Shown one piece after another: positions 1 through 64,000 of a stretch of DNA of 64,000 bases (the stretch's first letter is position 1; each line of letters starts with the position of its first letter). A program made the translations under genes and the position numbers. The stretch comes from Gammaproteobacteria bacterium. Lineage in GTDB: Bacteria > Pseudomonadota > Gammaproteobacteria > Eutrophobiales > Eutrophobiaceae. The stretch spans positions 20,820 to 84,819 of the forward strand of contig CBDBPJ010000007.1 of the NCBI GenBank assembly GCA_965208655.1, read 5' to 3'. The notes under the pieces are model-generated. The model saw nothing but the letters and a program-made list of their open reading frames with translations, made no database searches and had not been told where the DNA came from.

Positions 1-2
1 AT

Positions 3-1601
3 GTGCTGATCGACGTGGCGGAAGACGGGTTCTTCCCCAAACTTAATAACCTGGTATCCGGCGACCCGGCCTGCGGCGGTTTCGTGGTTAGTACTGACCC
101 TGCCCGGTTCGGAAATGACAAATGTTACAACGATCAATGGGTGGTAGGGCCGTTCAAGACCTGGAGCAGCCACCTGAGCGCGACGCCGGAACTAAGTAAC
201 AATGACCGGTTCGGGGTTGCCGTACGCCCGGATTCCGAGTTGAATGTCTGGGGTGTCAGCGGCACCCTGGAATGGGATATCACCGATAACCTGACGGTAA
301 AATCCATTTCCGCGCACCGCCGGGTGGAAGACGGTTTCTGGTCCCGGGATACCGGCCATTCGAAGCTGCCGGTCCACGTGATTGTCCGCACCGCCAACGA
401 CTATGAGCAAAAACAGACCACCCAGGAACTCCAATTGCTGGGCAACGCGTTCGAAGATCGCCTGGAATGGATGATCGGGTTGTATTACCTGAAGGAAACG
501 GGCAAGCACCTGGACGTGGTTGAGTTGCCGTTCAATACCGTATTCGACAGCGGCGGCACGATAGACAACGAGAGCAAGGCCGTGTTTGCCCAGGGCACTT
601 TTGACGTGACGAACCGGTTATCACTGACCGCGGGCGTGCGGTATACGGACGAGGAAAAGGAATTTATCGCGGACTCCCATGTGGGTATCGACAGGGGTGT
701 CCCGTTCCCGCTTTCCATAGCGCCTGCCTCGCCGTTTGATTGTGAGGGGACGCCGCTGACACCTGCCAATACCGAAGGTTCCTGCGTGTTACCCATGGTA
801 CCGGCCCATTCCAATGCCAGCGAGGTGCAACCCTATGTCAACCTGTCTTTCCGCTGGACCGACGATATCATGACGTACGTCTCCTACTCGGAAGGATTCA
901 AGGCCGGCGCCTTCACTCAACGGGTCTTTCCGGCAAAGCGTGAAGCCCCGGTTGCGGGGCCCGAGTTCGTGAAGGTCTACGAAGGCGGTTTCAAAACCAC
1001 CCTGCTTGATAATCGCATGCGCTTCAACGGCGCGGTATTTTTCACCGACTACACGGATATGCAGGTCACCTCTGACGAGAGTGACAGTGCAGGCACCATA
1101 GGCCTGTCCACGGTCAACGCGGCAGAAGCGGAAATCCTCGGGTTCGAACTGGAAATGACCGCAGTGCCTGTACCCGACGCGTTACTGCAGGTCGGCGTAG
1201 GCTACCTGGATGCGGAATATGTCAAGCTGGATGAGGGTGTCGCTTTCGACATTGATGATGACCTGATCAACGCGCCGGAATGGAATATCAACGCCGCTGC
1301 GCAATATTCCATCAACCTGGGTGATATGGGCACGTTGACGCCGCGGCTTGACCTGTCCCATACCAGCAAGGTCGCCAATGATGACCGGAATACGCCATTG
1401 CTGGTGCAAGACGCCTATACCCTGTTGAATCTCTCGCTGACCTGGCGCGATGCCGCCGATGCATGGTCGGTTACCGCGGCGGGACGCAACGTGGCCGACG
1501 AGGCTTATATCATCACGGGCTTTGCCAATAACAATGGTGTAGAGGGCGTGTACGGCATGCCGGCCACCTGGTCTGTCAGTGTGCGCCGGAATTTTAACTG
1601 A
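3..1601 (+). CDS. TonB-dependent outer-membrane receptor, C-terminal part. The 5' end is truncated by the window edge.
   Basis: 532 aa ORF open at the window start. The C-terminal beta-barrel region is rich in alternating aromatic/hydrophobic strands and ends in a terminal aromatic-type motif typical of TonB-dependent receptors. Confidence 0.65.
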   Translation: MLIDVAEDGFFPKLNNLVSGDPACGGFVVSTDPARFGNDKCYNDQWVVGPFKTWSSHLSATPELSNNDRFGVAVRPDSELNVWGVSGTLEWDITDNLTVKSISAHRRVEDGFWSRDTGHSKLPVHVIVRTANDYEQKQTTQELQLLGNAFEDRLEWMIGLYYLKETGKHLDVVELPFNTVFDSGGTIDNESKAVFAQGTFDVTNRLSLTAGVRYTDEEKEFIADSHVGIDRGVPFPLSIAPASPFDCEGTPLTPANTEGSCVLPMVPAHSNASEVQPYVNLSFRWTDDIMTYVSYSEGFKAGAFTQRVFPAKREAPVAGPEFVKVYEGGFKTTLLDNRMRFNGAVFFTDYTDMQVTSDESDSAGTIGLSTVNAAEAEILGFELEMTAVPVPDALLQVGVGYLDAEYVKLDEGVAFDIDDDLINAPEWNINAAAQYSINLGDMGTLTPRLDLSHTSKVANDDRNTPLLVQDAYTLLNLSLTWRDAADAWSVTAAGRNVADEAYIITGFANNNGVEGVYGMPATWSVSVRRNFN

Positions 1602-1652
1602 CCGGGATAATTTTCAAGTCAGCGCCGGTTAATCTTTGCCGGAGATTGCAGG

Positions 1653-2936
1653 TCAGGGAGAGTGAGTGCCGGGCAGCAGCCTGGCAATCTCATCGGCCAG
1701 TTCGTCCTGGCTGATTTCGTATTGCTCCGTATCCTCGCGCAAAGGTTTGATCTGGACGGTATTTTTCGCAACTTCCTCGTCGCCCAGGATCAGCGCGTAA
1801 TCCGCCTGTGATCTATCAGCTTTTTTGAACTGGCTCTTGAAACTGCCGCCGCCGCAGTGCATGAGAAGCCTTAGCCCGGGCAGTTTATCGCGTAGCTGTT
1901 CCGCCAGTTTCATGCCGGTTTTCATCGCCGCGTCCCCCACGAGTACCTGGTACACCCGGGGAGTGTCCGAACCCGGTTCAGCAGTGCCGGATTGCATCAG
2001 GTCGAGAATCCGCTCGAGCCCCATCGCAAAACCTACCCCGGGGGTAGCCCTGCCGCCCAGTTGTGCGACAAGATCGTCGTAACGTCCGCCTGCGCAGATG
2101 GTGCCCTGGGCGCCAAGCCTGTCGGTGATCCACTCAAATACGGTGCGGTTGTAATAGTCGAGCCCGCGTACCAGCCTGGGGTTTATGTCATATGCAACAC
2201 CGTTTGCATCCAGCAGTTCTCGCAACACGGCAAAATGCTCTGCAGATTCTTCATCGATTGCATCGAGCAGCGACGGCGCCGCCCCGATCACTGTACGCAT
2301 GGCCGGGTTTTTGCTGTCGAGAATTCTCAACGGGTTGGTTTCCAGGCGCTTGACGCTGTCTTCATCCAGTTGTTCCCGGTTATCGGACAGGTATTCGACC
2401 AGCAGGCTGCGGTATTCCTGGCGCGCCGGGTAAGAACCGAGCGAGTTCAGTTCCAGGCGCACGTCCGTGATCCCGAGCACATGCCAGATACGGGCGCACA
2501 GCATGATGATCTCGGCGTCAATATCGGCGCTGTCTATGCCGAATGCTTCGGCGCCGACCTGGTGGAACTGCCGCAAGCGTCCTTTCTGCGGTCTTTCATG
2601 GCGGAACATGGGTCCCTGGTACCAGATCCTTTGCGGGCCGGAATGAAGTAATCCGTGCTGCAGCAGGACGCGCACACACCCTGCCGTCCCTTCAGGGCGC
2701 AGGGTCAGGAACTCGCCGTTGCGATCCTGGAAGGTATACATTTCCTTGTTCACGATATCCGTCCCTGCGCCGATGCTGCGGGAAAACAGATCGGTTTTTT
2801 CCAGAATGGGAAAGCGGATTTCCCGGTAGCAATACGATTGCAGAACGGATTGCAAGGTTTGCTCGAGAAGGTTCCATGCGGATGCCTCCCCGGGCAGCGT
2901 ATCGTGCATTCCTCTGACGGCCTGCAGTTTCTCCAT
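1653..2936 (-). CDS. hisS: Histidine--tRNA ligase
   Basis: 427 aa. The N-terminus MEKLQAVRGMHDTLPGE and the class II aaRS motifs match HisS. Its start overlaps the rodZ stop. Confidence 0.9.
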   Translation of the reverse strand: MEKLQAVRGMHDTLPGEASAWNLLEQTLQSVLQSYCYREIRFPILEKTDLFSRSIGAGTDIVNKEMYTFQDRNGEFLTLRPEGTAGCVRVLLQHGLLHSGPQRIWYQGPMFRHERPQKGRLRQFHQVGAEAFGIDSADIDAEIIMLCARIWHVLGITDVRLELNSLGSYPARQEYRSLLVEYLSDNREQLDEDSVKRLETNPLRILDSKNPAMRTVIGAAPSLLDAIDEESAEHFAVLRELLDANGVAYDINPRLVRGLDYYNRTVFEWITDRLGAQGTICAGGRYDDLVAQLGGRATPGVGFAMGLERILDLMQSGTAEPGSDTPRVYQVLVGDAAMKTGMKLAEQLRDKLPGLRLLMHCGGGSFKSQFKKADRSQADYALILGDEEVAKNTVQIKPLREDTEQYEISQDELADEIARLLPGTHSP

Positions 2937-3829
2937 CAGCGGCGGGCCTGCTCCTCACCGAGCACAAAGCGGGCCATACCTATCCGTGACATGTAAGGGG
3001 TTGTGTCAATGGGCATGGCATTGAATTCTACGGCCGCCGCTTCCGCATTACCCAGCAGCACGGAAAACGGGGCGCTGCCGTTCAGCACCAGTATTTGATC
3101 GCGTCTGGACAGGTCATAAAACACTTTATCGTTGTTGGCATCGAATATTTCGATCCAGCAATCTTCCGTGAGGACTATCCTGATTGAGTCAGGCCCTATG
3201 CCGGTGGTAATCGTATTCCCGTCGTAGGGGTCTGCCGGACTGTCAAATTCCCTGTCAGGGTTCGTTGCCCGGAGACCCGGTTGTTGCGCCGACGCCGCCC
3301 GTTCCGTGTTTGGCGCTCGATAGAACGGCGTATCAGGATGTTCGACAATCGTGATCGGGTAGGACAGGCCACTCGTCGCAGCGTTGCCCCCGGGCTGGTT
3401 GCCGCCCGCCCCGGCAGAAATTGTCGCTTCCTGCGTATGATGACTGCGCCACCAGGTGAACGGCAGCAGTAACGCGGCAAACACCACGAGATATAAAATC
3501 GTGTAAGGCCATTTCTTCGATTGCTCGGGTTTCGGCTTGGATTGACGTTGCGGGACCTGTTCCGGTTGCTCCGTTATATCATCCTTGTACATCGCCACAA
3601 CCTGATCTGCAGGTGTGTCCAGTAATTTTGCGTAATTCTGCAGGTAACCGTAGACGTAAGTCCCGGTCGGCAGGCGCTCATGATCGTCCTGCTCCAATGC
3701 TTCTATGATGTGAGCCTGCAGGTACAGCTTGTTAGACACGTCTTCTATGGAGAGGTTTTTTTCTTCACGCAGTCGCTTCAGGAATGTGCCGGCGGAAGAC
3801 CGTATTTCATTATTCTGGTTATCGGACAT
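2936..3829 (-). CDS. rodZ: Cytoskeleton protein RodZ (HTH domain plus C-terminal domain)
   Basis: 297 aa. It has an N-terminal XRE-type HTH (LKRLREEKNLSIEDVSNKL), a transmembrane segment and a proline-rich periplasmic tail. It sits downstream of rlmN, as in Gammaproteobacteria. Confidence 0.75.
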   Translation of the reverse strand: MSDNQNNEIRSSAGTFLKRLREEKNLSIEDVSNKLYLQAHIIEALEQDDHERLPTGTYVYGYLQNYAKLLDTPADQVVAMYKDDITEQPEQVPQRQSKPKPEQSKKWPYTILYLVVFAALLLPFTWWRSHHTQEATISAGAGGNQPGGNAATSGLSYPITIVEHPDTPFYRAPNTERAASAQQPGLRATNPDREFDSPADPYDGNTITTGIGPDSIRIVLTEDCWIEIFDANNDKVFYDLSRRDQILVLNGSAPFSVLLGNAEAAAVEFNAMPIDTTPYMSRIGMARFVLGEEQARR

Positions 3830-3853
3830 GTCAACCTTGAAAAGCAGTCCGGG

Positions 3854-4936
3854 TCAGGCGCACCCGTTTGCCGTGCGCCGGGTCTGGCTGCGCGCGGCGC
3901 GCGCGTTCACGCGCCCGACCAGTTGCCCGCAGGCTGCATCAATATCATCGCCCCGGGTCTTCCGGGTAATGGTAATGATGCCGGATTGGACCAGTATATC
4001 CCGGAACAGGTCAGTGGTTTCCATGGATGACCGGCTGTACTCCGTACCGGGAAACGGGTTGAAAATTATCAGGTTTACCTTGGCCGGGAAGCCTTTCAGC
4101 AGCTGCGCCAGTTCCCGAGCGTCAGCCAGGGAATCATTTACCCCTTTCAGCAGGACATATTCAAAGGTGATGGGTTCTCCGCCGGTGGCTTCACTGTAGC
4201 GGCGGCAGGCGGATAACAGCTTACGTATCGGGTATGTCCTGTTAATCGGCACCAGTTCGTCCCTGAGCGCGTCATTGCCGGCGTGCAAGGAAACGGCCAG
4301 GCTGATCCTGCTGCATTCAGACAGCTTGATGATGCCGGGAACAATGCCCGCGGTACTCAGGGTCACGCGCTTGTTCGCCAGTCCGAATCCGAGGTCATCC
4401 GTAATCAATTCGACGGCTTTTACTACATTGTCGAAATTGAGCAGCGGTTCGCCCATACCCATGAGGACGATGTTGCTGATGATGCGCTTGCGGCTGGCGA
4501 AATAACCCAGTTGTTTGTTGGCCAACCAGAGCTGGCCGATGATCTCCGCCACTGACAGGTTGCGGCTGTAGCCTTGTTTGCCGGTCGAGCAGAAGGTGCA
4601 GTTCAAAGCGCAACCGGCCTGCGAGGAAATACACAACGTGCCCCTGCTGGTCTCCGGAATGAAGACGGTTTCAATCGCGTTGTCGGCATCGACCTGCAAC
4701 AGCCATTTACGGGTGCCGTCCGTTGAAATCTTTTCAGAGATAATCGACGGCAGCGGTGAATCCGTATTGCCGGCCAGGTGATCGCGCAGGCTTTTACTCA
4801 AATCGGTCATGGCGTCGAAGTCGGTTACACCCTGGTGGTAAACCCACTTCATCACTTGCGTCGCGCGAAAAGGTTTTTCCTCCATGCCGGTGAAATAGTC
4901 CCGCATGGCGGCCTGGTCAAGATCGAACAGATTCAC
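3854..4936 (-). CDS. rlmN: 23S rRNA/tRNA m2A methyltransferase RlmN (radical SAM)
   Basis: 360 aa with the CxxxCxxC radical-SAM motif (CALNCTFCSTG) and an RlmN-like N-terminus. Confidence 0.9.
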   Translation of the reverse strand: MNLFDLDQAAMRDYFTGMEEKPFRATQVMKWVYHQGVTDFDAMTDLSKSLRDHLAGNTDSPLPSIISEKISTDGTRKWLLQVDADNAIETVFIPETSRGTLCISSQAGCALNCTFCSTGKQGYSRNLSVAEIIGQLWLANKQLGYFASRKRIISNIVLMGMGEPLLNFDNVVKAVELITDDLGFGLANKRVTLSTAGIVPGIIKLSECSRISLAVSLHAGNDALRDELVPINRTYPIRKLLSACRRYSEATGGEPITFEYVLLKGVNDSLADARELAQLLKGFPAKVNLIIFNPFPGTEYSRSSMETTDLFRDILVQSGIITITRKTRGDDIDAACGQLVGRVNARAARSQTRRTANGCA

Positions 4937-4942
4937 GCCGGA

Positions 4943-5383
4943 TTACCTGCTGCGCGGACAAATTTCGTCTGCGTCGAAAAAAAAGCGGATCTCGTCCAGG
5001 GCAGTTTCCGGGGCGTCAGAACCGTGTACCGCATTTTCTCCCTGGTCGCCGTCGCGTTCGCAATAGTCTGCACGGATAGTGCCCGGCTCGGCATCCCTGG
5101 GAAACGTGGCGCCCATCAGTTCCCGGTTTTTCGCAACGGCGCCTTCGCCTTCCAGAACCTGCACCATAATGGGCCCGGATACCATAAAATCCACCAGTTC
5201 CCGGAAAAAAGGTTTTTCCCTGTGGACCGCGTAGAATTCGGCGGCCCGTTGTTCGTCGAGGCGCAGCATCTTTGCCGCAACGATTTTAAGCCCGGCGTTT
5301 TCAAAGCGCTGGTATATCGCACCTACCAGGTTCCCGGCTACCGCATCGGGCTTGATTATTGACAGGGTTTGTTCAACAGACAT
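4943..5383 (-). CDS. ndk: Nucleoside diphosphate kinase
   Basis: 146 aa. It carries canonical NDK motifs ([16 protein letters not shown], and the NxxHGSD active-site region is present as AVHGSDA). Confidence 0.92.
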
Positions 5384-5419
5384 AGCGTTTTACTTCTTTT
5401 TCGTTGGTTGGTATCCGTG

Positions 5420-5971
5420 TTACAGCAGGCCGGTTTCCAGGCGCGCAGCTTCTGTCATCATCTCCGGACTCCAGGGCGGGTCGAAGGTAAGTTCAACGCT
5501 GACGTTGCCGACATTCGGCACGACGGCGAGTTTGCTCTGTACGTCGGCTGCCAGGAAATCGCCCATGCCGCAGGCCGGCGCGGTAAGAGTCATGAGCACC
5601 TCCACCTGGTTTTCCCCCGCGTCGGAATGTGAGATCCGGCAGTCGTAGATCAGGCCGAGTTCGACGATGTTGATCGGGATCTCCGGGTCATAACAGGTGC
5701 GCATCTGCCCCCACAGGTGTTCTTCATTGACGGATCCGTCTTCATTGGGTTCCAGGTCCTGGTTGATATAGCCCGATGCGTCAAAGCCGAGGGCGTCTGC
5801 GTCCTTCGGGCCCACCTGGGCAAGGTTGCCGTTTATGTTGACCGTGTAATTTCCTCCCAGCGCCTGCGTTATAAATACGAGGCTGCCTTCGGGCAATGAG
5901 ATGGGCGTACCCGTGGGAATCAGTATCGCTTCGCAGTCACGCACAACGGTAACAGGGTCGTTGCTGTACAT
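5420..5971 (-). CDS. sufT: Fe-S assembly protein SufT-like (DUF59/MIP18 family)
   Basis: 183 aa. The C-terminal DUF59-type domain (DPEIPINIVELGLIY...CGMG) is the last gene of the suf cluster. Confidence 0.6.
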   Translation of the reverse strand: MYSNDPVTVVRDCEAILIPTGTPISLPEGSLVFITQALGGNYTVNINGNLAQVGPKDADALGFDASGYINQDLEPNEDGSVNEEHLWGQMRTCYDPEIPINIVELGLIYDCRISHSDAGENQVEVLMTLTAPACGMGDFLAADVQSKLAVVPNVGNVSVELTFDPPWSPEMMTEAARLETGLL

Positions 5972-5973
5972 AA

Positions 5974-6423
5974 TTACTCCGTGGATACCGGCGCTTCGTC
6001 ACCGGCCAGTAATGCATGCAGGGTGTGCCAGCATAGCGTGGCGCATTTGACCCGGCTGGGATAATCCCGCACGCCGGCCAGGACCGCCAGTTTTCCCATG
6101 CGGGCCATATCGATTTCCAGGTCGGCACACGTCAGCAGTTCGTGAAAACCAGCAAAGACCGTCTCGGCTTCCCGTACCGATTTTCCCTTGACGCCCTCCG
6201 TCATCAACGATGCCGATGCAATGGAGATGGCGCACCCGGAACCATTGAATTTAATATCGGCAATCCGGTCTTCATCCTGGTCCAGGTACAATGTCAGGCG
6301 GTCGCCGCACAAGGGATTGAAACCTTCCAGTTTTCTCCCGGGCGGGCCGAGTTCGCCGAAATTCCTTGGACTGCGGTTGTGATCGACGATCACTTCCTGG
6401 TATAAGTCTTTTAAGTCGAACAT
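5974..6423 (-). CDS. sufU: SUF-system Zn-dependent sulfurtransferase / scaffold SufU
   Basis: 149 aa with NPLCGD, GSGCAIS and RVKCATLCW motifs. These are the three Cys plus Asp Zn ligands of SufU; the protein is not IscU-like. Confidence 0.8.
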   Translation of the reverse strand: MFDLKDLYQEVIVDHNRSPRNFGELGPPGRKLEGFNPLCGDRLTLYLDQDEDRIADIKFNGSGCAISIASASLMTEGVKGKSVREAETVFAGFHELLTCADLEIDMARMGKLAVLAGVRDYPSRVKCATLCWHTLHALLAGDEAPVSTE

Positions 6424-6428
6424 TGCCG

Positions 6429-7691
6429 TTATTTGAATATGTTTTTCGCTTTGTCGATCCCCGCAACCAGCTTGTCCACTTCTTCAGTCGTGTTGTAAAA
6501 GGCAAGGGAAGCCCTGGCCGTGGCAGGGATGCCGAACCGTTCCATTACCGGCATGGCGCAATGGTGTCCGGTCCTGATGGCTATGCCGTCGTGGTCCAGT
6601 ATGGTGCCCAGGTCGTGTGGGTGAATCCCGTCTATAACAAAGGACAAGATACTTGCCTTGTCGGCGGCCGTGCCGATCAGCCGCAATCCCGGCACGCCGG
6701 CGGCAGCCTCGGTGGCATACTGCAACAACCCGTGTTCGTAGTCATGAATCCTGTCCAAATCGACGTCGCTGACGTAGTCAACCGCCGCGCCCAGGCCGAT
6801 TACCCCGGCGATGTAAGGCGTGCCTGCTTCAAACTTGTAGGGCAGGTCGTTGTACATGGTTTTTTCAAAGGTGACCATCTTGATCATGTCGCCCCCGCCG
6901 TGGTACGGCGGCATGTCTTCCAGCAAGGCCTGTTTTCCGTATAACACGCCAATCCCGGTGGGGCCGAACAATTTATGGCCGGAGAAGGTATAGAAGTCGC
7001 AATCCAGCGCGGCCATATCAAGCTTCGTATGGGGCGCCGCCTGGGCGCCGTCGATAACTACCACGGCGCCGGCAGCATGGGCTTGCGCGGTAATCTCTGC
7101 AATCGGGTTGATCGTGCCCAGGGCATTGGAGATATGGACGATCGCAACAATCCGGGTCCTCTCGTTCAGCAGGTTTTTATACTCGTCCATATCCAGTTCG
7201 CCGGCGTCGTTGATCGGAATGACTTTCAGGGTGGCGCCGGTTTGTTCGCACAACAACTGCCAGGGGACGATGTTGGAATGGTGTTCCATCGTCGAGACGA
7301 TGATTTCATCCCCGGCGCCCAGCCTGCTCCTGCCGTAGCTTTGCGCAACCAGGTTTATCCCCTCCGTCGTGCCGCGTACGAATATAACCTCCTGCAGCGA
7401 TTCGGCGTTGATGAAGCGCTGAATTTTTTTACGCGCGGTCTCGTAGGCATCCGTTGCCAATTCACTCAGGGTATGCACGCCGCGATGGATATTGGAATTG
7501 TAGGAACGATAATAGTCATCCAGAACTTCGATAACCTGGCGCGGCTTTTGCGCGGTTGCCGCGTTGTCCAGGTAGACCAGGGGCATGTCGCGCACGGTCT
7601 GCTCCAGGATCGGAAAATCCTGCCGGTACGTCTCCACCGGGAAACCTGTTGCCGGCCCCGTATCTGCCTGCACGGCCTGCGGGTAGTTCAT
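6429..7691 (-). CDS. sufS: Cysteine desulfurase SufS
   Basis: 420 aa class-II aminotransferase-fold enzyme with an SGHK PLP-lysine region. It sits inside the suf operon. Confidence 0.9.
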   Translation of the reverse strand: MNYPQAVQADTGPATGFPVETYRQDFPILEQTVRDMPLVYLDNAATAQKPRQVIEVLDDYYRSYNSNIHRGVHTLSELATDAYETARKKIQRFINAESLQEVIFVRGTTEGINLVAQSYGRSRLGAGDEIIVSTMEHHSNIVPWQLLCEQTGATLKVIPINDAGELDMDEYKNLLNERTRIVAIVHISNALGTINPIAEITAQAHAAGAVVVIDGAQAAPHTKLDMAALDCDFYTFSGHKLFGPTGIGVLYGKQALLEDMPPYHGGGDMIKMVTFEKTMYNDLPYKFEAGTPYIAGVIGLGAAVDYVSDVDLDRIHDYEHGLLQYATEAAAGVPGLRLIGTAADKASILSFVIDGIHPHDLGTILDHDGIAIRTGHHCAMPVMERFGIPATARASLAFYNTTEEVDKLVAGIDKAKNIFK

Positions 7692-9013
7692 TTTACGAAC
7701 TCCTCTATCAGGTCGGTGTCGGGCAACTCGCCGGCAATGCTGTGTTCCAGCCGTTCGCGGATTTCGGGGAACCTGATATCGCGGATTATCTCGTCGGCAA
7801 AGGCATAGGTCAGCAGGCTCCGGGCCGTATGTTCATCGACCCCCCTGGAACGCAGGTAGAACAACATGTTTTCATCAAGTTGTCCGACCGTTGCGCCATG
7901 GCTGCACTTGACGTCGTCCGCGTAGATTTCCAGTTCCGGTTTGGTATCGACCTCGGCGTTGCCGGAGAGCAGCAGATTCGCATTGGACTGGTGAGCCTCC
8001 GTCTTCTGGGCCTGTTCGTGCACGATCACCTTGCCGTTGAAAACGGCGCGGGAATGCCCGTTCATGACGCCCCGGAAATGTTCATGGCTGGTGGTATGGG
8101 GCTGTTTGTGCTCAACCAGGGTATGGTTGTCGACATGCTGGCGGTTATTGGTCAGATACAGACCGTTGAGCTTCACCTCGGCGCCCGGTTCGTCCAGTTC
8201 GACGTCGATGTCGTTGCGCGCCAGTTTCCCACCCAGGGACAGGGCGTGACAGTCAACCCTGCTGTCGGCCTGCTGCCGGATGCGGGTATTGCCGATATGG
8301 TATGCGCGCTGGCTTTCCTGCTGGATACTGTAATAGTCCAGGCGGGAACCGGCCCGGCCCAGGATACCGGTCTGGTTGTTGGTTAAATACTCGGTATCGG
8401 GGATGCCGGCAAAGGACTCGATCACGCTTGCCCCGGCATTCCGGCCGAGCGCAACCAGGTTGCGCGGGTTCGACATCAACGTTGCATCAGCTTGACCGCT
8501 AATGTAAATGATGTGTATGGGTATGGCGACTTCCGTGTTGTCCGGCACATGGATAAGAACACCGTCGTTGACAAATGCCGTGTTCAGCGCGGAAAAGGCG
8601 TTTTTGATCTCCCCGTCTACGAAACAGGATTCGAGCAGGAGGGCATCATCCGGTTGCACCGACTGTAACGGCTGTACGGTCACGCCGTCGGGCAGCGGTT
8701 CGTTACGCGACAGCGCCGCGGAAAAACTGCCGTTGATAAACACCAGTTCGTGGCAGTCCAGCCGGGAAAATCGCAGGCTGTCCACGAACGCATCGTCAAC
8801 AGCCGCCGGTGCGGACCTCCCGACCGTGAATTTCTTCCTGGTGATGGGGGTGACATCGGTGTATTTCCACTGTTCCGTCCTGCGCGAGGGGAAACCGTTG
8901 GTCCTGAGGAAATCCAGGGCCGCAGCGCGGGGTTGTGCGAACCACGGGGCCGTCAAGGTATCCCTGAACTGTTCGTATTCCGCGAGATAATGGCTGACGG
9001 CTGCCTCACTCAT
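7688..9013 (-). CDS. sufD: Fe-S cluster assembly protein SufD
   Basis: 441 aa. It lies between sufC and sufS, with SufB/SufD beta-helix family character. Confidence 0.85.
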   Translation of the reverse strand: MSEAAVSHYLAEYEQFRDTLTAPWFAQPRAAALDFLRTNGFPSRRTEQWKYTDVTPITRKKFTVGRSAPAAVDDAFVDSLRFSRLDCHELVFINGSFSAALSRNEPLPDGVTVQPLQSVQPDDALLLESCFVDGEIKNAFSALNTAFVNDGVLIHVPDNTEVAIPIHIIYISGQADATLMSNPRNLVALGRNAGASVIESFAGIPDTEYLTNNQTGILGRAGSRLDYYSIQQESQRAYHIGNTRIRQQADSRVDCHALSLGGKLARNDIDVELDEPGAEVKLNGLYLTNNRQHVDNHTLVEHKQPHTTSHEHFRGVMNGHSRAVFNGKVIVHEQAQKTEAHQSNANLLLSGNAEVDTKPELEIYADDVKCSHGATVGQLDENMLFYLRSRGVDEHTARSLLTYAFADEIIRDIRFPEIRERLEHSIAGELPDTDLIEEFVK

Positions 9014-9771
9014 GCTGCCCTGGCCTCCTGCCTGACCCAGTCGTACCCTTTTTCCTCAAGTTCGACAGCCAGTTCGCGGTTGCCGGAGCGGATGATCTTT
9101 CCATCCGACAGCACATGCACGTAATCAGGGACAATGTAGTTCAGCAACCTCTGGTAGTGGGTTACGAGAACGATGGCGCGGGATTCGTTGCGTAATGAAT
9201 TGACGCCTTCCGCAACAGTTTTCAGCGCGTCGATGTCCAGGCCGGAATCCGTTTCATCCAGGATGGCCAGGCGCGGGTCCAGGACCGCCATCTGGAAGAT
9301 CTCGTTGCGTTTTTTCTCGCCGCCGGAGAAGCCTTCGTTCACGGACCGGTTGAGCAGGCTCTCATCCATTTTCACCAGCTTCATTTTTTCCCGCACCACC
9401 TGCAGGAATTCGACCGCGTCCAGCGCACCTTTGCCCTGGTGCTTGCGGATGCCGTTCAGCGCCGCCTTGAGCAGGTAGATGTTGTTCACCCCGGGAATTT
9501 CCACCGGGTACTGGAATGCCAGGAAAATACCCTCCCGAGCCCGTTCTTCCGGGGCAAGCTCAAACAGGTCGCGGCCCTCGTATTCGACCGTACCGGACAT
9601 GACCTCGTAGTTGTCCCGCCCTGCCAGCACGTTCGCCAGGGTGCTCTTGCCCGAACCGTTGGGCCCCATGATGGCGTGTACCTCGCCGGTATTAACCGTC
9701 AGGTCCAGGCCTTTCAGGATCTGCTTGTTGCCGATCCCGACTTTTAAATTGTTAATTGTTAACATTGTCAT
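9010..9771 (-). CDS. sufC: Fe-S cluster assembly ATPase SufC
   Basis: 253 aa with a Walker A (GPNGSGKST), an ABC signature and a Walker B. The N-terminus LTINNLKVGIGNKQILKGLDL is typical of SufC. Confidence 0.92.
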   Translation of the reverse strand: MTMLTINNLKVGIGNKQILKGLDLTVNTGEVHAIMGPNGSGKSTLANVLAGRDNYEVMSGTVEYEGRDLFELAPEERAREGIFLAFQYPVEIPGVNNIYLLKAALNGIRKHQGKGALDAVEFLQVVREKMKLVKMDESLLNRSVNEGFSGGEKKRNEIFQMAVLDPRLAILDETDSGLDIDALKTVAEGVNSLRNESRAIVLVTHYQRLLNYIVPDYVHVLSDGKIIRSGNRELAVELEEKGYDWVRQEARAA

Positions 9772-9792
9772 TCCACTGTTTGTTCGTCATTA

Positions 9793-11241
<1,449 letters not shown>

Positions 11242-11244
11242 GGC

Positions 11245-11601
11245 CTATTCCTGGTTCGCCGGGTTATCGGTAATGCTGAAACTCTCGCCGCAGCCACAGG
11301 TCTCGCTTACGTTCGGGTTATGAAACCTGAACCCCTCGTTCAGCCCTTCCTTCACGAAATCCAGTTCCGTGCCGGCCAGGTAGTGGAGGCTGTGGTCATC
11401 GATGACAACGGTGACGCCGTTTGTCTCAAACGACGTATCCTGTTCATTTACCGCCTGCGCCGCCTCGACAATGTACTGGTAGCCGGAGCAACCCGTGGGT
11501 TTCACGCCGACCCGCAAGCCGACCCCTTCGGTGGTTTTTGTCAGGTAATTCCTTACGTGCTCCGCGGCGCGGTCAGTTAGTGCAATCTGGTTATTCGACA
11601 T
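11245..11601 (-). CDS. sufA: A-type Fe-S carrier (SufA/IscA/ErpA family)
   Basis: 118 aa with the HesB-family C-terminal CGCGESF motif plus an upstream Cys. Confidence 0.8.
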   Translation of the reverse strand: MSNNQIALTDRAAEHVRNYLTKTTEGVGLRVGVKPTGCSGYQYIVEAAQAVNEQDTSFETNGVTVVIDDHSLHYLAGTELDFVKEGLNEGFRFHNPNVSETCGCGESFSITDNPANQE

Positions 11602-11628
11602 CGGTTGTTACCTCTGTTGTTGCTTGAA

Positions 11629-12078
11629 TCACATCCTTACCAGGACGTGGTCCTGTCTGGCTGAAACCTGTTTCACCGAACGCCGCTGGACCAGGTCGGA
11701 CAGGCTGACGGCGCTGAGAAAGTCGGTAATATGCGTGCTCAGGTCTTCCCAAAGGTCATGGGTCAGGCAGCGTTCGTCAGCCTGGCAGTTCTGGTTGCCG
11801 CCGCAACGGGTGGCGTCGACCTGCTCATCCACGACGCGGATCACGTCCGCCACGGAAATATCGGACCGGGATTGCTGCAGGCGGTAGCCCCCGCCCGGAC
11901 CTCTTGAACTGGCTATCAGGCCGCCCTTTCTCAAACGCAGGAATAACTGCTCGAGGTACGCCTGGGAAATGCCCTGCCGCTTGGATATATCCATCAGGTT
12001 GACAGGACCATAACTCTCGTGCAATGCCAGGTCCAGCATGGCTGTAACGGCGTAGCGCCCTTTCGTCGTTAAACGCAT
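11629..12078 (-). CDS. iscR: Rrf2-family Fe-S cluster regulator IscR
   Basis: 149 aa. The N-terminus is Rrf2 HTH ([18 protein letters not shown]). It has the three-Cys cluster ligands ([13 protein letters not shown]) plus a His. It is the first gene of the suf operon. Confidence 0.85.
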
Positions 12079-12117
12079 AACAGGTGTCTCAGCAGGTTAA
12101 GGGGCGCGTATCCTTAC

Positions 12118-12167
12118 ATATCCGACTATTTTAGTCAAGTATATTTTTGACTATTTTAGTCGGGTAT
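12118..12167 (-). promoter_or_regulatory. Two tandem IscR type-1 operator sites in the iscR-suf promoter
   Basis: ATATCCGACTATTTTAGTCAAGTAT (12118-12142) matches the type-1 consensus ATASYYGACTRWWWYAGTCRRSTAT at 24 of 25 positions. ATTTTTGACTATTTTAGTCGGGTAT (12143-12167) matches at 23 of 25. Both lie 40-90 bp upstream of the iscR start. Confidence 0.6.
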
Positions 12168-12189
12168 TCATGATGCCGTGATTAGTTGA

Positions 12190-12798
12190 TTATAAGGAAT
12201 AAGTGTTTCTGTAACGGAATAAATACCAGGAACCGACGCTGCGGTAGGGACGCCAGTTCCCGGCTACTTCCAGAAGCGCCGGCATGTCATCGGGGGAAAC
12301 CCCGTAAGCCGATGCAACTGCCTTTCGTAATGCCAGGTCCTTGACCGGGAATACATCCAGCCGCGCCAGGCCGAACATCAGGTATATATCCACCGTCCAG
12401 TCGCCGATGCCTTTTACCTGCAGCAATTCCCGGCGGATGGTGTCGTCATCTGCCGACTGGAGTTTCACGAGATCCAGGGAGTTGTCGCTGATCTTCCCGG
12501 ACAGGTCCTTGATGTAGACACATTTTCTTGCGGAGAGTCCGGTTGCACGCAGGGCGTTGTCGGGCGTTTCGAGAATACCCCGGGCTGTGATTTTGCCGTC
12601 AGGGTAGAGCGCACGGAAGCGGGCAATTATGGTGTCGGCCGCGGCCGTGGATAACTGTTGGCTGATAATGATGCCGGTCAGGAACTCAAGGTCGGCGCGC
12701 CGCCCTGCCAACCCGCAGGCGCCGATTTCACTGATAATTGTCCCCAGCCGTTTGTCCTTTTTCCGCAGGTAGCCGGTGATATCGGCAAAATCCGGCAT
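12190..12798 (-). CDS. DNA-3-methyladenine glycosylase II-like (HhH-GPD superfamily, AlkA family)
   Basis: 202 aa with HhH-GPD features (LLQVKGIGDWTVDIYLMFGL...D). Confidence 0.65.
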   Translation of the reverse strand: MPDFADITGYLRKKDKRLGTIISEIGACGLAGRRADLEFLTGIIISQQLSTAAADTIIARFRALYPDGKITARGILETPDNALRATGLSARKCVYIKDLSGKISDNSLDLVKLQSADDDTIRRELLQVKGIGDWTVDIYLMFGLARLDVFPVKDLALRKAVASAYGVSPDDMPALLEVAGNWRPYRSVGSWYLFRYRNTYSL

Positions 12799-12873
12799 AT
12801 CGACCTCTCCTTGAATATGGGGTTACGGTTACTTCCTGTGTGTATTTTAACTCAGACCCCGGGTTTTCGGAGG

Positions 12874-13473
12874 TCAGGTCTGCCCTTTTTGTATATTCCG
12901 GATCATGCGCTCCAGGCGTAGCTGGGGCAGGACCCACTCCGGCGACAGTTCCATGGCCCGGCGATAATCCGCCTCGGCGTTGTCGTAGTCCTTATTGTTC
13001 TCATAAGCCATGGCGCGGTTGAAATGGGCAATGTGGTTTTTCGCCAGGGTCAGTTCAATGGCAGTGGTGTACTGCTGAATCGCCACGTCATATTTCTGGC
13101 TCAGCAGGTAAAGGTTGCCGAGGTTCACATAGACCTCGCCTGTCACCGGTTCCAGTTCAACAGCAGTCCGGTAATCTTTCAGCGCTTTCTGATAATCCTC
13201 CATGGCGCCGTACAGGATGCCGCGATTGACGTAAGTGGCCAACAGGTCCTTGCGGGTCAGCCTGCCATGCAGGATGGCCTGGTTGCACTCCTCGACACTC
13301 TCCTTGCTTGCCGAGTTCAACTGGATGGCCAGGGTGGCAGACATAAAACAGTTACGGGCGTATGAGCCCCCGCCAATGACACTCATCGACTGGGTATAGC
13401 CTGCAACGGGAGAGAATATAAGAACGGGCAGCAACACCCGTAAAATAAACCGAGCTGAGATCATTTTAAGCAC
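12874..13473 (-). CDS. Secreted tetratricopeptide-repeat protein
   Basis: 199 aa with an N-terminal signal peptide and several TPR-like repeats (AxxxYxxAxxLxP pattern). Confidence 0.55.
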   Translation of the reverse strand: MLKMISARFILRVLLPVLIFSPVAGYTQSMSVIGGGSYARNCFMSATLAIQLNSASKESVEECNQAILHGRLTRKDLLATYVNRGILYGAMEDYQKALKDYRTAVELEPVTGEVYVNLGNLYLLSQKYDVAIQQYTTAIELTLAKNHIAHFNRAMAYENNKDYDNAEADYRRAMELSPEWVLPQLRLERMIRNIQKGQT

Positions 13474-13589
13474 CTCTTGAAATACCTGTCTCTTAACCTA
13501 TTAGTATAGATAAAAAAACCAATTCTGCCATGTTATAGTTACCCGCCTTCAACCCTCCAAATTCACAGACACGCGGAAAGAATTGACAA

Positions 13590-14294
13590 ATGATAGATTT
13601 ATACTACTGGCCGACCCCCAACGGCTGGAAAATCTCGATAATGCTGGAAGAGTGCGGACTCGAATACCGGCTGATCCCGGTGGACATCGGGCGGGGAGAC
13701 CAGTTCAAGCCGGAGTTTCTGGCCATCAGCCCCAACAACCGCATGCCGGCCATCGTCGACCATGACGTGGAAGGGGAACCGGTCTCCGTGTTCGAGTCAG
13801 GCGCCATACTGATGTACCTTGCGGAGAAGACCGGGCGTTTTATCCCGGCGGACCCTCGCGCCAGGGTAGACGTCATGCAATGGTTGTTCTGGCAGGTAGG
13901 CGGCCTGGGTCCCATGGCGGGCCAGCTTGGCCACTTTACCAATTACGCTCCCGAGAAAATCCCGTACGCCCTGAGTCGCTATGGCGATGAATACAACCGC
14001 TTGCTGGGCGTCATCGAAAAGCAGTTGGCGGATAAGGACTACCTGTGCGGCGACTATTCCATTGCCGACATGGCCTCCTGGTCCTGGGTAGTGGTGCATG
14101 AGCGGGTGAACCAGAGCCTGGACGGGTTTCCACGCGTCAAGGCCTGGGATGAACGGATGAAAGCCAGACCGGCGGTGGCCGCCGGCAAGGACCTGGGCAA
14201 GGAACTGCGGCGCCGGTTTGAGGACGATGAGGAGGCCCGCAAGGTGCTGTTCGGGCAGACCGCGGCGTCGGTGGCTGAAGTTGCCGGGAGATAG
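13590..14294 (+). CDS. yfcG: Glutathione S-transferase-family disulfide-bond oxidoreductase (YfcG-like)
   Basis: 234 aa. The N-terminus MIDLYYWPTPNGWKISIMLEE...ISPNNRMPAIVDH is very close to E. coli YfcG. Confidence 0.75.
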   Translation: MIDLYYWPTPNGWKISIMLEECGLEYRLIPVDIGRGDQFKPEFLAISPNNRMPAIVDHDVEGEPVSVFESGAILMYLAEKTGRFIPADPRARVDVMQWLFWQVGGLGPMAGQLGHFTNYAPEKIPYALSRYGDEYNRLLGVIEKQLADKDYLCGDYSIADMASWSWVVVHERVNQSLDGFPRVKAWDERMKARPAVAAGKDLGKELRRRFEDDEEARKVLFGQTAASVAEVAGR

Positions 14295-14318
14295 AGAAAA
14301 ATTCAAGCCATTCCGGGC

Positions 14319-14546
14319 TCAAATATCATAATGGGAAATGGTGCCCGAGCGGTTAATCCCGGCTATAAATGGCGCTTTCTCCCGTACAACAAACTTTTGA
14401 ATTCGACTGTGGTATTTCACTAGAATTTCAGCAAGTTCCGGTCCTGTTTGATGTTTTGCGCGGATAACGATCACGCGTGCTCCATACTCTTTAATGGTAC
14501 GTATCTCAGCAGTGCGATATCGGATTTGTTTATCGATAATTTGATG
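14319..14546 (-). pseudogene. Start-less 75-codon ORF remnant of unknown function at the left edge of the AT-rich islet
   Basis: Manual translation gives HQIIDKQIRYRTAEIRTIKEYGARVIVIRAKHQTGPELAEILVKYHSRIQKFVVREKAPFIAGINRSGTISHYDI with no ATG and a stop directly upstream. It reads as coding-like but is unassignable. Confidence 0.25.
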
Positions 14547-14577
14547 TCAAATTACATACCTCAGCCAAGCCTAACAT

Positions 14578-15537
14578 CTAGGAGTCAATATATGGAATAT
14601 TGGAACGGCGAACATTTATTTCTAGCCCCTTTGACATTCGTAAACGATTAACGCTGTGAAAGCGGACATCCTGATAAGCCCCAGGCCCAATAATAATACC
14701 CTCAATGCAATCTAATAAGGCTTCAGATGGAGGGGGCGTCTTGATATATGGCACGAGCATGCCGTTCTTATTATAAAATTGAATATCATCAAAGGGTTCA
14801 GCAATAAGAGAACTCATTCGACATTCGCGCTCTTCGGAAAAATGGTTGTTTTTTGTTAGCAACCGATACATTAAATACCTTTGTATTGCTTCCCCAGCCA
14901 AAGGAGGTGAAAAAATTATTGAAGCCAAGTCAATCTGTTCGTTAGCTTGTATTTGCTCCTCTTCTTGATAGGCCTTATATTTTAGATAATTCATATAAAT
15001 CTCTAGGTATACATCTTTATACTCTAGTACTTGCTCCTTCAGTGAATTGTCTAGGACATAATGAACATCGTTTAATAAGTAACTATATCTTTTCGTTTTG
15101 TTATTAGTATTTTCTATCCATTTCATCAACTTGGACCGGGAAAACTGCAACGCATAGCCGCCTTTTCTGCCGTAACCCCGCCATTGGCTAAGCAAACCAT
15201 CTTGGAAGTCTTTTTCCGTAGTTTTACAGAAGCAGGTTATGTAAATTTGCAGAATGTTCATAGTAGCTTTGAAAAATAGACTTTCGAATTTGTTTGCATG
15301 GTGAGTGATATTATTTCCACGCTTCTGGAATATATTTACAAACTCGTGCTCTGCAAGTACCAAGACTAATGTTTGCTCATTGAAAATCTTGGTCAAAATT
15401 CCTTCTCCAGTATTCAATTCAGATACATCACTGGTAGTAAAGTATGCAGTGCTCCATATTTCACCCTGTGACAATATTCCCAGTAAGCCTGCCGTATCCG
15501 TATAGTGGAATATGGCATCATTAGTATAAGTGGCCAT
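14578..15537 (-). CDS. DUF2971-family protein
   Basis: 319 aa and AT-rich. The N-terminus IFHYTDTAGLLGILSQGEIWSTAYFTTSDVSELNTGEGIL matches the characteristic DUF2971 opening (hYTs...LlgIL..g.lW.s......ND..E). It is recalled from memory, not searched. Confidence 0.45.
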   Translation of the reverse strand: MATYTNDAIFHYTDTAGLLGILSQGEIWSTAYFTTSDVSELNTGEGILTKIFNEQTLVLVLAEHEFVNIFQKRGNNITHHANKFESLFFKATMNILQIYITCFCKTTEKDFQDGLLSQWRGYGRKGGYALQFSRSKLMKWIENTNNKTKRYSYLLNDVHYVLDNSLKEQVLEYKDVYLEIYMNYLKYKAYQEEEQIQANEQIDLASIIFSPPLAGEAIQRYLMYRLLTKNNHFSEERECRMSSLIAEPFDDIQFYNKNGMLVPYIKTPPPSEALLDCIEGIIIGPGAYQDVRFHSVNRLRMSKGLEINVRRSNIPYIDS

Positions 15538-15650
15538 AAGTTTTCTTATCTGTTCCGTTCCTCAACCAAAAAAACAGTAGTCGCCCCCACAGTTGGGTCA
15601 GGCAAAATATTGAACTTAAAGATCAGAGAATTTGCCTAGATAATTCTCAC

Positions 15651-15941
15651 TTACCCATGCAACGCCCGAACAGCATGTTCCGGGTCTACATCCAGGATTC
15701 TCAGCAGAGCCTTAGCCGGTCCAGTCGGATGCCGGCGCCCTTGTTCCCAGTTTTCCAGCGTCCGCTTGCTGACGCCGATTAACATAGCAAATTGATTCTG
15801 GCTCAGTCCGATTTTTTTCCGGATCATCTTGGCCTCTGGTTCCGGAAATTTTGTGACCCTGGCAGCCGCTTTTTTTCCTTGGACAATTTCGTCCATTTCC
15901 TGAACGCTGGCCAACAATTCATTAAACAGTTCATTTTTCAT
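15651..15941 (-). CDS. higA: XRE/COG2944-type HTH antitoxin (HigA-like)
   Basis: The motif IGLSQNQFAMLIGVSKRTLENWEQGRRHPTGPAKALLRIL is the COG2944 antitoxin signature. It overlaps the upstream toxin gene. The start is taken at the internal MKNELF. Confidence 0.7.
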   Translation of the reverse strand: MKNELFNELLASVQEMDEIVQGKKAAARVTKFPEPEAKMIRKKIGLSQNQFAMLIGVSKRTLENWEQGRRHPTGPAKALLRILDVDPEHAVRALHG

Positions 15942-16254
15942 CTGTCCACCTCTCAACTATCGATTTCAGTTCTTTCACTTGTTCAGACGTTAGATCTTCC
16001 TGTTTAGTCTTTTGGTAAATGTACAGCATGTATATCTGCTCATTTTTCGTCATCCAGTAGTAAATCACCCTGACGCCACCGCTCTTCCCCCGTCCTTCAT
16101 GCTTCCAGCGGACTTTTCTCAGTCCTCCAGTGCCTTGAATAATGTCGCCCATGCCTGGGCGATTTACCAAGGCTTCCTGAAGCTCCCTATACTCCTCATC
16201 GCTCATCAATTCTTTGATACGCCGTGTAAAGATACGGGTTTCTATGATTACCAT
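15931..16254 (-). CDS. higB: Gp49/HigB-like RelE-superfamily toxin
   Basis: 107 aa. KSGGVRVIYYW...IYMLYIYQKTKQEDLT is the PF05973-type toxin signature. The gene is in toxin-then-antitoxin order with 15651-15941. Confidence 0.7.
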   Translation of the reverse strand: MVIIETRIFTRRIKELMSDEEYRELQEALVNRPGMGDIIQGTGGLRKVRWKHEGRGKSGGVRVIYYWMTKNEQIYMLYIYQKTKQEDLTSEQVKELKSIVERWTDEK

Positions 16255-16544
16255 GATTGCTAATTGTACGTCAAAGGCGTATATTGTCCAAGTTGATTCC
16301 TGATGGTCAAGACATAATTGTTATAATTTTGTTCAATCAATATTAACTGCAGGTAGATATCCGCTAGACTAGCTGGCAAGGCGGTAGTCGCCAGGTGACT
16401 GACAGATCGGAATTTCTTGATTGCTTCGGTGATAAATTTTATCTGTTCGTGGTACTGAACTCCATCGAACCGGTTCAGTTCCAGGAGGTTTGAAACAGGG
16501 AGACTAATAATATTTCCCGGATAAGGTCAGATTAGTATTCAATT

Positions 16545-16832
16545 ATGAAAAATATCACGACAGATAACATCTTTGAGGATATCGGTTTCGACAAACAGGA
16601 GGCCGCCAACATGAAAGTTCGTGCGGAATTACTGCTGGAAGTCCGAGAGCATATTCGTAAGATAGGCTTCAAGCAGAAAGAAGCCGATGCCTTGCTAGGG
16701 ATCAACCAATTTGAAGTCAGCGCACTGATGAATGGTCATATCTTCAATTTCAGTATTGATGCGCTGGTGAATATGCTTGCCAGGGTAGTGCGGGAACTGA
16801 AAATTACAACACAGCCAAAAAAGGCGATTTGA
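16545..16832 (+). CDS. XRE-family HTH antitoxin-like protein (NIFEDIGF motif class). No intact partner toxin lies upstream.
   Basis: 95 aa. MKNITTDNIFEDIGFDKQEAANMKVRAELL...LGINQFEVSALMNGHI matches HigA-type antitoxins that normally follow a ~90 aa RelE/HigB toxin. The 290 bp upstream has no ORF in any frame. Confidence 0.6.
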   Translation: MKNITTDNIFEDIGFDKQEAANMKVRAELLLEVREHIRKIGFKQKEADALLGINQFEVSALMNGHIFNFSIDALVNMLARVVRELKITTQPKKAI

Positions 16833-16911
16833 GTTGTGTACTTCATCTATACAGACCAACTAGGTTTTAAATAAGCTTCTATGAATCAAGAAATAATGAG
16901 TAGAGAGATGA

Positions 16912-17580
16912 TTGAGAATGGATAGTTGGTGGCAATTAGGAGAGGGTTATGGGGCTCATGGCAGAAAACTCGCGGTATACCAAATTACATGTGCATTCTG
17001 TATGGAAGAGGGAAATTTCGAGACTGTGTTTCATGCCGAAAAGAAAAAACCAAATTCCGACAAGAAATTGAACTTCGATACCCTTGAGTGTGGAAACTGT
17101 AAAGGGTACGTAATGGTAATTTGGTCTGCTGGTGACTATCACGGAGACCTTCATAACTACAGAGTTCTGCCATACCCTTTGAAATTAGAAAAGTTTCCTG
17201 AGCATTGGCCAGAAGCTGTCGGTCGATACTGGCTCCAAGCAAAACGTAATATACGAGATGAAAATTGGGATGCTGCCGCTGTAATGGCGCGAAGTGCTTT
17301 GCAAATCGCACTTAGAGACAACAAAGCTGAAGGGAAAAACCTAAAGCAAGAAATTGATGATCTAGCCGAGAAGGGTACCTTGCCGCCGATTATGAAAGAT
17401 TGGTCCAATCATGTTCGCGATTTAGGTAATGATTCGGCGCATCCACAACCAGAGCAAGATCCAACGAATCCACAAGATGCACGGGACATGGTTGGCTTTC
17501 TAGATTTCTTACTGGAGTATCTATATACACTTCCTCATCGTATCAGTCAGTATCGGGGCCGTGGAAATGAAGAAGAATGA
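16912..17580 (+). CDS. Zn-ribbon plus DUF4145 domain protein
   Basis: 222 aa. The N-terminal CxxC...CxxC pairs are CAFC (27-30) and CGNC (60-63). The C-terminal region (ARSALQIALRD...NHVRDLGNDSAHP) resembles DUF4145, the domain also found at the HsdR C-terminus and in Abi-like proteins. Confidence 0.5.
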   Translation: MRMDSWWQLGEGYGAHGRKLAVYQITCAFCMEEGNFETVFHAEKKKPNSDKKLNFDTLECGNCKGYVMVIWSAGDYHGDLHNYRVLPYPLKLEKFPEHWPEAVGRYWLQAKRNIRDENWDAAAVMARSALQIALRDNKAEGKNLKQEIDDLAEKGTLPPIMKDWSNHVRDLGNDSAHPQPEQDPTNPQDARDMVGFLDFLLEYLYTLPHRISQYRGRGNEEE

Positions 17581-17916
17581 ACTGTAGAGTTTGGCTCTGC
17601 CGTAATATAAATATTTGTTAGGTGTGTGATTCATAGACATCCTTTCAACTAACTGATGACCTCTCCCCACAGCACTGTTCGTAATATTGAAGAGATCAGG
17701 CCACTTCTCGACAGGCAGTATATTTTTGACATTTTTGATTTTTATATAACCTAAATTTTGTTGGGATAATCGTTGGGCAAAGATCAGAAAGTAATATAAA
17801 TTACATTAAAAACAACAGGTTATTCGCCCAGTCATATTCCCCCTTCCAGCACCAATTTCCTGAATAAAATCAGGAATTCTTGTAGTGCACCTTGGTTATT
17901 CCATTCCGCCCTTGTC

Positions 17917-18222
17917 GCTCAAATTAGCGGGTCCACTATTTCGACCCCGGTATTCTCGAAATCCCGCCGGTTACGGGTTGCGAACTGCAGTCCATGGGTA
18001 AGTGCAGTTGCAGCAATCAGACTGTCCTTGACTGTCATCGGTTTTCCGATGGAGCGCAGATACGCGAGGAGTTCTGCCCAAGGTAACCCCGTCTCAACAT
18101 CCCATGATATACAAATACTACGCCTTGTTATTTCATCAAACCAGTGTTCGGGTTCCCGACGTCGCCGGCCGTGTAGCCTTACACAACACGTTGGTAGCGA
18201 TAAGACTCGTCACGATGGTCAT
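17917..18222 (-). pseudogene. vapC: Degraded vapC (PIN-domain toxin): frameshifted, internally deleted, first catalytic Asp replaced
   Basis: Manual translation: the ATG overlaps the vapB stop (ATGA). The N-terminus reads MTIVTSLIATNVL (LDTNV becomes IATNV) and ends after 28 codons. The conserved C-terminus ...DSLIAATALTHGLQFATRNRRDFENTGVEIVDP continues in another frame. The total is ~95 rather than ~130 codons. Confidence 0.5.
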
Positions 18223-18455
18223 CCAACCGTGTCGGTAGACTCCGATTCTATAGGCACAAACCAGGCCTTAACCGGACACGCAAGGAGTGTATCAATCAAC
18301 CTCAGGTTCTTCGGGGACTCGGCAACTACCAGGTGGTATTCGCCTCTGTCCACGCGCTCAATATCATATGCTTGATCGGCCTCGTTCTTGTCCTGATTGC
18401 TAAAATCGGCTGGTATGACGATCTGGCCTTTCGATGAAATGATAGTCTTCTTCAT
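18219..18455 (-). CDS. vapB: AbrB/SpoVT-family antitoxin VapB
   Basis: 78 aa from the internal Met: MKKTIISSKGQIVIPADF... is a swapped-hairpin antitoxin signature. It lies upstream of the vapC remnant. Confidence 0.6.
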   Translation of the reverse strand: MKKTIISSKGQIVIPADFSNQDKNEADQAYDIERVDRGEYHLVVAESPKNLRLIDTLLACPVKAWFVPIESESTDTVG

Positions 18456-18583
18456 ATCGGGTAAGTTAACGTCCCATACCGGTATTATCAAGATTCTGGT
18501 CAGGAACAAATCCCGAATATCCCGTTGACAGCTTTGAGATGGGAGGGAGATAATCGTAGTGTAATTAATTGGAAGAATGACAC

Positions 18584-18823
18584 ATGTCAACTATTACCAT
18601 CCATACGACCGACGAGGTTTCAACCAAGCTGAACCGGCTTGCAAAGGTGATGAACAAATCAAGGGATCAGGTAATTGAAGTTGCATTAAAGCAATATATT
18701 TCAGAGCAATCCGATCAAATTGCAGGTATTGAGCAGGCACAATTATCACTTGCAAAAGGCGCCGGTAAAGATTTTGACACGGTCGTCGAGGAACTACGTA
18801 ACAAAATCCGACACAAGCAATAG
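18584..18823 (+). CDS. parD: Ribbon-helix-helix (CopG/ParD-like) antitoxin
   Basis: 79 aa. MSTITIHTTDEVSTKLNRLAKVMNKSRDQVIEVAL has an RHH fold pattern. It is divergent from vapB and followed by a parE-like ORF. Confidence 0.6.
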   Translation: MSTITIHTTDEVSTKLNRLAKVMNKSRDQVIEVALKQYISEQSDQIAGIEQAQLSLAKGAGKDFDTVVEELRNKIRHKQ

Positions 18824-18833
18824 TAAGGAATAA

Positions 18834-19004
18834 ATGAAAATAAGGATTTCGCCGGAAGCAGAACAGGATTTAATCGAAATCTTTGATTACATCATCACAG
18901 ATAACCCGCTTGCTGCCAAAAAAACACTGGACGTGCTTTATAGTGAGATTCGTCACCTCAGTAATCATCCTGCGCATCTACCATTCAGCCAACAAATGGC
19001 CTGA
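18834..19004 (+). pseudogene. parE: Truncated ParE/RelE-family toxin (56 codons; the C-terminal half is missing)
   Basis: MKIRISPEAEQDLIEIFDYIITDNPLAAKKTLDVLYSEIRHLSNHP is a ParE N-terminus. The stop comes after 56 aa, and the next gene's convergent stop is only 36 bp beyond. Confidence 0.55.
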
Positions 19005-19040
19005 TGGCTTTGACTGAATAACGACATGAAATCAATCGTT

Positions 19041-20273
19041 TTAAACCAGATCATCATCCAGTAACTCCGGCTTCAACCCATACGCCAGTATCTGCGCGAA
19101 TTTCCTTTGCACAAAGGCAGACCTGGACAGGATGCGCATGGGCAACGGCAGTTGAAACGGCTTATCGGATTTCAGCGCGCCGGCAATGATGCGGTTCTGA
19201 ATAAACCGTTGCAGTTGCTGGATGAAAGCAACTGCCGGCTCGCGGCGTCTCTGCACTTCGGCAAGGTCATTTTCTGATACGGTTCCTTGCACAAGGTGCG
19301 GGGTCAGGACGTTTGCCGCCGACACCGCGTCCTGGATGGCGTAGTTTATACCGACCCCGCCTACGGGCGACATGACGTGGGCCGCATCGCCGATCAACAG
19401 CAGTCCGGGTCGATGCCATTGTTCCACCCTGCCGGTGAGCACCGATAAAATGGCGCATTGCGACCAGTCCTGCAGGATGGAGAATGCGCCCTTCAGTTCC
19501 GGAGCGATTTCTGCCAGCTGATCCCTGAAGGCGCCGAGACCCGCTTTACGGAATTCCCGGTACGATCCTTTCAGGATGATAAAACCCGCCTGCCAATGAT
19601 CTCCCCGGTCAATAATGATCAGCATGGTGCCCGCGCCGAAACGCGCCTGCAAGCCGCCAGCCAGCTTGCTGTTTTCCGGGACCGGTAATTTAAACCACAA
19701 CACGTCCATGGGTGGCGAGGTACGGCAGAGTTCCATGCCCGCCTGCTGTCTGACCGCGGAATTGCGGCCGTCTGCCGCGACGACCAGGTGGGCGGGGATG
19801 CTTTTCGATTCGTCGTTGTGTACGCATTTTATCCCGATGGTTTGATCGCCTGTCTTCAGCAGTTCCGTAAATGTGGCGTTAATCCATAGCCGGAAATCAG
19901 GATACTGCTTTGCCTCCTCAACCAGCCGTTCCAGGAAGCGGGCCTGGGGGACCAGCGCGATGTATGGGTACGCCGTCTTCAGACGGGTAAAATCAGCCAT
20001 TGTCACCAGGCCGCGAGCCGTGCCGAATCGGGCTTTCTCTATCCTTGAATTACTGAGTTCCAGGATGGGTTCGGCCAGGTTCAACTGGGCAAGTATTTCC
20101 ATGGAATAGGCATGCAGGGTATCGCCGCGGAAATCACGGTCGAAGTCCGGCTGTGATTCGACCAGGGTAAGGGGTATCCCGTTTCTCGCCAGGATCAAGG
20201 CCAGCACCACACCTGCCGGTCCTGCCCCGACGATGCATACATGGTTACCGGCTGTTTCCCCGAATTCGGTCAT
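19041..20273 (-). CDS. FAD-dependent monooxygenase (UbiH/COQ6/kynurenine-monooxygenase-like fold)
   Basis: 410 aa. The N-terminal GxGxxG motif is VCIVGAGPAGVVLALILARNGIPLTLVE. Internal DG and GD FAD motifs are present. Confidence 0.75.
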   Translation of the reverse strand: MTEFGETAGNHVCIVGAGPAGVVLALILARNGIPLTLVESQPDFDRDFRGDTLHAYSMEILAQLNLAEPILELSNSRIEKARFGTARGLVTMADFTRLKTAYPYIALVPQARFLERLVEEAKQYPDFRLWINATFTELLKTGDQTIGIKCVHNDESKSIPAHLVVAADGRNSAVRQQAGMELCRTSPPMDVLWFKLPVPENSKLAGGLQARFGAGTMLIIIDRGDHWQAGFIILKGSYREFRKAGLGAFRDQLAEIAPELKGAFSILQDWSQCAILSVLTGRVEQWHRPGLLLIGDAAHVMSPVGGVGINYAIQDAVSAANVLTPHLVQGTVSENDLAEVQRRREPAVAFIQQLQRFIQNRIIAGALKSDKPFQLPLPMRILSRSAFVQRKFAQILAYGLKPELLDDDLV

Positions 20274-20340
20274 GGTTGCCTGGATCAGTTAATGGTGTTT
20301 TAATTCCCGACTTTATGAGACTTAGGGAAACATAACCGAC

Positions 20341-29014: not shown

Positions 29015-31840
29015 TCAGAGGTTCTTTAATTTACTGATGCGCCCAAGCTGTTCGGCCAGTCTTTCCGCGGCTGCGTCCATGTCTGCCAGCTTATCCCGTT
29101 CCTTCTGCACGATTGCCGGGGGCGCTTTGTCTATGAAGTTCCGATTCTGCAGTTTCCCGCCCAGCCGCTCCCGGTCCGCCTTCAGCCGCGCCAGTTGCTT
29201 GTTTAATTTGTCGGTTTCGGCGGCGGGGTCGATCAAGTCGGCCAGCGGCACCATCAGTGTCATCGAACCGGCCTGGGCAGTTATCGCGTCAGCGGGTTCC
29301 AGGTCCACGCGCGCAATATCATTCACACTCGTCAACGCCTGAATCTGTTTGCTGTTTACATCCAGCCATGCCTGCTCCTTCCCGCTGCCGCCTTTGACTT
29401 TTATATCCAGCAGCTTCCTGGGTGCAATATCCCGCTCGGCCCTTATGCGCCGTACTCCCAGGATGAACGATTTCAGCCATTCCATCTCTGCAACAGCGCC
29501 GGCATTACCCGTGACGACTCCCTGCCATTCGGCCTGCGCGGTCAATTCCATGCCGATCATGCCGGCAATCTCCGCAGTTGAGGGATAGGCCTGCAACATG
29601 ATGGTCTCGCCGTGCCGGCCAAGCAGGGGGGCGACCTTCTGCCACAACTCCTCGGTGATGAAGGGTATGAAAGGGTGTAACAACCGCAGCAGTATTTCCA
29701 GGTTGCCCAGCAGGGTTTGGAGGGTGCCCCGTTGTTGCGCTTCGGAAGACTCCGGGTCATTCAGTGTCGTCTTCGATAATTCCACGTACCAGTCGCAATA
29801 GTCATCCCAGGTAAACTCGTACAGGGCCTGGGCCGCCAGGTCAAAACGGTAATCGGCAATTCCCCGGATAACCCGTTCGGTTGCCTGGCCCAGCCGTATG
29901 CCGATCCAGCGTTCCGCCGTCCCGTATTGTCCCTTGCCGGCATGGACGTCAAGGTCAGCCTGCGCAACACACAGCATGACAAACCGGGTCGCGTTCCAGA
30001 GTTTGTTGCAGAAGTTGCGATACCCCTGGATGCGGCCGGTGTCAAAACGGATGTCGCGTCCCTGGGTCGCGAGCTGGGCAAAAGTGAAGCGCAACGCATC
30101 CGTTCCGAACGCCGGTATACCATCAGGGAAGTGACTGCGCGTCGCTTTTTCAATCTTGTTCTGTAACTGGGGCTGCATCAGGTTGGCCGTCTGTTTTTCA
30201 ACCAGTGCTTCCAGCCTGATGCCGTCAATGAGATCCAGCGGGTCCAGGATATTGCCCTTGGACTTGGACATCTTCTGGCCTTCGGAATCCCGCACCAGGC
30301 CGGTTACGTACACCTCCCGGAACGGGACGTCACCCATGAACTTCAGACCCATCATGATCATCCTGGCGACCCAGAAGAAAATGATGTCGAAACCGGTCAC
30401 CAGGACGCTGGTGGGGTAGAAGCGTTCAAGTTCCCCGGTCCGTTCCGGCCAGCCCAGGGTGGAGAAGGGCCACAGCGCGGATGAAAACCAGGTATCGAGC
30501 ACATCCGGGTCGCGCGTCAATTCGACCGCATCGTCGAGCCGGTATTTTTTGCGCACTTGGGCCTCGTCCGTGCCAACGTAGATATTTTTGTCAGAGTCGT
30601 ACCAGGCGGGAATCCGGTGTCCCCACCATAGCTGGCGGGAGATGCACCAGTCGTTGATGTTGTGCATCCACTCGAAGTAGGTCTTGGACCAGTTATCCGG
30701 GACAAAGCGGATTGCGCCGCTTTCCATGGCGGCTATGGCCGGTTCCGCCAGCGGCTGGATTTTTACGTACCACTGGTCCGTCAGGTAGGGCTCGACAACC
30801 GCACCGGACCGGTCACCCCGGGGCACCACGTGGGCGTGATCCTCGATTTTGTCGATCAGGTCCAGGGATTGCAGGTCCCGGACAATCTGGCGGCGCGCAT
30901 CGTAGCGGTCCATCCCCTGGTAAGCGGCGGGGCCGTTCTCGTTGATGGCGGCGTCGATGGTGAAGATATTCAACAGCGGCAGGTCGTGCCGCTGGCCCAT
31001 TTCGTAATCGTTGAAATCATGGGCCGGCGTGATCTTGACGCAACCGGTACCGAATTCCGGGTCGACGTGGTTGTCGGCAATAACCGGGATGGTGCGGCCC
31101 GTCAAGGGCAGTTCCAGCGTCCGCCCGACCAGGTCCCGGTAGCGGGCATCGTCCGGGTGCACGGCCACCGCGCTATCCCCCAGCATGGTTTCAGGGCGCG
31201 TAGTCGCCACTACCACGTTGCCGTCGCCGTTACTGCGCGGGTAGCGTAGGTGCCAGAGATGCCCCTGTTCTTCCTGCGCCAGCACCTCCAGGTCGGAGAC
31301 GGCCGTGTGCAGCACAGGGTCCCAGTTGACCAGCCGTTTTCCCCGGTAGATAAGCCCTTCGTCATAAAGGCGGATAAATACTTCCTGCACTGCATGAGAC
31401 AGGCCGGCATCCATGGTGAAGCGTTCCCTGGTCCAGTCCATGGATGTGCCCAGGCGCCGGGACTGGCGGGTTATGGTATTGCCGGAATGTTCCTTCCAGT
31501 CCCACACCGCACCGATAAATTTTTCCCGTCCCAGTTCCAGACGTGAAAGTCCCCGGCTTTCCAGTTGCCGTTCCACCACCATTTGCGTGGCGATGCCGGC
31601 ATGGTCCGTTCCGCATTGCCATAACGTGTCGGCCCCGCGCATGCGCTGGTAACGTATCAATATGTCCATCAGGGTCTGCTGGAATGCATGCCCCATGTGC
31701 AGGCTGCCGGTCACGTTGGGGGGCGGCAGGGCAATACTGTAGGAACCGGTCCCGCCCCGGGGCTTGAAATATCCCCGCTGTTCCCAGGTGTCATACCACA
31801 GGGATTCTATGCGGTGCGGGTTGTAGGTCTTTTCCATCAT
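29015..31840 (-). CDS. valS: Valine--tRNA ligase
   Basis: 941 aa with the HIGH-type motif ([12 protein letters not shown]), KMSKS and a C-terminal coiled coil. Confidence 0.95.
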
Positions 31841-32174
31841 TCCAAAGGGACGGACTACAAGTCCGTCCCCGGGTCAGCGCTCATCGTTCGTGATCCCGGG
31901 TAACCTTTATCATGCGTCGCCGGCAACGTCAGAGGTCAGGGCAGACGGATCTGCAGTTTCATCGAGTACCGGGACGTTTTTCTCAAACAGGGTGAAGGTC
32001 TGGTCAAGCGCCGGGATACTGTCATCAAGCGCATTTCCGGCGACTTCCTGCTGCAGCACGGGGATGCCGGCTTGCGCGACCTCTTCCGTCAGTTCAGGAC
32101 TGTGTCGCGGTTTTTTCGTGCCGTCATTAGCGGACGGCGCAGTATTACTGCCCGGCGGGTCGCGGCGCCCGGTG

Positions 32175-32612
32175 TCAGGCATGGGCCGACTCGACATTAT
32201 GGCTGTGCATTTCCAGCCCCCTGGCACGGTAATCCTTGTAGCGCAGCCTGGCCCGGCTACGTTCGTCCGGATCGGACGGCACGATCTCGATAATGCGCTC
32301 ATAATTTTCCGCCTGCACAGGCACGGCGCCGGACAGGTTGATCAGGACCTGGCGCTGTTGCAGTGCTTCGCCCTCCCAGCCGATGACTATCGGGCTGTGC
32401 TCTGCGGCATCCCCGGAATCAACCGGCGCGTGGGGCAGGAAGCTGATATCCCTGAATGTCCACAGCAGGTCATCGATGGTCGCCGCAGCTTCCCTGGTGG
32501 CGGCGTGGATATAGATATCGCAGCCTTCTTTCCTGGCTGTTTCTGCAATCTGGCAAACGTAGCGGTAAGGTATGGACGACTCGGCGACGATATAAAAGTC
32601 GGCTCTGGGCAT
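32175..32612 (-). CDS. holC: DNA polymerase III chi subunit
   Basis: 145 aa. MPRADFYIV...is HolC-like. It lies between pepA and valS, as in E. coli. Confidence 0.8.
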   Translation of the reverse strand: MPRADFYIVAESSIPYRYVCQIAETARKEGCDIYIHAATREAAATIDDLLWTFRDISFLPHAPVDSGDAAEHSPIVIGWEGEALQQRQVLINLSGAVPVQAENYERIIEIVPSDPDERSRARLRYKDYRARGLEMHSHNVESAHA

Positions 32613-32627
32613 GGTCTTTGCCGGTGT

Positions 32628-34124
32628 CTAGTCTTGCTGCTCGTATTGCTGGATCAGGTACTGGACCAGCAGCGGGACCGGGCGTCCTGTTGCGCACTTG
32701 TTTTTCCCGCTCACCCAGGCAGTCCCGGCGATATCAAGATGCGCCCATTGGTATTGTTTTGCGAACTTGGCCAGAAAACAGGCGGCAGTGATTGTCCCGG
32801 CCTCACGCCCGCCTATGTTTGCCATGTCGGCAAACGGGCTTTCCAGCTGTTTTTCGTATTCATCCCAGATCGGCAGTTGCCAGGCCCGGTCCCCGGCTGT
32901 CTGTCCCGCCTGCAAGAGATCGGCCGCGAGCGGATCATGGTTGCTCAGGAGTCCAGTGGCGTGTTTGCCCAGGGCTACCACGCAGGCGCCGGTGAGTGTG
33001 GCAATATCGATCACTACGGCCGGTTCAAACCGCTTGCTGTAAGTCAGGGCATCGCACAGTATCAGGCGGCCCTCGGCATCCGTGTTCAATACTTCTATGG
33101 TCTGGCCGGACATGCTGGTAAAGACATCGCCGGGTTTGGTCGCAGTGCCGCTGGGCATGTTCTCTACCGCCGGGGTCACGCCCACCAGGTTGATGGGCAG
33201 TTCCATCCCGGCAACCGCGGCGACCGCGCCGAATACCGACGCAGCGCCGCACATGTCGAATTTCATCTCGTCCATTGCCGACGAGGGTTTGATTGATATT
33301 CCCCCGGTGTCAAAGGTGACGCCTTTCCCCACCAGGACCACGGGCTTGCTGCCGTTCCCTGCACCCTGGTAGCGGAAGATAATCAGTTTTGCCGGCTGGG
33401 CGCTGCCCTGCGATACGGACAGCAGGGAGTGCATGCCCAGTTCTTCCATTTCCTGTTCCTCGACAACCGTCACCTCAACGGATGTAAACGCGTTACCGAG
33501 TTCTTCAGCCTGTTCGGCGAGATAAGTCGGCGTACAGGCGTTGGCGGGCCGGTTGCCCAGGTCGCGCGCCAGCTTGACGCCCGCGGCCAGCGCAACACCT
33601 CTTGAGAGCGCGGATCCGCATTGGGCCAGTTCTTCCCGGGGGACCATCAGGGTTATCTTGCGCAGGGTTTTTTTGCTGTCTTTCTTTGCGCTCTTGAAGT
33701 CTTTGAACTGGTAGAGTTCGTGATCCGTGAACTGCACCGCGTACTGTATTTTCCAGCGGTAATCCCGGTCTTTCACATCCAGGCCGGGGATGTAACTGAC
33801 CGCTTCACGCGCGCCGGTCTGTTTTATCTGCCTGATGCTGTTAACGACGATTTTCCGGTACTGCCTGTGATCCAGGTCAGCCTCTTTGCCGCAGCCGACC
33901 AGCAGCACCCGCTCAGCCGGGATACCGGGCACATTGTGCAATAGCAGGGACTGGCCGATTTTCCCGTCCATATCGCCCTTGCGCAGCAGGTTTGACAGGT
34001 ACTTGTCGCCGGCGTCATCTATGGCCTGCGCCGCGGGTGTCAATTTGCGCGACTCATGCACCCCTGCCACCAGGCATGCACTGCGCTGTTTTTCGGGACT
34101 TCTGCTTTTAATGTGGAATTCCAT
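32628..34124 (-). CDS. pepA: Leucyl aminopeptidase (M17)
   Basis: 498 aa with the NTDAEGRL motif and M17 family conservation. Confidence 0.9.
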   Translation of the reverse strand: MEFHIKSRSPEKQRSACLVAGVHESRKLTPAAQAIDDAGDKYLSNLLRKGDMDGKIGQSLLLHNVPGIPAERVLLVGCGKEADLDHRQYRKIVVNSIRQIKQTGAREAVSYIPGLDVKDRDYRWKIQYAVQFTDHELYQFKDFKSAKKDSKKTLRKITLMVPREELAQCGSALSRGVALAAGVKLARDLGNRPANACTPTYLAEQAEELGNAFTSVEVTVVEEQEMEELGMHSLLSVSQGSAQPAKLIIFRYQGAGNGSKPVVLVGKGVTFDTGGISIKPSSAMDEMKFDMCGAASVFGAVAAVAGMELPINLVGVTPAVENMPSGTATKPGDVFTSMSGQTIEVLNTDAEGRLILCDALTYSKRFEPAVVIDIATLTGACVVALGKHATGLLSNHDPLAADLLQAGQTAGDRAWQLPIWDEYEKQLESPFADMANIGGREAGTITAACFLAKFAKQYQWAHLDIAGTAWVSGKNKCATGRPVPLLVQYLIQQYEQQD

Positions 34125-34218
34125 GATATTCTGTGCGCTGTGTGTGTGAAAAAATCAGGTGATGAATATTATCTGATAACCGGCATCAAAACCAGCCATG
34201 TTATTTACTTCGTGCTAA

Positions 34219-35316
34219 ATGATCCTGCGACGTTATATTCATAGAGAAATAGTTGAGAAACTCGGCTGGATCATCGGCCTTCTGTTGCTGATTATTACCA
34301 GCAACCGTTTTGTCAGATACCTGGCAGATGCCGCGGCAGGGACGTTTCCTACCGACCTGGTGTTCCAGACGTTACTCATGAAAATGCTGACTACGCTGCC
34401 GAAGCTGATGCCCATCGCCGTATTCCTGGCGGTCATTCTCGGGTTGTCAAGACTGGCCCGTGACAAGGAATTGACCGCGCTGTCGGTATCCGGCGGCGCG
34501 CGCAGGGTTGAACTCGTATCGGTGTTGCAGTTTGCCTTCATGTTTTCCCTGATTGTATTTGCCACCAGTTTTTATATTTCGCCCTGGGCCGCGCAAAATA
34601 CGGCAGAACTTCGGGCAAGGGCTGAACAGGAAACGGATACGGCCGGCATCGGGGCAGGTAAATTTACCGAGATGAGCAAGGGAGAGCAGGTCATCTATAT
34701 AGAGCAGTCATCCGGCGACGGAAACCGGATGGACAATGTTTTTCTGCAGGCCAAGCAGGGCCGGCAGACCAGTGTGATAAATTCCAGCAGCGCACGTTAC
34801 CGGCACGTGGACTCTTCCGGCGATAAGTTCATCCTGTTCGAGGACGGCCGGCGTTATACAGGCGCATCGGACTCGCTGGACTACCGTATCACCCGCTACA
34901 AGACTTACGCGGTCCTGGTAGAGCAGAACGATGAAGCGAGAGAATTCGTCAAGCTGGAGTCAGTGCCTACGTCGACGTTACTGGGTTCCGACAGCCCGAA
35001 ACACGAGGCCGAGTTACAGTGGCGACTCTCGTTTGTCATATCATCCCTGTTGCTGCCCGCGCTGGCGGTCGCCCTGAGTCGTTATTCGTTCAGCGAACAG
35101 AAGTACCTGTCCGCATTTGTCGCGGTACTGATCTATGTGATTTACAGCAATATGCTGGGCGTCGCGAAAACCCTGTTGAAAAGAGATGAGATTCCGGGAT
35201 ACATCGGTTTATGGTGGGTGCACCTGGCGTTGCTCGTACTGATCTTCCTGATGTTCCAGTTTCCGAAGTTCAGGTTGAGGATGAAGCAATTCAGCACCGG
35301 GCCGGTTGCCGGGTAA
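34219..35316 (+). CDS. lptF: LPS export ABC permease LptF
   Basis: 365 aa. MILRRYIHREIVEKLGWI is an LptF start. It is divergent from pepA. Confidence 0.85.
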   Translation: MILRRYIHREIVEKLGWIIGLLLLIITSNRFVRYLADAAAGTFPTDLVFQTLLMKMLTTLPKLMPIAVFLAVILGLSRLARDKELTALSVSGGARRVELVSVLQFAFMFSLIVFATSFYISPWAAQNTAELRARAEQETDTAGIGAGKFTEMSKGEQVIYIEQSSGDGNRMDNVFLQAKQGRQTSVINSSSARYRHVDSSGDKFILFEDGRRYTGASDSLDYRITRYKTYAVLVEQNDEAREFVKLESVPTSTLLGSDSPKHEAELQWRLSFVISSLLLPALAVALSRYSFSEQKYLSAFVAVLIYVIYSNMLGVAKTLLKRDEIPGYIGLWWVHLALLVLIFLMFQFPKFRLRMKQFSTGPVAG

Positions 35317-35338
35317 TCGATTAGCGGACCGCGGGCTC

Positions 35339-36634
35339 ATGAAAATTATACAGCGGTATTTTATCCTCAACCTGGTCTGGACCACTTTTCTCAGCCTGGC
35401 GGTCCTGGTCGGGATATTTGCGTTCCTGTCGCTCATCGACCAGCTTGAAGATTCCGGGCAGGGAAATTACGGCACGTACCAGGCGGTCATTTACGTGCTT
35501 CTGACCCTGCCGCGCCTGGCCTATGAAATCATTCCGATCGCGGCGATGATCGGAGGCATGACGAGTCTTGCGTTACTGGCCAGAAACAGTGAACTCGACG
35601 TGATCAGGCTTTCCGGCGTCTCGGAATATTCCCTTGCCGTGCTGATGGGAAAATCAGCCCTGGTCATCGTATTGTTCTCAATCTTCGTCGGCGAGTTCGT
35701 CGTGCCGGCCAGCGAAAAAAAAGCCAGGTATCAACGGTCCATCGCCCTGACTGAGCAGGTCGCCATGAGGACAAAATACGGTTTCTGGGCAAGGGATGGA
35801 AACAGTTTCATCAATATCCGCAAAATCCTGCCCGGGAATGTAATCGAGGACATATATATCTACGAGTTTGATGATCAGGACCGGTTGCGCAACAGTATTT
35901 TTGCGAATAATGCGCGCTATGTCGATGACAGGTGGGTGCTCGAGGAGGTGGAAAGGACAGTTTTTGACGGTAGCGGGGTCACGCGGGAGCAATACCGGAG
36001 GGCAGCCTGGGAGTCATGGGTCAATGACGACCTGATCAACCTTGTCATCATCAACCCCTTGTACATGTCCATATGGAACCTGTCCAACAGCATCCGGGTG
36101 TTAAAATCGAACTCACAAAACACGGATTCCTACGAGCAGGCCTTTTACGCAAAACTGATCAGGCCATTCACAATCGTCGCCATGATTGTCCTTTCCATCC
36201 CGCTGGTTGCCGCGCGCCACCGCAAAGGCGGGTTGGGACAACATGCTTTCAGCGGTGCGCTGATAGGCGTGATTTTCTATTTTATAAACTCTGCATCCGG
36301 TCACGTCGGCATAGTCTACGGCGTTCATCCGTTCATCAGCGCGGCTATTCCGACCCTGGTGCTGTTCCTGGTTTTATTCTGGTTGTTTTTCCGGCAACAA
36401 CCAGCGCTGTTCCCGAAAACCGATCATGGAATGCCAGCCGTTCCTTATCAAACAAGACCCAGAGAAACCCAGCTCCAAATCCAGCTAAAGACACGCCGGC
36501 AAGCAAAAACCGCAGTGTCAGCTTTTTCCAGCCGGGTTGAACGCAGTCCGGGGTTGTTAAGTAGATATGCCAGGCGCGCATTCCAAGGGTTTGCCGTCCT
36601 TTTTTCCATTGCCAGACGAAATAGAAATAAGTGA
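35339..36634 (+). CDS. lptG: LPS export ABC permease LptG with an unusual ~75 aa Arg-rich C-terminal extension
   Basis: It starts MKIIQRYFILNLVWTT, like LptG. The frame stays open well past the usual LptG end (~355 aa). It overlaps the convergent RDD gene by 290 nt. Confidence 0.75.
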   Translation: MKIIQRYFILNLVWTTFLSLAVLVGIFAFLSLIDQLEDSGQGNYGTYQAVIYVLLTLPRLAYEIIPIAAMIGGMTSLALLARNSELDVIRLSGVSEYSLAVLMGKSALVIVLFSIFVGEFVVPASEKKARYQRSIALTEQVAMRTKYGFWARDGNSFINIRKILPGNVIEDIYIYEFDDQDRLRNSIFANNARYVDDRWVLEEVERTVFDGSGVTREQYRRAAWESWVNDDLINLVIINPLYMSIWNLSNSIRVLKSNSQNTDSYEQAFYAKLIRPFTIVAMIVLSIPLVAARHRKGGLGQHAFSGALIGVIFYFINSASGHVGIVYGVHPFISAAIPTLVLFLVLFWLFFRQQPALFPKTDHGMPAVPYQTRPRETQLQIQLKTRRQAKTAVSAFSSRVERSPGLLSRYARRAFQGFAVLFSIARRNRNK

Positions 36635-36821
36635 CCAGCAGCAGGTATGCGGAGTACAACAGGTTGCCTGCGGCAAAGGCCTGCCCGCCGGCAACGGGAA
36701 GCGCCAGGACGGTAGCAAGAAACAGCACGGACAACAGCAGAAAGCAGTCATAAAGCATGGCCGCCAGCCTGCGCCACAGGCCTGCAGGCCCGCTTCCGTT
36801 TATTACCACTTGTGTCCGCAT
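36345..36821 (-). CDS. RDD-family membrane protein
   Basis: 158 aa. RRLAAMLYDCFLLLSVLFL is the RDD motif region, with three transmembrane segments. Confidence 0.55.
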   Translation of the reverse strand: MRTQVVINGSGPAGLWRRLAAMLYDCFLLLSVLFLATVLALPVAGGQAFAAGNLLYSAYLLLVTYFYFVWQWKKGRQTLGMRAWHIYLTTPDCVQPGWKKLTLRFLLAGVSLAGFGAGFLWVLFDKERLAFHDRFSGTALVVAGKTTRIKPGTAPGSE

Positions 36822-36913
36822 TACGATATACTGTGGAAATATCTTGGATAGAATCCATTTTCTGTATGTCTAAGGATAAACGGGTTTTAACCAGGTGAGG
36901 TAATTATAGAGCC

Positions 36914-37864
36914 ATGCCTTTGAAAATGCTGTCTCACCGAGTACTGTTTCCCGTATGCTTTTCCATACTTGCATATTTTGCCGGGACAACGTTCCTTATG
37001 GCATCCCCTACCGTGTCGGAAACCGCCATTCCGGGCAGGCTGGTGGATATCGGCGGTTACCGGTTACATATATATTGCCAAGGCAACGGGATGCCCACCA
37101 TTATTTTCGATTCGGGAACGGGCGGCTTCTCGCTTGAATGGACCAGGGTACAGAAAGTCCTGTCGCGCCGGACCCGGGTATGCTCGTACGACCGTGCGGG
37201 CTACGGCTGGAGCGATCTGGGACCGCTGCCAAGGACCAGCGAGCGTATCACCCGGGAGTTGCATACATTGCTGGGAAAGGCTGAAGTGAACGGCCCCTAC
37301 ATCCTTGCCGGGCATTCATTCGGTGGTTACAACGCGCAATTGTTCGCCAGAAATTACCCTGAGGAGACGGCGGGTCTTGTCCTGATCGATGCATCTCATC
37401 CGGAACAGATAGCGCGGTTCCCAAGCCGGGAACCGAAAATCCGCCAGCAGGTGCGGCCGGGGTCGCACACCCATCATATTTTCAGGCTTCTCCTGCATCC
37501 CGACTATCCTGAAGAAAATATGCTGACGGCTCACCGCATCATTCAAAGCTGGCATCACAGGCTGACCTGGCGCGAAGAAATGAATGTATTTACCCTGAGC
37601 GCAAAACAGGTGCTGGCTTCCAGGCCGATGCCGGCCGTGCCCGTTGTCGTGCTCACCCGCGGCCGGCGCGTCTGGCCGCATGACGCCCATGGTAATGAAA
37701 TGGAGCGGGTCTGGATGGAACTGCAGGATGAACTGTCCCAGCTCGGCGCTAACCCGGTGCACCTGATTGCGGAGCGTAGCGGCCACATGATCCACCTGGA
37801 ACAACCGGGGATTGTCATCAACGCCATGCAGACCATGCTGGATGCCAATTTCTCCGGGGAATAA
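36914..37864 (+). CDS. Alpha/beta-hydrolase-fold protein (secreted)
   Basis: 316 aa with a signal peptide and the GHSFGG nucleophile elbow. Confidence 0.7.
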   Translation: MPLKMLSHRVLFPVCFSILAYFAGTTFLMASPTVSETAIPGRLVDIGGYRLHIYCQGNGMPTIIFDSGTGGFSLEWTRVQKVLSRRTRVCSYDRAGYGWSDLGPLPRTSERITRELHTLLGKAEVNGPYILAGHSFGGYNAQLFARNYPEETAGLVLIDASHPEQIARFPSREPKIRQQVRPGSHTHHIFRLLLHPDYPEENMLTAHRIIQSWHHRLTWREEMNVFTLSAKQVLASRPMPAVPVVVLTRGRRVWPHDAHGNEMERVWMELQDELSQLGANPVHLIAERSGHMIHLEQPGIVINAMQTMLDANFSGE

Positions 37865-37910
37865 CGGGTGAAAAAGAGGAAACACATCCCTGTCTCCGAC
37901 TTTTGATTTG

Positions 37911-37983
37911 CGCTCCCTAGGGGAATCGAACCCCTGTTTCCGGCGTGAGAGGCCAGCGTCCTGGGCCACTAGACGAAGGGAGC
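37911..37983 (-). tRNA. tRNA-Glu (anticodon CUC)
   Basis: The reverse complement GCTCCCTTCGTCTAGTGGCCCAGGACGCTGGCCTCTCACGCCGGAAACAGGGGTTCGATTCCCCTAGGGAGCG folds as a cloverleaf. It is near-identical in architecture to E. coli tRNA-Glu. The anticodon loop is CUCUCAC. Confidence 0.8.
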
Positions 37984-38007
37984 ATCTTCATTCCGATATT
38001 ATATTAA

Positions 38008-39312
38008 GTGATGAATAAAAGCCACGATAAAGTCGTCTACCTGAACCGCGAACCCGCAATCATTCCTAGCACGGAACACAACATAACCAGGGACTCTATC
38101 AGTGCCAGTGCGCTGAAAGTTTTGTACCGTCTGAAAAATGCAGGATTCGCCGCTTACCTGGTGGGGGGGAGCGTGCGCGACCTGCTGCTGGGCCGTGAAC
38201 CGAAGGACTTTGACGTGGCGACGGATGCCACTCCTGAACAAATACGGGAACTGTTCCGCAACAGCCGGTTGATTGGACGGCGATTCCGGCTCGCCCATGT
38301 TCACTACGGCGAAGAAATTGTCGAAGTGTCGACTTTTCGCGCCCCCCACCGTATCGATACCAGTGCAGGACATGCCGTCGATGGCCGGATCATCCGTGAC
38401 AACGTTTACGGCGGTATAGATGATGATGTCTGGCGGCGTGATTTCACCGTAAATGCGTTGTACTACAATATTGCGGACGACGCCGTGGTCGACTACGTCG
38501 ATGGTATGCGGGATATCAAATCCTGCTATATAAGGCTGATCGGCGACCCCCGTCAGCGCTTTACCGAAGACCCGGTGCGACTGTTGCGCGCAGTGCGCTT
38601 CGCTACCAAGCTGGGATTCCGGATCAGCGCTGATACGGAGAGGTGTCTCTCCGACCTGGCGCCGTCACTGGGCGGCATCGCCCCTGCGCGTTTGTTCGAG
38701 GAAGTCCTGAAAATGTTTTTTAACGGTTGTGCTCTGCAAACGTTTGAACAGTTGCGGCATTACCGGATGTTCGGTGAACTGTTTCCGCAGACTGAAGAGG
38801 CGCTGGCACACCAGTACGGCGGGTTTCCCCACACGTTTGTCGTCAACGCGCTACGCAATACCGATAACCGCCTGGCAGAAAACAAACCTGTTACGCCCGG
38901 GTTTCTCCTGGCTGCCTTGTTATGGATACCCATGGACAGGCTGGCCCGGGACAACATCGCCCAGGGTCTGAAAGAAATGGAGGCTATCATGCTGGCCGGC
39001 GATATCGTCATATCCAAACAAACCCGCAGCACCGCCATGCCGCGACGTTTTACCCAGCTTGCGCGGGAGATCTGGCAGTTGCAGCCACGCCTGGCCCGGA
39101 GTGTAAACCGGCGCCCGCACCGGTTGGTGCAACATCCGCGCTTCAGGGCCGCCTATGATTTTTTATTGTTGCGTGCAGAATCAGGGGAGGAGGTTACCGA
39201 ACTGGCGGACTGGTGGACGGCGTTTCAACAGGACAATCCTGCAACAAAGGGCCATTCCAGAGACAAGCATAACAGCCGCAGGAGGCACAGAAGGCGTCAA
39301 AGGCAGAGTTGA
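38008..39312 (+). CDS. pcnB: Poly(A) polymerase I
   Basis: 434 aa with the nucleotidyltransferase motif (LVGGSVRDLLLG...DFDVAT). It is followed by folK, as in E. coli. Confidence 0.9.
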   Translation: MMNKSHDKVVYLNREPAIIPSTEHNITRDSISASALKVLYRLKNAGFAAYLVGGSVRDLLLGREPKDFDVATDATPEQIRELFRNSRLIGRRFRLAHVHYGEEIVEVSTFRAPHRIDTSAGHAVDGRIIRDNVYGGIDDDVWRRDFTVNALYYNIADDAVVDYVDGMRDIKSCYIRLIGDPRQRFTEDPVRLLRAVRFATKLGFRISADTERCLSDLAPSLGGIAPARLFEEVLKMFFNGCALQTFEQLRHYRMFGELFPQTEEALAHQYGGFPHTFVVNALRNTDNRLAENKPVTPGFLLAALLWIPMDRLARDNIAQGLKEMEAIMLAGDIVISKQTRSTAMPRRFTQLAREIWQLQPRLARSVNRRPHRLVQHPRFRAAYDFLLLRAESGEEVTELADWWTAFQQDNPATKGHSRDKHNSRRRHRRRQRQS

Positions 39313-39788
39313 TGGAAAGTTATATCGGGTTGGGGAGTAACCTGGGCGACCCCGAAACGCAGTTGACTTCTGCCCTGGCGGCGCTGAACGGACTCCCGGA
39401 TACCGACCTGGTGCGCTGTTCTTCGTTCTACAGGAGCAAACCGCTCGGCCCGGGCGATCAGCCGGATTTCATAAACGCAGTGGCGTTGCTGGATTCCGGT
39501 TTAACGGCAAACGCGCTCCTGGCCCGGTTACAGTCGATTGAATACAGGCAGGGACGAGTCCGGGGCGGAATACAATGGGGGCCGCGCACTCTTGATCTTG
39601 ATGTGTTACTGTATGGTGCCGAGATCATCGATGAACCCGGACTGATTGTGCCGCATCCTGAAATGAGACACAGGAATTTTGTATTGATACCATTGCTTGA
39701 ACTGGCGCCGGATATCGAAATTCCGGGTCTCGGCAGGGCTGATAAACTTCTGGCCGATACGGGCCGGGCGGGTATTACAAAGCTGTGA
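39309..39788 (+). CDS. folK: 6-hydroxymethyl-7,8-dihydropterin pyrophosphokinase
   Basis: 159 aa. IGLGSNLGDP...RWGPRTLDLDVLLYG are HPPK motifs. Confidence 0.9.
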   Translation: MMESYIGLGSNLGDPETQLTSALAALNGLPDTDLVRCSSFYRSKPLGPGDQPDFINAVALLDSGLTANALLARLQSIEYRQGRVRGGIQWGPRTLDLDVLLYGAEIIDEPGLIVPHPEMRHRNFVLIPLLELAPDIEIPGLGRADKLLADTGRAGITKL

Positions 39789-39801
39789 AGATTCAACGTA
39801 G

Positions 39802-40446
39802 ATGGATAAAGCTTTATTTCGATATTTAGTCGTGGAAGGCCCGATCGGAGCCGGTAAATCAACGTTGGCAAGGCGCCTGGCAGACAGCCTGGACAACCAG
39901 CTGTTGCTGGAGCGGGCTGCAGACAATCCCTTTTTAACCCGGCTTTATCAACACCCCGGTTCCGCTGCACTGGCGGCACAACTGCATTTTTTATTCGAGC
40001 ATGTAAAGCAGGTTCAGGCGCTGCGGCAGGCAGACCTGTTCGCGCCCAACCAGGTCGCGGATTTCCTGGTCCAGGCGAACAGGCTGTATGCCGAAGCAAC
40101 ATTAAGCGCGGATGAACTGGACTTGTACTACCAGATCTATAACATCATGGTCGACGATATTCCGGCCCCTGACCTGGTTATTTACCTGCAGTCGTCTGTC
40201 GACGTGATGATAAGACGCATTCGTGCTGAAAGTAAGGACAATGAAATGACAATCGACAGGGAATACCTGCAGGGAATATCAGAAGGGTATGCTGACTTTT
40301 TCTATCATTATGATGCGTCATCGTTACTCATCGTCAACACGACAGACCTGGATTTCACCGGTGACAGCGGTGACTACAAGGTCTTACTGGATTACCTGGA
40401 CGGTCTCGGCCAGGGTCGGCATTATTTCAATCCCCGGGAGCTATGA
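39802..40446 (+). CDS. Deoxynucleoside kinase family protein
   Basis: 214 aa with the P-loop VVEGPIGAGKSTLA and dNK-family DRS/ERS region. It is inserted between folK and panB. Confidence 0.7.
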   Translation: MDKALFRYLVVEGPIGAGKSTLARRLADSLDNQLLLERAADNPFLTRLYQHPGSAALAAQLHFLFEHVKQVQALRQADLFAPNQVADFLVQANRLYAEATLSADELDLYYQIYNIMVDDIPAPDLVIYLQSSVDVMIRRIRAESKDNEMTIDREYLQGISEGYADFFYHYDASSLLIVNTTDLDFTGDSGDYKVLLDYLDGLGQGRHYFNPREL

Positions 40447-41240
40447 CTGAAAAAATCACCATCGCCCGTTTGCTGGAGATGAAAAAAGCGGGTGAGAAAA
40501 TTGTCAGCCTGACCGCATATGACGCAAGTTTTGCCAGGATACTGGACGAGAACGGTGTCGATATCACGCTGGTGGGTGATTCACTGGGTATGGTCTTGCA
40601 GGGCGGGGAGGATACCCTTGCCGTTTCCATTGAAGACATGACTTACCACAGCAGGATGGCCAGCAGGGCCTGCCGGCGCTCCCTGGTCGTGACCGACATG
40701 CCTTACCGGACCTATGAAACGCTTGCTGCAGCTTATGACAATGCGCGCAGACTGGTTGAAGCAGGCGGCGCCGAGGTGGTCAAGCTGGAAGGCGGCGTTG
40801 AGCAGGCGGAAACCGTTGCTTGCCTGGTGGACCGGGACATTCCCGTTTGCGGCCATGTCGGCCTGCAGCCACAATCAGTCAGGGAATACGGAGGATACAA
40901 GGTCCAGGGCAGGACTGAAGACCAGGCGCAACGCATCATGGCGGGCGCCAGGGCCCTGGAGGCAGCAGGCGCCTGCATGGTGGTCCTGGAATGTATCCCG
41001 GCCGCACTGGCCCTGCGCATAAGCAATGACCTCACCATTCCGACCATAGGTATCGGCGCCGGTGTAGACTGTGACGGGCAGGTACTGGTGGTATATGATG
41101 TATTAGGGCTGTCCGCACGTTCACCCCACATGGCGAAAAATTTCCTGGCCGGAACCGGGAGCATACCCGAGGCTGTACGGGAATATGTTCGGGCAGTAAA
41201 ATCCGGCGCTTTCCCGGGCCGGGAACACTCTTTTAAATAG
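40443..41240 (+). CDS. panB: 3-methyl-2-oxobutanoate hydroxymethyltransferase
   Basis: 265 aa. The PanB sequence is conserved throughout. Confidence 0.92.
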   Translation: MTEKITIARLLEMKKAGEKIVSLTAYDASFARILDENGVDITLVGDSLGMVLQGGEDTLAVSIEDMTYHSRMASRACRRSLVVTDMPYRTYETLAAAYDNARRLVEAGGAEVVKLEGGVEQAETVACLVDRDIPVCGHVGLQPQSVREYGGYKVQGRTEDQAQRIMAGARALEAAGACMVVLECIPAALALRISNDLTIPTIGIGAGVDCDGQVLVVYDVLGLSARSPHMAKNFLAGTGSIPEAVREYVRAVKSGAFPGREHSFK

Positions 41241-41247
41241 TACAGGA

Positions 41248-42171
41248 ATGGCAATGTCGGATCGGCAAGCAGTCGATAAGCTTATTACCGCGCCCTTTAC
41301 GGGTACGCCGGTAATGGAAACCGTATCGAGTTTGCACGGGTTGCGCACAATTATCGAGAGGTGGAAAAGGTCGGGTTATTCCATCGCGCTCGTCCCAACC
41401 ATGGGGAATCTGCATGACGGGCATATTTCATTGCTTAATCACGCCCGTGACTGCGCTGACCGGACCGTGATGAGTATATTCGTCAACCCGATACAGTTCG
41501 GGAAAGGAGAGGATTACGAGAGGTATCCCAGCACCCTGGCCGATGACAAGAATAAACTTGAGAAGTACGGGCTTGACCTGTTGTTCACACCCAACCTGGA
41601 TCAATTGTACCCGGGCGGTACCGATATTGATACCCGGATTAACGTGCCCGGGTTATCGGACATACTCTGCGGTGAGGCCAGGCCGAACCATTTCTCCGGT
41701 GTTGCCACCGTGGTGGCAAAACTGCTCAGCAACGTCCAGCCCGATTTTGCTTTTTTCGGCGAAAAGGATTACCAGCAAGTGCTGGTCATCAAACGCATGG
41801 CCAGGGATTTGTGCCTGCCTTTCGAAATCATCGGACTGCCCATCGTGAGGGAACCTGACGGGCTGGCGATGAGTTCCCGCAACGCCTACCTGTCACAGGA
41901 CGAACGGCGCAGGGCGCCGGAAATTTACAAGACCCTGAAGGCCGCCGCCGAGAGCTTGCGCCAGGGCAACAAAAGCATGGATGAAATAGAAACGGAAGCG
42001 CTGGGCCGGTTACAGGAAGCAGGGTTAAGGCCGGAATACGTCAGCATCAGGCGTACGGAGGACCTGCAGCAACCGGCGCCGGAAGATACCCGCTTGTCCA
42101 TCCTGGTTGCCGCCTGGCTGGGGCCTGCACGTCTTATTGACAACCTCAAGGTGCGCGTCAAACCAACCTGA
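41248..42171 (+). CDS. panC: Pantoate--beta-alanine ligase (the start may be a downstream Met)
   Basis: VPTMGNLHDGHISL is the HIGH-like motif of PanC. Confidence 0.88.
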   Translation: MAMSDRQAVDKLITAPFTGTPVMETVSSLHGLRTIIERWKRSGYSIALVPTMGNLHDGHISLLNHARDCADRTVMSIFVNPIQFGKGEDYERYPSTLADDKNKLEKYGLDLLFTPNLDQLYPGGTDIDTRINVPGLSDILCGEARPNHFSGVATVVAKLLSNVQPDFAFFGEKDYQQVLVIKRMARDLCLPFEIIGLPIVREPDGLAMSSRNAYLSQDERRRAPEIYKTLKAAAESLRQGNKSMDEIETEALGRLQEAGLRPEYVSIRRTEDLQQPAPEDTRLSILVAAWLGPARLIDNLKVRVKPT

Positions 42172-42189
42172 CGGAACACGCTCGAAGTT

Positions 42190-43275
42190 GTGCTTGCATC
42201 AAGGTTAACATTCTCAGCCGTGTTGAGCGCGGCATGTCTTGTCGGCGTGCAGGCACGCGCAGACGTGATTGGACATTCCCGGTACGACGCCGCCGACCAT
42301 GCCCCCGTCGGCGTCATGGGCGACCATGTGCATGACCGGGGAGAGTGGATGCTGAGTTACCGTTTCATGCACATGGATATGCAGGGTAACCGCCTGGGTG
42401 CGGACGCTATCGACCCGGATCGGATCGCGACCAGCATACCAAACCGTTTCTTCGGGAGACCAATGCAGCCCCCCACCCTGCGAATCGTGCCCACCAGGAT
42501 GAGTATGCAGATGCACATGTTCGGCGCCATGTATGCGCCGACCCGGTGGCTGACCCTGATGGCTATGGGTATGTATGTTGAAAAGGAGATGGATCACATC
42601 ACCTACATGGGTGGAAAAGGCACCGCCGTGCGCGGCAATTTCAGGGTGAGGACTGATGGTATCGGCGATACCCGGCTCTCCGGACTGATTAGAATACACG
42701 ATGACGGCATGCACGCTGTTCATCTCAATGCCGGTATCAGTCTGCCCACCGGGTCGAACACAAAGACCCATGAAATTTTGACGCCCCTGGGTACACGACC
42801 CACCGTGCGCGTGCCCTATGCCATGCAACTCGGTTCGGGCACCTTTGACCTGGTACCGGGTATCACTTACAACGGCCGCCTGGAAAAGCGGTACTGGGGC
42901 GGCCAGTACCTGGGTACTTTCCGTACCGGTGCCGACAACGGCTATTCGCTGGGAGACAGGCATGAGTTGAGCGCCTGGTTGAACTACCAGTGGCAACCGT
43001 TTGTCAGCACGGCATTGCGGGTGCAATTCGACACGCTGGAGAGTATCGGCGGTATTGACCCCATGATTGCGGGCCCTGTGCAGACCGCGGACCCGGATAA
43101 CTACGGGGGTGATGAGTTGAAGCTGAACCTGGGCGTCAACCTGATGGGTCAATCCGGCGGACTGGCGGGTCACCGATTGGCCGTCGAATTGAGCCTGCCG
43201 TTATACCGTGACCTGAACGGCCCGCAAATGGAGACCGACTGGACTGTTATGGCAGGCTGGCAATACGCGTTTTAG
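42190..43275 (+). CDS. Outer-membrane beta-barrel protein of the transporter / MetA-pathway-like family
   Basis: 361 aa with a signal peptide. HAPVGVMGDHVHDRGEWMLSYRFMHM is characteristic of PF13557-like OM channels. The end is beta-strand rich. Confidence 0.5.
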   Translation: MLASRLTFSAVLSAACLVGVQARADVIGHSRYDAADHAPVGVMGDHVHDRGEWMLSYRFMHMDMQGNRLGADAIDPDRIATSIPNRFFGRPMQPPTLRIVPTRMSMQMHMFGAMYAPTRWLTLMAMGMYVEKEMDHITYMGGKGTAVRGNFRVRTDGIGDTRLSGLIRIHDDGMHAVHLNAGISLPTGSNTKTHEILTPLGTRPTVRVPYAMQLGSGTFDLVPGITYNGRLEKRYWGGQYLGTFRTGADNGYSLGDRHELSAWLNYQWQPFVSTALRVQFDTLESIGGIDPMIAGPVQTADPDNYGGDELKLNLGVNLMGQSGGLAGHRLAVELSLPLYRDLNGPQMETDWTVMAGWQYAF

Positions 43276-43292
43276 GGACCAGGGGCCAGGGG

Positions 43293-43326
43293 CTGGTGTA
43301 TTTTTACTCTGACCCCAAATATCTGT
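43293..43326. repeat. Half copy of the REP/MITE-like element (one arm)
   Basis: GGTGTATTTTTACTCTGACCCCAAATATCTG shares 26 of 26 nt with the right arm of the element at 47173-47198. Confidence 0.5.
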
Positions 43327-43364
43327 TAAGCTGATTCGGTGACTTCAAATCATGATGACCTGTT

Positions 43365-44135
43365 GTGAAACTACCCGACCAGATTACCGCGTGCCTGATC
43401 ATCATAGGCAATGAAATCCTGTCCGGCCGCACCCAGGACGCAAACCTGGCGGTCATCGGTAGAAAATGTGACGCCCTGGGGATACGTCTTACCGAGGCCA
43501 GGGTCATTCCCGATGAGGAGGAGGATATCGTTACGACGGTCAACATCTGCCGTGCTGAATTCACTTATGTTTTTACCACCGGCGGTATCGGCCCCACCCA
43601 TGATGACATCACCGCGGCAGCCATTGCCAGGGCATTCGATGTGGCAGTAGAGCGCAATGAGGAGGCGGTTAATGCCCTGGACCGGTATTATGAACCGGGC
43701 CTCCTGACGGAAGCCAGGCTGAAGATGGCGGATATACCTGAAGGCGCACGGTTAATCGACAACCCCGTGAGCGGCGCGCCGGGGTTCCAGCTTGAGAACG
43801 TATTTGTATTGCCGGGTGTGCCGTCCATCATGGAAGCCATGTTCGACGGTCTGACCGGGAGGCTGGTGGGGGGTGATCCCATCCTCACGGAAAACATCCT
43901 GACCAACCTTCCCGAAAGCGTAATTGCAACAGGCCTGGAAGCCGTTCAGGAAAAATTTCCCGACGTCAGCATGGGCAGTTATCCCTATTTCAAAAAGGGA
44001 AAGCTGGGAGTGAACCTGGTGCTGCGCGGCATTGACAGCGCCAGGATGAATGCCGCGGCGGAGGACCTGGCAGCGACTATCCTGAATCTGGACGGCAAGG
44101 TGCTGAAGCGGCTGTCCCCCGGCATGACGTCATGA
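43365..44135 (+). CDS. CinA-N-like molybdopterin-binding (MoCF-biosynthesis fold) domain protein
   Basis: 256 aa. IIGNEILSGRTQDANL...TTGGIGPTHDDIT are CinA/MoaB-fold motifs. Confidence 0.7.
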   Translation: MKLPDQITACLIIIGNEILSGRTQDANLAVIGRKCDALGIRLTEARVIPDEEEDIVTTVNICRAEFTYVFTTGGIGPTHDDITAAAIARAFDVAVERNEEAVNALDRYYEPGLLTEARLKMADIPEGARLIDNPVSGAPGFQLENVFVLPGVPSIMEAMFDGLTGRLVGGDPILTENILTNLPESVIATGLEAVQEKFPDVSMGSYPYFKKGKLGVNLVLRGIDSARMNAAAEDLAATILNLDGKVLKRLSPGMTS

Positions 44136-44842
44136 ACATCGACGACGGCATTTCTGCAAAACGTTCCGCCTGGTCGTTCGGCGCCGAAGTGGCGGAAGCA
44201 TTCCCGGACCACGCCAGGCGTTCCATCCCCTGGTACCGGGACGGGCATGAACTCATCTGCTACCTGAGCGATTTCTTCGTGGCGCCGGACAGTACCGTGT
44301 ACGACCTGGGCTGCTCAACCGGGGACCTGCTGAAGATGCTGGCCGAGTACAACGGGCATAAGCCTGACGTGCGCTGGATAGGGTTGGACAAGGAGCAGGA
44401 CATGATCGACCGCGCCCGCAAGACCTGTGCCGGCCTGGACCGGGTGGAGCTTTGTTGCGAGGACATACTGACCTGCGCGCTGGACGCATCGGATATGATT
44501 ATCGCGTATTACACGGTCCAGTTTATCGAGGAAAGACACAGGCAGGCGCTGTTCGACAGCATCTACCAGGCCCTGAACTGGGGAGGGGCGTTCGTCCTGT
44601 TTGAAAAAGTGGGCGCGCCGGACTCGCGCTTCCAGGACATGATGTCCTGCCTGTACCGGGAGTTCAAACAACGCAAGGGCTTCAGCTCCGAGGAGATATT
44701 GAACAAGGAGGTCAGCCTGAAAGGCGTACTCAAACCCTTCTCAACCGCCGGCAACCTGGGCCTGCTTGAACGGGCCGGTTTCGTTGACGTGATGACGATC
44801 ATGAAATACGTCAGTTTCGAGGGCTTCCTGGCTATCAAGTAA
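44132..44842 (+). CDS. cmoA: Carboxy-S-adenosyl-L-methionine synthase
   Basis: 236 aa that aligns along its length with E. coli CmoA (WSFGAEVAEAFPDHARRSIPWY...VYDLGCSTG...). Confidence 0.8.
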   Translation: MNIDDGISAKRSAWSFGAEVAEAFPDHARRSIPWYRDGHELICYLSDFFVAPDSTVYDLGCSTGDLLKMLAEYNGHKPDVRWIGLDKEQDMIDRARKTCAGLDRVELCCEDILTCALDASDMIIAYYTVQFIEERHRQALFDSIYQALNWGGAFVLFEKVGAPDSRFQDMMSCLYREFKQRKGFSSEEILNKEVSLKGVLKPFSTAGNLGLLERAGFVDVMTIMKYVSFEGFLAIK

Positions 44843-44970
44843 CCCTCGCTTGCTGCGTAAGGGGGCACGCTTATATCGGTCACACGAGGCCAGCGGTCAA
44901 AAGTCACTGGAAAGGCAGGACGACTTAAACTAGAATTACAAGGCTGAATTACCAGGTTATCGACACTGTT

Positions 44971-47097
44971 ATGGACATGCAAGCAACCCCGATAGACGGC
45001 CGGGAAACCAAGACGGAAGTTGTCCGCACCAATTGCCGCGCCTGCGGCCATGCCGGTTGCGGCGTATTTGTCACGCTGGAAGACGGCAAGGCCGTCAAAA
45101 TCAGGGGCGATATGGAGCACCCCATCAGCAAGGGTTACCTGTGCCGGAAGGCAAGAGGTTTCATCACCGATTTGCAGTACCACAAGGACCGCCTGCTGTA
45201 CCCAAAGAAACGGGTCGGCGAACGCGGCGAGGGCAAGTGGGAAAGAATCAGCTGGGAAGAAGCGCTGGGTACCATCGCCGACAAATTCAACCGGATCAAG
45301 GAAGAGAACGGGCCGGAATCAGTCATCTTCGGGCACGGCACGGGACGCAGCCATCACCGCTTTGTCTACCGGGTCGCAAACATGTTCGGTTCGCCCAACG
45401 TGCTGGCGAACGGCCATGTCTGCTACCTGCCGAGGCTGGCCGTGTCCAAGCAACTGGGCATGTCGGTCCCCATCGTGGATTACGACAATCACCCCCAGTG
45501 CGTCATGTCCTGGGGCAGCAACACCATAAAATCCAACCCCGATGAATACATAGGCGTCAACCTGGGTCTGAGTCTCAAACGCAAGCCCAGCTACATCGTC
45601 GTTGACCCGCAACGAACCCAGCTGGCGGAAAAGGCCGATATCTGGCTCCAGCTCCGGCCCGGCACGGACGTCGCACTCGCCATGGCCATGATGCACGTGA
45701 TGGTCAAGGAAGACCTCTATGACCGCCATTTTGTCGAGAACTACACGACGGGGTTCGACAAGTTCCGTGAACGCCTGGAGGAGTACCCGCCCGAGGTCGG
45801 CGAGGAGATTTCCTGGGTGCCGAAGGAAAAGATCATTGCCGCGGCGCGCCTGTTCGCACAGACCAAGCCTGCGGCCATCCAGTGGGGCGTCGGTATCGAG
45901 CACGGCGTCAATTGTTCGAACTCGGACCGCGTACTCATCTACATGTCGGCGCTGACCGGCAACCTGGATGAACCCGGCGGCAACGTCATGTTCGGACCCC
46001 CGCCCGGCCTGCCGCGCATGGAATTCTGCGGCAACCAGTTCCTGGACAGTATCGACAAGATGCTCGGCGGCACCCGCTACCGGTTGGCGGCATCCATCAA
46101 CCGAATTACGCCCCATGTCATCTGGGACGCCATCGAGACAGGCGAACCCTACCCGGTCAGGGCAATGCTGATCATGGGCAGCAACCCGCTGGTGGTCAGG
46201 GCGAATACCTCGCGGGTGTACGAATCGCTGAAGAAGGTCGAGTTTCTGGTGGTGGCGGATATCTTTCCCACCCCGACGACGGAACTTGCGGACATCGTCC
46301 TTCCCGCAAAGACCTGGATCGAGTTCGATAATATCGCGGACTACTGGAAATCCCACGGGTATATCTTCCCCAGGCCCAAGATCGTGGATGCCCCGGGCGA
46401 GGCAATGGCTGACGTCGAGATCCTCAACGAACTGGGCAAGAAACTGGGTTTTGAGGATTCATTCTGGGAGGACTACGAAGAATCCCTGGACTATATTCTC
46501 GAACCCGCCGGTGTGACCTGGGAAGAATTCAAGGATATGGAGTACCTGCGCAATGAGCCCAGGTACCGGAAATACGAGACTGAAGGGTTTAAATCCAAAT
46601 CCGGCAAGCTGGATTTCTACATACAACAGAACAAGGACTGGGGCTACGACCCGTTGCCGTTCCACCAGGAACCGCCGGAGAGTCCGGCGAGGGAACCGGA
46701 GTTCCTGGAGAAATACCCCCTGGTGTTGACCACCGGGACGCGGGTCCAGGAGTATTTCGGATCCGAGCACCGGCAAAGCCCGTTATTGCGCAAAACGCAT
46801 CCCGATCCCCTGTTGTCCATCCACCCGGAAACTGCCGCCGCCAGGGACATAGAACACGGCGACTGGGTTTATATCGAAAGCCCGCGCGGCAAGGTGAAAC
46901 ACAAGGCAAAGGTCACCGACGGCGTAGACCCGCGGGTGGTAGCCGCCGAATTCGCCTGGTGGTACCCGGAAAGGGCAGCGCCGGATTACGGCTTCAGGGA
47001 ATGCAACATCAACTTCCTCACCGATGACCTGAACGTCGGACCCGAATCCGGCTCGACCAACCTGAAAGGGCTGATGTGCGAGGTCAGCAAGATCTGA
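44971..47097 (+). CDS. Molybdopterin-dependent oxidoreductase catalytic subunit (MopB superfamily)
   Basis: 708 aa with the N-terminal 4Fe-4S CxxCxxxC...C motif (CRACGHAGCG...C) and MGD-binding domains. Confidence 0.8.
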   Translation: MDMQATPIDGRETKTEVVRTNCRACGHAGCGVFVTLEDGKAVKIRGDMEHPISKGYLCRKARGFITDLQYHKDRLLYPKKRVGERGEGKWERISWEEALGTIADKFNRIKEENGPESVIFGHGTGRSHHRFVYRVANMFGSPNVLANGHVCYLPRLAVSKQLGMSVPIVDYDNHPQCVMSWGSNTIKSNPDEYIGVNLGLSLKRKPSYIVVDPQRTQLAEKADIWLQLRPGTDVALAMAMMHVMVKEDLYDRHFVENYTTGFDKFRERLEEYPPEVGEEISWVPKEKIIAAARLFAQTKPAAIQWGVGIEHGVNCSNSDRVLIYMSALTGNLDEPGGNVMFGPPPGLPRMEFCGNQFLDSIDKMLGGTRYRLAASINRITPHVIWDAIETGEPYPVRAMLIMGSNPLVVRANTSRVYESLKKVEFLVVADIFPTPTTELADIVLPAKTWIEFDNIADYWKSHGYIFPRPKIVDAPGEAMADVEILNELGKKLGFEDSFWEDYEESLDYILEPAGVTWEEFKDMEYLRNEPRYRKYETEGFKSKSGKLDFYIQQNKDWGYDPLPFHQEPPESPAREPEFLEKYPLVLTTGTRVQEYFGSEHRQSPLLRKTHPDPLLSIHPETAAARDIEHGDWVYIESPRGKVKHKAKVTDGVDPRVVAAEFAWWYPERAAPDYGFRECNINFLTDDLNVGPESGSTNLKGLMCEVSKI

Positions 47098-47103
47098 CAT
47101 TTG

Positions 47104-47215
47104 GATATTTGGGATATTTGGGGTCAGAGTAAAAATACGCAGCACTAAAGCAGCCAACTCCCGGCAGCACCTGTATTTTTACTCTGACCCCAAATATCAC
47201 CCCAAATATCTACCA
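47104..47215. repeat. REP/MITE-like inverted-repeat element between convergent genes
   Basis: GGATATTTGGGATATTTGGGGTCAGAGTAAAAATAC and its reverse complement GTATTTTTACTCTGACCCCAAATATCACCCCAAATATC are separated by a ~33 nt loop. This gives a ~36 bp stem. Confidence 0.6.
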
Positions 47216-47224
47216 CACATATCT

Positions 47225-48157
47225 TTAACGCCGTAACACCATAAATATGCCGATGCTGATCAGCACGGCACATATCACCTGGTAGAGGGTCAGGCTTTCA
47301 TCCAGGAACAGGATTGCCATGACGGCTGCAAAGATGGGGATCAGGTTGATGAACATACCGGCCCGGCTTGGCCCGATAAGCTGGTTTCCCCGGTTCCACA
47401 ACAGTGTCCCGAATACGGTAGACACCAATGACATGGCGATGATGGAGTAGATAGCGGTCGCGCTGAACGGCACCGGTTTGTAGATGATGGTTTCGATGAC
47501 GTAGAACGGGAGCACGATTACACTACCCGTCACGATGATCATGAACAGTGCTGCAGACGGGCCCAGGGAATCCGGGATTTTCCTCAGGTTGATGGCATAC
47601 AGCGAATAACCCATTGAACCCAGCAGTATCAGGATGTCCCCCGCGTTGAATTGCAAATGGAGTAACGCCGCCAGGTCCATCCTGGTAATCATGGCTGCCA
47701 CACCGATGACCCCCAGTGCAACACCGCACGACTGTGACAGTCGCAACCTGTCGTGCAGGATCAGCATGGCCAGCAACACGGTGAATACCGGCTGTATGGC
47801 ATTGATAATGGACGCATTGATCGCAGTAGTGAAGTTCAGGCCGATCATCAGGCAGGTCGCGCTCAGGATCATAATCCCGCCGAGCAGCGTGAGCGGCCCG
47901 ATATGTTTGCGGATGTCCGGCGCATTCGCTTTGAGCGATGGATAAATAAACGGCCACAGTACGATCGCTCCAATCAGCCAGCGCCAGAAAGACAGTCCCA
48001 CTGGCGGGACTTCGGCATGAACCCCGCGTCCCACCACGTGGGCAAACGCAAAGGCCGCCGAGGCAAGGGTGAGCGCCAGGCAGGCATATAACCCGGTACG
48101 GGACCGGAACACGCTGATATTTTCTTTAGTAGGCGTGCTCATAAGTGCCCGAATCAA
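47225..48157 (-). CDS. DMT-superfamily (EamA) transporter
   Basis: 310 aa with 10 predicted transmembrane segments in two EamA repeats. Confidence 0.7.
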   Translation of the reverse strand: MIRALMSTPTKENISVFRSRTGLYACLALTLASAAFAFAHVVGRGVHAEVPPVGLSFWRWLIGAIVLWPFIYPSLKANAPDIRKHIGPLTLLGGIMILSATCLMIGLNFTTAINASIINAIQPVFTVLLAMLILHDRLRLSQSCGVALGVIGVAAMITRMDLAALLHLQFNAGDILILLGSMGYSLYAINLRKIPDSLGPSAALFMIIVTGSVIVLPFYVIETIIYKPVPFSATAIYSIIAMSLVSTVFGTLLWNRGNQLIGPSRAGMFINLIPIFAAVMAILFLDESLTLYQVICAVLISIGIFMVLRR

Positions 48158-48666
48158 AGCAACGGCCAGGTCTTCATTACCCGGTACAATGCTCCCTGCG
48201 CATGGGTAACGGATTCAATCAGGCAAAACTCCCCGACGTTCCAGTGAACCGGTTCGAACGTGGAGGCTGTCACCGGGCAGGACAACTTGCGGGCAACGGT
48301 GAGGTGGGGACTGTAATCCCTTTTGTCTACCGACACGCCGGCGCTTATGCTCAACCGGTTGAGTTGTTCTACCAGTTCCAACAGCGGCGCGGGCGTGGTT
48401 TGCGGGGCCAGCCAGGCGACCTTTGCCCGTTTCCACCAGCCGCAGCGGTCTATCTGCAACGGGAAGCGGGATATTCTCAAGCGCCCGGCGGCGTCAAGCA
48501 GTCCGGGAATATCCTGCTCCTGCACATTGCCGAGGAAGACCAGGGTAACATGGTAGTTTTCCCCTGGAACGGGGCGTCCCGTATCAATCTGCAGCAACCC
48601 GGCACGCTCAGCCAGTTGGGCGCGCACCCCGCGGTCCGGCCAGAGGGCGAAAAACAACCGTTTCAT
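48154..48666 (-). CDS. thpR: RNA 2',3'-cyclic phosphodiesterase (2H family, ThpR/LigT)
   Basis: 170 aa with two H-x-T-x motifs (HVTLVFLG, HLTVAR). Confidence 0.8.
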   Translation of the reverse strand: MKRLFFALWPDRGVRAQLAERAGLLQIDTGRPVPGENYHVTLVFLGNVQEQDIPGLLDAAGRLRISRFPLQIDRCGWWKRAKVAWLAPQTTPAPLLELVEQLNRLSISAGVSVDKRDYSPHLTVARKLSCPVTASTFEPVHWNVGEFCLIESVTHAQGALYRVMKTWPLL

Positions 48667-48670
48667 TGGA

Positions 48671-49168
48671 CTATAACGATTGCTCTGCCAGGTCCGCCAG
48701 GCCCTGCAAGGCTGTCAAAATCGAGAGCTCCCGCACCTGCTGCCTGCTTCCCTCAAACTTTACCCTGGCGGTCCTGGTATCGCCGTTGCGTCCGCTCCAG
48801 CCGAAACAGACGGTGCCGACCGGTTTTTCCTCACTTCCACCGCCCGGGCCGGCTATGCCGGTGACCGCCACGCTGAGGTCCGCATGGCTGTGCTGCAATG
48901 CGCCCTGCGCCATGGCTGCCGCGACCTCTTCACTGACCGCGCCGTGCCGGGTGATCAAGGGCCCGGCAACGCCCAACTGTTCCTGCTTGGCAAGGTTGGA
49001 GTAGGTCACGAACCCCCGCTCGAACCACCCGGAACTGCCCGGCATTTCGGTTATGGCATAGGCGACGCCCCCGCCGGTGCAGGACTCGGCCGTGACCAGC
49101 ATCTTGTTTTGATGTATCAATTGCTCACTGAGTTGCAGGAGCAGGGTCTGGTATCGGTTATCTGTCAT
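48671..49168 (-). CDS. pncC: Nicotinamide-nucleotide amidohydrolase PncC (CinA C-terminal domain type)
   Basis: LVTAESCTGGGVAYAI...VTGIAGPGGGSEEKPVGTV are motifs conserved in PncC/YgaD. Confidence 0.8.
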   Translation of the reverse strand: MTDNRYQTLLLQLSEQLIHQNKMLVTAESCTGGGVAYAITEMPGSSGWFERGFVTYSNLAKQEQLGVAGPLITRHGAVSEEVAAAMAQGALQHSHADLSVAVTGIAGPGGGSEEKPVGTVCFGWSGRNGDTRTARVKFEGSRQQVRELSILTALQGLADLAEQSL

Positions 49169-49179
49169 CAGGCAAACAT

Positions 49180-50235
49180 CTACCACTTCAAAACGGTAAT
49201 CCCGGGAGGTTCGGGCAGTTCATCTGCCAGCAGCCAGCGGCAGAACAGGACTCCTTCGCGGTACCCCGCGGTACTCATCCAGTTACGGGGCGCCTCCCGG
49301 TGGCTGAGAACCACTTCAACACTACCGTCCTCCGAAGGTATTGCCGTCGCGTTGTTTACGCATACCGGGAAGTCGGCGTAATTCGTCGATTGCATCAGGA
49401 AGTTCCAGGTCTGGATTCCCCAGTAGCAACAGTCCGGGGAACGGATTTTGATGTTCAGGTACTCATCTTCCTCGACCCGGAAACGGGCGAAGCAATAAAT
49501 GTTGTCGGGCGTACCCCAGCCGCCCTGTTCCGGGTCGAACTCGAACGCCGGCAAAAACTCATTCACGGGGAGTTCCACGGGCAGTGGCGCAATCCAGGTC
49601 GTACACTGGAAGAACATGGCCATCGTCCGAATGTGCCGGGCCAGTTGTTCATCGGTCAACGGCATACCTGGCGGTTGCGGATTCGTGTTTGTGATGGACA
49701 GTTCGCTTTCGGTGGAATTGGGGCGGTCGAAGAAATACTCCCTGGTAAACATGTTCACCGAATCCGGCTCGAGTTTGAATTCATTGGGATTCCCCGGTTC
49801 AGGGTCGGGAGTGAGCCTGATTTCGAATGAACCATCCTCCTCAAATTGAATATCGCGCTGGTTTATGTTCAGCGTGACCCGGTCCGCCAGTTCCCCGTGC
49901 GGGTCACCACCGTAGATGCAGAAGCTGAGATAGCAACTGTCAAAACGGCGCCCCTTTATGACGTACTCCTGGTCTCCCCGTAACTGGGTGAAGTAGTAAA
50001 CCGCATCGACGTTGTCGCCAAACAGTTTTCGGCCACTGTTGGTGAGCGGCATGAAGCGCGGTTTCAATGGGTCGTTGAACAGGTAGAAGTCAATAGCGGC
50101 ATGCATGAGGTGGAAGAAGTGCCGGTAACCATCGACCTTGCCCTGCTCGTCCAGGTTGGCCTCCGGGTCCAGGAACGTCTGGTCCGCCTCCTTCAGCATC
50201 TCCAGGAACTCATTGAGGGCTAGTTTGCTTTCCAT
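49180..50235 (-). CDS. Hypothetical protein, possibly DUF1214-like
   Basis: 351 aa with no recognisable catalytic motif. The family guess is from memory only. Confidence 0.3.
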   Translation of the reverse strand: MESKLALNEFLEMLKEADQTFLDPEANLDEQGKVDGYRHFFHLMHAAIDFYLFNDPLKPRFMPLTNSGRKLFGDNVDAVYYFTQLRGDQEYVIKGRRFDSCYLSFCIYGGDPHGELADRVTLNINQRDIQFEEDGSFEIRLTPDPEPGNPNEFKLEPDSVNMFTREYFFDRPNSTESELSITNTNPQPPGMPLTDEQLARHIRTMAMFFQCTTWIAPLPVELPVNEFLPAFEFDPEQGGWGTPDNIYCFARFRVEEDEYLNIKIRSPDCCYWGIQTWNFLMQSTNYADFPVCVNNATAIPSEDGSVEVVLSHREAPRNWMSTAGYREGVLFCRWLLADELPEPPGITVLKW

Positions 50236-50295
50236 TCTTTAACCTGTTAATCAGTATTACCTTTCAGGGTGATGGCAAGCGCGGCCGGGCGCGCC

Positions 50296-51555
50296 TCAGG
50301 CAGCGTCAGCCGTCGTTCTCTCGTCCAGGAAGTCCAGGTATACGCGAAAGCAGTCTGCCACGTCCTGTTCGTTGAGTCCAAACTGTTCGAGAGAATACTC
50401 ATGCCTGCCGTGCTTGTCTTTCTGTTCCTGAAGCAGGAATTCCTGCATGTTCTGTTCAGTAACTTCACCCAGTTCCCAGCCGAAACGCCGGTATATTGAC
50501 CTGACCACTCCCAAGGGGTCCCGGACAAAGTCTTCAAACTGCAGGTCGATGATCTGATCGTCCTTGCCAAGCAGGCTTCTGTCTTCGACAAAGCGGTTGA
50601 AATACGACGACCAGATTTGCAGGTTCTCCCTTGCGGTCCTTGCGCTGTCCTCGTGGTCGGAATAAAGGGAGCGAATTGACGTGAGGAGACTCGCCACGGA
50701 GGGCACGATACTCGCCGGATGGCGGTGCGTCATGATCACCCTGGCGTCCGGGTAGACCTCAAACAGCGCCCGCAAACGGCACAGGTGCACAGGCGATTTG
50801 AGTAGCCAGCGATCGGTCCTGACGCCCCCCGATTCCAGAAACTGAAGAAAGGTCTTGTGCCAGCGCAGGTTTGCGACCTGATCCGCCTCGTTGGCAAACC
50901 ACTCGTGATACGCCGGGATAAAACACTGCGTCAGGTATTGGAAACTGGTGAAGTTCAGCGCGGTAATCCCCACGCATTCCTGTGGTGAATCCGCTTCCAT
51001 GTAGTGTTTTTTTCTGAAATCGGGGACCAGGGTGAACAGTTGCGAGAACTCTGATTGAATTCGCTTGACACGAGGGTCATCGGCATAGTTATCCGGTTCC
51101 GGCGCCGGATGCGGCATCAGGCATTCCCACGATAACGGAGAACGGTGCGCCGGATCGCGACAGAGCAGTGCCTGCAGGATACTCGTCCCGGTGCGCGGCA
51201 TCCCGATCACAAACAGCGGGGTCCTGATCGCGGAGCCGCGAATTGACGGGTTTTCGGCAAGGCTGCGCTCTACCAGGAACCGGTGGTCTGCGGCCCTTTG
51301 GATATTGCGTTTCAGCGCCAGCTTGCCGAACGTATTCAGACGCGCATCGGACCGGATGGCAGAGATCAGGCGCGCCAGTCCCTGTTCCATAGGCTCGTCC
51401 CTGAATTCAAACCCGGCCACCCGGGCCGCATGCTGCAGGATTTTGTTTTCATCAAGCTCGAAAAGACGGATCCCGAGGCTGTTGGCGAGAAAACCTGCGC
51501 GGTTTAACGTCTTGAGTATGCCCGAACGTTTTATCGCCAGGCTGGATTCGTACAT
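50296..51555 (-). CDS. Sulfotransferase-family protein
   Basis: 419 aa. The 5'-PSB-like P-loop GMPRTGTSILQ and a downstream 3'-PB-like region are present. Confidence 0.65.
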   Translation of the reverse strand: MYESSLAIKRSGILKTLNRAGFLANSLGIRLFELDENKILQHAARVAGFEFRDEPMEQGLARLISAIRSDARLNTFGKLALKRNIQRAADHRFLVERSLAENPSIRGSAIRTPLFVIGMPRTGTSILQALLCRDPAHRSPLSWECLMPHPAPEPDNYADDPRVKRIQSEFSQLFTLVPDFRKKHYMEADSPQECVGITALNFTSFQYLTQCFIPAYHEWFANEADQVANLRWHKTFLQFLESGGVRTDRWLLKSPVHLCRLRALFEVYPDARVIMTHRHPASIVPSVASLLTSIRSLYSDHEDSARTARENLQIWSSYFNRFVEDRSLLGKDDQIIDLQFEDFVRDPLGVVRSIYRRFGWELGEVTEQNMQEFLLQEQKDKHGRHEYSLEQFGLNEQDVADCFRVYLDFLDERTTADAA

Positions 51556-51558
51556 CGG

Positions 51559-51861
51559 TTACGTCAACTGTTTCAGCCTGGCTGCGATCGACAAGTCGCC
51601 TTTCACCTTGATCTTGCGGGATGCCACCAGCATGAAGGGCTTCACTTCGCGCCGCTGCAGCTTGCCGTAGGTTTCCAGCGACATGGTAACGGTACAGTCG
51701 GATTCAATATCATTCCCGGTAATTATCGACACCTCGTTCTGCTCACCGGTTCCGTCTATCAACATGATTTCGTCGTCGAGGCAGAATTTCAATGTCTTCC
51801 CGAGCGGGCCGATGGTGGCGGCTTTCTCCGCCATATCGGCGCAAATGTCCTTGATATCCAT
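51559..51861 (-). CDS. SCP2 sterol-binding-domain protein
   Basis: 100 aa. The SCP-2 fold pattern (LKFCLDDEIMLIDGTG...KVKGDLSIAARL) is present. Confidence 0.65.
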   Translation of the reverse strand: MDIKDICADMAEKAATIGPLGKTLKFCLDDEIMLIDGTGEQNEVSIITGNDIESDCTVTMSLETYGKLQRREVKPFMLVASRKIKVKGDLSIAARLKQLT

Positions 51862-52045
51862 AGGGAACCCCCCAGGTTGAGGAACAGGAAAAATAATTCA
51901 TGAAGTCTACAGCAGAATCGGTTGATGTAACAATAACGGGCCGTTACATAACAAGATCCTCTCTTCGACCCGGCGATTGCGTGTATATTTGTTCAGGATT
52001 GATGTCACATAAACTGCCATGTAATTTCTACTGAGGCGAGCATTT

Positions 52046-52618
52046 ATGCTGTTATTCATTACCGGGCTGATACTTTTTTTTGCCGTACATTCCATCTCCA
52101 TCATCAGTGACTCCTGGCGCGACGACATGGCGCAACGGCTGGGTGAACGCCCATGGAGAGTCCTTCATGGACTGGCTTCACTTGGCGGACTGGTGTTGCT
52201 GGTATGGGGTTACGGAATCGCAAGGAATGTTCCTGTAGTTCTCTATACAACGCCGGATTGGCTGCGGCACGTCAACTTTCTCCTTATGCTGTTCGTATTC
52301 CCGCTGCTGCTGGCGGTTTTTTTACCGGGGCGCATCAAGACCGCAGTGAAATATCCGGCTTTTACCGCGGTCAAGATCTGGGCGTTTGCGCACTTGCTGG
52401 TTAACGGCGCCCTTGCCGATGTGCTGCTGTTCGGTTGCTTTCTGGCCTGGGCGGTTGCCGGACGTATTTCCATGAAACACCGCCGGCCGCGTCCGGCACC
52501 CGGATTTCCTGAAACGGCTGCAAACGACCTTATTGCCGTTGCGGCCGGCCTGGGAATTTACGCGCTGTTCCTGTTTGTGTTGCACAGCCGGTTGATTGGC
52601 GTGCCGCTAATCATTTGA
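52046..52618 (+). CDS. NnrU-family membrane protein
   Basis: 190 aa with five transmembrane segments. The NnrU-like call rests on overall pattern. Confidence 0.5.
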   Translation: MLLFITGLILFFAVHSISIISDSWRDDMAQRLGERPWRVLHGLASLGGLVLLVWGYGIARNVPVVLYTTPDWLRHVNFLLMLFVFPLLLAVFLPGRIKTAVKYPAFTAVKIWAFAHLLVNGALADVLLFGCFLAWAVAGRISMKHRRPRPAPGFPETAANDLIAVAAGLGIYALFLFVLHSRLIGVPLII

Positions 52619-52942
52619 CTGTTTTCCGTATATCTCCTCAATTTTGCAGATTCGTATCTGCCAGTCATCCAGCCAGGTGGAACGGGCCTTGTTCTTGGCT
52701 GCGATATGCTCGCTGTTTCGCCGCCAGGCAGCTATGGACTCCAGGGAATCAAAATACGCAACAGCAAGCTTGAATGGGCTGCTTGAGGCGGATTCCAGAC
52801 CCAGAAAACCTTCAATTTCCTGGACCCGGCCGTACAATTCTGCAAGCATTTTTTCGTGCCCCTCTTCATCGACGCCGCTGCTGATCGACGGAAATACTAC
52901 GGCATAGCTGCCCACCGGCAGATTCTTCAGGATTTGGGACAT
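52607..52942 (-). CDS. ABM-domain (antibiotic-biosynthesis-monooxygenase-like) protein
   Basis: 111 aa of ferredoxin-like ABM fold length with the expected hydrophobic pattern. The call is weak. Confidence 0.45.
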   Translation of the reverse strand: MSQILKNLPVGSYAVVFPSISSGVDEEGHEKMLAELYGRVQEIEGFLGLESASSSPFKLAVAYFDSLESIAAWRRNSEHIAAKNKARSTWLDDWQIRICKIEEIYGKQSND

Positions 52943-53108
52943 AATCGATCCGGGAGTCTAATAAATCACGAACATTCGATCAAGAAAGGGCAGGCTGCCA
53001 ACCTCGACCGAACCATTCCACCCAACGCTTCTACCCGGCAAAAGTTATTTTAAAAGCACTTTTAATTGTGTATTTTATATTGATATTCACATTGGAGACG
53101 AGCTTACC

Positions 53109-53357
53109 ATGGAGACCCTTCTGACCAACAAGACCGTATCGGTAACCGAGCTACGCGAACCCAGGAAAGTCATTGACAAGGCAGGCTCCAAACCTGTGGC
53201 AGTTCTCAATCGTTCGAATGTGGTGGGGTACTTCGTCCCGGCGAGTGCCGTGGAAAAACTTGATTTCAGTGTGTGCGAAACAGACGAAGTGATGGCTGCG
53301 CTGGACACTCTCGATGATAACGCACTGGCGGTGAACGACTACCTCAAAGACAAGTGA
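53109..53357 (+). CDS. phd: Phd/YefM-family antitoxin
   Basis: 82 aa. TVSVTELREPRKVIDKAGSKPVAVLNRSNVVGYFV is a Phd/YefM signature. Its stop overlaps the doc start. Confidence 0.7.
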   Translation: METLLTNKTVSVTELREPRKVIDKAGSKPVAVLNRSNVVGYFVPASAVEKLDFSVCETDEVMAALDTLDDNALAVNDYLKDK

Positions 53358-53752
53358 TGCGCTATATCACGGCTGAGCAAGTCGTTGCCATACATGAACG
53401 AGTAATATTGCGTGACGAGTTACAGGGCATAGTGAGCGAGCGACCTGTTGAGGCCGTGAATGGCAGGATCGAAAACCGCCTTGCCTATGGACTTATCGGT
53501 GATGTTTATGAGCTTGCCGCCTGTTACGCCTGCTATATTGCCGTCGGCTACTGCTTTCACGATGCCAATAAACGAACCGCGCATACGGCCATGCAGGTCA
53601 TCCTGAAACTGAATGGTATTCAGCTTGAGTACGATATAAAAACCCTTGGTGATATGGTCATAAAAGCAGCCCAGGGTATCGTCGAGGAAACGGAGCTTGC
53701 AGCTTTTCTCCGACGTAGCAGGGCGAAAGGCAATATTCATGATCGCCGTTGA
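53354..53752 (+). CDS. doc: Doc (death-on-curing) Fic-family toxin
   Basis: 132 aa. The Fic motif is HxFx(D/N)(A/G)NKR, seen here as FHDANKRTAH. Confidence 0.8.
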   Translation: MMRYITAEQVVAIHERVILRDELQGIVSERPVEAVNGRIENRLAYGLIGDVYELAACYACYIAVGYCFHDANKRTAHTAMQVILKLNGIQLEYDIKTLGDMVIKAAQGIVEETELAAFLRRSRAKGNIHDRR

Positions 53753-53815
53753 TTGAAACCGGTCATTGAATTTCTACTGGGCCACGGGATTTAATTTGTT
53801 AATACCAAAGTGAAT

Positions 53816-53902
53816 TGGTGCCGGGAGAGAGACTCGAACTCTCACTCTGTTGCCAGAACCGGATTTTGAATCCGGCGCGTCTACCAGTTCCGCCACCCCG
53901 GC
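53816..53902 (-). tRNA. tRNA-Leu (anticodon CAA)
   Basis: The reverse complement GCCGGGGTGGCGGAACTGGTAGACGCGCCGGATTCAAAATCCGG...GGTTCGAGTCTCTCTCCCGGCACCA has a long variable arm and an encoded CCA. It resembles E. coli leuX. Confidence 0.85.
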
Positions 53903-53980
53903 TTTGCTGAGGAAATAAAGGGCCGGCAAGTATAACAGAAAACATGGTTTGCCTTGCGTTTCTTGTTAGACTCAACAGCC

Positions 53981-56144
<2,164 letters not shown>

Positions 56145-56178
56145 AGGGCACAGAGAAAAACAACACGCCATAAAACCA

Positions 56179-57429
56179 ATGAAAATGACTCTGGACAGTG
56201 TTGGTTCCCCTGGCCGGCTTATCGCCGACAACCATGCCTGGTTGCTGGTTGCCGCTGCGCTGCTGCTCTTGTCTACCGAAACCCTGTCCCTGGTTCCCCA
56301 GGTTATCATGGCGGCGCTGGGGCTTTACCAGGTCGGCCGCAACCCGGATGCGGTCTACCGTGACAGCAGGGTGCGGGTACTGGTGGGCCTGTTTTTGTGC
56401 CTGTGGCTGCCGCAACTGGTCTCGCTTATCGGCGCCGTGAACCTGGCGCGTTCGGCGAAGATTGCAGCGCTGTACCCGTTGTACCTGTTTTGCGGAATAT
56501 TCATCCTGCGGGAACTGGCGCGCCCGGGAAACCTGCAACGCCTGTCCCTGGCGTTGCTGGCCGTTGTCATCTTCTGGTGTGTTGACGGCCTGGTCCAGTA
56601 TGCGAACGGGAAAAACCTGCTCGGCTACCCCTACCAGGACGGCATGCTGAGCGGCATGTTTTACCCGAAACTCCGTCTGGGCATCATACTGGCCGTGCTG
56701 GTACCCGTTGCCCTGGAGACGGTCAGGAATGTCAACAGGGATAGCTTGTTCCCGTGGCTGTTGTTGATACCGTTCACCGTGGTGGTGCTGCTCAGCGGCC
56801 GGAGAAGCGCCTGGCTCATGCTGATTATCGGGTTGTCGGCCTATCTCCCGCTGGTCGTCCTGTCCTTGTCGTCCAGGGCCAGATATATCATCACGGGAGC
56901 ACTGTGTGTCTCCGTGTTGCTGGTCGGCTGGGTGTATTTCTACAGCCCCGACATCAACCGCAGGATCGACCTGCTTACGGGCATGCTGGGCAATGAATAC
57001 CTGGCCGAAAAAGCGACGTCCAGGCGCACGCCGATCTGGGACACGGCCTATAACATGCTGCAGGATAACTGGATAAACGGGGTAGGCCCCAGGGGCTTCC
57101 GCTACGCTTACAGGAGTTATGCGGACGAAGACAACTACTTCGTCCGCCGGGGGCAGGATGGCCAGACCCACCCGCACATGGTTTTACTGGAGATCGCCGT
57201 TGAAACAGGGGTGATAGGACTGGTGGGTTTTATCCTGTTCTACCTCACCCTGCTCCGCTATTGGTGGCGGGGAAGACATTCCACGATAACCGGCGCCTGG
57301 ACCGCAACACTGCTGGCCGGGACGTTCCCGCTGAACGCGCACCTGGCGTTTTACGGATCCTACTGGAGCGGTTTCATGTGGCTGCTGGTATCCTGTGCCG
57401 TCCTGGCCGCGTCCACCCGGACAGGCTGA
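56179..57429 (+). CDS. O-antigen ligase-family (Wzy_C domain) membrane protein
   Basis: It has ~12 transmembrane segments and a periplasmic loop with the Wzy_C region (...RRTPIWDTAYNMLQDNWINGVGPRGF...HPHMVLLEIAVETG). The start is uncertain: the ORF opens at 56116, overlapping tgt. Confidence 0.6.
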   Translation: MKMTLDSVGSPGRLIADNHAWLLVAAALLLLSTETLSLVPQVIMAALGLYQVGRNPDAVYRDSRVRVLVGLFLCLWLPQLVSLIGAVNLARSAKIAALYPLYLFCGIFILRELARPGNLQRLSLALLAVVIFWCVDGLVQYANGKNLLGYPYQDGMLSGMFYPKLRLGIILAVLVPVALETVRNVNRDSLFPWLLLIPFTVVVLLSGRRSAWLMLIIGLSAYLPLVVLSLSSRARYIITGALCVSVLLVGWVYFYSPDINRRIDLLTGMLGNEYLAEKATSRRTPIWDTAYNMLQDNWINGVGPRGFRYAYRSYADEDNYFVRRGQDGQTHPHMVLLEIAVETGVIGLVGFILFYLTLLRYWWRGRHSTITGAWTATLLAGTFPLNAHLAFYGSYWSGFMWLLVSCAVLAASTRTG

Positions 57430-57468
57430 TTTCAGGCACGCGCCCGTGTGTTTTACAGTGGGGATGCC

Positions 57469-58491
57469 TCAACCGAGCATGCTTTCATACAGGCTCTCAA
57501 ACTTCGGTACCACCACGTCCGCGGCATAGTTTTCCTGAAACGATGACCACGCCGCCTGCGCGCGCTGCCTGCGGCCGTCCGCGTCGTTGATTGCCGTCCT
57601 CAGCGTGCCGGTCAACGAATCCTCGTCGGCGTCACACAGCCAGGCGCTGCCGGCATCCAGTATTTCAACCGGGCCGTGGCATTTCGTCGCAACGATGGGC
57701 AAGCCGCAGGCCATTGCCTCCAGGACTGCTATGCCGAATGGTTCATACCTGGAAGGCAGCACGAAGAGGTCGCCTTGCAGCAGGAAACTGCGTATATCAT
57801 CCTGCCAGCCGGCGAAGTGAACTTTTTTATCGATGTTTAAAGCTGCCGCCAGGTCCATAAGCCGTTGCCGTTCAACACCGTCCCCGGCAAGGTACAGGTG
57901 GATATCGTCTGTCTCCAGCCGGCTGAGGCTGTGCAGCAGCAGGTCGAAGCCTTTTTTATGCACGAACCTGCCGTGCGCGACTATTTTCGTCACCTTGTCC
58001 CTGCAGTGGATGGCAGTAACCGTCTGGAAACTGGAAAAATTGGGAATCCACCGTACCTCCTGTGCGGGAATCCCCTCCCTGATCAGGTAATCCCGTTGCG
58101 CTGCAGTGGTAGGGGTGAAAACGTCCGCGTGCCTGAAATATTTCAGGTCGACAAAATCATGGGTGTGGGCAACCAGGGGGATGTTGAGCCGGTGTGAAGC
58201 CGGACCCGCGAGGTGTGCGGCGCGGCTCAGGGATGTCTGTAGGACCTGTGGTGCAAACGCGCGCGCCAGTTTCGTGATGCTCCGGGGCGCCAGCGGGTCC
58301 CACGGACCCAGCACCCGTACCGACGCACGGTTGACGTTCGGCAGTTTTTCGAGATGCAGCGCGGCTTTCGAACGGGCATTGGAGATGGCGAGGACGTCGT
58401 GGCCGCGCCGGGCCAGGCCGTTGGTCAAATCAACGTAGAACCGCTCCGCCCCGCCGAACTTCTTGGCGAGCATGATCACGCAAATCTTCAT
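57469..58491 (-). CDS. Glycosyltransferase family 4 (GT-B fold, group 1)
   Basis: 340 aa with a C-terminal EX7E-type region (SRYEPFGIAVLEAMACGLPIVAT). Confidence 0.8.
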   Translation of the reverse strand: MKICVIMLAKKFGGAERFYVDLTNGLARRGHDVLAISNARSKAALHLEKLPNVNRASVRVLGPWDPLAPRSITKLARAFAPQVLQTSLSRAAHLAGPASHRLNIPLVAHTHDFVDLKYFRHADVFTPTTAAQRDYLIREGIPAQEVRWIPNFSSFQTVTAIHCRDKVTKIVAHGRFVHKKGFDLLLHSLSRLETDDIHLYLAGDGVERQRLMDLAAALNIDKKVHFAGWQDDIRSFLLQGDLFVLPSRYEPFGIAVLEAMACGLPIVATKCHGPVEILDAGSAWLCDADEDSLTGTLRTAINDADGRRQRAQAAWSSFQENYAADVVVPKFESLYESMLG

Positions 58492-58531
58492 GCAGACCGG
58501 TAAATCACGCTTTGTTCAGTAGCGGTACGGC

Positions 58532-60010
58532 TTAACCGTGACCGAGGTAGGTATGGAACACTCCGTCGGGATCGTACTTGTCTCTGACAGCCTGTATTTT
58601 CTCCCAGTTCGGCCTGCTGAAAGAACGTTCCGAACGCTCCGGGCTTGCCTCAAGATCGGCCTCGCTGATGAAATGGCCCGCAGATAACGGCGCCAGTATC
58701 TCCTGCGTACGCTTCAACCAGGCAATGTTTTGCTCATCCTCGGTTTCATCCATCCAGAAGGAATAGGGGGACAGAAACGTGCGGCGCCGCATGGAGTAGG
58801 CGGTGTCATAAATGTTGATGGGCTTGGGTTTGACTTCGCACAACACGTTGCTCATCGGCGACGGTGCGGCGGCGAAGTGGTCGACGAATTGTGCCATGAC
58901 GTCACGCATGGAGATATCGAAGAAAAACGTATCGGCCGCCGCCCGGCACGGCGGGAATGAAACATCGACAAGGTTGAACAAGTCGCCGAACGTGGCCGGT
59001 TTCACCTCTTCCACCGAAACAGGTTTCGCTATTGTACGGGGCGCCGTCACGGGTGACAGGAGGTGGGTTGCCTCGTCTTCCGTGTCTGCGAACGCAACGG
59101 CTGTCACGTTAACGACCTTTGTCACGCCGTCCACCGGTTCCGGCAGGCCTAACAGGAACATGAACAACTCGACCTTGTCATCCAGGGCCAGACCGGCCTC
59201 CGGTAACCATTCCGAGACAGCCAGGGTATCCTTTAACGGCCAGGTATAGCTGCTCAGGTGTATCGCCGGCGGCAGGTCGTATAATTTCAGGTGGTAGTTG
59301 GTTACGACGGCCGGAAAACCCGGGCCGGATCCGCGCGCGGCCCACAGCAGGTCGGGATAATTGTCTTCGTCGACGCGTACCTGCTCCCCTCGCGCGGTGA
59401 CCGCGTCGAAGCCCAGAACGCTGTTGCAGGCGACCCCGTTCCAGGTCCCCCAGTTCCAGCCCTGGCCGCCGCCCAGCAGGTAACCCCCCATGGGTATGGT
59501 GCTGCAATGGGCCGTGGGAAAACCCAGGCCCTGGCGGCCGAGCACAGCTGCCAGTTCCCGCGCATAGATTGCCGGCCCGACGACGGCCGTTTTAGTTTCG
59601 GCATCGATCTCAAGGTCGCGAAAACGGCTCATGTCCAATGTCAGGCCGCCGTCGCGTACTGCCGAAGAGACCCAACTGTGACCGCCGGTGCGAACACCCA
59701 CTTTCATTTTCTGCTGTCCGGCAAACTTGACGGTATTGACCACGTCCTCCGCCGATTTTGCCTGGACTATTGCGTCCGGTTGGCGGCTTGTCTTGCGCAG
59801 TTGCCAGGTCAAGCTGTTTACCCGGGCAGCATAATCCGCACGTTCTTTTGTAATTACATCACCGCTGATTTTTTCCTGTAATTTAGTGAAAACCTTGCCG
59901 GCTGGGGAAGGGTCGGAGCATCCGCCGAATGAAAACAAAGCGGCGAGGCCCGCGCACAAGCGGCCGGCCAGGATGGAGAATTGACGACGAGACAGTTGCT
60001 TGATGATCAT
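58532..60010 (-). CDS. Secreted FAD-linked oxidase (PCMH/BBE-like)
   Basis: 492 aa with a signal peptide. The FAD-binding PCMH motif (VRTGGHSW...) and a BBE-like C-terminus are present. Confidence 0.7.
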   Translation of the reverse strand: MIIKQLSRRQFSILAGRLCAGLAALFSFGGCSDPSPAGKVFTKLQEKISGDVITKERADYAARVNSLTWQLRKTSRQPDAIVQAKSAEDVVNTVKFAGQQKMKVGVRTGGHSWVSSAVRDGGLTLDMSRFRDLEIDAETKTAVVGPAIYARELAAVLGRQGLGFPTAHCSTIPMGGYLLGGGQGWNWGTWNGVACNSVLGFDAVTARGEQVRVDEDNYPDLLWAARGSGPGFPAVVTNYHLKLYDLPPAIHLSSYTWPLKDTLAVSEWLPEAGLALDDKVELFMFLLGLPEPVDGVTKVVNVTAVAFADTEDEATHLLSPVTAPRTIAKPVSVEEVKPATFGDLFNLVDVSFPPCRAAADTFFFDISMRDVMAQFVDHFAAAPSPMSNVLCEVKPKPINIYDTAYSMRRRTFLSPYSFWMDETEDEQNIAWLKRTQEILAPLSAGHFISEADLEASPERSERSFSRPNWEKIQAVRDKYDPDGVFHTYLGHG

Positions 60011-60082
60011 AAGTAGCTCCCGCAGAATCGGCTTGCCAGGCTATGATATATTATTAGCTGGTCGAATTTTTGAGAAATCGTC

Positions 60083-60991
60083 ATGTCGGACTCCATAGAA
60101 ATCATTGATGTCAGCCCCCGGGACGGCCTGCAAAGCCAGCCGGTACTGCTCGGCGTCGAACACAAACTGGAATTGATCAAGCGCCTGATTGACGCCGGGA
60201 TACGGCGCCTGGAAGCAGCCAGTTTTGTCAATCCGAAGCGGGTCCCGCAGATGGCGGATGCCGAGGAGGTGGTACGCGGCCTGCCGCAGCGGGACGACGT
60301 GACGTTTATCGGACTGGTGCTGAACCTGCGCGGTTTCGAACGTGCCGTCGCCTGTGACATAGACGAGATCAACTGCGCGGTAGTGGCTTCGGATACATTC
60401 AACCTGCGTAACCAGGGGACCACCACTGAAGGGACCATGGAGGTGATCCGGGAGATCACCCGTGAGGCCCAGGCTGCCGGCAAGAAACTGGGCGTGACCG
60501 TCAGCGCCGCGTTCGGATGTCCCTTCGAGGGTGAGATGCCGGTGGAGAAGGTGACAGGCCTGGTTCAGCGCCTGGCTGCAATGGGCTATGACCACGTTTC
60601 CCTGGCGGATACCATCGGCGCCGCGGGACCTTCAGACGTGGCCGGCATGATAAAACGCATCAGGACCCTTGAACCCGGACTGAGCCTGAGCTGCCATTTC
60701 CACAATACCCGTAACACGGCGGTGGCAAACACCTATGCGGCCATACAGGAGGGGGTTAACATTTTTGATGCAAGCTGCGGTGGCGTCGGCGGGTGTCCCT
60801 TCGCCCCGGCGGCAACGGGCAACGTGGCAACGGAAGACCTGCTGTACATGATCCATCGAATGGGCCTGAAGACGGGCGTCGATATCGACAGGATAATCGA
60901 GACGGCAAAATGGCTGGAGGGCCCGCTGGGGACTTCCATGCCGGCCATGGTCACACGGGCAGGGGTGTTTCCGTCAGCAAAAGCAGCGTAA
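60083..60991 (+). CDS. Hydroxymethylglutaryl-CoA lyase-like (HMGL family)
   Basis: 302 aa with the DxxLRDGxQ-type opening (SPRDGLQS) and a TIM-barrel HMGL signature. Confidence 0.85.
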   Translation: MSDSIEIIDVSPRDGLQSQPVLLGVEHKLELIKRLIDAGIRRLEAASFVNPKRVPQMADAEEVVRGLPQRDDVTFIGLVLNLRGFERAVACDIDEINCAVVASDTFNLRNQGTTTEGTMEVIREITREAQAAGKKLGVTVSAAFGCPFEGEMPVEKVTGLVQRLAAMGYDHVSLADTIGAAGPSDVAGMIKRIRTLEPGLSLSCHFHNTRNTAVANTYAAIQEGVNIFDASCGGVGGCPFAPAATGNVATEDLLYMIHRMGLKTGVDIDRIIETAKWLEGPLGTSMPAMVTRAGVFPSAKAA

Positions 60992-61043
60992 CAGTGCAGA
61001 TCAGGCGCGGGCTGATACCACTTCGAAATATAGTTTTTATTAA

Positions 61044-61079
61044 ATAGCGATCTCAACACTTAAACGTTAAGATCGCTAT
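61044..61079. promoter_or_regulatory. 10 bp perfect inverted repeat (ATAGCGATCT ... AGATCGCTAT) abutting the ATG of the AAA_21 ATPase gene
   Basis: The arms are at 61044-61053 and 61070-61079. The 16 nt spacer contains the palindrome AACGTT. The element overlaps the expected RBS. Confidence 0.45.

Positions 61080-64000: not shown

Follow-up and report, generated by a model that had tools for sequence, protein, structure and literature searches.

A low-GC islet of toxin-antitoxin and candidate defence genes between two convergent core genes in an uncultured gammaproteobacterium

Within a 64,000-nucleotide stretch of DNA from an uncultured gammaproteobacterium, called the window hereafter, a low-GC patch of about 4.7 kb (14295-19040) probably represents a horizontally acquired mosaic of toxin-antitoxin (TA) and defence modules located between convergent core genes. 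Two of its intact genes, encoding a DUF2971 protein and a RAZR-like protein (Table 1), are candidates for single-gene anti-phage systems of already known families. A first-pass annotation had suspected uncharacterised anti-phage genes at this site; candidates were indeed found (PADLOC PD-T7-4; DUF2971/Aristaios family), but both families have experimentally studied members (RAZR 2026; Aristaios 2024), so that the islet is best described as a well-confirmed but ordinary defence islet.

Table 1. Genes and gene remnants of the islet (window coordinates).
Feature	Position	Strand	Basis
Truncated PIN_10/DUF5615-type toxin, C-terminal ~75 aa, without start codon	14319..14546	-	P0241 match
DUF2971 protein, 319 aa, intact	14578..15537	-	PF11185 1.7e-10, 42.6 bits (cut-off 22)
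HigA-2/NadS-type HTH antitoxin, 96 aa from ATG at 15941	15651..15941	-	NF041265 NadS
HigB-2-type RelE-family toxin, 107 aa, intact	15931..16254	-	PF06296 3.6e-9
XRE-type HTH_37 protein without cognate toxin (95 aa), regulator or antitoxin	16545..16832	+	PF13744 3.2e-17
RAZR/PD-T7-4-like protein, N-terminal Cys4 zinc ribbon and C-terminal DUF4145/HEPN RNase domain, intact	16912..17580	+	PADLOC, PF13643
vapC pseudogene (PIN)	17919..18222	-	Six-frame translation, PIN PF01850 E=0.003
vapB-like antitoxin, 78 aa, intact ORF	18219..18455	-	AbrB/SpoVT-like 'SSKGQIVIP' motif
ParD-like ribbon-helix-helix antitoxin, 79 aa	18584..18823	+	RHH_1 23.2 bits (cut-off 20.5)
parE remnant encoding the N-terminal half (56 aa)	18834..19004	+	ParE_toxin 33.4 bits

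The sharp GC drop reported earlier was borne out, with a GC content of 0.426 in the islet versus 0.568 in the remainder of the window. Compared to non-overlapping, islet-sized stretches elsewhere in the window (mean 0.567, SD 0.014, minimum 0.533), this value is about 10 SD too low. Codon usage sets the islet apart as well, its genes having a GC3 of 0.36-0.58 versus 0.67-0.78 in the neighbouring genes for GST, FAD-monooxygenase and O-methyltransferase. The left border is the stop codon of the GST gene (+ strand, ending at 14294) and the right border that of the FAD-monooxygenase gene (- strand, ending at 19041); both genes are convergent and the islet occupies their 3′-3′ intergenic space. Blastn comparison showed the flanks to be syntenic with relatives, the similarity to four related MAG loci breaking off at 14275-14297 and restarting at 19043-19054. 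In two of these (L003 and L004), whose FAD-monooxygenase shares 78% amino acid identity with that of the window, the GST and FAD-monooxygenase genes are merely 64-105 bp apart, and this spacing is the ancestral empty site. The proposed insertion between both genes is supported by this empty site, and the relatives do not show the region as conserved core of the same GC content. Neither an integrase at the islet nor tRNA or Rfam matches within about 18 kb of it were found, in agreement with the earlier annotation, and a search for flanking direct repeats yielded none.

The closest relative (L001) carries other cargo at the same site, comprising 8.6 kb with RND metal efflux and BlaR/BlaI genes. 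Only higA-2 (93% nucleotide identity) and vapB (83% nucleotide, 75% amino acid identity) are common to this cargo and the islet; both copies are orphans in L001, with vapB adjoining the FAD-monooxygenase gene. Judging from these shared sequences, the part of the islet represented by vapB and higA-2 is older than the split from L001. A 2.2 kb block from higA-2 to the RAZR-like gene (15677-17849) is 95% identical to metagenome contigs of 44% GC (L081-L083), two of which (L081, L082) contain the same HTH (higA-2) fused to an FRG-TPR protein of about 800 aa.

The RAZR-like protein is encoded by the second longest ORF of the islet (669 nt), its start likely being the ATG at 16918, which gives 220 aa. 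PADLOC matched it as PD-T7-4 (1.4e-12; residues 24-213 on profile positions 13-190 of 211), and the Pfam match is to PF13643 (DUF4145) with 2.1e-18. It contains exactly four cysteines (C27, C30, C60 and C63, as CxxC...CxxC), which are invariant in 32 homologs together with R169 and H177. These two residues (Rx7H) align with R146/H154 of RAZR in PDB 9y9c, which have been described as catalytic (PMC13017515). The similarity to RAZR is weak and confined to the HEPN half (subfamily profile versus RAZR chain 9y9c, 7.2e-7; single-sequence phmmer, E=0.005), the zinc ribbon being matched through the PADLOC profile only. In line with a HEPN assignment, the AF2 model matches the HEPN structures 1o3u, 1wol and 7ae6. 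Within the family, dN ranges from 0.08 to 0.2 with saturated dS, and dN/dS is 0.04-0.16 where computable, which indicates that the family is under purifying selection.

The longest ORF (960 nt) encodes the DUF2971 protein, for which 488 homologs of equal length were found. Invariant positions are F10-H11-Y12-T13, the G114-Y122 block, Y122/Y128 and E236-x-E238, and the FHYT, Y122/Y128 and E236xE238 sets agree with a published description of the family (PMC12522546). For the AF2 model (pLDDT 88.6), the best Foldseek matches were the DarT structures 7omv, 7omw and 7omy (probability 0.94-0.82), a statistically weak match (E=0.011, TM 0.30/0.43); a search of the PDB with the sequence profile did not find DarT. 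A DarT-like ADP-ribosyltransferase fold is thus predicted for this protein on a statistically weak structural link. Its homologs are stand-alone genes adjoined by RM, AbiE and transposase genes. The protein is a candidate for an Aristaios-type effector that brings about abortive infection on its own. The DUF2971 family is very large, with more than 10,000 diverse members, most of them functionally uncharacterised.

Among the TA genes, higB-2 lies upstream of, and overlaps, its antitoxin gene higA-2 and is preceded by a promoter-like site at 16290-16263. HigB-2 matches Vibrio cholerae HigB-2 (PDB 5ja9) with 1.7e-27 over residues 2-106. HigA-2, the ORF of which extends to a TTG at 15956, exceeds the cut-off of 60 for NF041265 NadS with 67.3 bits and also matches HTH_3 (1.4e-10) and V. 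cholerae HigA-2 (9tv9_A, 2.6e-10). For the HTH_37 protein, neither an ORF nor a recognisable remnant of a cognate toxin was found in 16255-16544.

The remaining modules are decayed. The left-edge remnant corresponds to residues 78-147 of the 148-aa protein P0241 (80% identity, E 3.7e-26), which together with its relatives matches PF18478 PIN_10 (1e-15 to 1e-21). The vapC sequence is split into two frames (N-terminal 28 codons at 18222-18136, C-terminal 87 codons at 18182-17919) by a frameshift, has lost its middle part and carries an alanine at the position of the first catalytic Asp, the PIN match covering the C-terminal part only. Its start is overlapped by the stop codon of the vapB-like gene, which is assigned by motif and position only and whose product has no Pfam or PDB match. 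The ParD-like protein matches a CopG-family RHH structure (6xrw_B, E=0.02), and a sigma-70-like promoter (11/12) is located at 18525-18554. The adjacent parE spans only positions 1-46 of the 89-position ParE_toxin profile (residues 17-62 of 108 in PDB 6x0a_A); a continuation in other frames was looked for and not found, and the FAD-monooxygenase stop codon follows after 36 nt. All genes listed in the first-pass annotation could be confirmed by Pfam, PADLOC and PDB matches or translations, including the start-less remnant on the left (PIN_10) and the truncated toxin on the right (parE). Its description as an old, eroding insertion holds for the erosion, with three of four toxin genes (PIN_10 toxin, vapC, parE) damaged and both edge genes truncated; the islet is old only in a relative sense, because its GC3 is unameliorated and the 2.2 kb block is still nearly identical to the foreign contigs.

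These lesions, together with several orphan antitoxins, would also fit a non-functional scrapyard, i.e., what is left, in a state of decay, of a larger mobile element (ICE, prophage or integrated plasmid) after deletion of its mobility genes, in which the intact ORFs are merely unbroken so far and provide no phage protection to the host. Consistent with such decay, L001 seems to have lost the segment from higB-2 to the RAZR-like gene by deletion without replacement, retaining a 26-nt relic of window 17757-17782, and dN/dS versus the nearest RAZR-like copy is 0.43, a value from only 19 changes that may reflect a recent relaxation of selection. However, the 960- and 669-nt ORFs are full length in comparison with hundreds of homologs and keep all invariant catalytic residues, HigBA-2 is intact, the RAZR-like family as a whole has the low dN/dS given above, and phage structural, conjugation or integrase remnants were not detectable across the 4.7 kb. 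We therefore regard this explanation as unlikely.

It is still less probable that the 2.2 kb block forms one co-regulated composite system instead of independent neighbours, with the TA pair and/or an HTH_37 repressor gating expression or activity of the RNase. The block is contiguous in the unrelated contigs L081-L083, and the HTH_37 gene precedes the RAZR-like gene in the same orientation at a distance of 79 bp. Between higB-2 and HTH_37 there is a divergent promoter region, and a weak match links HTH_37 to the PADLOC candidate component PDC-M64C (3.3e-5). Nevertheless, of the 66 loci that include over 450 bp of DNA upstream, 64 have the RAZR-like gene on its own, the two loci with an HTH_37/HigB-2 homolog near the DUF4145 gene being near-identical copies from the L081-L083 block; the gene also stands by itself in L084-L092, and E. 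coli RAZR functions as a single gene (PMC13017515). That the region is a leftover integron cassette array is very improbable: the small genes, TA density and low GC resemble such small, AT-rich and TA-rich arrays, HigBA-2 is a classic V. cholerae superintegron TA and a preprint reporting defence cassettes in sedentary integrons mentions PD-T7-4, but gene orientations are mixed (- - - - + + - - + +), a search for attC-like imperfect hairpins at gene boundaries yielded none, intI and attI are absent and in relatives the flanking genes form syntenic core.

As an acquired mosaic, the islet is best read as a stack of autonomous small modules rather than a single machine. Its foreign composition, the empty and the differently occupied site in relatives, the domain architectures, the conserved catalytic residues and the gene lesions are observed directly, and the biochemical activities and anti-phage role given below are inferred from them. 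By homology, the zinc ribbon of the RAZR-like protein would bind large ring-shaped phage proteins, e.g., portals, upon which the protein would be driven to assemble into a curved higher-order oligomer, activating its HEPN (Rx7H) RNase; non-specific cleavage of single-stranded RNA would then stop translation and abort the infection. The DUF2971 protein, with its H-Y / Y / ExE set, is most likely a stand-alone abortive-infection effector that may ADP-ribosylate DNA or an essential protein upon infection, as proposed for Aristaios. HigB-2 would act as ribosome-dependent mRNA interferase and HigA-2 as its HTH antitoxin, the pair forming an addiction module that makes loss of the block costly. In the PIN_10 remnant, vapB with the vapC pseudogene, and parD with truncated parE, toxin function is presumably gone and the antitoxin or a fragment kept. 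Regarding the origin, low-GC donor DNA may have been acquired first, apparently without a site-specific recombinase since signatures of one are absent. The conserved flanks would later have allowed cargo to be swapped or deleted by homologous recombination, and illegitimate recombination within the islet may also have been at work.

Variable 'defence hotspots' that lack an integrase and lie between conserved core genes have been described in the pangenomes of Pseudomonas and E. coli. Like these, the site has fixed core flanks, is empty in some relatives and differently filled in others, and holds a low-GC, TA- and defence-rich islet without recombinase. Unlike in defence hotspots, the alternative cargo of L001 consists of metal-efflux and regulator genes, and hotspot status rests on this one alternative occupant among four related MAGs.

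RAZR, formerly PD-T7-4, from E. coli UMB1727 (PDB 9y9c; Zhang et al., Nature 2026, PMC13017515) was first discovered by Vassallo et al. 2022 (PMC9519451). The window protein likewise is a single protein of about 220 aa in which a linker joins an N-terminal Cys4 zinc ribbon to a C-terminal DUF4145/HEPN domain, has identical catalytic spacing (R169-x7-H177; R146-x7-H154 in RAZR) and is encoded by a gene standing alone. It differs in belonging to a separate, unusually conserved subfamily (70-95% identity across phyla) and in an extra conserved N-terminal 'SWWQLGEG' segment; its trigger, oligomer state and RNase activity are predicted by analogy with RAZR. The HigB-2/HigA-2 pair resembles that of V. 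cholerae (PDB 5ja9, 5jaa) in the full-length toxin match, the antitoxin HTH match (~1e-10) and the overlapping ORFs with the toxin gene first, yet is located in a chromosomal islet and not in an integron cassette.

Aristaios (pUCCL641_199), a single-gene Abi system on a lactococcal plasmid that consists of a 316-aa DUF2971-only protein, has been shown experimentally to have anti-phage activity (Grafakou et al., NAR 2024, PMC11381338). The window protein shares its length (~316-319 aa), the one DUF2971 (PF11185) domain, the predicted ADP-ribosyltransferase fold and the occurrence as a lone gene in a mobile or defence setting, a likeness of domain family, length and description at probably low sequence identity; it is encoded on a gammaproteobacterial chromosome, whereas Aristaios is from a Firmicutes plasmid. 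DarT of the DarTG system from Thermus sp. 2.9 (PDB 7omv), the best structural match (probability 0.94), has in common with the DUF2971 protein the ART core and a conserved ExE-type motif, and the literature places DUF2971 beside DarT and AbiGi (PMC12522546). Unlike in DarTG, an adjacent DarG macrodomain antitoxin is absent, and the DUF2971 protein is larger than DarT (319 versus ~210 aa) and contains large helical inserts.

The islet that fills the space between the GST gene (plus strand) and the FAD-monooxygenase gene (minus strand) represents the strongest composition drop of the window. GC content of 14295-19040 is 42.6%, in comparison to 56.8% in the other 59 kb, and lies about 10 SD lower than in windows of the same length placed elsewhere (mean 56.7%, SD 1.4, minimum 53.3%). 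Third-position GC ranges from 0.36 to 0.58 in the genes of the islet, in comparison to 0.67-0.78 in the GST, FAD-monooxygenase and methyltransferase genes at its flanks. GC content also differs among the modules (DUF2971 0.38; higBA 0.45-0.50; vapBC 0.49-0.53; parDE 0.42), which suggests that they stem from several sources.

A scan of a genome collection with the FAD-monooxygenase protein yielded four close relatives, all of them uncultured Gammaproteobacteria MAGs, with amino acid identities for this protein of 92-93% (loci L001 and L002) and 78% (L003 and L004). When window 5001-30000 was compared with these loci by blastn, the flanks proved to be collinear core among the relatives; L002 stops within the FAD-monooxygenase gene and is uninformative for the islet site. 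For L003/L004, homology extends to 14275/14297 and starts again from 19043/19054, with 64-105 bp between the two genes, a spacing that indicates an empty site. The alignment breakpoints fall on the stop codons of GST (14292-14294) and FAD-monooxygenase (19041-19043), and since these genes are convergent, the islet fills a 3′-3′ intergenic spacer. The islet thus shows two features of genomic islands, namely an atypical composition and relatives in which the site is empty. The first-pass annotation, made from sequence only, had described 14297-19040 as an insertion with a sharp GC drop and had looked to related genomes for an ancestral empty site; its borders proved to be correct to a few bases, the drop and the empty site were both recovered, and the gene content it had named was confirmed module by module (see table).

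Features of the islet in window coordinates
Feature	Position	Strand	Remarks
PIN_10/DUF5615 PIN-like toxin remnant	14319-14546	-	start-less ORF
DUF2971 protein	14578-15537	-	319 aa; PF11185 42.6 bits (cut-off 22)
HigA-2 antitoxin	15651-15941	-	9tv9_A/5jaa ~1e-10; NCBIfam NadS above cut-off
HigB-2 toxin	15931-16254	-	V. cholerae HigB-2 5ja9, 1.7e-27, residues 2-106; PF06296 RelE-fold
HTH_37 XRE protein	16545-16832	+	3.2e-17; without toxin partner
RAZR/PD-T7-4-like protein	16912-17580 (probable start ATG 16918)	+	220-222 aa; zinc ribbon and DUF4145
vapC pseudogene	17919-18222	-	28 codons in one frame (18222-18136), 87 in another (18182-17919); middle gone
vapB-like ORF	18219-18455	-	intact, 78 aa; precedes vapC pseudogene
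ParD-like RHH protein	18584-18823	+	RHH_1; intact
Truncated parE	18834-19004	+	ParE_toxin profile positions 1-46 of 89; remainder gone

A terminator-like hairpin at 14301-14324 directly follows the GST stop and, on the opposite strand, also that of the PIN_10 remnant, and it resembles in part the empty-site sequence of L004 ('TCAAGCC'). This hairpin may be the ancestral GST terminator, in which case the true left junction would be located near 14325.

Several toxin genes of the islet are decayed. An exhaustive HMMER search aligned 14319-14546 with 148-aa proteins over their residues 78-147 (best 80% identity, E=3.7e-26). These proteins are PIN_10/DUF5615 PIN-like toxins, and the start-less ORF that had been noticed at the left edge is thus what remains of a toxin gene, its C-terminal half. 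The vapC pseudogene carries Ala at the position of the first catalytic Asp, and its PIN match is restricted to the C-terminus with a score below the cut-off (E=0.003); an intact PIN toxin with the catalytic acidic residues of VapBC systems was thus not found at this position. The putative vapB takes its name solely from an AbrB-like motif and from synteny with the PIN remnant, as it matched no family in Pfam, NCBIfam, PHROG or PDB and showed no significant similarity to the second vapB of the window. At the right edge, where a truncated toxin had been noted, the premature stop of parE lies 36 nt from the neighbouring core gene, and no full-length ParE, as typical for ParDE, is present. The antitoxins without toxin partner (vapB, parD, HTH_37) may have been kept as anti-addiction factors, or they may be neutral remnants.

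PD-T7-4, now named RAZR, consists of a Cys4 zinc finger and a DUF4145/HEPN RNase with the catalytic residues R146 and H154, and oligomerizes to a 24-mer surrounding phage ring proteins (portal, Gp77), which leads to non-specific ssRNA cleavage and aborted infection (PMC13017515). The DUF4145 protein of the islet contains a zinc ribbon made up of its sole Cys residues, C27-x2-C30 and C60-x2-C63 (CxxC-x29-CxxC), all invariant in 32 homologs, and a C-terminal DUF4145 (divergent HEPN) domain (PF13643, 66.6 bits vs. a cut-off of 23.1, E 2.1e-18). Its AF2 model (pLDDT 82) shows a beta-rich N-domain, with a four-stranded beta unit at residues 36-86, and a helical C-domain, for which Foldseek returned the HEPN proteins 1o3u (prob 1.00), 1wol, and 7ae6, the last of which also serves as HEPN comparator in the RAZR paper (PMC13017515). 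R169 and H177 are invariant and fall into the same alignment columns as R146 and H154 of PDB 9y9c, the RAZR chain of which was matched at E=0.005 by the single protein and at 7.2e-7 by the subfamily profile. PADLOC, which the first-pass annotation had proposed to run on this region, matched the protein with its PD-T7-4 model (PDLC04109, E=1.4e-12, 45.6 bits; residues 24-213 on profile positions 13-190 of 211). The genomic evidence points to a single-gene system, as no conserved neighbour was found in 64 of the 66 loci with upstream sequence and the neighbourhoods vary. HTH_37 was also considered as conserved partner of the DUF4145 gene and rejected, with only two of 66 loci containing it, both being near-identical copies. 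The other 64 likewise lack a HigB-2 homolog beside the gene. Each feature of RAZR membership that is open to testing by sequence or model is present in the islet protein.

The corresponding subfamily comprises more than 1000 members with 70-95% identity from Desulfobacterota, Verrucomicrobiota, Gammaproteobacteria, and other groups. Its synonymous sites are saturated at a dN of 0.08-0.2, indicating strong purifying selection, and it possesses an invariant N-terminal segment, W6-W7-x2-G10-E11, that precedes the zinc ribbon and is not covered by the PADLOC PD-T7-4 alignment. For a defence protein, the subfamily is strikingly conserved over distant phyla (homologs P0001-P0120, loci L097-L176). 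Relatives on viral contigs are few (seven for the DUF4145 protein, two for the DUF2971 protein), so that neither protein is mainly phage-borne. With the architecture and the catalytic residues found, the RAZR-like protein would be predicted to act as an HEPN RNase that is switched on by phage rings.

One study places DUF2971 in the ADP-ribosyltransferase (ART) superfamily beside DarT and AbiGi and describes a motif-II Tyr and an ExE motif as conserved (PMC12522546); Aristaios, a lactococcal 316-aa DUF2971-only protein, is a single-gene abortive-infection system (PMC11381338). By sequence, the membership of the islet protein in the Pfam family PF11185 is certain, and this is the sole domain in its 319 aa (Aristaios ~316 aa); nearly all of its 488 homologs have 318-330 aa. 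The invariant residues are F10-H11-Y12-T13, G114-L-L-S-Q-W-R-x-Y122, Y128, and E236-x-E238. H11-Y12-T13 is located on strand 8-13 and E236-R-E238 opens strand 238-245, and E236-x-E238 and the invariant Y122/Y128 would correspond to the motif III ExE and the motif II Tyr, as assigned from residue position. The top PDB matches of the AF2 model (pLDDT 88.6, pTM 0.85) in Foldseek were the DarT structures 7omv/7omw/7omy (prob 0.94-0.82, E ~0.01-0.03, TM 0.30/0.43), followed by Tpt1, which has an ART fold. These matches fit an ART fold for the islet protein, but the best DarT E-value of 0.011 falls short of a strict threshold. Sequence-profile searches of PDB retrieved neither an ART nor DarT, so that it is the fold search alone that ties this protein to DarT. 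The fold result is in accordance with both former studies (PMC12522546; PMC11381338).

Homologs of the DUF2971 gene are solitary and adjoin type I/IIG RM, AbiE, dCTP-deaminase-like or transposase genes, with no conserved partner gene seen in their loci. In the islet, the neighbours are the PIN_10 fragment and higA-2, and no DarG macrodomain antitoxin is adjacent; DarTG was accordingly rejected as an assignment. PADLOC yielded nothing significant for this protein (PDC-S31, E=0.005). Searching plasmids by tblastn revealed no Aristaios-like lactococcal genes; the DUF2971 genes found had ~25% identity and were mostly located on enterobacterial plasmids, and also on those of Paenibacillus, Streptomyces, and others. 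With moderate support for its fold and motifs, the protein would be a DarT-like ADP-ribosyltransferase that functions as a stand-alone Abi system, with activity and target both being putative.

The islet is probably best described as a set of autonomous modules, in which the RAZR-like and the DUF2971 gene, the two intact larger genes, would be the candidate defence effectors. That it represents instead a purely decaying stump without function is unlikely: the ORFs are full length and motif-complete, and purifying selection acts across the family. HigBA-2 adds a functional-looking addiction module to this set, which would stabilize the block; the order is toxin-first, as known for HigBA-2, both genes are intact, and their ORFs overlap by 11-26 nt. 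PADLOC searches with HigB-2, ParD, and ParE yielded nothing significant. Upstream of the HTH_37 gene (16255-16544), no toxin remnant was recognizable in translations. That higBA, HTH_37, and RAZR form one co-regulated composite is improbable, given that their linkage is not conserved.

Window 15677-17849, spanning the stretch between the 3′ end of higA-2 and non-coding DNA past the RAZR-like gene, is 95% identical to the metagenome contigs L081-L083, which are otherwise unrelated, have an overall GC content of 44% and carry IS transposases as well as further TA and defence-type genes. On two of them (L081 4613-7024, L082 4520-6829), a 769-803-aa HTH_3-FRG-TPR protein is encoded directly downstream of the HigB-2 toxin. 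Its N-terminus is the HigA-2-type HTH, 93% identical to the window antitoxin, and this fusion places a recombination breakpoint where the HTH domain ends. The HTH-FRG-TPR protein is an unusually large 'antitoxin' fusion with many TPR repeats, which might couple the TA module to a sensor. L081-L083 contain nothing equivalent to the DUF2971 gene, parDE or the PIN_10 fragment, which, together with the shared block, implies that the islet was built from at least three to four independently sourced pieces.

In L001, which among the relatives with an informative locus is the closest, the islet site is occupied by 8.6 kb of other content (L001 11231-19837), namely a czcCBA-like RND efflux operon (AcrB-family RND pump, HlyD-type adaptor, outer-membrane factor) and a BlaR1/BlaI-like sensor-repressor pair (BlaR1/M48-like peptidase, Penicillinase_R repressor). 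The site hence exchanges cargo of quite different function. Common to both genomes are higA-2 (93% nucleotide identity) and vapB (83%), the toxins of both being absent in L001. In L001, the 228-bp spacer separating these two genes retains 26 nt that match window 17757-17782 (E=0.003), a non-coding stretch that in the islet lies between the vapC pseudogene and the RAZR-like gene. This relic weakly suggests that the segment comprising higB-2, HTH_37, the RAZR-like gene, and vapC was once present in L001 and was deleted later, a deletion that should be tolerable as it strips both toxins and spares both antitoxins. Secondary blastn matches of lower identity (85-87%) of window 25198-25782 and 28678-28830 at other L001 positions hint that sequence downstream of the islet is paralogous or repeated.

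In agreement with the first-pass annotation, which had seen neither integrase nor tRNA at the borders, no integrase or recombinase domain was found in any islet ORF, no tRNA or Rfam element lies nearby (closest tRNA at 37910), and no flanking direct repeats were detected. These hallmarks of a canonical integrative genomic island are thus absent. An integron cassette relic is highly improbable, as gene orientations are mixed, a hairpin search revealed no attC-like short inverted repeats at the gene boundaries, intI is missing, and the flanks are syntenic core. Acquisition of the autonomous modules would rather have proceeded by homologous recombination via the conserved flanks and illegitimate recombination inside the islet, a route consistent with the lack of a recombinase and with a convergent-gene spacer, where insertions spare promoters. 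A wider and speculative reading, which we consider improbable as a whole, is that the spacer constitutes an integrase-independent cargo-exchange hotspot of the lineage, with the kept antitoxins vapB and higA-2 insuring against addiction and at the same time offering internal homology anchors for swapping or deleting toxin or defence segments (defence here, metal efflux in L001), and that the distinct, hyper-conserved, environmental RAZR-like subfamily with its WWQLGEG segment has a trigger specificity unlike that of E. coli RAZR.

Additional low-GC segments are present in the window. The two minus-strand genes (22204-22602 and 22599-22850) of a second small insertion at 22200-23024 form an intact pair, vapC of 132 aa with the PIN-like N-terminus 'VDTNVL' and vapB of 83 aa (AbrB-like); this block of ~820 bp is missing in all four relatives, where the same flanking genes are at most ~50 bp apart. 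Milder dips (0.49-0.53) are located at 12000-12400, 13200-13800, 24000-25000, 34000-37000, 53000-54000, and 61000-62000. The dip at 53-54 kb adjoins tRNA-Leu(CAA) at 53816-53902 and could be another acquired segment.

Variable sites between core genes are well known to harbour TA-rich defence islets, and the arrangement described here is a familiar pattern that will not surprise a specialist. The proposal of an eroding TA/defence insertion is supported by our data. Its further expectation of hidden uncharacterized anti-phage genes holds insofar as two candidate defence effectors are intact, and fails in that all components can be assigned to described families (RAZR/PD-T7-4, DUF2971/Aristaios-type ART, HigBA-2, VapBC, ParDE, PIN_10). 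While current understanding is unchallenged, an uncultured environmental gammaproteobacterium now provides another case of a small TA/defence islet that lacks a recombinase, and the islet points to a DarT-like DUF2971 protein without DarG partner and to a large environmental subfamily of RAZR zinc-finger RNases with very strong conservation. Both genes are cloneable and could be used to probe the reach of the RAZR and Aristaios mechanisms. The DUF2971 protein is likened to Aristaios by its sole domain and length and to DarT by its best fold match, equivalence being established with neither. The RAZR-like protein shares with RAZR the solo gene, the Cys4 domain, the DUF4145/HEPN domain, and the Rx7H catalytic pair, whereas it differs in belonging to a distant, separately conserved subfamily with an extra conserved N-terminal segment.

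Follow-up and report, generated by a model that had tools for sequence, protein, structure and literature searches.

The closest described relative of the defence gene studied here is RAZR (ring-activated zinc-finger RNase), formerly PD-T7-4, a family discovered in 2022 (PMC9519451) in which an N-terminal Cys4 zinc ribbon precedes a C-terminal DUF4145 domain (PMC13017515). Fusions of DUF4145 with zinc ribbons were classed as HEPN in 2013 (PMC3710099), and in RAZR the DUF4145 is a divergent HEPN RNase with R146 and H154 as catalytic residues (Zhang et al. 2026, PMC13017515). RAZR forms a 24-mer around phage ring proteins, either the portal or the recombinase-like Gp77, and the assembled form cuts ssRNA non-specifically so that the infection is aborted (PMC13017515). 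The E. coli protein (RAZR-Ec) acts alone and is harmless without the phage trigger (PMC13017515), and the sufficiency of the single gene has been published (PMC13017515, PMC9519451). PD-T7-4 is also reported to be among the commonest defence cassettes of chromosomal integrons (bioRxiv 10.1101/2024.07.02.601686).

The gene beside it resembles a different class of systems. Operons of the Gp49 (PF05973, HigB-like with RelE/ParE fold)/HTH_37 type have the toxin gene just upstream of the antitoxin gene, both being co-transcribed, and the antitoxin is an HTH_37 protein. Small HTH genes located directly upstream of a defence gene and in the same orientation are also known from the C proteins of restriction-modification systems, which are dedicated regulators. 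BrxR/CapW-type WYL proteins are further regulators that are found beside many different defence systems.

The locus and its surroundings

We have analyzed a window of 64 kb (the whole stretch of DNA under study) in which a gene for an XRE protein is followed by a RAZR-like gene. The contig of origin, 931 kb long, belongs to the MAG of an uncultured gammaproteobacterium. Both genes lie in a low-GC island (Table 1) that is bounded by a GST (glutathione-S-transferase) gene and a FAD-monooxygenase gene. The earlier note had assigned the locus to a TA/defence island, and the rest of its contents agree with this: an intact RelE/NadS pair directly upstream of the XRE region, a PIN fragment and an RHH gene with a truncated ParE behind it. 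A DUF2971 gene is found there too. The comparison of the island with Rfam gave 0 matches at E<=1, and tblastn searches of the window for remnants of the VapC/VapB genes of one related locus (L087), or of the extra 256-aa ORF of another (L010), found none.

Both ORFs are present and are confirmed as real genes, beyond chance, since the RAZR-like protein has 1066 close homologues (4899 representatives of 50% clusters at E<=1e-3) and the XRE gene has dN/dS values of 0.13–0.33 against its relatives. The mechanical ORF of the RAZR-like gene runs from a TTG at 16912 to 17580 (+) and codes for the 222 aa described before. The ORF exists as such, but the protein is probably two residues shorter. Every RAZR-like homologue compared (n=50) begins with MDSWW or MxSWW, and for this reason the ATG at 16918 is, to judge from the alignment, most likely the real start, giving 220 aa and a gap of 85 nt from the XRE stop.

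Table 1. Coordinates of the features of the locus within the window (residues of the RAZR-like protein are counted from the ATG)
Feature	Position	Strand	Description or basis
Low-GC TA/defence island	14300–19040		4.7 kb, GC 0.37–0.47; flanks 0.55–0.60
RelE + NadS/MqsA-like antitoxin pair, intact	15651–16254	-	Pfam, NCBIfam; divergent from XRE
RelE gene (PF06296)	15931–16254	-	
Antitoxin gene of RelE	15651–15956	-	
Relic 5' end of ancestral TA operon	16405–16544	+	alignment to L017/L018, frame translations, tblastn
-35-like element of the relic	16417–16422		TTGATT
Palindrome of the relic	16431–16443		GATAAATTTTATC
Decayed toxin codons, last part	16514–16531		FPDKVR
Orphan HTH_37 (XRE) antitoxin gene	16545–16832	+	95 aa; Pfam HTH_37 E 3e-17
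XRE-cargo junction	16833–16917	+	blastn homology boundaries
RAZR/PD-T7-4-like defence gene	16918–17580	+	220 aa from ATG; PADLOC, PHROG, Pfam, PDB matches
Cys4 zinc-ribbon domain, N-terminal	16975–17172	+	~residues 20–85
CxxC knuckle C25/C28	16990–17001		
CxxC knuckle C58/C61	17089–17100		
HEPN (DUF4145) RNase domain	17203–17550	+	Pfam, 9y9c alignment, Foldseek
Predicted catalytic motif R167-x3-N171-x3-H175	17416–17442		RDLGNDSAH
Right border of the slot	17752–17863		TTGTTGGGATAATCGTTGGG ... ATATTCCCCCTTCCAGCACCAAT, ~110-nt conserved element

The RAZR-like protein

The second protein had been described as a zinc ribbon joined to a DUF4145 domain, and both parts of this description hold. The four cysteines of the ribbon (C25, C28, C58 and C61) are invariant among RAZR-like homologues (n=50), and the profile search confirmed Pfam DUF4145 at residues 114–197 with E 2e-18. 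The AF2 model (pLDDT 82) has a beta-rich N-domain, with four beta strands at 34–84 (pLDDT 85–94), and a helical C-domain. When the model was compared with the PDB by Foldseek, the best matches were the HEPN proteins 1o3u, 6m6u, 2hsb and 5yep, with weak E-values. Among these structures, 6m6u and 5yep are HepT.

Searches by family gave a more specific answer. PADLOC assigned the protein to PD-T7-4 (E 1.4e-12), residues 24–213 being aligned with positions 13–190 of the 211 of the profile, i.e., near end to end, and phrog_1305 of PHROG matched over the full length with E 2.5e-36. The sole sequence match in the PDB was 9y9c, the cryo-EM structure of RAZR from E. coli UMB1727, with E 0.005 for the single sequence and 7e-7 for a profile of 50 sequences (profile positions 96–211). 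The HEPN domain is ~25–30% identical to that of RAZR-Ec, and the predicted catalytic motif aligns with the segment RIVGNQAVH that holds the published R146 and H154, with the same x7 spacing between Arg and His. R167, N171 and H175 are invariant across the RAZR-like subfamily (n=50). For the zinc-ribbon domain alone, the HMMER alignment with 9y9c was not significant. The two proteins are nevertheless alike in having a Cys4 ribbon, a linker and a DUF4145/HEPN domain in ~220 aa, and in being coded by a single gene located on mobile or variable DNA. Taken together, these matches indicate that the RAZR-like protein, far from being an undescribed effector, adds a diverged member to the known RAZR/PD-T7-4 family. 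The link that had been drawn between DUF4145 and abortive infection is thus sustained by the PD-T7-4/RAZR match, while the novelty attributed to the effector, and to a TA/Abi-like pair built on it, falls, the family being already known (PMC9519451, PMC13017515).

The subfamily has characters of its own. Its members are unusually conserved, with 70–95% identity across several phyla, and they carry an extra N-terminal segment of ~24 residues (MDSWWQLGEG...) with conserved W4, W5, E9 and G12 that RAZR-Ec appears to lack; the trigger and the assembly geometry may therefore differ from those of RAZR-Ec. By homology with the latter, the zinc ribbon would bind a phage protein that forms a large ring, for example the portal, the ring-bound oligomer would activate the C-terminal HEPN RNase around R167/H175, and the cutting of single-stranded RNA would stop translation and lead to abortive infection. 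We infer the RNase activity, the phage trigger and the defence role from this relative, bearing in mind the level of identity in the HEPN domain given above. HEPN-MNT systems (HepT/MntA), which are among the best structural matches, share the HEPN RNase fold but have an MNT nucleotidyltransferase partner and use AMPylation. No such partner is found beside the RAZR-like gene, whose neighbor is an unrelated HTH protein, and its control would presumably be exerted through the phage trigger.

An antitoxin gene that has lost its toxin

The XRE protein had been considered of antitoxin class and devoid of its toxin, and our results are in full agreement. It is a full-length HTH_37 antitoxin of the kind found in Gp49/HTH_37 operons, and a profile-based scan of metagenomes provided 54 loci with relatives, 44 of them with a Gp49-like (PF05973) toxin gene located 3–50 nt upstream of the HTH_37 gene. 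In the window this toxin gene is missing. The 290 bp upstream of the XRE gene (16255–16544) contain no ORF longer than 39 aa, and the earlier note had found them devoid of ORFs, but they are not without content. The region can be aligned with the promoter, the operator and the first ~27 codons of the intact Gp49-type toxin genes of close relatives, and represents the relic 5' end of a TA operon.

The closest relatives that keep the toxin are L017, with an XRE protein 83% identical to that of the window, and L018 (68%). Their operons have the promoter TTGACG-17-TATAAT with a palindromic operator, and the window relic aligns with both elements: a -35-like TTGATT and the palindrome are preserved upstream of the XRE gene, whereas the -10 is degenerate (TATCTG in the place of TATAAT). 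The start codon (ATG) of the toxin has been lost, and decayed codons (~9–27, with stops) follow that end in FPDKVR, fused to the start region of the XRE gene. A better remnant, 'WLGTSREDIIFFPSKLR', is found in L014 (toxin residues 1–25, tblastn E 4e-8). The deletion junction is identical in L014, L072, L071c, L075 and the clade of the window, and falls between two TTAGACARAT copies of the intact toxin gene, which suggests a single ancestral deletion, or one mediated by the repeats, of codons ~27–107. The comparison of the sequences shows that a deletion between these two short direct repeats took out these codons of the toxin and kept the XRE gene. As far as its sequence can tell, the XRE protein is the surviving antitoxin of a type II TA operon of the Gp49 (HigB-like)/HTH_37 kind with the toxin deleted, so the locus is no longer a TA system. 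The orphan copies have remained intact under purifying selection (dN/dS of 0.12–0.27 between copies, at dS of 0.3–0.7), and the protein is therefore still of use to the cell.

A variable slot behind the antitoxin gene

The orphan XRE gene is found before a different gene in other genomes. In copies 78–85% identical to that of the window, it is followed by an Abi_C gene (L014), a Trypsin_2 protease (L015/16), a DUF8426-Mrr_cat nuclease and then DruA (L072-74), an AAA_15/21 ATPase (L075/76), an SNF2 helicase (L071c) or an unknown gene coding for 433 aa (L087-89). In L090 the slot is empty, and the sequence of the right flank appears ~75 nt past the XRE stop. With copies placed before so many cargos or none, the XRE gene forms the left border of a slot in which the defence gene varies.

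The borders of the slot could be located by blastn. Homology between the window and the loci with other cargos stops at 16825–16852 and resumes at ~17752, where a conserved element of ~110 nt starts (right border in Table 1) that is also found directly after the different cargos of L075, L087, L089, L015 and L010. The signal of a conserved RNA structure in this element is weak, with a covariation term of -0.25 and two pairs with compensatory changes. The RAZR-like cassette common to the window and to L012, a locus that has the RAZR-like gene without the XRE, extends from 16866 to 17592, the two sharing only ~50 nt upstream of the gene. These comparisons show that the slot occurs in related uncultured Gammaproteobacteria and that its cargos are replaced, like cassettes, between conserved flanks. 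Again in this case, as in defence hotspots and integron defence cassettes, interchangeable defence genes are located inside conserved flanks. Several of the genomes that carry the slot share with the window the 90% clusters of ValS and HisS, which indicates variation at the strain or species level at this hotspot. Most simply, the exchange of defence-type genes between the XRE gene on the left and the ~110-nt element on the right would take place by recombination in the flanks.

Genomic contexts of the RAZR-like homologues

We have examined the neighborhoods of the RAZR-like homologues to find out if the XRE gene is a constant companion, as would be expected if both formed a two-gene module. 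The order XRE-RAZR-like recurs in L007, L008, L009, L010, L011 and L013 only. These six contigs are 92–97% identical to the window over the whole NadS-RelE-XRE-RAZR-like block, and with at least 90% identity over the whole 2 kb the shared synteny is due to descent. Outside this immediate clade (≥90% identity), a small sample of eight distinct contexts of homologues with 70–85% identity was available, and in 8 out of 8 there was no HTH_37 neighbor; nor was any other neighbor gene conserved across the eight. The scan of genome contigs for RAZR-like contexts provided six loci, and that of IMG/VR 0 confirmed relatives.

The contexts recovered are indeed diverse. The RAZR-like gene adjoins a class II aaRS (tRNA synthetase) gene in L001 and an EcoRI-like restriction-modification system in L006, it is accompanied by FRG-HepT and AbiJ genes in L003, it follows a sulfite/nitrite reductase gene in L077-86, and in L005 and L012 it is found without an HTH_37 neighbor. 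In L002 it adjoins an integron integrase gene in divergent orientation (TIGR02249, 408 bits) and has a strong hairpin (z -3.7) directly 3' of its stop codon. In L004 the gene for the integron integrase next to it is split, and 30 nt upstream of the RAZR-like gene there is an attC-like hairpin. The homologues of L002 and L004 clearly sit in integrons.

The proposal of the earlier note, that the XRE and the zinc ribbon-DUF4145 protein form a true TA/Abi pair, here taken as the XRE protein directly neutralizing the HEPN RNase, is favored by the adjacency and co-orientation of both genes, which the six related contigs reproduce, and has also in its favor that HEPN RNases act as toxins elsewhere, as in HepT/MntA. 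We consider it most improbable. A conserved XRE partner was found solely in contigs that are at least 90% identical, i.e., by descent, and disappears at 85% identity or less. The XRE has its own partners, the Gp49 toxins of 44 out of 54 relatives, and its orphan copies precede at least six other unrelated cargos or nothing. Besides, RAZR-Ec works as one gene and does no harm until a phage triggers it (PMC13017515), and in L013 the RAZR-like gene is frameshifted with the XRE gene intact.

The integrases and hairpins of L002 and L004, together with the abundance of PD-T7-4 among the defence cassettes of integrons (bioRxiv 10.1101/2024.07.02.601686), raise the question of whether the island could be a degenerate array of integron cassettes, in which the XRE unit would be one cassette and the RAZR-like gene another, both moved by an integron integrase. 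Boxes similar to GTTRRRY are in fact found at the junctions (GTTAGGT at 17617–17623 and GTTGGGC at ~17773). However, the region 3' of the cargo is less structured than its shuffled versions on both strands (z +1.6), two scans for attC patterns and hairpins gave 0 in the island, neither repeat families nor repeated attC-like elements are present there, and the 64 kb contain no integrase (IntI). An array of this kind is very unlikely at this locus, and we have rejected it for the window.

Relation between the two genes

We think it likely that the two genes are simply neighbors in a variable defence slot, a stand-alone effector of the RAZR family on one side and a leftover orphan XRE on the other. 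They would be adjacent because the position after the XRE gene is the variable slot, and the RAZR-like protein would need no antitoxin because it should be inactive until the phage trigger appears.

The arrangement leaves room for a regulatory link. All the different cargos, 7 out of 7 with the RAZR-like gene included, are in the orientation of the orphan XRE gene and start 19–172 nt downstream, and no terminator-like site was found between XRE and cargo in any of the loci examined, the window among them. Read-through from one gene into the other is thus possible, though not required. The orphan XRE could accordingly be a portable controller of the slot, its autoregulated relic TA promoter giving a low and buffered read-through into whichever toxic defence gene is the cargo, in a way reminiscent of the C proteins of restriction-modification systems and of the TA-cassette promoters of integron arrays. 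In the integron of V. cholerae, a weak activation of the defence cassettes that follow has been reported for TA-cassette promoters (bioRxiv 10.1101/2024.07.02.601686). The purifying selection acting on the orphan copies would fit, and so would the paucity of signals brought by the RAZR-like cassette itself, with its short stretch of upstream sequence shared with L012 and a best promoter-like match of only 8/12 in the 85-nt gap. On the other hand, promoter-like elements of the TATAAT type come with the cargos themselves in L014, L015 and L075, the -10 of the relic is the degenerate one described above, and the XRE gene is intact even at the empty slot of L090. The palindrome GATAAATTTTATC upstream of the XRE gene is the sole copy in the island, and searches with the operator consensus of L017/L018 and with the window palindrome located no second site before the RAZR-like gene. 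RAZR-like homologues also function in many contexts that have no HTH_37 gene, and the window HTH, unlike the C proteins, is a decayed TA antitoxin and does not belong to a dedicated regulator family. On balance, control of the cargo by the XRE is doubtful. Equally speculative is the domestication of the toxin-less HTH_37 antitoxin as a fixed leader of the slot that would provide an autoregulated promoter and, perhaps, immunity in trans to Gp49 toxins. If true, a TA remnant would have become a portable module for the control of immune genes that replace one another.

The interpretation that we favor, of two independent neighbors, removes a false lead, that of XRE plus DUF4145 as a new TA/Abi pair, and places the gene in a family, RAZR, the mechanism of which was solved only in 2026. 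Being far from the E. coli prototype, extremely conserved across phyla and borne by integrons, the subfamily offers a useful second model of RAZR, one that could show which ring structures of phages are recognized by sensors of this type. The locus is also a clean natural example of the decay of a TA operon to an orphan antitoxin, and of a chromosomal slot that has been refilled with different defence genes in close relatives, the empty-site allele included. On the other side of the XRE gene the left flank is conserved as well: the intact RelE/NadS pair that forms part of it in the window is also found in L007, L010, L013, L075, L087 and L088.

Conservation and genomic settings of the ZnR-HEPN proteins

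The ZnR-HEPN subfamily, i.e., that of the RAZR-like effector encoded behind the orphan XRE gene in the window, is conserved to an unusually high degree among defence proteins. In the set on which this was judged (L001-L006 and L012, related loci from other genomes or metagenomes, together with P0001-P0120), amino acid identity was 70–95% across Deinococcota, Desulfobacterota, Nitrospirota, Poribacteria, Verrucomicrobia and Gamma- and Betaproteobacteria, with dN values of ~0.2 and saturated dS. The N-terminal extension is rich in invariant residues (W4, W5, E9 and G12), all of them located ahead of the PD-T7-4 profile alignment, which starts only at residue 24.

Integron cassettes are one form in which the RAZR-like genes occur. 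In a Desulfurivibrio MAG (L002:3565-5738) the gene is the first cassette and adjoins an intact integron integrase, with attC-like hairpins further downstream (6708-6807, 8835-8902 and 9574-9665). In a Nitrospira MAG (L004:2949-5010) the integrase is split and the RAZR-like effector is frameshifted.

Temperate Streptococcus phages carry distant ZnR-DUF4145 homologues (21–28% identity) within their lysogeny modules, between the integrase and repressor genes and under the annotation 'DNA binding protein'. This interval is a typical place for prophage-encoded defence genes.

Borders of the variable slot

Among the loci listed below with the variable slot after the orphan XRE (L075, L087, L090, L015, L010 and the window), the right-border element was conserved at 76–88%. 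It includes TTGTTGGGATAATCGTTGGG, with two GTTGGG boxes spaced 11 nt start to start, and also ATATTCCCCCTTCCRGCACCAAT. The evidence for RNA structure was weak, and the element may be a recombination site, a promoter or a gene relic.

Coordinates of island features and of their counterparts in related loci
Feature	Location	Strand	Remarks
DUF2971 protein, 319 aa	window 14578-15537	-	left end of island
NadS/MqsA-like antitoxin, 101 aa	window 15651-15956	-	
Right-border element, ~110 nt, non-coding	window 17752-17863		constant right edge of variable slot
Right-border element in relatives	L075:5044-5153; L087:4155-4262; L090:3362-3471; L015:4447-4552; L010:6582-6672		
Additional segment	L010:5698-6447; L013:~4074 onward		corresponding window point 17615/17623
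PIN (VapC) C-terminal fragment, 39 aa	window 17919-18038	-	
123-aa ORF	window 18219-18590	-	KKTIISSKGQIVIPADF
RHH antitoxin	window 18584-18823	+	
ParE truncated to 56 aa	window 18834-19004	+	after RHH antitoxin
HTH_3-FRG-TPR protein, 803/769 aa	L007:1613-4024; L008:1714-4023		RelE gene overlapped as by window antitoxin
ZnR-DUF4145 homologue	L091 (Streptococcus phage PH15), record 3286-3966		similar ones in other Streptococcus prophages

An 'empty-site' allele was found at L090:3288-3362, in which the cargo gene is missing and only ~75 nt separate the orphan XRE from the right-border element; the next genes, for GFA, a LlaJI-type restriction enzyme and an AAA_5 protein, are all on the opposite strand. 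Another locus (L071:1889-4118) has three HTH_37 units in a tandem array, two of them with full Gp49 toxins (46% and 84% identity to the L017 toxin) and the third a deletion-type orphan located 19 nt ahead of a SNF2/ResIII helicase gene.

Right behind the RAZR-like gene, the close relatives L010 and L013 have an additional segment of ~750 bp that is absent from the window, with a GTTAGGT/GTTAGGC box at the junction; in L010 it encodes an ORF of 256 aa, for which Pfam gave an EGF_MSP1_1-like match. In the window, an inverted repeat of 17 nt (88% complementary) encloses the block from RelE to the RAZR-like gene, with one arm, ACAGTTCATTTTTCATC (15926-15942), where the 3' end of RelE overlaps the start of the NadS-like gene, and the other, GAAGAAGAATGAACTGT (17569-17585), at the stop codon of the RAZR-like gene. 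This repeat may be due to chance.

Other genes of the island

The right part of the island (window 17919-19004) contains decayed TA debris. The 123-aa ORF found there looks AbrB/SpoVT-like by eye, although Pfam made no such assignment. On the left flank, the NadS/MqsA-like antitoxin shares 93% identity with the HTH_3-FRG-TPR protein of L007 and L008 over the latter's first ~97 residues, and the RelE overlap is the same; an antitoxin domain has therefore either been joined to a large FRG/TPR protein or been cut off from one. The DUF2971 protein keeps the same position in L087 and gave a weak PADLOC match to the candidate system PDC-S31 (E 0.005).
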